Positions 1-43,340 of a stretch of DNA of 43,340 nucleotides are shown here, one piece after another. The stretch is from IMG/VR virus record IMGVR_UViG_3300029145_000007, positions 1 through 43,340 of that record. One strand, given 5' to 3'. The first letter of the stretch is position 1. The number at the start of each line of letters is the position of its first letter. The stretch is from a virus. Lineage: Duplodnaviria > Caudoviricetes. Below the pieces are notes generated by a model. It had not been told where the DNA came from, did no database searches, and saw only the letters and a list, made by a program, of their open reading frames with translations. A program made the translations under genes and the position numbers.

Positions 1-132
1 CCACTCGATCCAATACTCAAACTCCCTGATAAAGTCGAAAGAGCATTTCTCAAAGTCGAATCCGTCGCTTGTCGCATTGCTCGCGCTTACGATATCGCTT
101 TCCCTGATCGTCACGTATTCAAAATCACTCAT
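1..132 (-). CDS. Hypothetical protein, 5' part (runs off window)
   Basis: ATG at 132; frame is open to base 1 (MSDFEYVTIRESDIVSASNATSDGFDFEKCSFDFIREFEYWIEW...). Confidence 0.6.
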   Translation of the reverse strand, partial: MSDFEYVTIRESDIVSASNATSDGFDFEKCSFDFIREFEYWIEW

Positions 133-166
133 TGCGCTATGGTTTCTCTTTTTTGAGTTTCCGGAG

Positions 167-361
167 CTATCCGCCCTCGTAAATGTGGGCTCGGATTGCC
201 GCGTCCTTTGACTCAATGAGCTTTCTAAGCGCGACCGTTCTCTCGGGACCCGCGGGGATAGAATCCGCTATGAAATGCGCGAGATCGTGAAATCTTTTTG
301 AGATAGGCCTTTGTGCCGACTTTAGATGATCGTAAGCAAAAAACTTGAGCAAACGATCCAC
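167..361 (-). CDS. Small conserved phage helical-hairpin protein, Acb2/Tad1-like candidate
   Basis: Motif FFAYDHL...PISKRFHDLA...PERTVALRKLIESKDAAIRA. Probable GTG start at 361 (ORF extends to 484). Confidence 0.6.
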   Translation of the reverse strand: MDRLLKFFAYDHLKSAQRPISKRFHDLAHFIADSIPAGPERTVALRKLIESKDAAIRAHIYEGG

Positions 362-489
362 TTGGGGGGCATCGTAAAGGGCTTTCGAGAAAGAAAGAAA
401 ACGGAGCCGTAATTCCCTAAAGGCATTTCCAAGCCTTTCGACTCCGCATTTCAAAGAAAGAATCGTTCCCGCGACCTTTGGCAATTTTC

Positions 490-855
490 TTACTCCGTTT
501 CGTTTTCGGAGCTTGTTTCGTCCGAGGAATCCTCTTGGTTTCCATCGCTTTCCGTGGAATCCGTGGAATTCTCTTGGTTTTCGGATTCGTCGTCGCCTGG
601 CGAATCCGTCTCCTCCGTTGTTTCCTCTGTTTTTGGCTGTAAGGTATCGCCTCGGTTCAAAACTTGGACATCCGATCCAACAATCGCGAATCTCTTGTCC
701 GCTCGTCCGCCAATTCCGGAATTCAACTTGACGACGTAAATCTCTCCGTCGCTCGCCGTAAATGTTCCGTAATATCCCAATTGCTCGCCGTCATATTCCC
801 CATCCGGAATAGCCTCGACGCCACATGATTTGTAAGCATCACAACCGCTTATCAT
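490..855 (-). CDS. Hypothetical protein with acidic disordered C-terminus
   Basis: 121 aa ORF, in operon, D/E/S-rich tail. Confidence 0.75.
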   Translation of the reverse strand: MISGCDAYKSCGVEAIPDGEYDGEQLGYYGTFTASDGEIYVVKLNSGIGGRADKRFAIVGSDVQVLNRGDTLQPKTEETTEETDSPGDDESENQENSTDSTESDGNQEDSSDETSSENETE

Positions 856-891
856 AGAAACTCCAATAAAGAAAAAAGTTAGTAACTCGGC

Positions 892-1284
892 TCAACTGCC
901 GTTTTGGTGAGTTGAGGGGACCGGATTCTCCTCCGTTACTTCTTTGATATCAAACCAAAATTTGTCCCCTCCGATATCTCGGAGATCATTCATTTCGAGA
1001 GATCCCAACTCGAATGAAATTTTAAGCGACGCCGTCTCCTTTTTGTCGTCGTAACCCGTTTTCCCTGCTTTAAAAGGACCGATGATCCGAAATCGGTCAA
1101 CGCCTTTTATTTGCTTTTGGGTCGGTTTGTCGTCCCCTTGGTAGAGAGTACCGGTAAGGAACTTTTTCGACATTGAGAGAGCCGATTTAAACGCATCCGC
1201 GCCGAGACCCTTCGTCGAAAATTCGATCGTGAGAGACGGAGTTCCGCTTGAGAATGAGATCGTTTTTCCGATCGTCACAATCAT
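892..1284 (-). CDS. Hypothetical protein
   Basis: 130 aa ORF downstream of a promoter, GGAG upstream. Confidence 0.75.
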   Translation of the reverse strand: MIVTIGKTISFSSGTPSLTIEFSTKGLGADAFKSALSMSKKFLTGTLYQGDDKPTQKQIKGVDRFRIIGPFKAGKTGYDDKKETASLKISFELGSLEMNDLRDIGGDKFWFDIKEVTEENPVPSTHQNGS

Positions 1285-1320
1285 TTTTTGCTTTTACTCC
1301 ATATGAGAATTGATAAAACA

Positions 1321-1361
1321 AGGATATCGATCTCGAGGAGTCTTGTAAACTACTATTTACA
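1321..1361 (-). promoter_or_regulatory. Sigma70-like promoter overlapped by operator TGTAAA-CTACTA-TTTACA (1344-1361)
   Basis: Minus strand TTTACA-17-TATCCT; the 18-bp box has perfect 6-bp inverted arms. Confidence 0.6.
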
Positions 1362-1362
1362 T

Positions 1363-1420
1363 AAAAATAGCGGAGTCGAGAATCAAGTCCGGAAAGAGAA
1401 CTCTTAAACTCGTACTCCGC
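1363..1420 (-). terminator. Large-loop hairpin plus U-rich tract ending the 3366-1432 operon
   Basis: GCGGAGT(A)CGAG...CTCGACTCCGC followed by TATTTTT on the minus strand. Confidence 0.5.
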
Positions 1421-1431
1421 AAACGGAAATA

Positions 1432-1608
1432 TCAAAGTAGTATTTCAGCCGCCAACCAGAAGAATCCGAGAGCGCAGACAAAAACCAATGTTGAGAGCGT
1501 CGCCACCAAGAGCCAGTAAAAGAGATAGATCGTCCATCGGACCAATAGGCAATAATTCGAAACGTTCTGCCTTAAACTCTTGTAACTCGCAACGGGATCT
1601 ATATTCAT
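1432..1608 (-). CDS. Small membrane protein (58 aa), not in ORF track
   Basis: ATGA overlap with the upstream stop; MNIDPVASYKSLRQNVSNYCLLVRWTIYLFYWLLVATLSTLVFVCALGFFWLAAEILL. Confidence 0.7.
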   Translation of the reverse strand: MNIDPVASYKSLRQNVSNYCLLVRWTIYLFYWLLVATLSTLVFVCALGFFWLAAEILL

Positions 1609-2876
1609 TTTGCCGGATCATAGAAAACGACGTATTTCGTCGGCTCTTGGTACTCAATGACGTATAGCGCGACCGTTGAGGACTCTCTTTCTCTGATCTC
1701 GTAACAACGAATAATTTTGTCCACTTTTGCCGCCTCCTCGTCGATCCAAAAGGGATCATCCCACACGTAAGGAGACGAGGTCGACTTTTCGATCTCGTGA
1801 GCGTCAAAGGCCTTTCCGTCAAATCGACCGACCTCGAAAACCTTGGGAGGAGCGGGAGGGGAGCATTTCAAGACGTCTCGACAAACCAACTCGACCACTT
1901 GCCGAGCATCCTTGAATTTATCCGGCAACGATTGCCATTGACCATCGACATTTTTACAAACGCTGAATTCGTCCCAATCGACCTCCTCTCGGTCCGCCGC
2001 GTAAGCCTCCGCCACGAAAACGGAATATTCTCGGAGGTTGTTTTCGTCCTCTTTCCCAAACTGGAAAATCGGGTTTGCGTCATTGTTCCAAGAGACGTCC
2101 TCAAAGCCTTTTCCGAGAAGATATCCGATCAACCATCCGTTGTATTCATAATCGGGGAATTGGTGTCGAAATGCGAGAGATATCGATTCGCTTTCGCCGT
2201 ATCCGAGGCCTTTGTCCTCATCCTGAATATAAGCGTCGATCGAATCCCAAGATTCGCCGGTTATCGTGATTTGATCGTCTGAGTTGTGAATCCCGATGAT
2301 CTTTCCATCGGACTCGACTCGATAAAGGAAATGGACGCAACCTCCGCCGGAATGCCAGCAAGTTGACTCCGAGAAAACGACGCTCTCGTCATATCTTGCC
2401 GCGGCGAATCCCGAGGCCAATCCGAAAGCAATTTTTCCGGCGATATAGCCGCCGATTCGGTCACGAATAAAAAACTTGTTTGATTTGGCGATATCCCAAG
2501 CCGCGTTGTAAAACTCCGTAATCTCCTCCGACGCCGGTCCAAATATCCCATTCATGCAATCAAGGATAATTTGGTTTGCGTCGCAAAAATCATGGCTTGC
2601 GCACGAGAATTCATCGTTATTCGCCTCGTTCCTTTCGTTGACCTCTTGGAGACATCGACGACCCAATTCGTCGTAAAGCTTACAAGAGAAATCGATCGCT
2701 AACTCCTCGGGACTCGAGCAAATTTCGACCCTTTGGGCTTGTTTTCCTGTTTGGCGGTAATACTCATCCTCGACCCCTTGGAGATCGCTTTCCTCGAGTT
2801 GAGGGATTGAGAAAAGGCTCTCGCCGTCGACAGTCTCAAGAGGGTTTCCGTTTTCGTCGGTAACGATGGTTTTCAT
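1605..2876 (-). CDS. Acidic multi-domain early protein (423 aa)
   Basis: Likely ATG at 2876. Blocks CASHDFCDAN, WHSGGGC and GFEDVSWNNDANP resemble separate small phage domains. Confidence 0.75.
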   Translation of the reverse strand: MKTIVTDENGNPLETVDGESLFSIPQLEESDLQGVEDEYYRQTGKQAQRVEICSSPEELAIDFSCKLYDELGRRCLQEVNERNEANNDEFSCASHDFCDANQIILDCMNGIFGPASEEITEFYNAAWDIAKSNKFFIRDRIGGYIAGKIAFGLASGFAAARYDESVVFSESTCWHSGGGCVHFLYRVESDGKIIGIHNSDDQITITGESWDSIDAYIQDEDKGLGYGESESISLAFRHQFPDYEYNGWLIGYLLGKGFEDVSWNNDANPIFQFGKEDENNLREYSVFVAEAYAADREEVDWDEFSVCKNVDGQWQSLPDKFKDARQVVELVCRDVLKCSPPAPPKVFEVGRFDGKAFDAHEIEKSTSSPYVWDDPFWIDEEAAKVDKIIRCYEIRERESSTVALYVIEYQEPTKYVVFYDPAK

Positions 2877-2922
2877 AATATTTCCGTTTGAAAGAGTAAG
2901 AGAAAAATCCTCGAGACTTGGA

Positions 2923-2966
2923 GTCGTTTGCGGACTCGGACGAAATTCGTCGTTTGCGGACTCGGA
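2923..2966. repeat. Two 18-bp direct repeats GTCGTTTGCGGACTCGGA
   Basis: Exact copies at 2923-2940 and 2949-2966. Confidence 0.95.
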
Positions 2967-3039
2967 AACCAAGCCTCGAGGATGCCCTCCGTCGCACTTC
3001 GCAAGATCCGAGGGAGGGCGACCTCGGGGAAGTATCAAC

Positions 3040-3366
3040 CTATTTCAATTCACTTTCGTTGATTTGGACGTAAACGGTTGAGCCATTGCTCCCGCCGGAT
3101 GATTTCTCATACAAATATTTGTATTCGATATGTAAAGCGTCTCCCTTATCCCAACCCGCTCGAATTGTTACCGACAACGACGAAAAGATCGGAGCAACCG
3201 GTCCACACGTTTTAGGGGATAGTTTGTGATTTCCGAGGTCGACCCAACTCAAATCCAAATCTTTTGCGTCGACAATTTCGACCGTTACTCCTAAATCGTC
3301 AAAAATACGGCTTTCGACAACGCCCTTTACTAACTCGTTGGTAATGCTCATTTGAGAAACTTCCAT
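3040..3366 (-). CDS. Hypothetical protein
   Basis: 108 aa ORF (start may be 3351), first gene after a promoter. Confidence 0.75.
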   Translation of the reverse strand: MEVSQMSITNELVKGVVESRIFDDLGVTVEIVDAKDLDLSWVDLGNHKLSPKTCGPVAPIFSSLSVTIRAGWDKGDALHIEYKYLYEKSSGGSNGSTVYVQINESELK

Positions 3367-3405
3367 TTGTGAGATTGACTTGCTCGGAGTGCGACGTCCG
3401 ACTTA

Positions 3406-3442
3406 TGTAAACTACTCTATACAATCATTCGGCATTGATCAA
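3406..3442 (-). promoter_or_regulatory. Promoter TTGATC-17-TAGAGT with operator TGTAAA-CTACTC-TATACA (3406-3423)
   Basis: Intergenic; box is a 16/18 match to the one at 1344-1361. Confidence 0.55.
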
Positions 3443-3648
3443 GCCGAATCGGAGAACATTTTCGAAATAATCTCTTTCTCCCTTTCTTCTCGTAATTTGC
3501 GACCCGCCTCCGCCATCTTTTCCCGAGAATCTTTGGCCAGGATCTCGTCGAGTTCCCCCGTAATCCAACATTTTTGGCAGAATTCGAGACCCGCCGACCC
3601 TTCGACTCGAATCGATTTGACCTCTATCCCGTGTTTACACTTGACCAT
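3439..3648 (-). CDS. Small Zn-finger-like hypothetical protein
   Basis: CKHG...CQKC, 69 aa. Confidence 0.65.
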   Translation of the reverse strand: MVKCKHGIEVKSIRVEGSAGLEFCQKCWITGELDEILAKDSREKMAEAGRKLREEREKEIISKMFSDSA

Positions 3649-3652
3649 TTTT

Positions 3653-4162
3653 CTAGCTCCACTGAATACCGCGATTTACTTGATAGACAATATTGTCGAG
3701 CGTCCGAGCCATACAATCCGGACATTTAAAGAGTAATCTCATTTTCTGGACTTGCTCGGGAGTGAAAAAGCCGAATTTCTCACAATCGAACGAGTCACAA
3801 TCGACCCTATGCTTAAACTCGATTCGAGTTATCTCGGTATCGGGTCGGATTGGCTTTCGTTTCGTCCCCATTTCGCAAAACATATCAATAAAGCCTTGAT
3901 TGTCGAGATCCGGAAATCCCTCTCTCGTGGCGCCGTGTGGCTCGTCGAGGATCTTCTCGAGAGGCTCGAGTCGGACGTCAACGACTTTGATCTCGTGAAT
4001 TTGGACGACCGATTCCCCTCGCTTGAGACCTTGACCTTTCTCAATGGCGACGAGGACCTTATCCGGCTTGAGGTTTTTCCAGCTGTCGAGCCGTCGAGTA
4101 ACGTCTTTCGTTCTCGCGTACATTGGACCGACCGTCTTTGAAAATGCCATATTCATAATCAA
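3653..4162 (-). CDS. ASCH domain protein with C-terminal Cys cluster
   Basis: TKDVTRR..W..LKP, IKVVDVRLEPL, A.REGF...FIDMF and TRIEF motifs; C-terminal CDSFDC...CPDC. Confidence 0.8.
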   Translation of the reverse strand: MIMNMAFSKTVGPMYARTKDVTRRLDSWKNLKPDKVLVAIEKGQGLKRGESVVQIHEIKVVDVRLEPLEKILDEPHGATREGFPDLDNQGFIDMFCEMGTKRKPIRPDTEITRIEFKHRVDCDSFDCEKFGFFTPEQVQKMRLLFKCPDCMARTLDNIVYQVNRGIQWS

Positions 4163-5724
4163 CCAATCAAAAGTGAATTACATTGAAAGCCCTCGTTTCC
4201 ATTTCCCTCGATCGCTTCCATTTTCTTTAGCCTCGCGAGAGCCGTCGAAAAGCTTCCCGATTGGGAATATCCAGTCCCCTCCGAGATCTCCTCTCGAGAC
4301 TTCAAGTCGTCCGCCTCGAGGAGAAAGTCGAGAATCTTCTTTTCGCAAGTATTGAGCTTTTCTTTGAGCCAAACAACGAGATCCGATCCCTCGGGTTTTG
4401 GGTCGGAATACTGAGAGACGACCCGAGTCCCCTCCGCGGTCAATTTCAAGCCGTCGAGATACCCTCGTTTTCGGAGAGTTCCAATCGCCGTACTAAACGA
4501 ACCCGATTGACGATATCCGGAGTAAAGAGAGATTTTCGAGAGGTCGATAACCTCGTCGTCTTTGATCCAAAAAGCCGCCTGTAAAATCTTCGATTCTGCC
4601 TTTGAGAGATCGTCCGGAATTGCGGCCGGCGAGACCTTTGGAGTCTTTGGCTCGGTCTTTACCGCTCCGTTTTTGCTTGGTTTCAAAACGACCGAGGGGA
4701 TATGACGTTTGGGCCCCACTGTGACAATTTCCGAGATCCTCGAGAGAGTTTCCTCAAAGACGGATATCCGATTTTTGAGCTCTTGATTCTCTTTCTCGAG
4801 ACGCTCAACCTCCGGACCATTGTTTGACGATTTCTCGAGTTGAGCGATTCTCTTTTTCAACTCCTTTGGATCGTTCGACTTGGCTCTCTTGATTGCCTCG
4901 CCGAAACTACTCTCAACCTTGTTCAAGTCGATTTCCGCAACCCTTTTCATTGCGTTGACGGATTTCCCGACCTCCGGAGTTGCGCTCGAGTCGAAAGATT
5001 TACGCTTGGGAATCTTATAGGTTTTCGCAACTTCCAATTCGCCAGGCGAAAGCACGAAAGCCGATCCTACCTCGAGTTTGGCAATCTTGCCGGTCAACTC
5101 GGTTCGCTCTTTTGCCGGTCGACCCTGATATTTGAGATAATCGTCCACCGCTCCGAGGTCTTGGGGAGCGGTCAACCTATGGAAGAAAATCGGGTCGGCT
5201 TGTGTCAATAGATCTTTGTTGAGTACCGCGGGGCGTTGAGTAATCATCGTCAATCCGATTCCTCGAGAGCGACCTCTCCGGCAAACGTTCTGCCATGCTC
5301 CCAACGATTTCGCCGCATACTTGGAGCTTTGAGGAGCGAAAAGATCCGCCTCGTCAAGGAAGATATGGACGGCGTCCCGATTGGATCTCCAAATCGTCGT
5401 AGCGAAGTCCGTCGCAAATTGCCTCATTTCGTTTTCACCCAAGAGAACGAGGTCAAACAAAACCGGAACTCTTTCATTTATCACGAATTCCGCGGCCACC
5501 TTTCCCGAGTCTTTCGAGAGCGGAATATCGCCATTGTCGCCACCGAAAACGACGACCGGATAATCGGATCGGATTCCGTACCAATCCCCTTGAGGGTCAA
5601 TTATGACGACCGGAACTCCCTCGCCGATCAACCTCTCCGCGTAGACAATTCCCGTATTCGTCTTTCCCGATCCAGTCCTCCCAAGGATCGCGCATTTCAT
5701 TCGATAGTAATCTGGAATCTTCAT
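4159..5724 (-). CDS. HerA/FtsK-superfamily (DUF87-type) ATPase with coiled coil and tandem winged-helix repeats
   Basis: Walker A GRTGSGKT, IIDPQGDW, Walker B IFLDEAD, RRGRSRG..ITQRP; two E.KIL...GY.QSGSFSTA repeats. Confidence 0.88.
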   Translation of the reverse strand: MKIPDYYRMKCAILGRTGSGKTNTGIVYAERLIGEGVPVVIIDPQGDWYGIRSDYPVVVFGGDNGDIPLSKDSGKVAAEFVINERVPVLFDLVLLGENEMRQFATDFATTIWRSNRDAVHIFLDEADLFAPQSSKYAAKSLGAWQNVCRRGRSRGIGLTMITQRPAVLNKDLLTQADPIFFHRLTAPQDLGAVDDYLKYQGRPAKERTELTGKIAKLEVGSAFVLSPGELEVAKTYKIPKRKSFDSSATPEVGKSVNAMKRVAEIDLNKVESSFGEAIKRAKSNDPKELKKRIAQLEKSSNNGPEVERLEKENQELKNRISVFEETLSRISEIVTVGPKRHIPSVVLKPSKNGAVKTEPKTPKVSPAAIPDDLSKAESKILQAAFWIKDDEVIDLSKISLYSGYRQSGSFSTAIGTLRKRGYLDGLKLTAEGTRVVSQYSDPKPEGSDLVVWLKEKLNTCEKKILDFLLEADDLKSREEISEGTGYSQSGSFSTALARLKKMEAIEGNGNEGFQCNSLLIG

Positions 5725-6098
5725 TACGCCTCCACATACCGAGTAAGGATATAAACCGAATGATCTCCGATAACATCAACGACCGCCGTATTCCCTGCCT
5801 CGTTGTGCAATGCGACCCAAACGGGGGTTGATTCGTCGACGTCATACTCGCCGCCCTTGTACCCCGTTACCGACGAATTAGTCATCGGCTTAATTGCCTC
5901 GATGAGCTCCGCGACGGTCAACGCTTCTTTTTCGTTTCCGTACTCGAGCGCGAGATCTTCGTAATAACCTCGATAACTGTAAATATCGCCGGTCGGTCGA
6001 AAGTGGGCAAAATCGAAATAAACGTTTGCCTCGGGATCTTTCCTCTCGAGAGCCGCGATCAACTCGCCGAGATCCATTTGGTTTCTATGTTTTTTCAT
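5724..6098 (-). CDS. Conserved phage hypothetical protein
   Basis: LGELIAALE...SYRGYYEDLA...GYKGGEY motifs; coupled to the ATPase gene. Confidence 0.8.
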   Translation of the reverse strand: MKKHRNQMDLGELIAALERKDPEANVYFDFAHFRPTGDIYSYRGYYEDLALEYGNEKEALTVAELIEAIKPMTNSSVTGYKGGEYDVDESTPVWVALHNEAGNTAVVDVIGDHSVYILTRYVEA

Positions 6099-6105
6099 CG
6101 TTCAA

Positions 6106-6123
6106 AGTGGCAACGTTGCCACT
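6106..6123. repeat. Perfect 18-bp palindrome AGTGGCAACGTTGCCACT
   Basis: Read directly; 16 nt are identical at 39660-39675. Confidence 0.9.
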
Positions 6124-6292
6124 ACTCCGTAAGGGTTTCGATCGTTGCTTTTACCATATGAACGTCGGAAACGTTCTCGTCGGCAAACCGGAAAGCGATC
6201 CCGTCGGAACAAGAATGAATCTCAACGTCCCAAGTCATCAGGACTCGACGGAGATCAAAAAGAAAGCAATCTCGAGTTGCTTTGGGAGTCAA
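6122..6292 (-). CDS. Small hypothetical protein (56 aa), not in ORF track
   Basis: TTG start; MTPKATRDCFLFDLRRVLMTWDVEIHSCSDGIAFRFADENVSDVHMVKATIETLTE. Confidence 0.5.
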   Translation of the reverse strand: MTPKATRDCFLFDLRRVLMTWDVEIHSCSDGIAFRFADENVSDVHMVKATIETLTE

Positions 6293-6299
6293 TTCAACG

Positions 6300-6585
6300 T
6301 TAGCGCGCCCAGCTGATACGCGCCCCTCTGTCTCCTACCGTTGGTCGTCGACGTCTTTACTCATAACTGACTTTCTTTGTTGGTTTGAGCGCGCTCCGCT
6401 CCCCATGCGCGAAAGACAGTTTTGTCCGATCTTTGCGAGAGGAAAACGGAGCGCGATTTGACTTTCTTCGTCGGAATCACTTGTCCGCCGCCGGTCCCAT
6501 GACTTCCCGACGTAACTTGATTTCGCTCAAGTTTCCCAAAAGCGCGAATCATTCGACGATTTGCGAGTTTCCCTCTCGTCAGCCT
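6300..6585 (-). ncRNA. Candidate structured leader / non-coding RNA
   Basis: Follows a near-consensus promoter and contains several stems (see findings). Confidence 0.45.
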
Positions 6586-6588
6586 CGA

Positions 6589-6630
6589 GTTATAATCTCG
6601 ATTGTCCGATCGTGTCAATCATTCTTTACG
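6589..6630 (-). promoter_or_regulatory. Promoter TTGACA-18-TATAAC; -35 embedded in box TGTCAA-TCATTC-TTTACG (6613-6630)
   Basis: Near-consensus sigma70 hexamers in an intergenic region. Confidence 0.7.
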
Positions 6631-6655
6631 TTGGTTGACCTGATTATTTGCCAAA

Positions 6656-6701
6656 TAGCCGGTTCTCGAACCATGACTCGGGAACCGGCTAACTCTTTTT
6701 T
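6656..6701 (+). terminator. Plus-strand intrinsic terminator-like hairpin
   Basis: 14-bp stem TAGCCGGTTCTCGA/TCGGGAACCGGCTA (G-U pair valid only on +), then a T-run. Confidence 0.6.
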
Positions 6702-7044
6702 ATGACCAACTCGGGACAATACCGAATTTGATCTCGGAATCAATCTCCTCGTTTTGTAGTTGTTTTCTGAGTTCCCTCGTCACTTCCAAAAAGTCTCGAA
6801 TCTCGTCCTCAAATTTCCCCAATTCAACGAGGGGACATTCCGACGTTTTGTCAAAGCAACATTGACGACCGGCAAAATGGTTCGAATTTGGGACGAGGAT
6901 CAACGGCTCGTCGGCGTTCGTTGCCTCTCCCCTCCCTTCCATCAATTCCGATTCGTAAGCCTCATAATTGAAAGACTTGTCGTCAATCTCGATATACGGT
7001 CCGACGTAAACTCCAAAGTCCATACTCATTTTCATTCGCTCCAA
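6700..7044 (-). CDS. Hypothetical protein
   Basis: 114 aa coupled ORF. Confidence 0.7.
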   Translation of the reverse strand: MERMKMSMDFGVYVGPYIEIDDKSFNYEAYESELMEGRGEATNADEPLILVPNSNHFAGRQCCFDKTSECPLVELGKFEDEIRDFLEVTRELRKQLQNEEIDSEIKFGIVPSWS

Positions 7045-7376
7045 ACGTCAAGGTTATATTTCTGCAAAATCCAGCCAATCCCGACGAGTAGGACCTCGCC
7101 ACAATTGAACCGGTCGCGACAAGCATCCGTCGCGATATCGGAATACGAGACTTGGATAATCCTCGACTCCAATTCCGCGCGAAAAGCCCACTCAATCGCC
7201 GACGCGTCGCATTCGTCGGAATTGCATCCCTCCGCGGGATTGTTGTACTCTTGCGGACCGTGTTTCGGACAAACGACGTATTCGTAGCCGTAATAAAAAT
7301 TCCCTTGTCTCGTCCGCATGACGGCATAATCCGAGCCGATCCTTATCTCGGGTCGCCTAAGATTCTGATCAATCAA
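7032..7376 (-). CDS. Hypothetical Cys-containing protein
   Basis: Probable TTG start at 7376 overlapping the upstream stop. Confidence 0.6.
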   Translation of the reverse strand: MIDQNLRRPEIRIGSDYAVMRTRQGNFYYGYEYVVCPKHGPQEYNNPAEGCNSDECDASAIEWAFRAELESRIIQVSYSDIATDACRDRFNCGEVLLVGIGWILQKYNLDVWSE

Positions 7377-7866
7377 CGGGCTCGCCCTCTGCCTTTGTTG
7401 ATACTGTCGAGACGCTCTCGTTTGACCGAGCGAAAGCGTCGTCGAATTCCTTGTTTTGAGCCTGATTCCAGCGATCGAGATTTCCTTGCGTGATTTGCTG
7501 GTAAGCCTCATAGACCATCATGCAACCTTTAGCCGATGGGTATTGGAAAAGCTCCGGATTGAGATCGTCCTCGCTCTTTCCTACCTCGAAAAGGATTTCT
7601 TGGTAATACAATTCGGAATCCCACAAAACCCAATCAGCACAACGGACCGACAAAACGGAGGAATTGAACTCGACGAAAACTCCCTCGATTCCGGCATTCT
7701 CGAGAATCATCAAAGCTTGATGAGCCGCGACGAGTTGATTCTCCTCATTAAAGACCGTGTCGATAGATACCGCCTCTTGGTTGACCCATTCGTTTAGTTT
7801 TTCCGGATCCGCCTCGGTCTTTTCGGCGTCGAATGTGATCATTACCGCGGTTCGTTCTTTCTTCAT
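7369..7866 (-). CDS. Hypothetical protein
   Basis: 165 aa ORF in operon. Confidence 0.7.
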   Translation of the reverse strand: MKKERTAVMITFDAEKTEADPEKLNEWVNQEAVSIDTVFNEENQLVAAHQALMILENAGIEGVFVEFNSSVLSVRCADWVLWDSELYYQEILFEVGKSEDDLNPELFQYPSAKGCMMVYEAYQQITQGNLDRWNQAQNKEFDDAFARSNESVSTVSTKAEGEPVD

Positions 7867-7895
7867 TTTCGGCTTTCTGTTTTGGATTGAGGACT

Positions 7896-8390
7896 CTATC
7901 CCGAGACTCCCTCAATTTTTTTCAATCGCTTTTCTTCCCTTCTAAGCAATGGTCGAATAGTCCCGACGAGATATTCGGCCAGGAGGTAAGGATCGTAAAC
8001 GTCGTTTTCGTCACGAAACGGCAACGGTCCCATTTTGATTTGTTCCAATGTCCGGACTCGAGACTCTCCGAGGAATTCCGCGAACTCCTTTGTCATTCCT
8101 TTTCCCTCGGGTCCGTTGCAGGTCGCGCATTGAGGCCAAACGTTAAGGAGTAAATGAGCGGTTTGTTTGCACTTCCGCCCGATGAAATGCCCTCCTTGAA
8201 TCGCCTTATCTCGGTAGACGTAAACGTCTCCGCAAGTCACGCAAGCGACGAGGCCCTTTTCGTCCGCGCGTTTGTATACGGCAAGCTTTTGGACGTCCGG
8301 CAAAAGAAACTTACTCCAATGTTTAGGAGTCATTAAGGTTTTGAGTTTTTCCTCGACGAATTTCTCTATCTTTCGGTCAATCGCGTTCAT
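7896..8390 (-). CDS. ninG: NinG/Rap-like (HNH-type) recombination endonuclease
   Basis: CVTCG...QGGHFIGR...NVWPQCATCN. Confidence 0.8.
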   Translation of the reverse strand: MNAIDRKIEKFVEEKLKTLMTPKHWSKFLLPDVQKLAVYKRADEKGLVACVTCGDVYVYRDKAIQGGHFIGRKCKQTAHLLLNVWPQCATCNGPEGKGMTKEFAEFLGESRVRTLEQIKMGPLPFRDENDVYDPYLLAEYLVGTIRPLLRREEKRLKKIEGVSG

Positions 8391-9297
8391 GCTCTGCTTT
8401 CATCCTTTCCGCTATCCATCTAACAACCGGGACCGAGACCGCGTTCCCCATTTGGGAATATCGGTGAATGTCGGCAATCCCCGCGGTCAACGTAAACGAC
8501 TTTCCCTCTTTCAAAAACGATCGTTGAGGACCGTTACTCCCCTCTCGATAGAGCGCCTCGCCTTTGATGACAATATCGACCGCGCCTTTAAAGTCACGCT
8601 CGAGCAACGTCGAGGACTTGTCGGTCTCGACATACTTTCCGAATTTCCTCATTGCAAAGACGGCTAAGTTTTTGTCGTCGCATTGTCGCCGCCCTGAGCG
8701 ATTTCCGTTAGCGCTTGCCGTAAGTGTAATACGTTTCCGTTTTCGCTTGCCCTCCGCAGGATTCCGGAACAAGCTTTCGGGCTCAAATAATATTCGGGAG
8801 GGACCTCGGACGTCTCCAAGACATCCAACAATGAACAATCTACGGCGAGTTTGGGGGATTCCGAAATATTGAGAGTCAAACACTCTCCACGAAACGCCAT
8901 ACCCGAGCCTCTCCAAGTCTGAGAGGCATCGTCCGAAATATCGTCCGTTTTCACTTGTGAGCAAATCGCGGACGTTCTCGAGTAGAATCCAACGGGGAGA
9001 ACTTCTTTCGAGAGCTTCGACAATAAATCGCCATCCGTCTCGCTCATCAGCGCTCCCGCGACGATCTCCGGCCATTGAATGAGGTTGACAGGGGAATCCG
9101 GCGACGAGGACGTCGTATCGAAAAGCTCTCCTTGTGGCATACTCGCAACTCTTGTAAAGGATTGATCTTGGAAAATGACGACGGAGGATCAATTGACATT
9201 TGGGATTGTGTTCGGCTTGGAAAATCGCCTCTCCGATTCCCTTAAATCCGAGCTCAAAACCACCCACTCCCGAAAACAATGATCCTAATCGGAGCAT
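8377..9297 (-). CDS. DNA (cytosine-5) methyltransferase, alpha polypeptide (lacks motif IX)
   Basis: LFSGVGG (I), GFPCQPHS (IV), ENV (VI), QTRRRLF (VIII), QMGNAV (X). Confidence 0.93.
   Translation of the reverse strand: MLRLGSLFSGVGGFELGFKGIGEAIFQAEHNPKCQLILRRHFPRSILYKSCEYATRRAFRYDVLVAGFPCQPHSMAGDRRGSADERDGWRFIVEALERSSPRWILLENVRDLLTSENGRYFGRCLSDLERLGYGVSWRVFDSQYFGIPQTRRRLFIVGCLGDVRGPSRILFEPESLFRNPAEGKRKRKRITLTASANGNRSGRRQCDDKNLAVFAMRKFGKYVETDKSSTLLERDFKGAVDIVIKGEALYREGSNGPQRSFLKEGKSFTLTAGIADIHRYSQMGNAVSVPVVRWIAERMKAEHERD
8664..9140 (-). CDS. Nested alternative-frame beta subunit of the C5 methyltransferase (M.EcoHK31I-type)
   Basis: 158 aa ORF in the +1 frame inside the MTase, with SLLDVLE...YYLSPKACSGILRRA. 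Confidence 0.72.
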   Translation of the reverse strand: MPQGELFDTTSSSPDSPVNLIQWPEIVAGALMSETDGDLLSKLSKEVLPVGFYSRTSAICSQVKTDDISDDASQTWRGSGMAFRGECLTLNISESPKLAVDCSLLDVLETSEVPPEYYLSPKACSGILRRASENGNVLHLRQALTEIAQGGDNATTKT

Positions 9298-10229
9298 GAC
9301 AAAGACTCCTTGAGTTTCTCGAGTCGTTGATTCGTCAAATCAACTTGAGATTGACGGACATCGATTCCGCAATATTGGCGACCGTTTCGGATTGCCGCGG
9401 CCGCGGACGTACCCGATCCGATGAATGGATCAAAGACAATTCCGTCCGGAGGACAAAACGACTTGACGAAAAACTCGGCGAGCCACTCGGGGAACGGCGC
9501 CTCGTTCTCGTGGGCGAGATCGTCTCCCATATGACCCTTGCCGACGTTGCCTTTTATGACGTTTGCCGGATTCGCCAGCTTGGGAGGAACGTATCCCTCC
9601 GCGGTTTGAATGTCCCCGTTTTTTGATCCTCGAGTCCCGACTCCCTTTTTCGTTACTACCTCGTGAGACGGTCGACCGGACTTTTGACGAGATCCATCTT
9701 TCCGTCGATTATTGCCTCCCTTTTCGACCGCTCCTCCCCATTGATTCCGGCGAGTCCCATCGGAAAGTCGATGACTCATCGCTCCCCCGGGCGCCCACTT
9801 AGGAGGATGACCGCAAGCCGTATTATCGGACCAAGGGAGTTTTCCTCCGGAGGTCGCGCATATGATCAACTCGTAATCGTTCCGTAACCAATCGGGGCCC
9901 CCGCTGCCAGGAATTCCGACTCGTTGGAATATCGGAGGTTTTCTCAAGTGGATTCCCGCTCTCTTGAGATCAGCGACCAAAAGAAACGGGGTCGCCGAGT
10001 AATTGAATTTGTGAGTCTTTCCCTCGACCACCCAAGCGACAAGACCTTTTGTCACCCGAACGCATTCGACGAACCTCTCGAGCGCCCAATCGACCCAATC
10101 TTGACCCTTGAGAGAAAAGTCGATTCCATAGGTCCGAGCGTCCTCGTATGGAGGCGAACAAAAGCAGAGGTCGAAAGAGTTGTCGGCAAACATTTTCATT
10201 TGTTTGAGACAATCGCCTTTGATGATCAT
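9285..10229 (-). CDS. Amino (N4-C/N6-A) DNA methyltransferase, beta class
   Basis: CSPPY before HEAPFP-like HENEAPFP and DPFIGSGTS. Confidence 0.92.
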   Translation of the reverse strand: MIIKGDCLKQMKMFADNSFDLCFCSPPYEDARTYGIDFSLKGQDWVDWALERFVECVRVTKGLVAWVVEGKTHKFNYSATPFLLVADLKRAGIHLRKPPIFQRVGIPGSGGPDWLRNDYELIICATSGGKLPWSDNTACGHPPKWAPGGAMSHRLSDGTRRNQWGGAVEKGGNNRRKDGSRQKSGRPSHEVVTKKGVGTRGSKNGDIQTAEGYVPPKLANPANVIKGNVGKGHMGDDLAHENEAPFPEWLAEFFVKSFCPPDGIVFDPFIGSGTSAAAAIRNGRQYCGIDVRQSQVDLTNQRLEKLKESLSCSD

Positions 10230-10675
10230 TACGCCGGCGCCCCGTTCTGAGATTCTTTGAAGTCCTCGCGCTCTCCGGATAACGCCTTGACTTGATCGGG
10301 AGTCAACTCGGGTCGCTTTTCGATCTGCGCTTTGAGCTCCGCGATCTTTTGATTCTGAGTCTTTCGGGATTGGCTCAAAGTCCGGATTGCGGTTTTCAAA
10401 TCTTCGTTATCGCTTTGTAATTCGGTGACTTTTGCCTCGAGTCCGATAAGCTTGTTTTCCAGCTGCTTGACCCTCTCCATTGCAAGAGTCACCGACATAA
10501 CTTGATATTGTTTAAGGAGACGATCCAACGGCTCGAGGAGGATATCGATCTCGCCCTCTGCCTTTTCCCTGATCTTCTCGATTTTGGTCAACGAGTTGTC
10601 GTATTGCTCTTGACGCTCCGCCATATCTTTGACTTGAGACGAAAGAGCCGCCACTCTTTTTTCAATCTCGCTCAT
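10229..10675 (-). CDS. Coiled-coil protein
   Basis: Heptad-rich; likely start MSEIEK at 10675. Confidence 0.7.
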   Translation of the reverse strand: MSEIEKRVAALSSQVKDMAERQEQYDNSLTKIEKIREKAEGEIDILLEPLDRLLKQYQVMSVTLAMERVKQLENKLIGLEAKVTELQSDNEDLKTAIRTLSQSRKTQNQKIAELKAQIEKRPELTPDQVKALSGEREDFKESQNGAPA

Positions 10676-12212
10676 AAGCGATAAGCCTTTCCTTTGGTAC
10701 TTCTTTAATCGGGAGAAACCATTCGGTCTCATTGATCGGCATCAACGGGAGGTCTTTCGGAGGATAGCTCCAATACGACTCCCGCGCGATAGCGTGGTAA
10801 AGTTGCGAGAATGTCATTTTCTCACAAGTCGGCTTTTGAGACTTTTTAACCGCGAGGACTCGGTAAGCCCATTTTTTCTCGAGGTTCTCCGTCCGCTTTG
10901 CCATCTTTCGAATTTTGAATTGAGTATTTTTCAACTCCTTGAGAGTCCCGTCGACTTGGAGGACCGCTCTCGTCTTTCCGATCCAAGAGTCGCCGCAATG
11001 CTGACAACGGAGACCCATCCGGACCATTGAGCATTTCGGACATACTATCGGCTGTTTTTCCTTTTGATCGTGGCATCGCTCCGACCGCCTGGCATGTTCG
11101 ATACGGTCGTTTGAGGTAATCTCCCAAAACCGATCGGCATTCAATGACCCGTGTCGCCAATAGTTCCCGCCGTGATCCTGAATGATTACGTGATCCATCG
11201 AGGAGTGATTTCGGAGCAATCGTCCGCCCGCTTGAATGTAAGCCGTCAACGACCCGAAAACCGTCGCGAATATCCCGTGGTAAAGAAAAGGCCAATCGAT
11301 CCCCTCCCTCAAGACGAAACGATTACAAATGACGTTGATCTCGCCCGACTCGACCATTTTCTCGATTTGGTCCCGTCGACTCTGATTGATCGGAAAGATC
11401 TCTCCCTTGATCATGCAATAATCGGAATCGATATGAGCCGCGGTTATTCCTCTGCGCTCGAGGTGGAGAGCGAACCATTTTGACTCCTCGACTCCCGAGG
11501 CGAAAAGAACCGCGGGACGCCTCTCGGGGTTGTATCGGTGATAATGTTCGACGACTCTCCCGAATACTTGCTGAGTGTATTTCATCCGCTTTCCCGCCGA
11601 GATCGCGACCTCGCCTCCCGTGGTATCGACCTTGCCGACAAGTTTCTCGGATGGCTCATCGGGAGCGAAGTATTTCGCGCCGTGCTGGACGTGGGATCCG
11701 CAATCCCTCAACTCGGAATTTTTACCCGCTTGGATAAGCTTGTCGTAAATGTGAGAGATCCCGAGGGGCGTCGCCGTAAATCCAATCAAAATACAATTTG
11801 GATTCATGCGAACGTGTTCTCGGAATATCCGTTGACAAGACTCTCCGCCGTTGTTGTGAGCCTCATCGACGAATATCTCGTCCGACTCGGGGACCTCTCC
11901 TCCTCGTTTGATAGCGGACGCCATCGTTTGCAACATTGCGAGTTGAATATCCTCGTCAACGCTTGGACTATGTCCCGCGGCTATCAATCCGTAATTGATC
12001 TCCTCGTCCCTAAATTTCGCCGCGGTTTGCTCAAAAAGCATTACCCGATTCGTGTAGAGAGTCGTTCTCTTTCGGGTCTCTTGGGTCCTCGTAATCATCA
12101 TTCGAGTTTTGCCGGCGCCCGTTGATGCTTGGACGCAAATTCGGCGATAACCATCTTTGATGGCTTGATCGATTTGATCTAACGCGCTTCGTTGATGCTT
12201 CCAAAGGCTCAA
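10662..12212 (-). CDS. SF2 DEAH-box helicase (RadD/YejH-like) with C-terminal Zn finger
   Basis: STGAGKT, DEAH, TATP, LREGIDWP, QAGGR.LR, CPKC..CQHC. Probable TTG start at 12212 after GGAGG. Confidence 0.9.
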   Translation of the reverse strand: MSLWKHQRSALDQIDQAIKDGYRRICVQASTGAGKTRMMITRTQETRKRTTLYTNRVMLFEQTAAKFRDEEINYGLIAAGHSPSVDEDIQLAMLQTMASAIKRGGEVPESDEIFVDEAHNNGGESCQRIFREHVRMNPNCILIGFTATPLGISHIYDKLIQAGKNSELRDCGSHVQHGAKYFAPDEPSEKLVGKVDTTGGEVAISAGKRMKYTQQVFGRVVEHYHRYNPERRPAVLFASGVEESKWFALHLERRGITAAHIDSDYCMIKGEIFPINQSRRDQIEKMVESGEINVICNRFVLREGIDWPFLYHGIFATVFGSLTAYIQAGGRLLRNHSSMDHVIIQDHGGNYWRHGSLNADRFWEITSNDRIEHARRSERCHDQKEKQPIVCPKCSMVRMGLRCQHCGDSWIGKTRAVLQVDGTLKELKNTQFKIRKMAKRTENLEKKWAYRVLAVKKSQKPTCEKMTFSQLYHAIARESYWSYPPKDLPLMPINETEWFLPIKEVPKERLIAYERD

Positions 12213-12691
12213 AATTGCCTCCAATTCCAAATTAGCAGAACGCAACCGAAAGGAGGTCTCATATTCGGGAGGACCTCTTTTTGATCCGGTTTCAAAAATC
12301 GATATCGGCCAGGCAGAAAGCGACAAGTCAACGGGCTTCCCGCCTTGTCTCGAAACGGCTCGACGAACTCTTGCCACCATCCTTGCTCCGTCCGATTCGC
12401 TGGCAACAAAAGGACGATAATCTCCGCCAACCTCTCCGCCCAAGCTTTCTCCACCCATGGCGCGATTTTGCTATATGGAGGATTGCAATAGACCCTCTCG
12501 TCTTTCCATGACTTGGACAAGCCGTCCGTTTGCTCGGTATAGAATCGATCGAGCTTGGCGTTATGGCTTGCCGCGGCCACGTCGACCGAGAACCGAAACT
12601 CCTCATTGAGTTTATCGAAATCAGCTTGAGGGAGAGCCCGATCGTCCGCGCCCTCTTTTCGGGATGAGTTCAAACCTGAGAGCGTTGGCAT
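12209..12691 (-). CDS. Phage N6-adenine DNA methyltransferase (phage Dam-like family)
   Basis: F..DVAA..HNAK...FYT...DGL...W...VYCNPPYS. Confidence 0.88.
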   Translation of the reverse strand: MPTLSGLNSSRKEGADDRALPQADFDKLNEEFRFSVDVAAASHNAKLDRFYTEQTDGLSKSWKDERVYCNPPYSKIAPWVEKAWAERLAEIIVLLLPANRTEQGWWQEFVEPFRDKAGSPLTCRFLPGRYRFLKPDQKEVLPNMRPPFGCVLLIWNWRQF

Positions 12692-13041
12692 TATCCCACC
12701 TTTACCCCATCTTTCCCAAAGACAAACGAAAGTCCAAAGTCGCAAATTACAAGGTAAGACTCCCCCTCTTTCACGTAGTTTTTTTGTGAAATAAACGGGA
12801 CAAGCTTATCGACGATCTCCTCTCTCATTTTTGCTTTTGGAGTCGGCAACTCGGAATGATGCTCGAGATAATGCTCCTTTGTAACTCCGAATCGAGCCAC
12901 GTCGGGAACCGGATCAAACCAATCGACCATAATCATTTGGACGGGAACGCCACCACCAAAACAAAATGAGCTAGGAAACTGTCTCGGGAGTTGAAAGACC
13001 CGACAAAAGTTATTCCACCCATCGACCAAAAACGTATCCAT
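12691..13041 (-). CDS. Hypothetical protein
   Basis: Stop/start overlaps at both ends. Confidence 0.7.
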   Translation of the reverse strand: MDTFLVDGWNNFCRVFQLPRQFPSSFCFGGGVPVQMIMVDWFDPVPDVARFGVTKEHYLEHHSELPTPKAKMREEIVDKLVPFISQKNYVKEGESYLVICDFGLSFVFGKDGVKVG

Positions 13042-13502
13042 TATTCCCCCATCTTGAGACAACCGTCTCGCGAGCAATTGACGTGAAAATGACCATTTGA
13101 CTCCGCCGTCGAGAATCGCATATCGGAACCGCAGAGAGGGCAGGGCATAACGCCGAGCTTTCTCCCTCTGAGTCCCGCGATTGCTTTCGCCGCCGCGAAT
13201 CCGTAAACGCGGAGCTCGGTCATAATGCCTTGCTCCACGTACTCGAAGTAAGCCTCCGGAAGCCTAACGAAAACTCCTCTTTTTTGAACAAGCTCGAGGA
13301 GCTTCTCAATCTTGGCATTGTCGAGAATTGGCTCGGGGAGCTCCGGCTCATCCGTTTTGTCCGATGCCTCTTGATACCGTTTGACGAACGCCAAGACATA
13401 AGACCTTTCCCCGTTGGAATCTTTAAACTCCTCAAGACCGGAGTTATTTTCCAACGCAGACCAAATAGCGTATTCAAGATCCTTCGCAACTTCAGTTTTC
13501 AT
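13041..13502 (-). CDS. Hypothetical protein with C-terminal Zn ribbon
   Basis: CPLCG...NGHFHVNC....C. Confidence 0.7.
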   Translation of the reverse strand: MKTEVAKDLEYAIWSALENNSGLEEFKDSNGERSYVLAFVKRYQEASDKTDEPELPEPILDNAKIEKLLELVQKRGVFVRLPEAYFEYVEQGIMTELRVYGFAAAKAIAGLRGRKLGVMPCPLCGSDMRFSTAESNGHFHVNCSRDGCLKMGE

Positions 13503-13681
13503 TTATCCCTTATCCAATCGATTGCTGTTTGAACGTTGTCAGAATCGGCACAATCTCCAAGCTGAACCGTTTCAAAATCGACGTTTACCTCTATTTGATT
13601 TTCTCGGCTGATCTCAATTGTCGCATCGAAATTGATTAACAACTTTCGAAACTCGACTAAAAATTCCTCTATGTTATCCAT
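13499..13681 (-). CDS. Small hypothetical protein
   Basis: 60 aa coupled ORF. Confidence 0.6.
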   Translation of the reverse strand: MDNIEEFLVEFRKLLINFDATIEISRENQIEVNVDFETVQLGDCADSDNVQTAIDWIRDK

Positions 13682-14495
13682 CGCTCAACCCCGATATCTT
13701 TTTGATCATTTCGAGGACCTCGTCGAGCTTCTTTGTAAACTCGTCCTGATCCTCGTCGAATACGTCCTCGGGGAGAACTGCCTCCGCTCCCATATGGACC
13801 TTTGTCATATCCAAAACGACCCGCCTCAACTCGCCGACGTTTTTCAATGCCGTTGCTTGAAGATCCTCGAGAGCCTCTTTCTTTTTCTCCTCGGGGAGCT
13901 CCTCTCCGACCCTGATCTTTGTATTCTTTGGGATCTTGGGCTCGTCGCTTTTTTCCTCGTCTCCTGGCTGATCGTCGTCGTTTTGATTTTCCGATTCCTC
14001 CTCGTCCTCTTTCTCTTTTGCCTTGCGAGCCGCCTCCTCCACTTGGCGCCGAATCTTACTCACAAACGTATGACTTACCGAGCAAATATCCGCGAGCTTT
14101 CGGTCGGATTGTCCCGCAAACGTTTGAATACCCAAAGCAATTTCAACGGCGTTTTGTTTGTCCGCTCGAGTCCGTCGGAGACCGTGGTCGGCGTTCGCTC
14201 CGAGAGCCTTTCTCTTGGCATCCTCGAGAGTTCCCTCCTCGACGTTGCATCGGACAAGCCTTTGATTTGCTTTGATTGCTGAATAAAACCGATGGAATCC
14301 GTCCCAAGGATAATTTTTTCCGTCGCTATCCCTGACAACTTCGATCGGTTCTTTGAAAGGCCAATAGTCCTCGTCTTTGTCGTCGCGATCGTAAAGCTCC
14401 GAATATTCGTCGACCGTTTCATTCGAGAGAAAAAGTCTTACTTGCGTTCCTGCCTCGGTTTCAATGTCCGAGATTTTTATCCATTCTTCCGCCAT
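13674..14495 (-). CDS. ParB/Srx-like N-terminal domain protein with HTH
   Basis: DGFHR motif, ANADHGLRRT.ADK, HTH SDRKLADICSVSHTFVSKIR. Confidence 0.85.
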   Translation of the reverse strand: MAEEWIKISDIETEAGTQVRLFLSNETVDEYSELYDRDDKDEDYWPFKEPIEVVRDSDGKNYPWDGFHRFYSAIKANQRLVRCNVEEGTLEDAKRKALGANADHGLRRTRADKQNAVEIALGIQTFAGQSDRKLADICSVSHTFVSKIRRQVEEAARKAKEKEDEEESENQNDDDQPGDEEKSDEPKIPKNTKIRVGEELPEEKKKEALEDLQATALKNVGELRRVVLDMTKVHMGAEAVLPEDVFDEDQDEFTKKLDEVLEMIKKISGLSDG

Positions 14496-14508
14496 GCGAA
14501 AAGCCTTT

Positions 14509-14778
14509 CTATTTTGGGATGATTATTTCGGAAGTGTAAAAAGGAGGATGAGCCTCCCGATCTTTCACAAGTACGATTTTCCGAATATTGTCGCACTTGA
14601 ATTCCCTGATCTCGTCCCGACCGAGGTCAAGACTTATAAAGTTGTTTATCGTCCGCCACCGATACGGAATGACCAATCGGATCGAGACCTTTGTCTTTGT
14701 CACGTAAATAAATCGGACCGCTTGCTCGAGATACATCGCGGACCCGACCGCGCCTTTTATCTGTTTGAGATCCATCAA
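14509..14778 (-). CDS. Hypothetical protein
   Basis: 89 aa, overlaps the upstream stop. Confidence 0.6.
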   Translation of the reverse strand: MMDLKQIKGAVGSAMYLEQAVRFIYVTKTKVSIRLVIPYRWRTINNFISLDLGRDEIREFKCDNIRKIVLVKDREAHPPFYTSEIIIPK

Positions 14779-15842
14779 AACGGAATATCGGTTTCTTTCG
14801 GTTGATCCGGCCCCTCGAGTTGCAATCTCAACGAGTTATATCCCTCTCGTATTTTCTCGCTCGGCAAATTCGTAATTCGCTCCCAAGACTTCGTCCCCCA
14901 ATGCTCCTCGAAAAGAGCGATCTTTTTCTTTTTGACCTCCGCCGATTGTCCGCCTAAATCATGTTTGATCATTAGGCCTTTGATCTCGTCGCTCCAAATC
15001 TCCCTTTGTCGCTTCTCGTTGGCGAAACCGTCTCCCTCCGTTTTTCCCTCGAATAAGTCGGACGAGTTCCGTTGATTCATTGAATCAAAATGACTCCCGC
15101 CAATGTTCAAGGAATCAAAATGAGGTTGTAAATCCTTGAAAGTCGGATAAGGAAACTCCTTGCCGTTGATCTTGTCCGCGCGATCTTTCTCGACGAGGGC
15201 AACGTTTACGAGTTTATTCTCCTCTTTCTTTTTGACCATTTCGATCAAGAGGGACGGCTCGTAAGCCAACTCCTTTTCGGTCGCCATCTTTGACCCGAGA
15301 TTGACTAGCTCGAGCTTTCCGGACTTCGCATTCTCCCGATACTCGTAAACGTTTCCGGCGCGACCGCAAACGATCATATGGACTTTGGAGGAAAGGAACC
15401 GATCGGAAAACCGTTGCCATTCTGCTTTGATTGGGCCCCAATCGTGGAACTCTAGCCCCCATTTCTCGTTGCGACCTTGAGACTTGAGCTTTTGGTTTGC
15501 TTTCGCCAAATAAGAGACTTGAGCGTCTTTCCAAACATGGGTAACGGAGTCGACGATCGCAACGGAGCAACTCTTTTCCGCCTCGTCGATAAAGCCCATT
15601 AAATCCTTGAGCGCTCGAGATTCATCCATTAAGAGAAACTCGATTCCGGCTTTCTCAAACAATGGGATAATGAACGACGCCGCGGGCTCGGTATCAAACA
15701 TCGCGACCGGTTTTTTGAGCTTGTATTGTTGAACTAAACCGATAGCGATTTTCGCCGACGTAAAGGTCTTTCCACTCGCCGCGCCCCCGTAAAGTCCAAC
15801 TTTCGCAAACGCGACTTTATGCTCTGCTTTCTTCAATTTCAT
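14775..15842 (-). CDS. AAA ATPase, Sak4-like recombination protein
   Basis: GLYGGAASGKT, FDTE, IVDSVTH, HMIVCGRA; ends in DIPF. Confidence 0.8.
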   Translation of the reverse strand: MKLKKAEHKVAFAKVGLYGGAASGKTFTSAKIAIGLVQQYKLKKPVAMFDTEPAASFIIPLFEKAGIEFLLMDESRALKDLMGFIDEAEKSCSVAIVDSVTHVWKDAQVSYLAKANQKLKSQGRNEKWGLEFHDWGPIKAEWQRFSDRFLSSKVHMIVCGRAGNVYEYRENAKSGKLELVNLGSKMATEKELAYEPSLLIEMVKKKEENKLVNVALVEKDRADKINGKEFPYPTFKDLQPHFDSLNIGGSHFDSMNQRNSSDLFEGKTEGDGFANEKRQREIWSDEIKGLMIKHDLGGQSAEVKKKKIALFEEHWGTKSWERITNLPSEKIREGYNSLRLQLEGPDQPKETDIPF

Positions 15843-15876
15843 GATAATTCCTCGGTTTGAAATACTTCGAACTTAC

Positions 15877-16203
15877 TCAAAGGATCTGACACGTTGGGAC
15901 AAATCCAATATTCACCGTTTCGAGCATCGCGAAAAATTCGTCTTTCGTGACCGGTCGAAAACCTCCCTCCCCGTTGAGTCGAGCGAGAATCCCTCCCTCG
16001 TCAAACTCTTGAGTCCATCCGTCGGTGATACTGGATAACGTATAATTCTTCCCGCCTCCCGACGCGTTGACGTACCCGATTTTATAAGCCACTGTCGACG
16101 CAAAATTCGGATCGGTCATTTGACCCAACTCTCCCGCGTCATTTCGGACAACAATTCGACCGGAGACCAAATCGTCGGTCTCCCAAACAAACAAAGTTTT
16201 CAT
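15877..16203 (-). CDS. Hypothetical protein
   Basis: 108 aa coupled ORF. Confidence 0.7.
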   Translation of the reverse strand: MKTLFVWETDDLVSGRIVVRNDAGELGQMTDPNFASTVAYKIGYVNASGGGKNYTLSSITDGWTQEFDEGGILARLNGEGGFRPVTKDEFFAMLETVNIGFVPTCQIL

Positions 16204-16691
16204 TCGATTTCCTTTATGCTCAAAACATGCTCTCCGCCCAACGTCTCGCCCTCCTTATACAAGACTCGTCGAAAAAACTTAATTCGCTCGATCTTTGTCG
16301 GGATAGGCTCAACCATCCGGCAAAGGTCCGTTGCAAGCTTGAAATTCAAAAACAATTCCAGCTTAAAACAAGCAATGAGATTGAGACCATTCTTTCTCAT
16401 CGATATGAATTCGATCCGCTCCGATTCGATATCCTCGATATCTCCCTTACAGAGCGAGCCGCCGATCTCCCATCCCTTTTCGATCAACTCAATCGCTTGA
16501 TAAATATCGACCCTTGCGAAAACGTCAAGATCTTTCGGGTCGTCAAATGGTCCATACCAAGCCGATCCGGTCATCAATGGAGTAAATCCCAAGACGTCGA
16601 AAACCTCTTGAAACGCCTCCTTTTGATTCGCATCGAATCGACCGTAAAACTCTTTGACAGTGGGCTTAGTCAACGATAAAGCTCCAAACAA
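16200..16691 (-). CDS. Minimal pol-beta-superfamily nucleotidyltransferase
   Basis: hhTGS.hYG......DhDh motif (LMTGSAWYGPFDDPKDLDVF); start uncertain. Confidence 0.65.
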   Translation of the reverse strand: MFGALSLTKPTVKEFYGRFDANQKEAFQEVFDVLGFTPLMTGSAWYGPFDDPKDLDVFARVDIYQAIELIEKGWEIGGSLCKGDIEDIESERIEFISMRKNGLNLIACFKLELFLNFKLATDLCRMVEPIPTKIERIKFFRRVLYKEGETLGGEHVLSIKEIE

Positions 16692-16779
16692 TTTGAAAGA
16701 CAGCTAATCCGGCGACGCCGATCAAAATGATCGACGCGCACACACAAACGACGATAGCCTCGAAATCTCGAGATCTCAT
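16666..16779 (-). CDS. Single-TM peptide (37 aa), not in ORF track
   Basis: ATGA overlap with the csrA stop; [37 protein letters not shown]. Confidence 0.6.
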
Positions 16780-17036
16780 TGCGTCGCTTGGGTCTCTCGA
16801 AACTCTTTCATCGAGTCCGAGTTTTGAGCTTTGTTGACAGCCGCGGCTATTTGCTCATCGGAGAGAGGCTCGATTTTCTCGTCCGAATATTGCTCGAGTT
16901 CACCGCGGACGATCCGGATATTGTCGGGAGCATTTATCCCAATCTTGACCGTCCCTCCCTTCAATTGGAGGATTTGGATTTCGATTCCGCCATCGATAAC
17001 GATCGATTGATTTTTTTTACGAGATAAAACCAACAT
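16776..17036 (-). CDS. csrA: Carbon storage regulator CsrA/RsmA
   Basis: [14 protein letters not shown]...[14 protein letters not shown]; ATG at 17036. Confidence 0.93.
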
Positions 17037-17062
17037 AGAAAAATTCCCTTTCGAAAAGTCGT

Positions 17063-17371
17063 TTAGTCTTGGGGAGCAAACTCCCCGCAATTACAAAGAC
17101 GCTCGATCCGTCGGCAATTCTTACATAGACCCGTTTCGTTGAAATTGAGCTTTTTCGCCCTCTCGAGCGACTCCCTATGTCCGGAGAACTCGGACGACTT
17201 GAGACACTCGGAGCAAATCAAATCCTTTGTTTCGGGGTCCTCAATGAGCGGAAAAAGGGTCGTTGTGCATTTCGAACATTGTTCGCCAGGAGGACAAGAA
17301 ATCGGAAACTCGTCGGCGAGTCTCTCTCCCGCGGCAATCTCATTCAAAATTCGATCGTAATGATCCGCCAT
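17063..17371 (-). CDS. Cys-rich Zn-binding hypothetical protein
   Basis: CSKC, CSEC, CKNC, CNC; first gene after the early promoter. Confidence 0.7.
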
Positions 17372-17408
17372 GATTTACGAAAAGTCTAAGAATCGGAGCA
17401 ACGTTCGA

Positions 17409-17437
17409 ATATTAGCAAGGTACAAAATACTTTACAA
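17409..17437 (-). promoter_or_regulatory. Early promoter TTGTAA-17-(TGc)TAATAT with operator GGTACA-AAATAC-TTTACA (17419-17436)
   Basis: Extended -10 and a good -35, just downstream of a terminator. Confidence 0.65.
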
Positions 17438-17455
17438 CCCCGTTTCTAGGTCAAG

Positions 17456-17490
17456 AAATAAAAAAGCCCCCGAATGGCGGCTCGGGGACT
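17456..17490 (-). terminator. Intrinsic terminator
   Basis: AGTCCCCGAG-ccgcca-TTCGGGGGCT followed by a T-run on the minus strand. Confidence 0.8.
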
Positions 17491-17529
17491 TTTCGACTTT
17501 TCTCGTGGTCGCTATCGAACGACCGGTTC

Positions 17530-17730
17530 TTAACCCTTTTCAAGAATACTCATCTTACAATCAAACCCCAATTTGTCCACTATTTTCTGGACAATGTCCA
17601 TTTTGGGGACGGTTTTCCCGTTTACGATGTTATAGAGAGTCATTCTCGAGACTTCCGTCGTTTCGGCCACCTTTCCCGCTCCGGCCTCGCTCATTCGGTT
17701 TTTCAACCACGTTTTAAAAGTTTCTAACAT
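17530..17730 (-). CDS. XRE/Cro-type helix-turn-helix regulator
   Basis: KVAETTEVSRMTLYNIVNGKTVPKMD. Confidence 0.85.
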   Translation of the reverse strand: MLETFKTWLKNRMSEAGAGKVAETTEVSRMTLYNIVNGKTVPKMDIVQKIVDKLGFDCKMSILEKG

Positions 17731-17747
17731 TTAAAGCCCTTGATTCG

Positions 17748-17786
17748 TGTCAACCAAAGTTTACAGTCCGAGAAGTCTCCGAGCAA
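17748..17786 (-). promoter_or_regulatory. Promoter TTGCTC-17-TAAACT with operator TGTCAA-CCAAAG-TTTACA (17748-17765)
   Basis: Directly upstream of the HTH gene. Confidence 0.55.
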
Positions 17787-18426
17787 TAGTTCTCAACCTC
17801 GCGACTCTGTAAACCGTTCCGTTTGAGTCGACCGATCGGAGAGGAGAGCCACGAAACCCCCTCGCCGCGCTGACTGATACCGTTTCGGGAGGAGAGTAAG
17901 TCGTCGATCCGTTGGAATAAACTCTCCCGTTTGATCTGTAAACGTTGCCACTCGGGGACATTCCGAGAGGTACGGTCGAGCTTGAGGTCGACGAAATGAC
18001 CGTTTCCGACATCGAGGATAATTGATTCTCTCCCTCCGTAATCGTTACGGTCTCATAAATAGGATTATTGAGGTCGTCGTAACAGTTACCGTAACCGTCG
18101 CAAATTTGCTGATAACCAACGATTCTCCGGACTGTTTTCGATTTTGGCTTTTCGTCGTCCGTTGACCCAAGCGTAATCGATTTGAGATTCATCTTGTCGA
18201 GACGTTCCTCGATCGCGTCAAGCCGCTTTAGTATCTCTTTCAATTGAGTATCGTCCGCCTTTTCAATGTCGAAATCTTGGAACCCATAACGGGCGAAATG
18301 ATCGATTACGGGATCGACCTTTTTTTCCTCGAGATCTATCGACGGCATACTCAAAACCAATTCATCCGACCCGAGAGAAACACTCGAGACCAATCCAACA
18401 ATGAGAAATAATATTACGCGTTTCAT
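17761..18426 (-). CDS. Secreted hypothetical protein
   Basis: Signal peptide MKRVILFLIVGLVSSVSLG, coiled coil, CDGYGNC, Ser/Thr-rich linker and basic tail. Confidence 0.7.
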   Translation of the reverse strand: MKRVILFLIVGLVSSVSLGSDELVLSMPSIDLEEKKVDPVIDHFARYGFQDFDIEKADDTQLKEILKRLDAIEERLDKMNLKSITLGSTDDEKPKSKTVRRIVGYQQICDGYGNCYDDLNNPIYETVTITEGENQLSSMSETVISSTSSSTVPLGMSPSGNVYRSNGRVYSNGSTTYSPPETVSVSAARGFRGSPLRSVDSNGTVYRVARLRTIARRLLGL

Positions 18427-18440
18427 TTCTGCCTTTCGCG

Positions 18441-19292
18441 CTATGGGTAAATGATATGTTTCGAGAACTTCGACTCGACCTTGGGTCGGTTGAGCTTCAT
18501 TCCCGTTGCGATCCAAAACTTATGGTATCCGATCGTTTGCTTGAAATGCTCCTCGTGTAGAGTTGCGATTCCGTTCTTATGGATATTGACTCCCCACGAA
18601 CCCGGTTGATCAACCCCGGGAATATCGTTGAGGAGGATCGGTCGGTCGACTAATACGGCGTGATTCCCTCGTCCGTTGTCGACTCCACAAAATCCGCGAT
18701 ACTTTCCGGAGGTTTGAATCCGCTCGTAATTGCGGCCGGCGTGGATTGCCACTCCTCCAAAGTATCCCATTAAAAGAGCGATCCAAAGCTCCTTGAACGT
18801 CGTTACCTCCTCCCATTCGAATCCGCAAAAGAATGACGCGTTCTCTCGGTCCGCGTTCGTAAAATCTCTCTTGCGAATCTTGGCATAATGCCGCGGAAGA
18901 TATGGAGGGAGTCCAAGTCGTTGACCGAGGTCGAGAGATTCCGATAAAAGCGACCCGTGATCTTTGCCGTCGACGACTTGAGCGTAACCGAACTCCGGAG
19001 ACAGCTTGATATAGAATCCAAAGTTTTGACGGATTACTCGCTCCGAGATCCCTCCTTGCATGTAAAAATTACAAGAGCCTTTTCCGTCCTGATCCTTTTT
19101 GAAAGTATCGATCGGGAACCAATCGGACCTTTTCCATTGCCGATATTTTTCTTTGTAATACTCAATCGCTTGAGCCCAAGTCCAATTGGGGAGAACCGAG
19201 GAAAGCTTTTTCGTCCGAGTAAGCTTGACATTCTCGGCAACCGTTCCGACGACGCGCCCAAATGATCCATATTGTTCTGTTTGCTCTGTCAT
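18441..19292 (-). CDS. Papain-like (C1 family) cysteine peptidase
   Basis: DQDGKGSC (oxyanion Q, catalytic C), LSPEF.Y, GNHAV (H), GSWG. Confidence 0.8.
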   Translation of the reverse strand: MTEQTEQYGSFGRVVGTVAENVKLTRTKKLSSVLPNWTWAQAIEYYKEKYRQWKRSDWFPIDTFKKDQDGKGSCNFYMQGGISERVIRQNFGFYIKLSPEFGYAQVVDGKDHGSLLSESLDLGQRLGLPPYLPRHYAKIRKRDFTNADRENASFFCGFEWEEVTTFKELWIALLMGYFGGVAIHAGRNYERIQTSGKYRGFCGVDNGRGNHAVLVDRPILLNDIPGVDQPGSWGVNIHKNGIATLHEEHFKQTIGYHKFWIATGMKLNRPKVESKFSKHIIYP

Positions 19293-20047
19293 TTGACTAA
19301 CTCCAAGAGATCCTTTTCGCTTTTGGGGAGAGGAAACGCCTTGACGAATTTCCCTTTCTCGTCAAATAGCAGAATCGCGGGGAGTCCTGCCTCTCGAGCC
19401 GCGGCCACGTACTCCGACGCCTCGGGATTGTCGACGTCATACCAAGACGCCTTTTTTACAATGTCTTTCGTCGTTGACAACTTTCGCCAGGCGTCCGACA
19501 TCCTGATATTTCGAGCCGCCTCGTCGAGCTTGTCCCTTTGCTCAATGACGACAACCGCTCCGATATTTGCGTTTGGCTTGGGATCGGGTTTCGGCTCGGT
19601 CTTTTCTTCGTCGTCGTCCTCATCGGGAGGAGGGTCTTTTTTCTTTGCTGCCTTCAAGACCGAGCGGATCCGCCGAGGAGGGCTCTTGGGGAAGTCTTTC
19701 GGGATAATGGTCAACGTGACTCCGACGTCCGATTCCGGCATCGCGAGGAATAGCTTTCCATTCTCCTCTTGGTAATGCTCAAACTCCGCCGGATACCTGA
19801 TATCCCATAACGGATAGCCGTCTTTGACTCCCTCCGGCTCGAGCATGACTAGCGCCGCGTGTGGGATTGTCTGATCATTCTCAAGAGGATAATTCGAAAC
19901 TTTGGCATTTATCCCGACGCCGTCCTCAACGACTTTAATCGACCTCGGAGATACCTTGGGGACGACCACCTCTCGAGGCTCGGGAATTGCAAACCCAAGA
20001 CCGACGACGAGGCAAAAAATAATTACGATTGTCTTTTTCATTTTCAC
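19289..20047 (-). CDS. Exported/membrane-anchored protein with Pro/acidic linker and thioredoxin-like C-terminus
   Basis: N-terminal hydrophobic segment; GLPAILLFDEKGK...PLPKS; coupled to the peptidase gene. Confidence 0.6.
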   Translation of the reverse strand: MKMKKTIVIIFCLVVGLGFAIPEPREVVVPKVSPRSIKVVEDGVGINAKVSNYPLENDQTIPHAALVMLEPEGVKDGYPLWDIRYPAEFEHYQEENGKLFLAMPESDVGVTLTIIPKDFPKSPPRRIRSVLKAAKKKDPPPDEDDDEEKTEPKPDPKPNANIGAVVVIEQRDKLDEAARNIRMSDAWRKLSTTKDIVKKASWYDVDNPEASEYVAAAREAGLPAILLFDEKGKFVKAFPLPKSEKDLLELVK

Positions 20048-20050
20048 TCC

Positions 20051-20087
20051 AAAAAAAACGGTCCCGCCAAATCTTTCGAGGGGACCG
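20051..20087 (-). terminator. Intrinsic terminator immediately upstream of the 20047 start
   Basis: CGGTCCC/GGGACCG stem followed by T8. Confidence 0.7.
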
Positions 20088-20115
20088 CGGGCTCATTGCC
20101 TCTCAAATTTGCTTT

Positions 20116-20625
20116 CTATGCCGCCAAGACGAAAGAGAGATCGAGTCCGATCATTCGCTCGACAATCGCCGCGAATGCCAAAGCCGTTGCCACTCCCGCG
20201 ACGCTCGCAATCGTCATGATAATTTTGATCAATTGACCAATGAATTCGATAAGCTTTTCGGCGCCTCCATTTTCGAACCACTCAAACCACCATTTGAGGA
20301 ATTGTCCGTCGCCAAACTCTCCGACCCGTCCCGAGGTCAAAAGGTCTTGTTTTGATTCGTTGACAACATAATCGGCGAACGCTCGGAATCTGCTTTCGTT
20401 TCTCAATATTGCTCGAGTCCGCCTTGCGAGCTTTCTCTCTTTTTGAGCTCTCCAAGTCCTCCAACGACCGACCTCGGAGATCTTTGTCTCGCATCTTTCG
20501 AGAATTTCCTCGAGTTGATCGTTTATCGCCGTGTCGCACTCTCCAAAGTCGCAACCATCGCAAGCCAAACCGAGACGGGAGAGATCATCCTCCGTCCCTT
20601 TCAATGCTTTGAGTTCCATAATCAA
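20116..20625 (-). CDS. Hypothetical protein with C-terminal hydrophobic segment
   Basis: Coupled to the lipase gene; IIMTIASVAGVATALAFAAIV. Confidence 0.7.
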   Translation of the reverse strand: MIMELKALKGTEDDLSRLGLACDGCDFGECDTAINDQLEEILERCETKISEVGRWRTWRAQKERKLARRTRAILRNESRFRAFADYVVNESKQDLLTSGRVGEFGDGQFLKWWFEWFENGGAEKLIEFIGQLIKIIMTIASVAGVATALAFAAIVERMIGLDLSFVLAA

Positions 20626-21278
20626 TTTCTTTCCGGTACTTTCAAAAGCTCGATATATCGGGGCATCAAATGAGATCGAATGACTCCGCGCGTATATCGA
20701 AAAAGTCCAAAAGGTAAAACATTTCGGAAGCTGTAAAAATTACCAACCCGAAAGACGGTCCCGACGTGTCGCCAGGCGAACAAAGGCCAAAAAGGACAAC
20801 GGGGAACAATGTCTCCCCACGCGTTGAACTGCCAAACGTTCCAATCGGTTTGGATTGCTTCTCGAGAAAAACGAGGGGCCCCAAAAGTTACAACCTGATC
20901 GATCTCGTATCCATCCGCCGCCAATTCGATAGCCGCCGTTTGAGCGAGAGTCCCGCCTCTCGAATGTCCTCCGAGACGAACCGGTTTAGACTTTGAAAGC
21001 CCTTGCTCCTTGAGCCCCCGAACGACATTGACCGGATCGAATCCTCGAGCTATTTCAAACCCGTGAAACTTCCAAACTCGGACATCGAGGTTTTTCAGCC
21101 AATCAAGGAAACCGCTCGACGTTGTCGGCTTGTCGCTACCTCGGACCGTTACCTCTTGAACGCCGTCGACCTCGTCGAGATAAAACTCGGCATTTCCCTT
21201 TTTATGGAATGGTCGTTTGTCCGTGTAAACGTCGCGACTATTGAGCGCGATTCTATGGAGAATCTTTTCGTCGATCAT
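20622..21278 (-). CDS. Class-3 lipase (alpha/beta hydrolase)
   Basis: VTVRGS, GHSRGG nucleophile elbow, TFGAPR, DIVPRCP, H in SHLMPRY. Confidence 0.9.
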   Translation of the reverse strand: MIDEKILHRIALNSRDVYTDKRPFHKKGNAEFYLDEVDGVQEVTVRGSDKPTTSSGFLDWLKNLDVRVWKFHGFEIARGFDPVNVVRGLKEQGLSKSKPVRLGGHSRGGTLAQTAAIELAADGYEIDQVVTFGAPRFSREAIQTDWNVWQFNAWGDIVPRCPFWPLFAWRHVGTVFRVGNFYSFRNVLPFGLFRYTRGVIRSHLMPRYIELLKVPERN

Positions 21279-21397
21279 TGACAGAGGGGAGCAAAAGAAA
21301 AATAAAAAACCGTTTCCGCGTCGCGTTGCTCCGATATTTGACTGAGAAAATCTTTTTCGACGGAAACGACTCTCAAATAATACCCCTCGTTTGTGAT

Positions 21398-21415
21398 TGT
21401 ATAAAGAACCTTACA
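21398..21415. promoter_or_regulatory. Operator-like box TGTATA-AAGAAC-CTTACA
   Basis: Intergenic, upstream of the lipase; fits the 18-bp consensus. Confidence 0.5.
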
Positions 21416-21442
21416 ACCACATATGGACGAATGAGAAAAAAA

Positions 21443-21670
21443 TTACGGAGTTCCCGAGCCTCCGCCGCCTGAACTTTGGAGACAAGCCTTGTAAGCCGCG
21501 ACCGCCGCCGCTACCTCTCCGGCTTTCGAATTCATCGCCGAGACTTTGGCCTCGTAATCGACCGGATCGAAAGGGTCTGCCTCGCAAGCATCCGACGCCA
21601 AAGTTACCGCCGCCGCGTACTCCGCTTTTTTGGTCCCTATCAATGCTTTTTCAGCTGAACAATCAGACAT
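21443..21670 (-). CDS. Small Ala-rich protein with three Cys and a Gly tail
   Basis: Likely start MSDCSAEK at 21670. Confidence 0.65.
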   Translation of the reverse strand: MSDCSAEKALIGTKKAEYAAAVTLASDACEADPFDPVDYEAKVSAMNSKAGEVAAAVAAYKACLQSSGGGGSGTP

Positions 21671-21672
21671 TT

Positions 21673-21906
21673 TTACAAGCTCCTTTTCCCGTATTCGTGC
21701 TCGAGTTGTTTCGCATAAACCCGAGTTGACGGAGCGGTCTCGATACTCGCCTCGACCCAATACCCCGAATCCTCATCCCTTACGATAGCCTCTTTCGGCT
21801 CGGTTTCTACCGTATCTCTTGGGGGGTCGATTCCGATTAGATCAGCCAGGAGGAAACCGAAAAGAACCAAACCAACTCCTCGAATGATTTCCGTCGCGAG
21901 TTTCAT
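21673..21906 (-). CDS. Small protein with N-terminal TM segment
   Basis: Likely start MKLATEII at 21906 (ATGA overlap). Confidence 0.65.
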   Translation of the reverse strand: MKLATEIIRGVGLVLFGFLLADLIGIDPPRDTVETEPKEAIVRDEDSGYWVEASIETAPSTRVYAKQLEHEYGKRSL

Positions 21907-22061
21907 CCGTTCACCATTTGCAAGATCTTGAGAACGACAATAATCCCGAACGAAACCCAAAAGTAAAAGCGTTGTTTCTCTTGGCATCGCTCCAACTCTC
22001 GGACCCGTCGCGCCAATCTACGGACTCTCTTTTTGAGAGCGTTTTCCTCCGACTCGTCCAT
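21903..22061 (-). CDS. Coiled-coil plus C-terminal TM peptide (52 aa), holin-like candidate; not in ORF track
   Basis: MDESEENALKKRVRRLARRVRELERCQEKQRFYFWVSFGIIVVLKILQMVNG. Confidence 0.7.
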   Translation of the reverse strand: MDESEENALKKRVRRLARRVRELERCQEKQRFYFWVSFGIIVVLKILQMVNG

Positions 22062-22205
22062 TTTACAAACTGCCCAATCAAGAGGGGTCGCTCCCTCGGT
22101 TTCCCTATTTTCGAGGAACTCCGGACCTTTTGACCGTGTAAACCTCGAGGTTTTTGGGTAGATTGTCGGAGTCCCACACGTCCAAAGGGATTATAAATCG
22201 AAATG

Positions 22206-22231
22206 ACCGAGTCGAGAGGCTCGGTTTTTTT
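22206..22231 (+). terminator. Plus-strand intrinsic terminator
   Basis: ACCGAGTC-GAGA-GGCTCGGT (GNRA loop, G-U pair valid only on +) followed by a T-run. Confidence 0.65.
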
Positions 22232-22676
22232 ATTTCAACCGAAATAATAAGACGTTTTCGTTTGCCGGATTCCGCCAACCCTTGACCCACGAATCGCGGA
22301 AACCCTTCAAAGTCCGGACCTCCGTTTCCTTTTCCTTGATTTGGTGAAACGTCGCGCCCTGATCTTGTCCGAAAATGTTCGCCTCGTGGTAATCCTTGAC
22401 GGGATCGGTCATCAAAACCGTTGCTTTCTTCCCGACAACGTCTCCGAATACCTTTTCCGCCTCCCAATTGACGTAAGTAATCTCCCCGCGGTCGTTCGCA
22501 AATACGACGGGACGAGAGCTCATATCGGCAATCATTCGATAATGATCGGGATTCGCGCCAATAACCGTACTTTTCATTTGAACGGCGACGATGATTCCAG
22601 CAATGACCGCGATCGCAACCACGATTTGAACAAACAAAACAAGCCGCTTACTTCTTGGCGCGTTCTTTTTAGGCAT
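22230..22676 (-). CDS. Membrane-anchored PAS-domain protein (148 aa)
   Basis: Basic N-terminus, one TM, then YRMIADMSSRPVVFANDRGEITYVNWEAEKVFG..VGK....LM. Start at 22676 overlaps the upstream stop. Confidence 0.8.
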   Translation of the reverse strand: MPKKNAPRSKRLVLFVQIVVAIAVIAGIIVAVQMKSTVIGANPDHYRMIADMSSRPVVFANDRGEITYVNWEAEKVFGDVVGKKATVLMTDPVKDYHEANIFGQDQGATFHQIKEKETEVRTLKGFRDSWVKGWRNPANENVLLFRLK

Positions 22677-23073
22677 CGATCGAATCATCCTCCTCGAGGT
22701 CCTCGTCGTCGTCCTCGAGCTTTGTCTTTTTCTTAATCTTTTTGACCACGAGATCGACAGTCTCAAGACCACCGAGAGAAAGTCCCGCGATAATTCCCAA
22801 GATAACGACTCTCGGGATATAGGTTTGCTCGGCGAATATGAGAGCAATTGCGACTCCCATCATTGCCGTATTCAAAGCGTATTTGATTATGAGGAGGAGT
22901 CGGTCGTCCTCGTGATTTTGAATCTCTCGAGTTGCCGCGGCAATCCCCCCAATCAGTCCGATGATTGCTCCACAAATGACCGTATCTCGGACCGAGATAT
23001 CGACATTTTGAGAGGCAAAAAGGAGGGTAACGATTCCGACGTTCCACGCCGCAATAAGTAGATTTTCGGTCAT
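22669..23073 (-). CDS. Multi-TM membrane protein with basic-then-acidic tail, holin candidate
   Basis: 3-4 hydrophobic segments; tail KKIKKKTKLEDDDEDLEEDD; lysis-position synteny. Confidence 0.6.
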   Translation of the reverse strand: MTENLLIAAWNVGIVTLLFASQNVDISVRDTVICGAIIGLIGGIAAATREIQNHEDDRLLLIIKYALNTAMMGVAIALIFAEQTYIPRVVILGIIAGLSLGGLETVDLVVKKIKKKTKLEDDDEDLEEDDSIDA

Positions 23074-23085
23074 TCCGTTTCCGGT

Positions 23086-23688
23086 TTAGAGTGCGCTTTT
23101 GATTGCTTCCCGCTCGTATTTCGAAATGACAGTATATCCCGCCGCCGTAAGCTTGGCGCCGGTCGATATCGGGAACCATTTCGCCAGCGATCCGATAATC
23201 TTTTGACCGTTCGCCTCGAGGGGAGTAAGGTTTCGACTTGCCGCAAATTCCGACCAAGTCATTTGGACCATTGTCTCCGATGCCTCGTCGAATTTCTGGC
23301 TCAATGGTCCGAGGAGAGTCGGCGTCGCGGCCAGGAATTCGGCGTCGGAAAGATTGACGTAAAACGGCATTCCCGAAATATCAATACAATGTCGTCCGTC
23401 GGCGTGAACCGGTTTCGTTATCAGAAAACAAAATCCGAGACTAAACCCTCCGGCGCCATCGCTGCAAAGGGTTTGGATTACCCTTTCCTTTGTTTGGATC
23501 GGGATCTCCCTTTCGAAAAGCTCCGAGTCGGTCGCATTGAGCGAGCCGTAAGTCAAAAGCCGTCGGAACATTTTTGAGACCAACGCGAACTCTCCCGCGC
23601 TCCAAACCGAAAGCTCGGAGCGAAAGCTCTGATCGTTGTCCGTCAACGCATCCGCGGCGCCCTGATCTCCCAATATTTTCAACATCAT
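23086..23688 (-). CDS. Hypothetical protein (tail-associated?)
   Basis: Likely start MMLKIL at 23688. Confidence 0.65.
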   Translation of the reverse strand: MMLKILGDQGAADALTDNDQSFRSELSVWSAGEFALVSKMFRRLLTYGSLNATDSELFEREIPIQTKERVIQTLCSDGAGGFSLGFCFLITKPVHADGRHCIDISGMPFYVNLSDAEFLAATPTLLGPLSQKFDEASETMVQMTWSEFAASRNLTPLEANGQKIIGSLAKWFPISTGAKLTAAGYTVISKYEREAIKSAL

Positions 23689-23689
23689 T

Positions 23690-26600
23690 TTAAACACCAA
23701 TTCCAAAAATAATGATTTCCTTTTCGTTCTGGACATCCTGAACGATTGAAAGAGGGAACTCCGTAGAGGACCCAAACGAGAGATTCGAGGACAAGTCCAA
23801 AAAGTCTCTAGTTATATTCGCGTTATCGTCGCCATGATTAACGCTCGAGTTAAGATCGAGCGAGTCAAAGGTCATTGGCGAATCGAAAACAACTGCCCCG
23901 GAAACCGTCATTTTCAAATTGCGAATCTTTGCATTCATATAGTAACCGCCATTTCTCGAGAAAATCGCGATATCTCCCGAGTTAGTTCCGGGCGCCGATA
24001 AAGTGGCTGTCGTCTCCGTCCCATCTATGAAAAACGAAATATCGTTCCCGTCTCTCTTGACTTTTAAATGATGTTCCGAACCCTCGACAAGGCTCGACGA
24101 CGGCGACGAATGTTGATTAACTCCCTCGTTTGTCGACCCAAATCTCATCCGAAAACGGTCCTGCGATGTATCCGCCAACAACCCCCAAAGCGTCGCCGAT
24201 CCCCATAGATAGTTTGCCGACGCGCCCGATGGGATAATAACTCTAGCCTCCCACTCCCAATCCGTCCCGTTTAAAAGATTGATTCCGTAATCGATCTCCG
24301 CGTCCGTACCATTCCCGACGACTCGTTGACCGGCGTATTTCGCGATTTGGCAATTTGAAACCGGAGATCGATTGATCGTTTCTCCGCCTGGCAAAAAGAG
24401 AGGATTTCCTCCTTTTACAGTTATTTGACCCCCAAAAGCATCCGCCGAGCCATCATTTAACGCCGGAATGATATCTCCGTTTGAGGGAGTTCCGTTCCAA
24501 GTTGCCGAGACTCCGGAGTCCGTTTTGACCTCGTCTCCCGTTTCGCAAAGTCGGAGCCTCTCGGTCGACGGCGTGGAATCGAAAGCCGCATGGTCGGCGA
24601 GGGTCGAATCCCAAGCCTCGAGATCCCAAAACTCTCCCTTTGCGAGACGGATTGATCCCCAATCCGCCCCCGTTGCCGGCGCCATGATATAGGATCCGTT
24701 TGTCAAGTTTGCTTGAGCCGCGTTCGTTGCTGTTTGCTCAACTCCATTTGTAAAGAGTCGCAAAGTCTTTGAATCAAAGTCCCAAATTATCGCGACCTCA
24801 AAATCCTTGTCATACGCAAAATTAGTTGATGCTTTTCCGACCGCTGAGGGACCGTAATCGCATTGCAAGCGTATTTGACCCGACTCAATATTGACCGAAA
24901 AACGAACGTCTCCTCCCGAGTGAGTATGAGAAAACAAACACGCGTTATTGGGCGCCGGCGTTCGAACGTTGCATCTAAAACGCATCGAAAAGTTTTTCTC
25001 GGGGTCTATGATTGCTGTAATAACGCTTGGAGTTGCGAGCGTGTCGTCCGTTCCGTCTGCCTCTTTGCCCTTTCGAGTAAACCCTTTAACGGCGTTATAA
25101 AAGAATTGATTTTGCGTCGACTCGGTCGGTCCATTCTGCCAAGTCAAATGCTTTCCGCTTCCCGAGACGTCATATCCCGACGCGTCCGGCCAATATCGAA
25201 CAATGTTCGCCGTCTCGAGTTGAGAGGTTGAGATCTCGGAATCGTAAATCCGGACGTTCCAAATCTTCCCGTCGACATATCGATCGTAAGAAGTATTCCC
25301 CGAGATATGAGCGCCAACCTCGACCGGCGTCGTTGTCGCGTGCATGGCGACATAGGTCCCGGTTTCGGACTTGGTCGCGGCCGGCGTCGTCCAACCGTCT
25401 CCGTCGTCAACGTAAAGACTCAATCCGCTTTCCGCTCCGCCTCCGTCGTAAGTCGCCAAAACCTTGTAATTCTTTGAGGTCGAGAGAGGAGAATCGGTTT
25501 CGATTTTGATCGAGTTTGAATTCGTATCGTCGTAAAGAATAAAAACCAAGTCTCCGGAGTCATTGAGAAGGAGAGACCATTCGCAATTTCCGGAATCGAC
25601 GTCCGTTATCTTTGAAACAAGACCGCCTTTTCCCGCGGCGAATGCGTCGACGTTGAACTCGCAATAAACCGCGAAAGGATCGTCCGAGCTTCCGTCTCCA
25701 AATTGGACGTTTGCGCTCGAGTCCGAGGTCCCATACTGATTGACTCCGTCTCCCTCGATACAAGACGCGCCCTCAAGTTTCCAATTCCAAGGAGCTATCC
25801 CGTTGAATGTCAACGAATTTCCTTGAGAGTCTCCTCCGTCGATCCTTGCCGATACCCGGACTTGCTCGTCGATAATCTCGACATTGTCGACCGTAAAGAC
25901 AATATCGGACGCATAGCAAAAGATCTCAATATCGCTCGTCGCGCCATTAACCTCGACCTCGACGTCAATCGACCCCGTCCCGGTTAACCCTGTTTTTGCT
26001 CTCGTTCCGTAACGGTTTCGGACCTCAAATTCGCCCGACTCGAGTCCTCCGGAAACGATCTCAATATCGGCTTTTACTCTGATCTTGTTTGACGGCTTCG
26101 TAATCGCTTGATAAAGACCGACATTCGCCGCGGTTGAATCATACGATATTTTCGCCTTTCCGTTTTCATGAGAGAGAGTTCCGGCGACTCCCGTCCAACT
26201 TGAAACGTCCGAATCGAATGATCCATTTGTCTCGAGCCTTTTGTAAGAAAATCCGGCTCGATTGTAGTCGTATTGACTGATTCGGATATCCGCGGATTCA
26301 TAAAGCGTCGGCGAGTTGCCTCCGGTCACGTTTGGCGAGTTTGCCGTCAATCCCCAAGCTTGATCCGTATCGTATCTCCAACCGAGATCGTCCTCGGTCA
26401 ACTTGTGAATATTGCGATAAACGTCTCGGATCTCTGCCTTTGAAAGAGACGATCCGAAATAAAGCGATTCGATAACCTCTCCGTCGAGATAGTCCGAGGA
26501 GCTTCCGTCGGTCTTTCCAACTGAGATCGTATTTGAGTTTGACGGCTCGTAATCCTGCCCCGTTGCCGAATGAGTCACTCGTCCATTGACAATAACGTCG

Positions 26601-27136
26601 ATATCCCACGTTGACCCGTTTTTTGTGAAACGGCAACCGATTTGAGTTGATTTGGTCGTCGATATATCAGAAAGAGAACCCGCAAGAGTATTGACCGCCC
26701 CTCCGGTATTGTACCATTGAACCCGATAAGAGGTCCCATTGCGCATAATTCGCCAACCGTTTTGGGACCCGATGCTCATCGAGTTGATATATTTATCCGA
26801 TCCCGTCGTCGCCGAGTTTGTCCGAACCAAATCAAGGAAAACCGTAAAGTTTTCGTCTCCCTTGTGAACTCCTCCCGTTGGAGTGTGGATAAACGATTGA
26901 TTTACTCCGTCAAGAGACGCGCCTCTCCCTCCGACTATTTCTCGAGCGTCGCCGAGTCCCTCCAATTCGTCGTAAATCGTACCGTCGAGGGACGGAACTT
27001 TCTTGACGAAATAAGCCCCTATCGCCTTTTGTAGCTTATGGGCGTTGAGGATAGTTTTCGCATTCGCAACCGCCTTTTTTAAAGGCGACATCGAACCGAC
27101 ACAAGTCAAACGTTTATTTCGAAAGAATAGGCTCAT
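23690..27136 (-). CDS. Large LamG/concanavalin-A-like repeat tail/adhesin protein
   Basis: Repeated units such as LDGVNQ...YLDGEV and GDGVNQY...VLATYDGG...LYVD...YVDGKIWNVRIY. Confidence 0.75.
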   Translation of the reverse strand: MSLFFRNKRLTCVGSMSPLKKAVANAKTILNAHKLQKAIGAYFVKKVPSLDGTIYDELEGLGDAREIVGGRGASLDGVNQSFIHTPTGGVHKGDENFTVFLDLVRTNSATTGSDKYINSMSIGSQNGWRIMRNGTSYRVQWYNTGGAVNTLAGSLSDISTTKSTQIGCRFTKNGSTWDIDVIVNGRVTHSATGQDYEPSNSNTISVGKTDGSSSDYLDGEVIESLYFGSSLSKAEIRDVYRNIHKLTEDDLGWRYDTDQAWGLTANSPNVTGGNSPTLYESADIRISQYDYNRAGFSYKRLETNGSFDSDVSSWTGVAGTLSHENGKAKISYDSTAANVGLYQAITKPSNKIRVKADIEIVSGGLESGEFEVRNRYGTRAKTGLTGTGSIDVEVEVNGATSDIEIFCYASDIVFTVDNVEIIDEQVRVSARIDGGDSQGNSLTFNGIAPWNWKLEGASCIEGDGVNQYGTSDSSANVQFGDGSSDDPFAVYCEFNVDAFAAGKGGLVSKITDVDSGNCEWSLLLNDSGDLVFILYDDTNSNSIKIETDSPLSTSKNYKVLATYDGGGAESGLSLYVDDGDGWTTPAATKSETGTYVAMHATTTPVEVGAHISGNTSYDRYVDGKIWNVRIYDSEISTSQLETANIVRYWPDASGYDVSGSGKHLTWQNGPTESTQNQFFYNAVKGFTRKGKEADGTDDTLATPSVITAIIDPEKNFSMRFRCNVRTPAPNNACLFSHTHSGGDVRFSVNIESGQIRLQCDYGPSAVGKASTNFAYDKDFEVAIIWDFDSKTLRLFTNGVEQTATNAAQANLTNGSYIMAPATGADWGSIRLAKGEFWDLEAWDSTLADHAAFDSTPSTERLRLCETGDEVKTDSGVSATWNGTPSNGDIIPALNDGSADAFGGQITVKGGNPLFLPGGETINRSPVSNCQIAKYAGQRVVGNGTDAEIDYGINLLNGTDWEWEARVIIPSGASANYLWGSATLWGLLADTSQDRFRMRFGSTNEGVNQHSSPSSSLVEGSEHHLKVKRDGNDISFFIDGTETTATLSAPGTNSGDIAIFSRNGGYYMNAKIRNLKMTVSGAVVFDSPMTFDSLDLNSSVNHGDDNANITRDFLDLSSNLSFGSSTEFPLSIVQDVQNEKEIIIFGIGV

Positions 27137-27194
27137 AACGGCAATTTTGAGCCATTTTCGCCACGCGTCAACGTTCGTCGCCTCATATGTGACT

Positions 27195-29009
27195 TTACGG
27201 AGGAGGGTTTCCGATTCCGAGGGACGCTTTCACGGTAAATTCGAATAAATCTTGAATGAAATTCCCGCCTTGATCGTGGTCAATCGTGACCGTTGTCTCC
27301 GCTCCAATCCCGCCGGCCGCGGTCGGACCGGTAAACCCGAAATTCTTCGCTTGGAACGGGAGAAAAGTCTCGGTCGTCTTGTCGACAGCTGTCAAAAGCC
27401 CTCCGGAGGCGCCGTCCGTCATTGTGACGTCGGTCACTTCGACCGTTACCGATCCGAGGTTATCAAAGTGCATCGTCATAGTATCGCCGACTTGAGCCGA
27501 TCCAATGTCCCACGTCTCCCCGTGAGGAATTGTCACGTCGTTGTAATCGTCGAGCGCGTCCAAATGTTGATCTCCTAGCGCACTATGCCAAGTAACATGC
27601 CTCAAACGGAATCCGGCGTTTTCGGTTTGCGTTCCGTCGATCGACATCGCGGAAACCGACGGGAGATATTGGACTCGAGTATTATCGTCCGGCAATCCGT
27701 CGTTGATATGATCCTCCCAAGACGACGCGCACGCATTCGAGAGGATTGTCGCGCCCGGGTACGAATCGACGAAAGGGTTTCCCGCGGTAAAGACTCGCCC
27801 GGGAAATCCGACGGCTTGTCTCGCCAAGCTTTGAATACTGATCGAGCCGGCGCCTTGCTCGCATCGATAGACCTTTTGAGAGAATCCGGTCTTGGTTTTG
27901 TCAAAGGTAAGCGTCGGGATTTTCGCTTGAATCGAATAGTCGACGTCGAATCCACCGTGAGCCGTTTCGACCGTTACTCCCGTTTGAATTACTTTGATTT
28001 GGAGATTGAATCCGCCTGGCACAACGTCGGAGATCTTTTTCCCCGTGTCGTAAATCGCTCCTCCATTCGGCCAATTTCCGATAATCACGAAAAGCTTTCG
28101 ATCCTCCTCGGTCGTTTTGACGAGAGTCGATTTCGTGTGAGTCGTTCCGTCCTCGTCGTCGAAAGTCCCTTGAGTAGCGTCGGCGATTCCCGACCAATAA
28201 CCGACCTTGACCGTTGAATCTCGAAACGGCTTGAGATACCCCCTCGCCAAAACGTTAAACGCCGCGCCTCCGGACTCATTGGATTGCGTTCTCTGAGGAG
28301 CAACGTCTCGACCCAAGAGCCCCGCGTCGGGATTCATGACGTTATCGGGGCCCCCGTATCGGTAGAAATTGCAAGTTACCGAAAGAGTTTTCTCGAAAGT
28401 CTCGTCCGCGATCGCATCCTTATTGAGCTTGTAAAATCCGTAAAGGTCGACGTCGGATCTCATCAACGCCGCGCCTTGAGCCGTCCCTCCTCGGTTTGAA
28501 TCGCCTATAAAATTATTGTTATTGTTCCCCGCGTTGAGAATTCCGTTTTGGCAACCCTCTTGGAACATCGTTCCCCAAATCGCTCCCCCGGTATACATAT
28601 ACCAAATAATGTCATCGGGAACGTTCGCCGGAATATTGTCGTAAACGGGAGGACAATAAGGATCGCCGATCTCGGTAAAAATCGCGTCCGCTGTTTTCGT
28701 GTAGGAAACTCCCGACCCCCAATCCAAGAGCGTATGAGAGATTCCCTTTGGATATGCGACGTATAGATTCGAGTTGAATCCCGTCGACCCTTCATTGTTA
28801 CCGAGGAGCGCCGGTCGATTGTTTGAGCATTTCGTCGTTTTGTCGCTTGTCGTCGGAGGGAAATGGTCGTCCAATCCTCGAGCGACTCGATCGTCGGATT
28901 TCTCAACCGGTCCGGCAAACGTTGCCGTCCAAGATTGGGACGAGAAGCAAACCGCGCATTCTCTTGAATCGCCCTCGTCGTCTTTCTCTGTGCATTCGCA
29001 TCGACACAT
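27195..29009 (-). CDS. Tail tip / fibre-like structural protein
   Basis: 604 aa, G/T/D-rich, Cys-rich N-terminus, downstream of the TMP module. Confidence 0.55.
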   Translation of the reverse strand: MCRCECTEKDDEGDSRECAVCFSSQSWTATFAGPVEKSDDRVARGLDDHFPPTTSDKTTKCSNNRPALLGNNEGSTGFNSNLYVAYPKGISHTLLDWGSGVSYTKTADAIFTEIGDPYCPPVYDNIPANVPDDIIWYMYTGGAIWGTMFQEGCQNGILNAGNNNNNFIGDSNRGGTAQGAALMRSDVDLYGFYKLNKDAIADETFEKTLSVTCNFYRYGGPDNVMNPDAGLLGRDVAPQRTQSNESGGAAFNVLARGYLKPFRDSTVKVGYWSGIADATQGTFDDEDGTTHTKSTLVKTTEEDRKLFVIIGNWPNGGAIYDTGKKISDVVPGGFNLQIKVIQTGVTVETAHGGFDVDYSIQAKIPTLTFDKTKTGFSQKVYRCEQGAGSISIQSLARQAVGFPGRVFTAGNPFVDSYPGATILSNACASSWEDHINDGLPDDNTRVQYLPSVSAMSIDGTQTENAGFRLRHVTWHSALGDQHLDALDDYNDVTIPHGETWDIGSAQVGDTMTMHFDNLGSVTVEVTDVTMTDGASGGLLTAVDKTTETFLPFQAKNFGFTGPTAAGGIGAETTVTIDHDQGGNFIQDLFEFTVKASLGIGNPPP

Positions 29010-29012
29010 TTT

Positions 29013-29774
29013 TTAAGCCGGACATTCCGCCGCGATTAAGTCGTAATTGTTTGACGTGTCCCCGTGGACCCAAACGTAACATTTGGCGTTGATATCGCCA
29101 TCAAAACCCAAATGATTGTTGACCGTTAAAGTATCGGTCGCATCGATTCCGGCCACGTTTGAGAATGTGACCGTAACGTCAAAAGTCGTATTCGTTTCGT
29201 CGAAATCAATATCCGCCGTTGCTCGGACCATTCCGGAGACCGGTCGCTCGTCGCTTATGAATTTGACGAGAGCCCATTTGTCCCCCGTTCCCGACTCAAC
29301 GCTTATGATCTTGACTTGACCACTCGTCGCCGATTTGAGCTTTGTTTTGTCTGTCGTGCAAACGGCGTACTTGTGAGACGCGTCGATCATATTGATTTTT
29401 ACGGGAGACAGTCCCGAGACAACCGCCGGCGCGAAAGCATCTTGAGCGAGGGCAGATTGCAGAATCGCGAAATCGTCGCCAGCAACCGGCGCGACTCCCT
29501 CGAATACCTGGCGAGTGTGGAAAGTAGCGTCGTCGAGAGGGACGACCGGACTCCCAATCTTGACAATCCCGAATAGCTCCGCGTTTTCGCTGAGTTTGTT
29601 TTGGATCGTTATCTCGTTTGAGTTTCTCGAGGGAGTTTCGCCCTCGGATTCGTTCGGCTCAAACAATCGATTTTGGAGCTTTGCCGCGACTCCGGCGTCA
29701 AATACCGAATTGAGGAATTCCCGATCCTTTGGGACTCCGTCTCCGTTAATAAATTTCTTAGTTCCGCCGAACAT
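29013..29774 (-). CDS. Tail-associated protein
   Basis: Position; IQNKLSENAELFGIV, FAILQ...PAVVSG motifs. Confidence 0.55.
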   Translation of the reverse strand: MFGGTKKFINGDGVPKDREFLNSVFDAGVAAKLQNRLFEPNESEGETPSRNSNEITIQNKLSENAELFGIVKIGSPVVPLDDATFHTRQVFEGVAPVAGDDFAILQSALAQDAFAPAVVSGLSPVKINMIDASHKYAVCTTDKTKLKSATSGQVKIISVESGTGDKWALVKFISDERPVSGMVRATADIDFDETNTTFDVTVTFSNVAGIDATDTLTVNNHLGFDGDINAKCYVWVHGDTSNNYDLIAAECPA

Positions 29775-29776
29775 AC

Positions 29777-30646
29777 CTAAACCGCAAACAATGAAAAATC
29801 AGCCGGTTGAATCTCCTCGAATTGATGCTCGACAAAACCGATTAGTTTTTGAGTCATATAAACCCGAGTCCCGCCCGTTGTCTTTTCCTCCTCGTATTGC
29901 TCCTCGTATCCTCGAAACGGGAAAATATCCATATTGCCAGTTTCGCCAATGTTCAAAGTCGCAAGGTCGAGGGTATATTTCCGCCCTCGTTGGAACGTAA
30001 AAGTCGTATGGATTGGGCCCCCTTTTGATCGCTGTCTCAATTGCATTCGAACGAATCGACAAGTCTCCGCGACGCGACCCTTAAACGTTGCGTTATTGAC
30101 TTGTCCGAGGAGGTCCTCCCGAGCAACGATCCAAGCGTCGTCCACTGTCGACGCCTCCTCGAGCTTCGTATAGGTAAGATTGCTCATTGGAACATCGACA
30201 AACGTCCCTTTTGCCAACCCCTTTGGATTCCACCCGATAGCCGTCCCCGACGCCGGCGCGTTAGTCCCCTTGTGAGTCGAGGTCTTGGCGCGTCTCGTGA
30301 ACTTTTGCGTCATTGTGAAATCGATCGAGCTTTCGATATCGAGAACGTCCTCAATGACCGGATTGTTTTGGGTGTTTTGAGGGCTTTCGATATGCGTATA
30401 GTCGACGACTCCGTCAAAAATATGGTTTCCTCGTCCTCGAGCCTTGACGTCGTAATTTCGCTCCGTCAATGAGTGACCATCGACAACGACGCTCGCCGGA
30501 ACTTTTGAAACTGGCGCCGCTATCAATGCCGCGATTGCCGCGGAGGTCGACGCGTACCCATGCAAAGTAAAATTGAGCTTATACGTCGATTGCTTTCCGG
30601 CTCGTCGGACGTGTCCGCTATGCGGATGCTCGATGATTTCCGACAT
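29777..30646 (-). CDS. Distal tail / minor tail protein
   Basis: Directly after the TMP; GQVNNATFKG...CRF. Confidence 0.55.
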   Translation of the reverse strand: MSEIIEHPHSGHVRRAGKQSTYKLNFTLHGYASTSAAIAALIAAPVSKVPASVVVDGHSLTERNYDVKARGRGNHIFDGVVDYTHIESPQNTQNNPVIEDVLDIESSIDFTMTQKFTRRAKTSTHKGTNAPASGTAIGWNPKGLAKGTFVDVPMSNLTYTKLEEASTVDDAWIVAREDLLGQVNNATFKGRVAETCRFVRMQLRQRSKGGPIHTTFTFQRGRKYTLDLATLNIGETGNMDIFPFRGYEEQYEEEKTTGGTRVYMTQKLIGFVEHQFEEIQPADFSLFAV

Positions 30647-32200
30647 TTATTGAACTCCTCCCGCTCCGACTTTGGCGTCAATGCTCTGTAAAGTCGTAAG
30701 AATGTCCTCTTGAATGTGAATCTCTCGGACCGCTCCGCCATGTTGACCCGCGGCAAGTCCAAGAGAACCGAACGAGACCGCGCTCATTGTCTGCGCGACC
30801 AATTGAGGGAGAAACTCTTTCGCTTGAGCGATCTTTTCCGCCTCTTGCTTGGCGAGTTGCCTCGCCTTTCTGTTTTCTTTCGACTTCTCGATATGCGCTT
30901 GACGCATTTCCGCAATATCGATCATGACCGTATTTTTCAATTCTTTGACAAACTCGAAACTCCCGAGAATGTTCTTTTTGACCTCCTCGCCCGCGCTCTC
31001 GAGCGCTTTCGCAACTTGCTTTTGCCCCTCCTTGATCGGGTCCTTTCCGTCGAGCCTCATCAAAACGGCTTTATTCTTTCGGACATCGATTCCGGCATCA
31101 ATTCGACGTTGAGCCTCTTTCCGAATCCGCTCGTTTGTCCGGTTCGTCGCGTCGACGTCCATCGCTCGACCCGTACCTCCGGCGCCGATAACGCTCTTTT
31201 TATCGACTCCGAACATTCCGCCAGGACCGGAGAGATCCTCGTAAGTATTCCCGATAGCCTTATTAAGCTTTTGGACGGCAATCAACGCCGCGGCCGCGCC
31301 TGCGATAACGGCGACGTATGGATTTGAGAGCATGGCGATAGCCCCAAACCCAAGAGAAACGGTCTTGAGAGCCGCGCCAAGAGCGAGCAATCCCGCGGCA
31401 ACTTTGGCGAGCGTGACGATCCACTCCTTATTTTTCTTGACCCATTGAGACGCGGAAACGATCGAATCTCTCATCCACGAGGAGAACTCTTGAAGATCTC
31501 CGGAGATAGCCGATCCAACCTCCGCAAACAATTTCATCATTGTGAGACGAACCCGATTAAATTCGTCGGTCACGTCCGCCGCGTTTTTGATCGTGTCGCC
31601 GTCGAGCTTGACTCCGAGTCGATCAAACTCTTTTTGTAAGTCGTCGATCGTTCCAATCAACGGGAGGACATCGTTTCCACTCCGTCCGAAAATCTTCATT
31701 GCGATTCCGGCCCGTTTGCCCTCGTCTTTGATTCCTCCAAGTCGGGAAATAATCAGCTTGAGACGTTGCTCCGTATCGAGATTCTCGAAATCTTTCGCCG
31801 TCAAGTTGAGATCTCGGAAATTGTCCTTTGCTGTCGAGAGTCCGCGATCGAGGTCGACGAGTTGTCGATTCATTCCTCGAGTTGCCTTTTCCATCGAGTC
31901 CGCCGACCCTCCGGATTGTTCGAAAGCAAACGATAAACTTTGGACGGCGTCCGTCGTCAAGTTTGTTCGCTTGGACATCTTGTCGATTTGGTCGCCATAT
32001 TTCGCGAATGAACGCGTCGCGAGAGCAATGGGGGCGGCGAGAGCTCCGGCAAACTTGAGCGTCGTATCGGCTATCCTGCCAATGTTTCTCGACAATTGGA
32101 GAGCCTTGCGTCGAATGGCTTTAAAGGCCTTGTCGGTTTCGTCCGAGACTCCAAGCCGGATAAATGCGCGACCCGCCTCAACTCCCTTAGATCCAACCAT
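30647..32200 (-). CDS. Tape measure protein (short, 517 aa)
   Basis: AGRAFIRLG N-terminus, IDKMSKRT, AMKIFGRSG..LPL, Ala-rich hydrophobic segment. Confidence 0.88.
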   Translation of the reverse strand: MVGSKGVEAGRAFIRLGVSDETDKAFKAIRRKALQLSRNIGRIADTTLKFAGALAAPIALATRSFAKYGDQIDKMSKRTNLTTDAVQSLSFAFEQSGGSADSMEKATRGMNRQLVDLDRGLSTAKDNFRDLNLTAKDFENLDTEQRLKLIISRLGGIKDEGKRAGIAMKIFGRSGNDVLPLIGTIDDLQKEFDRLGVKLDGDTIKNAADVTDEFNRVRLTMMKLFAEVGSAISGDLQEFSSWMRDSIVSASQWVKKNKEWIVTLAKVAAGLLALGAALKTVSLGFGAIAMLSNPYVAVIAGAAAALIAVQKLNKAIGNTYEDLSGPGGMFGVDKKSVIGAGGTGRAMDVDATNRTNERIRKEAQRRIDAGIDVRKNKAVLMRLDGKDPIKEGQKQVAKALESAGEEVKKNILGSFEFVKELKNTVMIDIAEMRQAHIEKSKENRKARQLAKQEAEKIAQAKEFLPQLVAQTMSAVSFGSLGLAAGQHGGAVREIHIQEDILTTLQSIDAKVGAGGVQ

Positions 32201-32201
32201 T

Positions 32202-32666
32202 TTAGAAACCTTTTCCCATTACGTCCTGAAATTCTCTCGGGTATCGATTCAAAAAAGCCGCGAGGGACGGCTCGACGATCGGTCGACGTCGGACCTTTAC
32301 CATTTTGATCCGTCGATTTCCCTTTCCGTCTTTGACGACCATCTTAGTATAGAGACCCTTGTCCAAAATCTCGGGGACGGAATCGCCACCCCTGCCAATT
32401 GGTCCGACTTTTACGGTATATGAGACCGGATCGAAATGGTAAACGATCGATTTGATACCGAATTCGCCCGATGAGGTATGAGCGAAAGGAGGGTCGCCAG
32501 GCTCGGAGGTTTTCGTTTTCCTCCGCCTAATCAGGCGATTCATTATCCCCTTTTGCTTTCGTCCGGAGTTCTCGAGCGCCCGTTTCTTTCCTCCGTCAAC
32601 GTATTTCGCGACTTTCTCCGTATGAAATACCCAACTTACATCGGCTTTCATCTTAACGGGCATCAA
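32202..32666 (-). CDS. Basic neck/tail-completion protein (HK97 gp10-like candidate)
   Basis: RRRK..SEPGDPP..HT, VKVGP and RRPIVEPSL motifs. Confidence 0.5.
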   Translation of the reverse strand: MMPVKMKADVSWVFHTEKVAKYVDGGKKRALENSGRKQKGIMNRLIRRRKTKTSEPGDPPFAHTSSGEFGIKSIVYHFDPVSYTVKVGPIGRGGDSVPEILDKGLYTKMVVKDGKGNRRIKMVKVRRRPIVEPSLAAFLNRYPREFQDVMGKGF

Positions 32667-33109
32667 TTCGCCTCCTGTTGAGCCATCATTTGAGCGTGAT
32701 ATTCGTCGTGCTCGTCCGGAGACAAATACTCCGACTCGTTTTTTTCGCCATCCCTCGGATTGAAAAAGTCCGTCGGTCTCTTGGGATCGTGGATCGCTCC
32801 GAATCCCGCGCGATTGTGAATTGTAGAAAGTATATGAGACAGATTGACAAGCTCAAACTTTCGACGCTCCAATTCCCGCTCGGAGTCATATTCGACTTTC
32901 GCTTTTACGAGGGAGACGATTCTCGCGAAACTGTAAGGCTCTATTGAATATCCGAGGATTGCGCTTGCTCTGTCGAGCCATTGCCAAAATCGGGGTCCGG
33001 TAAGTCCATCGTCTTGGCTACCTCCTCCAGCTGATCCGCCGCTTTCGTCGTTTTCTCGAATATCCGATCGATCAGAGTTAGAACCGATTTCCGCTGAATC
33101 GGATTGGAA
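32663..33109 (-). CDS. Tail assembly chaperone gpGT C-terminal part (-1 frame)
   Basis: The -1 frame is open from the slippery site to the stop at 32663. Confidence 0.7.
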   Translation of the reverse strand, partial: FQSDSAEIGSNSDRSDIRENDESGGSAGGGSQDDGLTGPRFWQWLDRASAILGYSIEPYSFARIVSLVKAKVEYDSERELERRKFELVNLSHILSTIHNRAGFGAIHDPKRPTDFFNPRDGEKNESEYLSPDEHDEYHAQMMAQQEAN

Positions 33110-33390
33110 AAATTTGCGATAGCCCGCAAGAAAGCCTCGCCCGCGGTCTCCAATACTGGCGCGGTGAGCCTTAACGCGAAATCATCCTCGGTCATATTCT
33201 CTTTTGTGATCTGATCCTCAAGGATCGTCCAAAGGAGCGAGGCGAATTCGTTTTGATCAACTAGGGCGGCGAGAATGGTCTCCTCTGTCAAGTCGGAAAT
33301 ATCGTAATCGAAAAGACGTTTAATCTTTCTCGTTATTCCAACGCTAAGAGTGAGATCCCAAGACTTGCCGGTTTCGTCTTGAAATTTCAT
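32941..33390 (-). CDS. Tail assembly chaperone gpG
   Basis: Between tail tube and TMP; contains A_AAT_TTT at 33115-33109. Confidence 0.75.
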   Translation of the reverse strand: MKFQDETGKSWDLTLSVGITRKIKRLFDYDISDLTEETILAALVDQNEFASLLWTILEDQITKENMTEDDFALRLTAPVLETAGEAFLRAIANFSNPIQRKSVLTLIDRIFEKTTKAADQLEEVAKTMDLPDPDFGNGSTEQAQSSDIQ

Positions 33391-33420
33391 CTATCTACCT
33401 AAAAAGAAACTTGCTTGAGA

Positions 33421-33903
33421 TTATGCGATCGTGATCGCTTTCCACTCCCGATAAGCGCTTGCAATGTATTTGTAAGCAGGAACGGCTACAAGTGGGACGT
33501 TTGTCTTACCCAAAATTGGCGCCTCCATATCGTTTGAGGGGAAAATCGCGGGCATTTCATACCCTTTCGATCCGGTCGCGTTCGTTCCATCCAAAACCAT
33601 CAAATGGAGGAATGATTCGTCTTGGGCGTCAATATGTGCCCTCAATTGGGTAAGGAAAGAACTGTCTCGAATGTAATCGATATTGAACTCGAGAGAGAAC
33701 TCTCCGAATCCGAGCTCGTATTCCTTGACCTTGGCGCCTCGTCTCAACTTTTCCAATTGCTCTCGAGGTAGTCGGACGCTGATATCTTGGCAATCAGGAA
33801 CCGGCGACCAAGTCGGCGTATCGTAACTCGTCAAAACGGTTTGAAAATCTGAATTCGTATTGTAGTAAAGAAACCAGTCTTTACCCTTAAATCCTTTGGA
33901 CAT
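33421..33903 (-). CDS. Major tail tube protein
   Basis: Position; TPTWSPV..CQDISV...SLEFNI. Confidence 0.65.
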   Translation of the reverse strand: MSKGFKGKDWFLYYNTNSDFQTVLTSYDTPTWSPVPDCQDISVRLPREQLEKLRRGAKVKEYELGFGEFSLEFNIDYIRDSSFLTQLRAHIDAQDESFLHLMVLDGTNATGSKGYEMPAIFPSNDMEAPILGKTNVPLVAVPAYKYIASAYREWKAITIA

Positions 33904-33915
33904 TTTTACGGCTCC

Positions 33916-34410
33916 TTAACCAAATGAACGGGATATATCAACAAACAAAAATTCCATGACCGAATGGAAATGATTATCGTTTTTTAATTTCTCTCGGTCA
34001 AAGATTGGATCGTTACTCATCGCGCCTATCCACTCCGCGGACGAGAAAACGCCGTCCTCGTCATGACGCTTCGCGATCTCGACTTGAATCTCGAGAACGA
34101 GTTTCCGTAGTCGGGAGATCTCGGTTTTGTCAGAGGGTTTGATCCCACCGGCATTGACAACGACCAAGATCCCCCATTGATCGGAAAAGGTTGTCCTATC
34201 TTGCAATGCCGAGCCGGACCCAAAACCGGGATTGAGCCTCAACGGGACGCAATCGATCTGAGGGGCTTTCGTCAGAGTTTCCAATTCAGGCTCAACGATA
34301 TAGCCGTGATTGGCGGAAATGGTATTCGTGTAATGCGAATAATCGTTTTTATTTCCGATAAGCGTCGCGAGCTCCTGGCAAATTACAAGCTCGCTTTCCA
34401 TTGCTGGCAT
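33916..34410 (-). CDS. Tail terminator-like protein
   Basis: Position before the tail tube gene and size. Confidence 0.5.
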   Translation of the reverse strand: MPAMESELVICQELATLIGNKNDYSHYTNTISANHGYIVEPELETLTKAPQIDCVPLRLNPGFGSGSALQDRTTFSDQWGILVVVNAGGIKPSDKTEISRLRKLVLEIQVEIAKRHDEDGVFSSAEWIGAMSNDPIFDREKLKNDNHFHSVMEFLFVDISRSFG

Positions 34411-34416
34411 CGATCA

Positions 34417-34776
34417 TTACTCCGGCACTTTTTTACAGTGGATAACGTAAGTCAATTGATCGATTCCTTGAAAGTCTACCGCGGGGATACCTGTCTCGGC
34501 GAATGCTCGCCAAATCGACCCATCGGGAAACGTTAATTTGAAATTCTTACTCTCATCGGGGACAAAAGGGAGATCAGCGACCTCGATCAAAAGGTCAAGC
34601 CGTCGGACCTTGAGAAAGGTTTCGTCGGTCGCTTCTATCTCATCATTCTTTTTCAGGCGAGTACATTGGACGTTGGTCTTTTGGGTTTCGCTGTCTTGGT
34701 CGACAGTCACTCCGAAAGATCGGATTTTCGGTCTAATTTTTCGGAGCGCACTCGCGCCAACCTCGAGAGATTCCAA
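34417..34776 (-). CDS. Head-closure / head-tail joining protein
   Basis: Position and beta-rich pattern (DLLIEVADL...IHCK). Confidence 0.5.
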   Translation of the reverse strand: MESLEVGASALRKIRPKIRSFGVTVDQDSETQKTNVQCTRLKKNDEIEATDETFLKVRRLDLLIEVADLPFVPDESKNFKLTFPDGSIWRAFAETGIPAVDFQGIDQLTYVIHCKKVPE

Positions 34777-34780
34777 CGCC

Positions 34781-35149
34781 TTATCGGATCGTATGAACGG
34801 CTAAAACAAAGTCGTCCGTTGTCCGCCCTCCCATTTCGTCCGCGATACCGCTCGGAAACTTGCGACCAAACTTGACGATATCCGTCCCGGTCGCCGTTAC
34901 CGCTTTTTTGTTGACCGTGTCCCAAAAGATTTCGTCGTCGTCCGGAGTGAAATCCGTTGCGAGATCTTTCGGAAGCTTGAAAACGACCGTCTCATTCGGG
35001 TAATAAGCATTTCGATAGCCCGAATTTGATCCGTCGTCCGGACCTTGAACCAAGTTGACTCCCTCGATTGTGATCGTTTGACCCTGCTCGGCGGAGTTGT
35101 TGTTTCTGACAAGCAGAGCGCCCGCTCCGCCTTGATATAGCTCGATCAT
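34781..35149 (-). CDS. Capsid cement/decoration protein (DUF2190-like)
   Basis: VFKLPK...IFWD....KAVT.....KFG. Confidence 0.6.
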   Translation of the reverse strand: MIELYQGGAGALLVRNNNSAEQGQTITIEGVNLVQGPDDGSNSGYRNAYYPNETVVFKLPKDLATDFTPDDDEIFWDTVNKKAVTATGTDIVKFGRKFPSGIADEMGGRTTDDFVLAVHTIR

Positions 35150-35482
35150 TTATCCTCGTCCTGCGAAAAAGACTTTTTGGGTTGTGGGAACCGTGTTCGC
35201 GCATCGGATAACGATCCTTTGGAAAAGAAACGCCGTTGATGGGATGAATAATTTCCCATTCAACGGAGTTAGATTTCCCGTGTCCGCGTTCGACTCATCA
35301 GGGCAAGCCGAAAGGGTCCCGCCGTTTGAAACCAAGACGTTGACGTTACCAGTCGTAAACCCGTTGAAATCCATCGTCCCGTCGGAACATAGCGCGGAGA
35401 ATTGAGAAATATCAATATCTCCATTGCTACCGTTACCGGCGATTTCTTGATGGAATTGGGCTCGGATCAGGGCGTCATTCAT
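35150..35482 (-). CDS. Hypothetical structural protein
   Basis: 110 aa, after the MCP gene. Confidence 0.6.
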   Translation of the reverse strand: MNDALIRAQFHQEIAGNGSNGDIDISQFSALCSDGTMDFNGFTTGNVNVLVSNGGTLSACPDESNADTGNLTPLNGKLFIPSTAFLFQRIVIRCANTVPTTQKVFFAGRG

Positions 35483-35523
35483 CGCGATTCAAACTTAAAA
35501 ATTAAAAAAAAGGTTGTTTTGTC

Positions 35524-37758
35524 TTACGCGTTAGACGTGAGCTTGAGGATTCCCTCGTCGTCTCCATCATCAACGCCGAAACCAAATTTCGCCTTGTAAG
35601 CGATTCCCTCGACATCAAACGCCAACGATCCGGAGGTAACTTGAGGAGTTCTTTGTCCACCTAAGAAACCAACTCGTACCGGTTGATATTCGCTACCCGA
35701 CTTCGGTCCGGAAAGAGCGAAATAGGTATTATTTCCGTTTGCGGGAGTCGAAAGCTTTTTCCCTCGAGTATTAGTCGGATCGCTTTTTGATCCAGACTCG
35801 GAGGCAAGTTTCGGGCTAATCCATTTTGAATGGACGGATTGGAATCGACCGGCAAACTCATTCGTCCCCATTGCGTTCTCTTTAACATCCGCGGGAGCGC
35901 TTGAATCTTGAGCAATTGCCGACATTGCCTCTTGAGTTGAGAATTTCGACGCCAAACGCTTGTAAGGATTGCCGACGACCAAAGCATCCCAATTGACATC
36001 GATCGGTTTCTTTTCGCTGTCGACCAATGAATCGAAATGCTCGTCGATCTTGATCAAAGCGCCATAAGACAACGGAGTCGACGCGATTGTCGTCAATCCG
36101 GTTCTAGTCAAAAGACCCTCATAAACCTTTTCGTCAATTGCTCGTCCGGCGTGAGCTCCGAGAGATTGACCAAGAGAGGAGAGAGCGCCCATATCGTCGT
36201 TGACGATCATTTTCGTTGTGAAAACAAGCATAACGCCGTAATCCTCGACGCTTGCGGTCTTTTTCGAATCGCTTACTTTTGCGTGGGCAATTTGACCATT
36301 CGCTCCGACTTCCAAAAATCCTCCGCCTTGAGTCAGTCGGTAAAAGTTTTGAGCCTTGTAATCGTTTGCCGTGTAAGTATGGCAAATCAATTGCCAAGTG
36401 GATTGCGTTCGCCGAAAGCTCATCATGAGGTTTTTATTCATGGTGCTTTCGAGAATGTTTGAAACGCTGGCATAGGAGAAACCCGCCGACGCTGTCAAAT
36501 GGTGCCGTTGATGCTCTTGGACAACGTGAGCCGCGAAATCTTCACCGTGACCCATACCGTGGAATTCTCGTCCGATTGCTTTCAATGAGATTTTGCAAAG
36601 GTCAACGACGGAGACGTTTCTCATTCGCTGGCTCATTGCCTCATTCATGACTTTTTCGGCAGCCTCGCCGCCCAATTCGGCCTTGAAACAATTCCCAATT
36701 TCCTCGACGTCGGCGTTTGCCGATTGCATCAAAATAGCCGCGGAAAGATATTGATTCGCCTCCGCCGTCATCGAATAACCGGCGTATGGGTGGCGAATAT
36801 CCTTTTTGGATTCTTCTTTCTTTTGGAGGTCAAGTTGCATCGCCTTTAACTCCGTTTTGTCTTTGTCCCAACCTTGATCGATGGCATGGGCGAAAAGAGT
36901 CATTTTCCGTTTGTTTTCACCCTCGCCGACTTCAATATTTGGGTGACCGTAAGAAGCGCAGAGAGACCGGATTTCCTCGGTCTTTTTAATATCGTTCTTA
37001 TACGCTTCTCTTTCGGTTTTGAGGTCATCAAACGACGCCGTCAATTCGGCTCGGAGCTTTGCAATTTCTCCGCCGTCATTTCCTGGCGGATCCTCCTTGC
37101 CTTGAGCGGTCAATTTCTTTCGCTCCGGCGTATCAAAGGCCTTTTGCAAAATTCCTTTGGCTTCGTCACTTAACCCCGTTGGATCATCAATTCCCAACGT
37201 CTTTCCGAATTCGACGAGAGTCGAGTCCAACTTAACCATTTTTTCACCTTTTGAATCTTTGTGCTTTGCTGCTAAGGAGACGTGATTCTCAAAGTCTCCT
37301 CCTCGCTCAACAAAACTCAATTCCGGAATAGTTCCACCGCGAGCGTGGAAAAACGGTCCCACTTGGAGCCGCCCGTTAATTTCCCTTTTCTCCCCATCGG
37401 GGACAAATTCGGGGACAAAGTCGTCGGCGCCTATGGAAACTTGCCACCGGCGACCCTCTCTCTTTGCGTTTATAATCTCATTTTTGTGAAAGCCGTCAAC
37501 ATCTAGGGCGCCCGATGCTTCTATATGTGTGGCTTTGATCGATAATTTTCCCGATCCGACCACCTTTTCGGCATCATGGCGCAAAAGATTTTTGACGTCT
37601 ACCTCTTTTTGAGGCAACGTAGAGAGATCCAAAACGACGGGATAATCGAATTCACGAACGAATAATTTTCCGCCGCTGTACGCTACCGCCCAATAAGGAG
37701 GATCTTTTGATCCCGCCGTCAATTGGACGTTTGAGTTTTCTACATCAAATAACCGCAT
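35524..37758 (-). CDS. Fused prohead protease - scaffold - major capsid protein (Mu gpT-like)
   Basis: N-terminal AYSGG, LLRHD, WQVSIGA, ELSFV..GGD; C-terminal NKNLM..F, YG....T..MIVNDDMGAL. Confidence 0.88.
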   Translation of the reverse strand: MRLFDVENSNVQLTAGSKDPPYWAVAYSGGKLFVREFDYPVVLDLSTLPQKEVDVKNLLRHDAEKVVGSGKLSIKATHIEASGALDVDGFHKNEIINAKREGRRWQVSIGADDFVPEFVPDGEKREINGRLQVGPFFHARGGTIPELSFVERGGDFENHVSLAAKHKDSKGEKMVKLDSTLVEFGKTLGIDDPTGLSDEAKGILQKAFDTPERKKLTAQGKEDPPGNDGGEIAKLRAELTASFDDLKTEREAYKNDIKKTEEIRSLCASYGHPNIEVGEGENKRKMTLFAHAIDQGWDKDKTELKAMQLDLQKKEESKKDIRHPYAGYSMTAEANQYLSAAILMQSANADVEEIGNCFKAELGGEAAEKVMNEAMSQRMRNVSVVDLCKISLKAIGREFHGMGHGEDFAAHVVQEHQRHHLTASAGFSYASVSNILESTMNKNLMMSFRRTQSTWQLICHTYTANDYKAQNFYRLTQGGGFLEVGANGQIAHAKVSDSKKTASVEDYGVMLVFTTKMIVNDDMGALSSLGQSLGAHAGRAIDEKVYEGLLTRTGLTTIASTPLSYGALIKIDEHFDSLVDSEKKPIDVNWDALVVGNPYKRLASKFSTQEAMSAIAQDSSAPADVKENAMGTNEFAGRFQSVHSKWISPKLASESGSKSDPTNTRGKKLSTPANGNNTYFALSGPKSGSEYQPVRVGFLGGQRTPQVTSGSLAFDVEGIAYKAKFGFGVDDGDDEGILKLTSNA

Positions 37759-39322
37759 CGAGTTCTAATTGCTCCTCTTTCGCGTTTCCACTTGGCGAAC
37801 CTGCCATATCTTGGAGGGTTGTCAACTTCTCGACGTCCGCTGACTCCATTCCATAAGTCGCGAGGATATCCTTTTTCGCTTTCGCAAGCTGGACTTTTTC
37901 CTCGTATACCTTTTTCGCATCGCGGCCGCGGGACTTCCAAAAGTCTATCTCGGAGAATTGTCCCATTTTGGCGTAAGTCTCATCCGCTTTCGCTTGCTTC
38001 ATTTGGTCGAGAGGTTGTTTCTCCGGCCAAAACCACTCCATACGGAATTGACCAAGACCGTCCGGAATCAAGCCGGAAACCAAGACGGCAAAGTCAAACC
38101 AAAACCGAAAATACCTCTTGAGGAGTTTCCTCTCCAATTCTTTCCGAACGATATCGACGACTTGCTCGAAAATGATCGTATCGATCCGAGCGGAGGCGAA
38201 ATTGAAATCCTCGGACGACGTGGCCACGTTCCACGGGAGGAGAAACCGAGCCGCGATCTCCCTTTTCAATTCGTCTTTGACTTCTCGATAACTTTGAACC
38301 TTGCCGTGTGAGTGATTCCAAGGAACCATTTTCCAGCCTTGCGGGGTGCTCGTGACCTGCGCCCCTGCCCAATTCCACGTAAGGCGACCACCGGAGGAGA
38401 TCTCGGTCGCTTGTCCAAATGGGAGATTCGTTTCCATACTCGCGAGAATCTTGGACTCTTTCTCGAGCGTATTCAAAATCGATTCGTCCAATCGTCGGAG
38501 CTTCCCGAGGGTCTCGATACAATCGGCGCCCTCCGACATTCCTCGACGAGTTGTCGGTCGTTCCTTTTTGAACCAATGAAAAACGCGGGACGGCTCGTAA
38601 GAAACAATCCCATATGTCCCGAGAACCGATCCGAACGCCGTCCCGCCAGGATGATAGCGCAAACGATGATATTTTTCGGGATTCCCCCAATTATCGTAGA
38701 AAATCCCATCCGCGGGAGGATATTCCGAATTGAATCTGTTTCCGTAAAGGATTCCCATTTCGTCGGAATGAGGGTCGGAGAATTGCTCCATTTCGTAAGT
38801 TTTTATGTCGATCTCGACGTCTGGAATCTGAGGATTGGGAGAAAACACTCCGAAACCCTCGCCCGCGAGAATCCGCTCTTGGCAAATTAGCGCCATGACA
38901 TTAGGGAGATCGATATCCTCGGTATGCTCTTGCCAATTCTCCTCGACAATTTGAGCCGCTTTTGCTGCCTTTTTCGTTGAGCTCCGAGGAGTAATCCCGA
39001 GTTTCGGTCCGGTCCGTATGACGGAATGAATCCATTTGTAAACAAAGGATTTAAACGTCAAGTTATTTCGGAATTCGTATCGGACAAGTTTCGCGATCGC
39101 GTGTCGCAATTCCCGAGTATTGATAGCCTCGTCCGATTGCAACGTCGAATATTTAAAATGGTCGTCGTTTTGGTATCGGTGATAAATATCATACGACGCT
39201 TTGAGAGCCCACTCCTCGCCGTTTATCTTCTCGGGAGACCTCGAGGGCAATTCCAAAGGACCTCCGTTTTCGTCAACGAGGTATTGAGAAAATTTATTCT
39301 GATCGGTCCAAGGATTACTCAT
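37745..39322 (-). CDS. Portal protein, lambda family
   Basis: RYEFRNN, GEGF, DGI.YDNWGNP..YH, RP...RG, NFASAR.D. Confidence 0.9.
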   Translation of the reverse strand: MSNPWTDQNKFSQYLVDENGGPLELPSRSPEKINGEEWALKASYDIYHRYQNDDHFKYSTLQSDEAINTRELRHAIAKLVRYEFRNNLTFKSFVYKWIHSVIRTGPKLGITPRSSTKKAAKAAQIVEENWQEHTEDIDLPNVMALICQERILAGEGFGVFSPNPQIPDVEIDIKTYEMEQFSDPHSDEMGILYGNRFNSEYPPADGIFYDNWGNPEKYHRLRYHPGGTAFGSVLGTYGIVSYEPSRVFHWFKKERPTTRRGMSEGADCIETLGKLRRLDESILNTLEKESKILASMETNLPFGQATEISSGGRLTWNWAGAQVTSTPQGWKMVPWNHSHGKVQSYREVKDELKREIAARFLLPWNVATSSEDFNFASARIDTIIFEQVVDIVRKELERKLLKRYFRFWFDFAVLVSGLIPDGLGQFRMEWFWPEKQPLDQMKQAKADETYAKMGQFSEIDFWKSRGRDAKKVYEEKVQLAKAKKDILATYGMESADVEKLTTLQDMAGSPSGNAKEEQLELDAVI

Positions 39323-39527
39323 ACGTGGGGAAATGAACGCTTTTGAGGTTGAGTTGATAGTTATTCAGAAAGTTGAAAACTAGCTTTCGATTCGACGCCG
39401 CGGCTTTTGCGTCCTCGACCTCGTTCATTTTTTGCATATCTTGACCGGATCGGAACGTAACGGACTCCTCTCCTCCTCGGTAAGATTTGACGGCTTTCTC
39501 GTCAAGGTTTTCGGGATCTATGGGCAT
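39315..39527 (-). CDS. gpW-like head completion protein
   Basis: 70 aa before the portal; SY....SVTFRS. Confidence 0.55.
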   Translation of the reverse strand: MPIDPENLDEKAVKSYRGGEESVTFRSGQDMQKMNEVEDAKAAASNRKLVFNFLNNYQLNLKSVHFPTYE

Positions 39528-39650
39528 CGGGACGGCTTTTTCTCGTGGACGATCGAAATCTCTCCTTGAATATTCACAAATTGAGAGATTTATTCAATCG
39601 TCTTAGTCCCATATGTAAAATCAAAACCGAAAAACCTATCTCCCCCGATG

Positions 39651-39675
39651 GTGGCAAAATGGCAACGTTGCCACT
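39651..39675. repeat. Palindrome TGGCAACGTTGCCA plus an extra GTGGCAA half-site
   Basis: In the 240-nt intergenic region upstream of the head genes. Confidence 0.85.
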
Positions 39676-39767
39676 CCCGAAAAGAAAAACTCAAGGGATT
39701 CCCATATTTTTTGAAAAAGATTGTCCGGATCTTTGTCGGGTCGCCGCCTAAAAAGTAATCAGCCTAT

Positions 39768-40034
39768 TTATTCGGCATCGCCGCCGACTCCATATCTTTC
39801 CGTAGTGTAAAACTCATTACCGCAATATTCGCAACGGCGGATCCGGAAAGTTATCTCGTTTTTCTTATCTTGCTGAGTGCTTATGACTCGGTTTCTCCGG
39901 CAACCGCATTTCTTACAAGCATGCGCGCGGTCAGTCCCTTTCGCCTCGCCGCCTGCCAACCATTCGGCCAAAGTCATCTGTTTTTTTGGCGTCTCTCCCT
40001 CGCCGGCCGCTATTTCGTTTTCGTCATTCGTCAT
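39768..40034 (-). CDS. Zn-ribbon protein (NrdR-N / Ogr-Delta-like)
   Basis: CKKCG....VIST......FRIRRCEYCG..FYTTE. Confidence 0.75.
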   Translation of the reverse strand: MTNDENEIAAGEGETPKKQMTLAEWLAGGEAKGTDRAHACKKCGCRRNRVISTQQDKKNEITFRIRRCEYCGNEFYTTERYGVGGDAE

Positions 40035-42159
40035 CGCCTAACCAAGATTTAAGGTCTATTGATGGGGGTTTTTTTGGGTCCCTCGGAGCTTGATTTCCTA
40101 TCGTTTCGCATCCCTCAAAGGAGGCGAGAGCCATCAATCCCGTAATGACGTCCCAATAATCGTTATCGGGTTTGTTGTGTTTATGATGCCAAGTCGTGAT
40201 ATCTCCCCATTTGGTCTCTACGAGTCTCGAGTATTCGGCGAAACAATGGTCGACCATTAGCTCGTGAGCCTCGGCGTCATGCTCAAAGAAAGAAAAGCTT
40301 GTACTTTTCAAGGGAGCGACGAGTCGCTTAATCGCAAAGGTTTTCCTTTCGTTGGTGTCAATCTCCAAAACTCGAGGGTTATTATCCTGCGATTCTTTGT
40401 AGAGGTACCCGGGCCCTTTTCGTTCGTTCTGCTTTGCTTTCCGATTGGCTATTGGAGGATTCGTTTTGGACGATCCCCATCCCATCGTCGGGACGATTCG
40501 ATCGTTATCGATCTCGGAGATTACTTGATATACGACGCTCGTCCATTTCCTCGAGTCGACTCCGATCCGGTCGATTTGCATCCTCGCGCCGTCTTTGTCT
40601 CGGACGTATTTCGCCTCGAGCATCTTGGGCAAGAGAGCATGTAGCGCGTTGTAAATAATTCCGTTCTCATCGCGGACCGAGCCGTCCTCATTGAGGAAAC
40701 TCGCGTAAGCCGCTTGATCGGCGAATCGAGTCGGGATTGCGGACTTTGCGAAAAGCCTCCGATCTTGCTTGGGATAGGTTTCTCGGTCGACGAGGTATCC
40801 CTCGAAATTCATCGCGAAACCGGCGACCCCATACCAAAAAACATGGAGACCGAGGTCGACAAAGGCGACAACTTTCTCGGTATCCCGCGGGAGTATATGT
40901 CGCGTCGTATGATGCTGTTTCACCATTAGCGATTCGCGATCGAGAACCGTCCGCGATTGCTCGTCGTCCTCGGGGTTATTCTGACATTCACAATTGAAAA
41001 CCGAGGGGCCCTCGTCAATCAGAATATTCATTGCGTGTTGAATCGCGGAAAACTCTGTTTGAGGCTCGTCCTCGTATTCGTAAGCCCACTCCCAAACCGG
41101 CTCGGCGCCCTCGTCCATCTTTTCCTGATTTTCGAGGTAAAATTTCGCCGATTCGATTCTCGCCAGGATGAGCGCGCCCGGGACGGTCGGATCGAAACCG
41201 AGTCGAATATCTCGGTATTCGTCCCAAAGCTCCTTGTCGACCGGCATTTTGTGCATCATTGGGATGCGTAGAGATTGCCAAGACGCATCATTGAGAAAGG
41301 TATCCGCGCAGTCTTTCGGCTCGATTACCGTTACCGCCATAGCAACGGGGAGAGTCTTGGTATGTCCTCCACCGCGGAGAACTCCTTTTTTGATCATGGC
41401 GACGAGTTTTTCGGTCAATCGCTTTGATCCGGAGATATCCTCGTCCGATGGATCGTCGATCGCGACAAAGTCCGGTCTCAAAACGTAAGTCTCATCGTCG
41501 ACCGCAATCGTCTTTTGCTTCCCTCGAGCGGACGACATCGGGAGAGAAATAATCATATTTCCGGACGACTTCTCTTTCGGAATCGTCGCGAAACGGATTA
41601 CTCCCTCCTTGAGATTTACCTTTGTGAGTTGTCCGTTATAGGATTGATGTTTCGCCCGATGGCTTGACCCGTGGAGAGCTCGGAAAGGAACGCAAATACG
41701 AGGGTAAAGCTCGTGTAAAATCCCGTTTCCGGTCAACTCGGTTTGGATTCCCTCGAGGAGCTCGTCCGCCGATTCGACGTTTTTCGAGTAAAGCATAATC
41801 ATTGAACGATGATCGTAGATCGCCGCCCAAAGACACGCGCGCATAAGGATAGCCGTCTTTGCAAACCCTCGAGGGAAAGCCTCGACGATCCTCCCGCCCT
41901 GCAAGATACAAAACTCGAGCATCTTGATAGCGTTCTTTTGCTCTTTTGAAAACGGCTTTTTACCCGTCGAATTAGGAAAGCATTCCTCGAGAAAGGCGAG
42001 GAGATTGAATCGGTATTTCCTCACCTTGTAAGGGCTCGACGTCGCGGGAATCTTTCCCTTGAGATCGTTATCCTCTAGTATTTGCCGGCGCTGTTTATCC
42101 CTGTTTGCTTGTCGTATTTGCTCGGCGCGGCTCTTTTTCTTTTTTGCCAATGTGGGCAA
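40024..42159 (-). CDS. terL: Terminase large subunit (GpA-like)
   Basis: PRGFAKT, RPDFVAIDDP, ECQNNP, AFVDLG, DNDYWD. Confidence 0.9.
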   Translation of the reverse strand: MPTLAKKKKSRAEQIRQANRDKQRRQILEDNDLKGKIPATSSPYKVRKYRFNLLAFLEECFPNSTGKKPFSKEQKNAIKMLEFCILQGGRIVEAFPRGFAKTAILMRACLWAAIYDHRSMIMLYSKNVESADELLEGIQTELTGNGILHELYPRICVPFRALHGSSHRAKHQSYNGQLTKVNLKEGVIRFATIPKEKSSGNMIISLPMSSARGKQKTIAVDDETYVLRPDFVAIDDPSDEDISGSKRLTEKLVAMIKKGVLRGGGHTKTLPVAMAVTVIEPKDCADTFLNDASWQSLRIPMMHKMPVDKELWDEYRDIRLGFDPTVPGALILARIESAKFYLENQEKMDEGAEPVWEWAYEYEDEPQTEFSAIQHAMNILIDEGPSVFNCECQNNPEDDEQSRTVLDRESLMVKQHHTTRHILPRDTEKVVAFVDLGLHVFWYGVAGFAMNFEGYLVDRETYPKQDRRLFAKSAIPTRFADQAAYASFLNEDGSVRDENGIIYNALHALLPKMLEAKYVRDKDGARMQIDRIGVDSRKWTSVVYQVISEIDNDRIVPTMGWGSSKTNPPIANRKAKQNERKGPGYLYKESQDNNPRVLEIDTNERKTFAIKRLVAPLKSTSFSFFEHDAEAHELMVDHCFAEYSRLVETKWGDITTWHHKHNKPDNDYWDVITGLMALASFEGCETIGNQAPRDPKKPPSIDLKSWLGDDE

Positions 42160-42162
42160 ACC

Positions 42163-42618
42163 TCATCCTTTGTAATGCGTTCCGAATAGATAGTCCGTCC
42201 AAGGGAAAACCGCGCCGAAATTAGTCGTTACTTTTTTATGGTGGTTCAAATGATGCGCTCGAGACCACCGAAACCACGGGACGAGATAAGCTCCCCACCA
42301 AAACGACGGCTCGTCATGTATCGCCCGATGAATAAAACCCCATGACATAAACCACCAAAGGGTAAAAGCCAGCTGATAAATCCAGAAAAACGGATCGGCC
42401 AGGAGGGAGACGGTAATCGTCAACGGCGAGAGGGAGAGATTCGCGACGACCCATTGCCCAAGGCTCAATCCCATATGTCGATTTTCGTTTCGATTATGCC
42501 CATGATGCTCGACGGCGTGGGATTGGAAAAACGAGGATCCGCGTCGGTGCATTGCCCACCGATGGACGACATATTCCCCGAGGGAGCAAACAACGAAAAG
42601 GGTAACGATCGAAATCAT
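42163..42618 (-). CDS. Fatty acid hydroxylase / sterol desaturase family membrane enzyme
   Basis: Four His boxes HRWAMH, HAVEHH, HRAIH, HHLNHH, plus NFG....TDYLFGT and TM segments. Confidence 0.88.
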   Translation of the reverse strand: MISIVTLFVVCSLGEYVVHRWAMHRRGSSFFQSHAVEHHGHNRNENRHMGLSLGQWVVANLSLSPLTITVSLLADPFFWIYQLAFTLWWFMSWGFIHRAIHDEPSFWWGAYLVPWFRWSRAHHLNHHKKVTTNFGAVFPWTDYLFGTHYKG

Positions 42619-43274
42619 TGTTTCGCGATCTCCTCGAGCCTCTCGATAATTGGCTCGATATGCTTGGGGACTTTTACTCCCAACGTTCGAACGAAATCCA
42701 GCAAAGACAAGGTTTCGTCGAGACCGAGCTTTCTCGTAAGGATATCGATCTCGAGACCGAGCTCCGCCTCAAACGCCTTTTGACATAACGCCTTTGCATC
42801 TGCCCAAGATTGAGGATCGTTGAACCCGTCTCCCTTGAGCTCGTCGTCCGTAGCCGCCGCGGACCATTTGTTATTTTTGCCGTAAATCGGCGTAATACGA
42901 TAAAACGATCCCTTGCAAACCGGAGACTCCGACTCGTATTCCTCCGATTGCTGGCTTTTTTCGAGACCAAGACCAACCTCGAGAAACTTCAATTCAAACC
43001 GGTTTTCCCTCATTCTTTTGAACCGCTCGAGCTTTTCCTCGTCGCTTTCCTCGAGAACTCGGACAACAACAACAAAACGCGCCCCTCCTCCGAATTTTGC
43101 CGTCGCGGAATATTCAAGGCGACGATTCCGAATATCCTTTTCGTCCGTATCAATACTCTCAACCTCGACATAATTCCTTACCGCGTCGAGGACCTTTTTT
43201 GCATCCGTCAAATCGGATACGAGATATTTAAATTCGTTTTCTACGCCGTGATTTACTCTTACAATTCTCGTCAT
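42615..43274 (-). CDS. Hypothetical protein
   Basis: ATG at 43274 overlaps the upstream TGA. Confidence 0.7.
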   Translation of the reverse strand: MTRIVRVNHGVENEFKYLVSDLTDAKKVLDAVRNYVEVESIDTDEKDIRNRRLEYSATAKFGGGARFVVVVRVLEESDEEKLERFKRMRENRFELKFLEVGLGLEKSQQSEEYESESPVCKGSFYRITPIYGKNNKWSAAATDDELKGDGFNDPQSWADAKALCQKAFEAELGLEIDILTRKLGLDETLSLLDFVRTLGVKVPKHIEPIIERLEEIAKQ

Positions 43275-43340
43275 ACCCAAAACCTTGTTTTGTTAAATTT
43301 TCTTACCCAATCCGACAGCTTCCGATCGTGACTGGGAAAC
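43271..43340 (-). CDS. 3' end of a gene truncated by the window
   Basis: Open frame ...FPSHDRKLSDWVRKFNKTRFWV-stop with ATGA overlap. Confidence 0.5.
   Translation of the reverse strand, partial: FPSHDRKLSDWVRKFNKTRFWV

Follow-up and report, generated by a model that had tools for sequence, protein, structure and literature searches.

The lambda-type holin-endolysin-spanin cassette closes the late gene run or adjoins the terminase genes, opens with a small multi-transmembrane (TM) protein with a charged tail, and continues with a soluble enzyme that has no signal peptide, with exported and membrane proteins encoded around it. PlyC is a two-component endolysin in which a catalytic subunit (PlyCA) and a binding subunit (PlyCB) are encoded side by side. 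LysB enzymes are cutinase-like and help to breach the outer lipid layer once the wall has been cut. Mycobacteriophage LysB is described as a lipolytic lysis enzyme (PMC13578437), papain-fold wall-hydrolase domains of endolysins (CHAP, NlpC/P60 and Amidase_5; clan CA) are reviewed in PMC10318531, and D29 LysA N4 is reported to be a C40 domain (bioRxiv 10.1101/2025.01.22.634383). Because endolysins use these clan CA domains, a papain-fold lysin has precedent. Short bacterial C1A peptidases of the xylellain type have been acquired horizontally by Myoviridae and Siphoviridae (PMC10380794), and the passages of that paper on phage-borne peptidases of this type assign them no function. Here, we analysed a window of 43,340 nucleotides (the whole stretch of DNA studied, from an uncultured phage) and compared the block at positions 17761–23073 with these systems. 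The block shares the lambda-type features listed above. Unlike the lambda-type cassette, its enzyme is a C1 peptidase and not a lysozyme, a transglycosylase, an amidase or an M15, M23, NlpC-P60 or CHAP peptidase; a thioredoxin-like partner is encoded separately and exported; PHROGs reveal no i-spanin/o-spanin pair in the record, and on inspection the signal region of g10 has no lipobox cysteine; and the block further contains a lipase and a PAS protein. On balance, we favour the reading that the block is a lysis module in which the peptidase g9, docked on the exported protein g8, replaces a conventional endolysin.

The earlier note had described ten co-oriented genes here, and all ten are present in the ORF listing as minus-strand ORFs, g1 to g10 (Table 1). 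In this order they encode a holin-like 4-TM protein, a TM-PAS protein, three small proteins, a lipase, a tail-anchored protein, an exported thioredoxin-like protein, a C1 peptidase and a secreted protein. In a related phage record (L002), tblastn found homologues of nine of the ten genes in the same order, also after the tail genes, with identities of 55% (g1), 39% (g2), 33% (g4), 61% (g5), 56% (g6), 36% (g7), 43% (g8), 73% (g9) and 31% (g10). The remaining gene, g3, was too short for a tblastn match, and L002 has an analogous 58-aa coiled-coil/TM ORF at that place. Since the homologues keep their order in L002, the block ORFs are conserved genes rather than chance. The lipase is not a constant part of the set: 10 other records carrying the peptidase module yielded no lipase, and in a related record (G002) it is placed among head and tail genes. 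The proposal that the ten genes form one fixed system was therefore not upheld.

Table 1. Coordinates in the window of the ten block genes and the neighbouring hairpin.
Feature	Position	Strand	Length	Description	Basis
g1	22669..23073	-	134 aa	holin-like membrane protein, four hydrophobic segments	hydropathy, sequence
g2	22230..22847	-		one TM segment (ORF residues 65–98) and PAS domain	hydropathy (TM), profiles
g3	21903..22061	-	52 aa	charged helical N-terminus, TM segment at C-terminus	sequence, hydropathy
g4	21673..21987	-		small protein, N-terminal TM segment	sequence, hydropathy
g5	21443..21760	-		small soluble alanine-rich protein with cysteines	sequence
g6	20622..21278	-	218 aa	class-3 lipase	profiles, alignment to solved lipases
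g7	20116..20625	-	169 aa	tail-anchored; Cys-rich cytoplasmic N-terminus, C-terminal TM segments	sequence, hydropathy
g8	19289..20047	-	252 aa	signal-like N-terminus, N-terminal domain, acidic/Pro-rich linker, C-terminal thioredoxin-like domain	sequence, hydropathy, structure search
g9	18441..19292	-	283 aa	divergent papain-family (C1) cysteine peptidase, candidate lysin	profile and fold
g10	17761..18516	-		secreted protein; coiled-coil stretch, Ser/Thr-rich region, cationic C-terminal helix	sequence, hydropathy
Hairpin	17461..17494	-	14 pairs and T-run	terminator-like, after HTH gene next to block	pattern match only

The block forms the end of the late (structural) gene run, after the tail genes, and the strong terminator-like hairpin beyond the next gene is likely to mark the end of the late transcript. 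In addition, g1 has a highly charged acidic/basic C-terminal tail and gave weak matches to PHROG holins (phrog_1299, 2.2e-4; phrog_175, 5.4e-4; phrog_6384, 7.2e-4), as did its L002 orthologue (phrog_6384, 1.5e-4; phrog_785, 9.5e-4). These observations bear out the lysis-type position that had been proposed for the block.

The window had also been said to contain no muramidase, amidase, CHAP, M15 or M23 motif, and the profile searches agree. None of these families was found at E ≤ 0.01 by Pfam (91 ORFs), PHROGs (61 ORFs) or NCBIfam (30 ORFs), and no wall hydrolase emerged when the record was searched in all six frames with HMMs of 10 families, of which one (GH19) had a silent control. Among 30 phage records with a g9-type gene, PF00959, PF01510, PF01464, PF13539, PF01520, PF00877 and PF08291 were each found in 0/30, and PF01551 gave two weak sub-cut-off matches only, within proteins of ~1450 aa; this survey was confined to these eight informative families, in records of which seven are at least 90% complete and five have terminal repeats. 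The positive control, PF00112, was found in 18/30. These counts bear on a possibility that we consider unlikely, namely that a conventional endolysin lies in a missing part of the genome and that peptidase, partner and lipase have accessory roles in lysis, for example as spanin substitutes releasing the outer membrane. CheckV puts the completeness of the record at 67%, with an ORF truncated at its left end, and without a recognisable spanin pair the outer-membrane step is still required, both of which would suit such an arrangement. However, none of the 30 module records exceeded a curated cut-off for any of the eight families, two related records (G001, 52% complete, and G002, 51%) also had no wall hydrolase by Pfam on the scanned ORFs, and a second assembly with the same g9 protein is 44,665 bases long, only 1.3 kb more.

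We then assigned g9 by family, fold and residues. On its own, g9 does not reach PF00112 in Pfam. Its family is large (360 representatives at E ≤ 1e-3) and mostly viral, and among the best 150 of these 360, PF00112 was matched by 57 at E ≤ 1e-3, of which 54 were at or over the cut-off. The family profile matched 159 PDB chains, and all 60 of the matches listed were C1 peptidases (3ois_A, 1.2e-18; cathepsin K, 1.5e-14). The AF2 model of g9 had a pLDDT of 90.3, and the best 50 of its 283 Foldseek matches in the PDB (E ≤ 0.001) were C1A peptidases and proenzymes. Across the family, Q68 is conserved in 99/100 members and C74 and H211 in 100/100; at the position of papain Asn175, g9 has Gly, and the family has Asn in 59/100 and Gly in 33/100. 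These results demonstrate that g9 belongs to the C1 family and keeps the Gln, Cys and His catalytic residues. Xylellain (PDB 3OIS) is the best solved-structure profile match and has the same fold, the same Gln/Cys/His, a similar size (~290 aa) and a short N-terminal extension in place of a long propeptide. Unlike g9, xylellain is cellular and has no lysis role, whereas g9 is phage-borne, lies in a lysis-type block, is paired with g8 and lacks the triad Asn. CHAP, NlpC/P60 and Amidase_5 domains are Cys-His enzymes of the same clan with which phages cut stem peptides or wall amide bonds. In contrast to them, g9 has the two-lobed C1 architecture of a separate family, and it matched neither PF00877 nor any Pfam CHAP/NlpC family. 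No paper pairing Peptidase_C1 with endolysins turned up in our literature searches. Relative to L002, g9 is more strongly conserved than any other gene of the block and than TerL (64%) or portal (65%), and in 8/150 family representatives an intein is inserted exactly before the catalytic Cys.

By hydropathy, g9 has no signal peptide, and its ATG overlaps the stop of g8 by 4 nt. The earlier note had coupled an exported thioredoxin-like protein to a C1 protease, and the two genes fit this description. In g8, only the final ~90 residues resemble thioredoxin folds, and weakly; the Atlas structure matches all fall below the naming bar and the sequence has no CxxC. Seven g9-family members are natural fusions with a signal peptide or TM segment, an N-domain, a Pro-rich linker, a g8-like domain and a C1 domain, and hhalign placed g8 on the domain preceding C1 in these fusions, weakly (E 9.8e-4, probability 21.9%). 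Furthermore, the modelled g8-g9 complex scored 0.78, while the best of three controls scored 0.01; the score mark is reached by 116/157 solved complexes and 2/215 mismatched pairs, counts that apply only roughly to g8-g9, for which own alignments were used. Contact agreement between the model runs was at least 84% and the partner pLDDT at least 86. The models thus predict g8 to be the docking partner of g9. Like PlyC, the pair would combine a catalytic subunit with a separate docking or wall-binding subunit encoded next to it, with the binding supported by the model and by the natural fusions. The pair differs from PlyC in that the protein families are not related, that g8 has a signal peptide of its own for export whereas g9 has none, and that wall binding by g8 is putative. 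We conclude that g8 and g9 most likely make up a two-part lysin that represents a new catalytic class.

Peptidase genes of this family were also located in other phages. In L003, a set of g7-like, g8, g9 and g10-like genes lies between replication genes and TerS/TerL, and in L022, which is of an unrelated lineage and scored 100% complete, the peptidase block lies directly before TerS and encodes two TM proteins, a TM-anchored g8-like protein, the peptidase and a signal-peptide protein; in both, a protein of g10-like build is encoded downstream of the peptidase. The peptidase is upstream of TerL in L032 and L033, and in L047 (scored 100% complete) it lies between tail-fibre genes and a helicase, flanked by ORFs of 62 and 59 aa with a TM segment called in each. 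The family thus occupies lysis-type slots in unrelated phages, just before the terminase or just after the tail genes, next to small membrane proteins. In 11 other loci, 49 neighbours of the peptidase gene were compared with PHROGs and gave no lysis-category match, and topology is what points to holins there. A C-terminal-TM protein of g7-like size is encoded two genes ahead of the peptidase in five records (L025, L036, L037, L029 and L035); two of these, L025 and L036, have the g7-g8-peptidase module between capsid and neck genes, a position that does not correspond to a lysis slot. This placement, the G002 lipase among structural genes and the fact that no lysis role is known for a PAS domain would fit cargo or virion-associated envelope enzymes that serve entry or host manipulation (phage exclusion or membrane remodelling). 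We regard such a function as very improbable, as most contexts adjoin the terminase or follow the tail genes beside small membrane proteins, g1 has holin-like matches, the eight-family survey of these genomes gave no other candidate lysin, and the strong conservation and the inteins at the catalytic Cys speak for a core function.

The lysis-module reading is based on the late-gene-end position, the holin-like g1, the recurrent lysis-type context and the lack of a canonical enzyme in the 30 records. For g9 as the lysin, the g8-C1 fusions, the g8-g9 model, conservation and inteins are joined by links to wall binding in its relatives. No wall-binding domain was found in g9 itself. PG_binding_1 is present in 5/30 g9-type records, each time within the C-terminus of the C1-like ORF itself; against the family profile (Z = 1e6) these relatives gave E-values of 6.7e-7, 3.1e-5, 1.2e-4, 0.11 and 2.3, so that two of the five are not significant, and all five are distant. 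The ESM Atlas neighbours of g9 are 90–100% viral, with one cluster 83% PG_binding_1, and a phage protein named 'Peptidoglycan binding-like' is among its structural neighbours in BFVD. The cassette had been described as lacking an endolysin; given the slots, the 30 records and the PG_binding_1 fusions, the C1 peptidase is most likely the endolysin equivalent.

A lysis module in which g9 cuts envelope proteins instead (a protein-rich wall layer, an S-layer or ties between outer membrane and wall) is a less probable alternative. It corresponds to the first reading of this DNA, in which protease and lipase jointly open an atypical, planctomycete-like envelope. Peptidoglycan contains D-amino acids and iso-peptide bonds, and we know of no C1A peptidase demonstrated to cut it; to our knowledge every characterised C1A enzyme is a protease, and among solved structures xylellain, cathepsins and plant proteases come closest to g9. 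In this lineage the lipase gene lies together with the module, and the TerL profile matched, among the genomes searched, only a Planctomycetota MAG contig, at 33% identity. A Planctomycetota genome also holds a 263-aa g9-type ORF with a g7-like neighbour. However, the PG_binding_1 fusions, albeit in distant relatives, put the enzyme on peptidoglycan, and the module is spread over many unrelated phage lineages whose hosts are unlikely all to have atypical envelopes. The host call depends on that single TerL match: in 401 Planctomycetota genomes, the best hit to the g9-family profile reached 102.6 bits, mostly from large cellular proteins, compared with 150–340 bits for family members in the protein database. 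A planctomycete host, as previously suggested, is thus weakly hinted.

The lipase g6 matched Lipase_3 (PF01764; 1.2e-7, 32.2 bits, cut-off 22) and the esterase/lipase family phrog_21992 (4.5e-17), and has neither a signal peptide nor a TM segment by hydropathy. Of the intact S-D-H triad reported earlier, Ser and Asp stand, with GHSRGG and GDIVPR aligning with the corresponding motifs of solved fungal lipases; we infer the catalytic His from the SHLM motif, which is retained in three homologues. Beyond L002, homologues were found in G002/L008 (31%, E 2e-28). The lipase is specific to this phage lineage and is a probable extra lysis factor, a role suggested by gene position. Like LysB, g6 is a lipid esterase encoded within a lysis cassette; unlike LysB, it is a class-3 lipase (PF01764) without a peptidoglycan-binding domain, and the host is not a mycobacterium.

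In the favoured lysis module, g1, with its four TM segments and charged tail, would build up in the inner membrane as the holin, while g8 and g10 would be exported earlier via their signal peptides and g9 and g6, which have none, would be held in the cytoplasm. Opening of the membrane by the holin would give g9 and g6 access to the envelope. There, the N-terminal extension of g9 and the back of its L-domain may bind the thioredoxin-like domain of g8, and g9 would then cleave wall peptide bonds, either in peptidoglycan stem peptides or cross-links or in wall-bound proteins. The lipase might attack outer-membrane lipids or lipid anchors in a LysB-like manner, and g2, g3, g4, g5 and g7 could tune the timing or the membrane steps.

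The PAS domain of g2 was matched by NCBIfam TIGR00229 (4.3e-5, 23.6 bits vs a cut-off of 22.9) and, below its cut-off of 27, by Pfam PAS_9 (E 0.002, 18.8 bits). The putative sensor gating suggested before is based on the presence of this domain and is a weaker case than proposed. The g2 ORF opens at TTG 22847, and its true start is probably ATG 22688 or 22676. No family match was found for g3 in Pfam or PHROGs or for g7 in Pfam, PHROGs or NCBIfam, and g5 has no credible Pfam family (Acyl-CoA_dh_2 at 0.007 only, under its cut-off). From the coordinates, g4 probably starts at Met28 (21906), overlapping the g3 stop, and g5 at Met31 (21670). The signal-like segment of g10 lies after an internal Met31, at 18426, which is the probable start.

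The window is an entire IMG/VR record of 43,340 bases, classed as 'linear' with a CheckV completeness of 67%, and all of its genes lie on the minus strand. The ten ORFs that follow the tail genes (g1 to g10) were all found as the earlier note had described them. Nine of the ten have tblastn homologues (31-73% identity) in L002, a locus in the related phage record G001, where they likewise follow the tail genes and keep their order; for the tenth, g3, L002 has an ORF at the corresponding place. That note had taken the block for a non-canonical lysis system that works without an endolysin. We keep the lysis block but not the absence of a lysin, since the peptidase g9 with its exported partner g8 is, on sequence context and structural models, the likely lysin of this phage. 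We read g9 in this way because of its context in other phages, the lack of rival enzymes, the link of its relatives to a wall-binding domain, and the conservation of the gene together with the inteins in its family.

Coordinates of the features discussed, in gene order from the right end of the window, followed by those in related loci
Record or locus	Feature	Coordinates	Strand	Match or size
Window	Fatty-acid-hydroxylase-family gene	42163-42618	-	151 aa; PF04116, 3.1e-13
Window	Large terminase		-	
Window	Portal		-	
Window	Protease-major-capsid fusion	35524-37758	-	744 aa; phrog_4523, PF25209
Window	Head-tail genes, tape measure, tail proteins		-	
Window	LamG-rich protein and following protein	23086-27136	-	1148 aa and 229 aa
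Window	Ten-gene block, g1-g10	17761-23073	-	
Window	Overlap of g8 stop and g9 ATG	19289-19292	-	4 nt; ATGA by coordinates
Window	HTH gene		-	
Window	Strong terminator-like hairpin		-	
Window	CsrA homologue	16776-17090	-	PF02599, 2.2e-20
Window	Recombination and replication genes		-	
Window	Three DNA methyltransferases	8377-12745	-	
Window	Dam-like methyltransferase	12209-12745	-	
Window	N6/N4 methyltransferase	9285-10229	-	
Window	C5 methyltransferase	8377-9297	-	
Window	HerA-like ATPase	4159-5724	-	
L002	ORF between g5 counterpart and lipase	7465-7722	-	85 aa
L002	Stretch with extra TM ORF after lipase and split g7 counterpart	8475-9234	+	76 aa; 119 aa and 62 aa
L008	Lipase homologue	6033-6707		
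L003	LamG-region homologue	17846-20779		
L008	LamG-region homologue	35-1238		
L025	g7-like, g8-like, peptidase, small-TM module	6558-8923		
L036	g7-like, g8-like, peptidase, small-TM module	4719-6984		

When searched alone, g9 matched neither PF00112 nor, with phmmer, any PDB sequence. A profile of g9 and three close relatives recovered 360 representatives at E<=1e-3 from 1.84 billion proteins; among the best 150 of these 360, 57 match PF00112 at E<=1e-3, and 54 of the 57 lie at or over its cut-off. Furthermore, a 100-member family profile with g9 as its first row matched 159 PDB chains at E<=0.01, and the 60 chains listed from these were all C1 peptidases, the best being 3ois_A (xylellain, 1.2e-18), with cathepsin K at 1.5e-14. 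The g9-family motifs are NQxxxGSCN and GNHAV, and the consensus of the 100-sequence alignment reads NQxxxGSCN...GNHAV...NSWG. The catalytic Cys and His, and the Gln of the oxyanion hole, placed six residues ahead of the Cys, stand in papain order in this alignment (Q68 in 99/100, C74 in 100/100 and H211 in 100/100). The third triad residue, the Asn before SWG, which we take to be Asn175 in papain numbering, is absent from g9 and its three closest relatives, which read PGSWG with Gly231 in its place; among the 100 family sequences, 59 have N here, 33 have G and 8 have another residue. The Cys-His dyad is intact.

An AF2 model of g9 computed from the 100-sequence alignment reached a pLDDT of 90.3 and a pTM of 0.89 (a model from 4 sequences was poor, with a pLDDT of 44.6, and was discarded). 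Foldseek matched the model to 283 PDB chains at E<=0.001, and the top matches listed were procathepsins, cathepsins, plant C1 proteases and xylellain, with a target-normalised TM around 0.7. Because the longest alignments run to proenzymes and xylellain, the model hints at a pro-like extension in the first ~60 residues of g9. In BFVD, the best matches were phage proteins named 'Peptidase C1A', with the top one from an uncultured phage (E 3.3e-20, TM 0.79/0.84). By profile and by predicted fold, g9 is a papain-family (C1) peptidase.

The peptidase gene is also the best conserved of the block. In 8 of the best 150 representatives (P0039, P0062, P0081, P0092, P0100, P0108, P0127 and P0148) we found an intein (Hint/Intein_splicing, some with LAGLIDADG) placed exactly before the catalytic Cys, with the N-extein ending in ...GS, the intein reading CFPAGTL...VHN and the C-extein starting with CNG. 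A tblastn search of cultured phage genomes with g9 gave no match at E<=0.1; with two other family members, one gave a single match, to an unannotated 595-kb metagenomic phage, and the other gave none. Since these searches came back nearly empty, the family is in essence absent from isolated phages. The 4-sequence g9 alignment found no relatives in genome contigs and only the L002 contig among metagenome contigs, and searches for related loci with the single family proteins P0006 and P0155 found nothing. Related loci were obtained by using P0166, another member of the family, and an alignment of g8-peptidase fusions as queries.

No known wall enzyme was detected in the window at E<=0.01 with Pfam (91 ORFs), PHROGs (61 ORFs), NCBIfam (30 ORFs) or six-frame searches with ten families, in agreement with what had been read from the sequence at first, and g9 itself matched no muralytic family. 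To our knowledge, every textbook endolysin falls in a short list of muralytic families. Six-frame searches of 30 records with a g9-type gene, 7 of them at least 90% complete and 5 with terminal repeats, found Phage_lysozyme, Amidase_2, SLT, Peptidase_M15_4, Amidase_3, NlpC/P60 and Peptidase_M15_3 in 0/30 records. M23 gave two weak matches below the cut-off, both located in proteins of ~1450 aa. As the positive control, PF00112 was detected in 18/30 records; the GH19 search was uninformative, as its control was silent everywhere, so that the 30-record search covered eight informative wall-hydrolase families. PG_binding_1 occurred in 5/30 records, always at the C-terminal end of the C1-like ORF. 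These five ORFs are distant relatives, three of them significant against the family profile and two not; g9 carries no wall-binding domain, and none of 40 proteins from a word-index search with the family alignment has PG_binding_1 among its precomputed domains. The substrate of g9 may be protein rather than peptidoglycan, since we know of no C1A enzyme that cleaves peptidoglycan.

The peptidase travels with similar neighbours in other phages. At L003, a locus in the related record G002, a set of g7-like, g8, g9 and g10-like genes lies between replication/methylase genes and TerS/TerL. At L022, in a record of an unrelated structural lineage that is scored 100% complete (G404), two TM proteins, a TM-anchored g8-like protein, the peptidase and a g10-like signal-peptide protein stand directly before TerS; the likeness of the anchored protein to g8 lies in its C-terminal domain, and it also has an acidic linker. 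Across 26 further loci one order recurs: a 150-190-aa C-terminal-TM protein, a protein of 200-260 aa that begins with a signal or anchor, the peptidase and a small TM or secreted protein. The module is found before TerL in two loci (L032 and L033) and between tail-fibre genes and a helicase in another (L047), while in L025 and L036 it sits between protease-capsid and neck genes, which is no classical lysis position. None of 49 neighbours of the peptidase gene in 11 other loci matched a lysis-category PHROG. This result and the placement in L025 and L036, together with the incompleteness of the window's record, speak against the lysin reading or limit it.

The earlier note had called g8 an exported thioredoxin-like protein. 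The signal-like N-terminus fits this as to export; the likeness to thioredoxin holds at most at the level of fold. No Pfam, PHROG or NCBIfam family matched g8, its best PDB sequence match had an E of 0.81, and structural matches to thioredoxins in the Atlas all fell below the bar for naming (best TM 0.66, with the 98 aa of the target as the reference length). Since the protein has no family match, its C-terminal domain has no CxxC and only the fold is alike, g8 is thioredoxin-like in fold at most, and no thioredoxin. We rejected a redox-active thioredoxin for want of the CxxC.

Several results tie g8 to g9. The start codon of g9 overlaps the stop codon of g8, and seven family members are single-protein fusions in which a signal peptide or TM anchor is followed by an N-domain, then by a Pro-rich linker, a ~90-residue domain and the C1 domain. 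In hhalign, the g8 C-terminal domain fell on this ~90-residue domain with an E of 9.8e-4 and a probability of 21.9%, a match that is statistically weak but collinear; with an HMM of the thioredoxin-like domain of g8 (3 sequences), neither the family proteins nor two Planctomycetota loci yielded a significant match. When g9 was modelled in complex with residues 160-252 of g8, the score was 0.78, and the best of 3 controls scored 0.01. In the calibration of this score, 116/157 solved complexes and 2/215 mismatched pairs reach 0.78, counts that are approximate because own alignments were used. Contact agreement between the complex runs was at least 84%, and the pLDDT of the partner was at least 86. 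The modelling supports g8-g9 binding. The modelled contacts on g9 (32-35, 49-58, 88-93, 159, 175-176 and 263-270) cover the N-terminal extension and the back of the L-domain. They exclude Cys74 and His211, so we rejected an inhibitor that blocks the active site; with its contacts away from these residues, g8 therefore looks in the model like a docking, perhaps activating, subunit. Because the fusions carry a signal peptide or TM anchor, their sequences show the whole enzyme as predicted to be exported or membrane-anchored in some phages, which would place its action in the envelope. As a separate observation, the reading frame of g9 is -1 with respect to that of g8 and the geometry of the frames permits fusion, so that an occasional frameshift fusion is conceivable, given that natural g8-g9 fusions exist elsewhere.

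Among the remaining genes of the block, g1 encodes a small membrane protein whose four hydrophobic segments are joined by a charged tail at the C-terminus, KKIKKKTKLEDDDEDLEEDDSIDA, which is a holin-type build. Its matches to PHROG holins are weak (E 2.2e-4 to 7.2e-4; for the orthologue, 1.5e-4 and 9.5e-4), and no Pfam holin family matched it. In the g2 protein a single TM segment accompanies a PAS domain, which passes the NCBIfam cut-off of TIGR00229 narrowly (23.6 bits vs 22.9) and stays below that of Pfam PAS_9 (18.8 bits vs 27). Only L002 has counterparts of this gene and of the small proteins g3-g5, and the 'sensor gating' that had been suggested for the block is a guess. The g7 protein is tail-anchored, and g10 is predicted to be secreted from an internal start. 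We rejected g10 as an o-spanin, as its signal region, MKRVILFLIVGLVSSVSLGSDE, is without Cys and hence has no lipobox Cys; spanin PHROGs had no match in 61 window ORFs. In L002, the g7 counterpart is seemingly divided between a 119-aa ORF and a 62-aa TM ORF, and two small ORFs, the first of them on the opposite strand, flank the lipase.

The g6 gene encodes a class-3 lipase (PF01764, 32.2 bits vs a cut-off of 22; phrog_21992, esterase/lipase, 4.5e-17). Its GHSRGG, which has the GxSxG form of a nucleophile elbow, and its GDIVPR align with GHSLGG and NDIVPR of 1dt3_A ('LIPASE', E 4.4e-6), and we take the two stretches to hold the catalytic Ser and Asp. The alignment to solved lipases stops short of the His, and the motif SHLM(P/A)xY, kept in g6, L002 and L008 (a second locus in G002), is the likely His site as far as sequence can tell. 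The intact S-D-H that had first been read in g6 is thus borne out for Ser and Asp and is putative for His. The lipase was found in three related records, the window's own record G000, G001 and G002 (in the last with 31% identity, E 2e-28), and it did not turn up in 10 further records that carry the peptidase module; for this reason it is a lineage-specific addition. In G002 it lies among head/tail genes, far from the g8-g9 pair of that phage. Against cultured phages, g6 showed homology to just two cyanophage records (E about 1e-4). From its position in the block, g6 might have a role in lysis comparable to that of LysB.

Two hints point weakly to a planctomycete host: the terminase has a 33%-identity match on a contig of a Planctomycetota MAG, and in one Planctomycetota genome a g9-type ORF has a g7-like gene beside it. 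C1 matches were found in 69 of 401 Planctomycetota genomes, mostly in large cellular proteins (top match 102.6 bits). On the most far-reaching reading, which is less likely than not, the papain-family peptidase would wait in the cytoplasm, zymogen-like and harmless, and exported g8, with its thioredoxin fold, would grip the pro-like N-terminal extension of g9 in the envelope, switch the peptidase on and tether it to the wall; in the planctomycete-associated lineage, the lipase and the PAS-sensor membrane protein would join in and set the time of lysis. It is possible, if on balance doubtful, that g8-g9 is a widespread and undescribed binary lysin, a zymogen-like peptidase activated in the envelope as a spatial safety catch, with a lipase and PAS timing in this lineage.

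In our analysis the block was likened to the holin-endolysin cassette, but its enzyme belongs to a family outside the endolysin domains listed in the literature searched. That search found nothing on a lysis role for C1 peptidases of phages. Xylellain-type C1A peptidases have been acquired by tailed phages, and the passages of the source that deal with them state no function (PMC10380794). Passages of two other papers present CHAP and NlpC/P60 as papain-fold lysins of other families, which offer a precedent (PMC10318531; bioRxiv D29 LysA paper). If a papain-family peptidase with a separate exported docking subunit serves as the lysin in hundreds of uncultured phage lineages, this would add a new catalytic class of endolysin and a new two-part architecture, would explain many environmental phage genomes that seem to be without an endolysin, and would provide new enzymes for use against bacteria whose envelopes are unusual. 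The lipase and PAS protein of this phage would then be a natural system for outer-layer disruption and lysis timing without spanins. The claim is directly testable with two small proteins and catalytic mutants.

Several genes outside the block were also observed. The phage CsrA homologue lies just downstream of the late operon, and L002 has two CsrA-like matches. The fatty-acid-hydroxylase-family gene is immediately upstream of the large terminase, where it is unusual cargo, and the early region holds the three methyltransferases; the HerA-like ATPase was noted as well. The protease-capsid fusion is of the same type as one in L036. The G002 homologues of the LamG-rich protein and the protein that follows it sit between portal and capsid genes, and these two proteins may therefore, judging by gene order, be something other than plain tail fibres.

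Follow-up and report, generated by a model that had tools for sequence, protein, structure and literature searches.

What does a PAS domain do when it has a predicted membrane anchor, lacks an output domain and is encoded, where the tail genes of a phage end, in overlap with a holin-like gene? The holin regulators known so far react to the dosage of proteins or, in the case of T4, to superinfection. If a holin were instead linked to a sensor that binds a cofactor, a phage could time host death directly by chemistry, that of oxygen or redox state, and this would bear on how viruses lyse their hosts along oxic-anoxic gradients in water. The pair in question lies in IMG/VR record IMGVR_UViG_3300029145_000007 (67% complete), of which we analyzed the whole stretch of 43,340 nt, hereafter the window. 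A sequence-only reading of this DNA had proposed an environment-sensing antiholin, a suggestion that draws on gene position and domain type, or else a decoy that hijacks host sensor kinases; the haem-PAS type of the domain was a point that it missed.

The gene pair and its phage

Pfam and PHROG matches mark the window as a siphovirus-like tailed phage whose minus strand encodes the terminase, lambda-type portal, protease-capsid, tape measure and a concanavalin-type tail protein. The holin-like and PAS genes close the tail genes; behind them come a group of genes for membrane and secreted-type proteins, an HTH repressor-like gene and a gene for a CsrA-family RNA-binding regulator (16776-17036, minus strand; Pfam E 2e-20). 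The CsrA matches gave no host information; to judge from the tail genes and the protease/thioredoxin/lipase block, the host may be a planctomycete. Elsewhere in the window a fatty-acid hydroxylase family gene (42163-42618, minus strand; Pfam E 3e-13) lies directly upstream of the large terminase gene, and C5-cytosine and N6/N4 DNA methyltransferase genes stand side by side (8377-10229, minus strand). An ORF of at most 229 aa (23086-23775, minus strand) separates the tail protein gene from the holin-like gene; it has no Pfam, PHROG or NCBIfam match and is missing from the corresponding place in the related phage L001 described below. The window is well covered only in aquatic DNA metagenomes from one study, possibly its source; a single contig spans all of it at a depth of 663 with zero differences, and may itself be the source of the window DNA. 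None of the RNA data sets listed contained the window, and a promoter scan returned 5 matches against 6.2 expected by chance.

The holin-like gene (22669..23073, minus strand; 134 aa) and the PAS gene (22230..22676, minus strand; 148 aa) overlap by exactly 8 nt (22669..22676, minus strand), the ATG of the latter occupying 22676-22674 and the TAA of the former ending at 22669, so the overlap claimed in the sequence-only reading is exact by sequence and codons. An alternative ATG at 22688 would give a PAS protein of 152 aa and a 20-nt overlap; the N-termini of the homologues agree with the start at 22676. From this arrangement we infer that translation of the two genes is coupled. A programmed -1 frameshift fusing them was rejected, as the PAS frame lies at +1 relative to that of the holin-like gene, here as well as in L001, and a slippery site shared by the two was not seen. 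The PAS frame is open far upstream within the holin-like gene in both phages (22677-22859, minus strand, in the window; upstream of 6004 in L001), for totals of 209 and 190 codons. Directly past the PAS stop lies a hairpin (22205..22226, not assigned to a strand; z -2.27, 4 of 200 shuffles), with a T-run on the plus-strand side and a weak tail on the coding strand. In L001 a hairpin with U7 follows the PAS homologue, and the longer stretch there gives z -0.94, the whole being not significant.

Homologue searches, which covered proteins of near length, found just three representatives of each gene among 5.8 billion clustered proteins, the PAS homologues being 38-42% identical to the window protein. 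In L001 (locus L003 is the same contig) the holin-like protein is 56% and the PAS protein 40% identical, the two genes overlap by 17 nt, the same block lies downstream, and the holin-like gene overlaps the last tail-region gene by 4 nt. That tail-region gene (3490-5649 of L001) has a PhoD-like phosphatase stretch (E 1e-4) where the window has concanavalin-type repeats. A third overlapping pair, P0006 and P0007, is very likely, to judge from the protein ends and contig: each comes from a 1259-bp contig, and their ends are compatible with a 20-nt overlap, as were those of 18 of 2000 random N-termini. The conservation of the pair, on which the sequence-only reading had made its proposal depend, is thus seen in one relative and very likely in another.

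Eight more distant phages found through a tail gene (27-36% identity), mostly fragments with one of the eight complete, contain no match to either gene, so the pair does not appear to be core to this tail type; among them was one weak 25-residue PAS match within a 628-codon frame. Searches by tblastn of 50,697 records of cultured phages found relatives of neither protein, and a search of GTDB genome contigs with the PAS alignment likewise found none. Two metagenome loci, L004 and L005, match only 29 N-terminal residues, and L004 was rejected as a relative, the locus being cellular and unrelated. The one FixL-like PAS protein seen in the 50,697 cultured-phage records, a PAS S-box protein of 434 aa from the jumbo Sinorhizobium phage Phosso (L031, 2040-3589), overlaps an 81-aa gene and has no annotated lysis neighbour.

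The holin-like protein and candidate lysis genes

The 134-aa protein contains four hydrophobic segments (mean hydropathy 1.47-1.83), comprising three core helices (residues 30-48, 61-79 and 85-103) and a weaker extra N-terminal helix (6-24), and ends in a C-tail that is basic and then acidic. It has the layout of the LydA family, that is, small size, two or three hydrophobic helices and a basic cytoplasmic C-tail, with the N-terminal helix in addition. It matches holin PHROGs 1299, 175 and 6384 (E 2e-4 to 7e-4), and across the three homologues all five PHROG matches at E<0.01 are to holins (families 1299, 175, 6384 and 785; E 1e-4 to 1e-3), with no non-lysis family among them. The LydA holin family PF16083 is matched by two homologues at 19.6 and 14.6 bits, below the Pfam cut-off of 28.4 that P1 LydA itself passes at 30.1 bits; P0006 reaches E 1e-3, and the window's own protein has no match to this family. 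The PF16083 match begins only at residue 34-35, and P1 LydA aligns weakly (E 0.006). In an Atlas feature search the best cluster is 57% PF16083 (score 0.88, 192 shared features), and the Atlas structure matches are unrelated membrane proteins (TM 0.36-0.51). Ahead of the LydA-like core is a conserved loop (residues 17-32; 22978..23025, minus strand) with 11 of 16 positions invariant in all three homologues, which, speculatively, might face outward and offer a docking site. What the sequence-only reading called a holin-like gene hence resembles holins by PHROG, PF16083 and Atlas and stays below the PF16083 cut-off. Judged by this resemblance, and without passing the family cut-off, the protein is likely a LydA-type holin, and it quite probably makes lesions in the inner membrane.

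A Pfam scan of 56 window ORFs in this 67% complete record recognized no endolysin, be it a muramidase, an amidase or one of another type. Because a classical endolysin was not recognized, a conserved block downstream (window 17761-21278, minus strand; L001 7736-11336) may stand in for it. Its genes encode a class-3 lipase (Pfam E 1e-7), a protein of about 119 aa, a secreted-type 252-aa protein, a papain-like cysteine protease and a secreted-type 251-aa protein, of which the lipase and the protease are candidate lytic enzymes. The protease is 73% identical between the window and L001, has a weak match to triticain (E 0.13), and found no relatives in the GTDB genome contigs searched. Past the hairpin are three small minus-strand genes (21903-22061, 21673-21903 and 21443-21670), each kept in L001, that encode a 52-aa coiled coil tail-anchored by a C-terminal hydrophobic helix, a single-helix membrane protein of about 76 aa and a 75-aa Ala/Cys-rich protein. 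Where scanned they had no Pfam or PHROG matches; the layout of the first is XhlA-like, and all three are possible further lysis components.

The anchored PAS protein

The PAS protein starts with a basic 11-residue N-tail and a single strong hydrophobic segment (residues 12-30, mean hydropathy 3.14), and hydropathy and charge counts predict a membrane anchor at residues 12-31 (22584..22643, minus strand) with five Lys/Arg ahead of it. The PAS domain follows at residues ~39-148 (22233..22562, minus strand), with a FixL/DosP-like N-terminal half and a 4-residue deletion. The PAS model TIGR00229 recognizes two of the three homologues above its curated cut-off of 22.9, at 24.4 and 25.8 bits, the window protein scoring 24.4 bits (E 2.4e-5). 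The window's own Pfam scores all fall below cut-off, including that for PAS_9 (E 9e-4), and the homologue P0003 passes PAS_8 (22.8 against a cut-off of 21.8). An AlphaFold2 model, which had a 2-sequence alignment as input, has a mean pLDDT of 71 and is poor in its distal half (pLDDT <50 at 110-112 and 114-121). Compared with the PDB by VIA-align it gives a best Z of 11.2 (rmsd 3.0, 102 aligned), and the 50 matches listed are PAS, LOV, PYP or phytochrome-type entries; Foldseek yields 26 PDB matches at E<=0.001 and PAS proteins in the viral library as well. The Atlas model agrees with the PAS fold, its nearest feature cluster being nameless and wholly viral (80 members, score 0.94, 135 shared features). 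The fold assumed in the sequence-only reading is accordingly supported by comparison with solved PAS domains, and so is its account of one transmembrane segment and a PAS domain without kinase or cyclase output: the PAS region reaches the last residue, so neither enzyme can fit. A histidine-kinase output is absent, the protein ending with the PAS domain in all three homologues and NF041777 scoring 12.3 bits against a cut-off of 850.

Within the PAS superfamily the domain appears nearest to the haem sensors FixL, DosP and FG214. The best Foldseek match in the PDB is the haem PAS of FG214 (E 6e-5), and ranks 1-10 are divided between FG214, DosP and FixL with six entries and the regulator PpsR with four; the E-values of haem and non-haem PAS domains are less than 10-fold apart. 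VIA-align showed no preference for haem PAS domains, placing FixL at rank 7 and FG214 at rank 23, some 2-2.6 Z below the top. The plasmid proteins nearest in sequence to a PAS homologue are FixL-like kinases; one of them, adjoining a response regulator and an HTH gene, has the best E-value (3e-3) among the matches listed, and residues 24-102 of the window protein weakly match the NCBIfam FixL family (E 0.048).

In sequence alignments His97 (22386..22388, minus strand), invariant in all three homologues, lines up with the residue that serves DosP/FixL-type domains as proximal haem ligand. It lies 7 residues past the LM motif and aligns without gaps to a histidine of DosP (His69 of the 799-aa record, which we take to be the proximal ligand His77 of the literature numbering), of S. 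meliloti FixL 1d06 (alignment E 0.58) and of three FixL-like kinases. This histidine of DosP and FixL is a haem ligand. A further histidine, His111 (22344..22346, minus strand), is also invariant in all three homologues and, 14 residues past His97, sits where FG214 and DosP carry distal ligands, making it a candidate second ligand. A second ligand from the loop past His97 has a precedent, since FG214 pairs a proximal His156 with His175 or Met172 as distal ligand (bioRxiv 10.64898/2026.03.15.711900). The spacing is 14 residues in the window protein against 16-19 in FG214, in a region where the model is poor. No alignment of the distal half to the distal motif of FixL was obtained, and the C-terminal strands diverge strongly from host-type domains. 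At about 40% overall identity, neither histidine varies, nor does FHQIKEKE in the loop on the ligand side, which is modest evidence because just three independent sequences exist. We predict that the domain binds haem.

The main tension of this haem reading is topology. The Lys+Arg bias across the anchor favours an N-in, PAS-out orientation in all three homologues (5:1, 2:1 and 2:1), so that the PAS domain would face the periplasm, whereas PAS domains of the haem type usually lie in the cytoplasm.

Models for the pair and comparison with known systems

We propose that the two genes form a lysis-timing module, in which a LydA-type holin and an anchored PAS partner would be made in step through the gene overlap. 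By binding the holin, the PAS protein would restrain hole formation, and a bound haem may control this restraint: His97, perhaps with His111, would ligate the haem, and a change in O2 or redox state would weaken or strengthen the PAS-holin contact. A periplasm-facing PAS domain, like T4 RI, could dock on loop 17-32 of the holin; in an alternative geometry, a cytoplasmic PAS domain would act on the charged C-tail. As the PAS protein lacks any other output and its gene is coupled to that for the holin-like protein, the latter would be its target. That it is a direct regulator of the holin, possibly gated by haem or redox, seems to us to have somewhat less than an even chance. Given that the 134-aa protein makes lesions in the inner membrane, we incline to the view that the PAS protein acts on it directly, and given such direct action, haem ligation by His97 with or without His111 and an O2- or redox-dependent contact are favoured by a little. 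The reading in its fullest form, in which a haem sensor of the FixL/DosP type has lost its output, become anchored in the membrane and turned antiholin, with a His97/His111 haem switch that gates a LydA-like holin by O2 or redox, is on the doubtful side.

Other explanations of the pair place the PAS protein in lysis without sensing, or the whole pair outside lysis. The PAS protein could be a non-sensing lysis accessory, such as a degenerate PAS docking module, a co-holin, or a second holin with one helix and a globular domain on the outside. This accounts equally well for the coupling to the holin-like gene and fits a PAS domain that is trimmed, with its 4-residue deletion and divergent C-terminal half; the N-in single-helix layout also matches that of T4 holin T (PMC11413866). 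The invariance of both histidines and of FHQIKEKE against so low an overall identity fits a retained pocket instead, and we regard the accessory as unlikely. The same degree of improbability attaches to a membrane module outside lysis, for instance in superinfection exclusion, haem capture or as a small gated channel, at the end of the tail genes, a frequent site of accessory genes. Hydrophobic proteins match holin profiles easily and the holin similarity here is weak, no endolysin was recognized in the 56 ORFs scanned with Pfam, and none of the eight distant tail relatives, one of them complete, matches either gene. Against this, four holin PHROGs, PF16083 and the Atlas features all point the same way with no competing family, the post-tail position and the overlap with the tail gene in L001 fit a late lysis gene, and lydA of P1 is likewise unlinked from its endolysin (PMC9025707).

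The decoy of the sequence-only reading would pair with a host FixL-like kinase through its PAS domain and linker helix and silence or bias the kinase, the holin-like neighbour being incidental. PAS domains commonly dimerize, and the linker and the N-terminal half of the domain do align to FixL-type kinases, the weak NCBIfam match included. The proposal gained no positive support: the same holin-like gene overlaps the PAS gene in every known copy, the position at the tail end is that of a late gene, the charge bias places the domain across the membrane from where a kinase with a cytoplasmic PAS domain would have it, and the C-terminal strands are far diverged from host-type domains. We hold it to be decidedly improbable. 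Returning to holin regulation, literature searches aimed at PAS or haem-PAS holin partners or lysis timing, mostly outside subscription papers, listed no description of such a pair. The pair is real and conserved, and appears to be a variant form of holin regulation, not described before, that belongs to a small clade of phages. If the full haem-switch reading is true, LydA-like holins paired with PAS proteins would make up a general type of lysis clock gated by a cofactor, with lysis time following the respiratory state of the host.

The window PAS domain resembles those of FixL, DosP and FG214 in fold, N-terminal motif and a histidine in the proximal register, and FG214 has a second His/Met in the following loop much as His111 is placed here. 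However, these proteins carry kinase, phosphodiesterase or HTH outputs, whereas the window protein has none, is shorter, lacks a recognizable FixL distal motif and may be periplasmic.

An independent analogue of the arrangement, which could serve as a bench-accessible model, is found in the cultured Cellulophaga phages phi19:1 and phi18:3. In the viral library the Foldseek matches of the PAS model include two (E 0.007 and 0.11) that we tied to Cellulophaga proteins by protein length and a mutual PHROG match: gp108 of phi19:1 (240 aa) has the length of R9ZZL0 and gp090 of phi18:3 (172 aa) that of S0A2B2. In phi19:1 (L010, 33899-34925) gp107, weakly LydA-like (PF16083 E 0.049; holin PHROG 2359 E 0.0065), overlaps gp108 right after the structural genes; in phi18:3 (L011, 9103-10735, gp090-gp092) gp090 lies two genes before a muramidase and cross-matches its phi19:1 relative by PHROG (E 4e-6). 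Neither gp108 nor gp090 has significant sequence similarity to the window PAS family. As in the window pair, a weakly LydA-like gene here overlaps, after the structural genes, a gene for a hydrophobic helix and a PAS-like domain, but gp108, at 240 aa, has a coiled linker and is annotated as hypothetical.

In phage P1, lydA overlaps lydB, which encodes its antiholin, and is unlinked from the P1 endolysin; the mode of action of LydB is stated there to be unknown (PMC9025707). The window pair is like it in that a gene for a protein of 147-148 aa lies downstream of a LydA-like holin gene and overlaps it, and in that no recognized endolysin is linked. The window holin-like protein differs from LydA in its extra N-terminal helix and loop, and its partner is anchored and has a PAS fold, whereas LydB is predicted to lack transmembrane helices and has no functionally characterized homologue. 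The PAS protein was rejected as a LydB homologue (hhalign probability 0.2%, E 0.25; no match to the LydB family PF16084).

The periplasmic domain of T4 holin T has a GAF-like fold, and to our knowledge T4 RI is not a PAS protein. In PMC11413866, T is described as having a small N-terminal cytoplasmic part, one helix and a periplasmic domain, and RI as inhibiting T while still membrane-anchored (for the T4 logic see also bioRxiv 2025.11.12.688109), so that the comparison with RI drawn in the sequence-only reading is a fair one. In both systems an N-terminally anchored partner would restrain the holin in response to a signal. They differ in the holin, which in T4 has one helix and a large periplasmic domain and in the window three to four helices with only short loops, and in the signal, which in T4 is superinfecting DNA and in the window pair is proposed to be the state of a cofactor.
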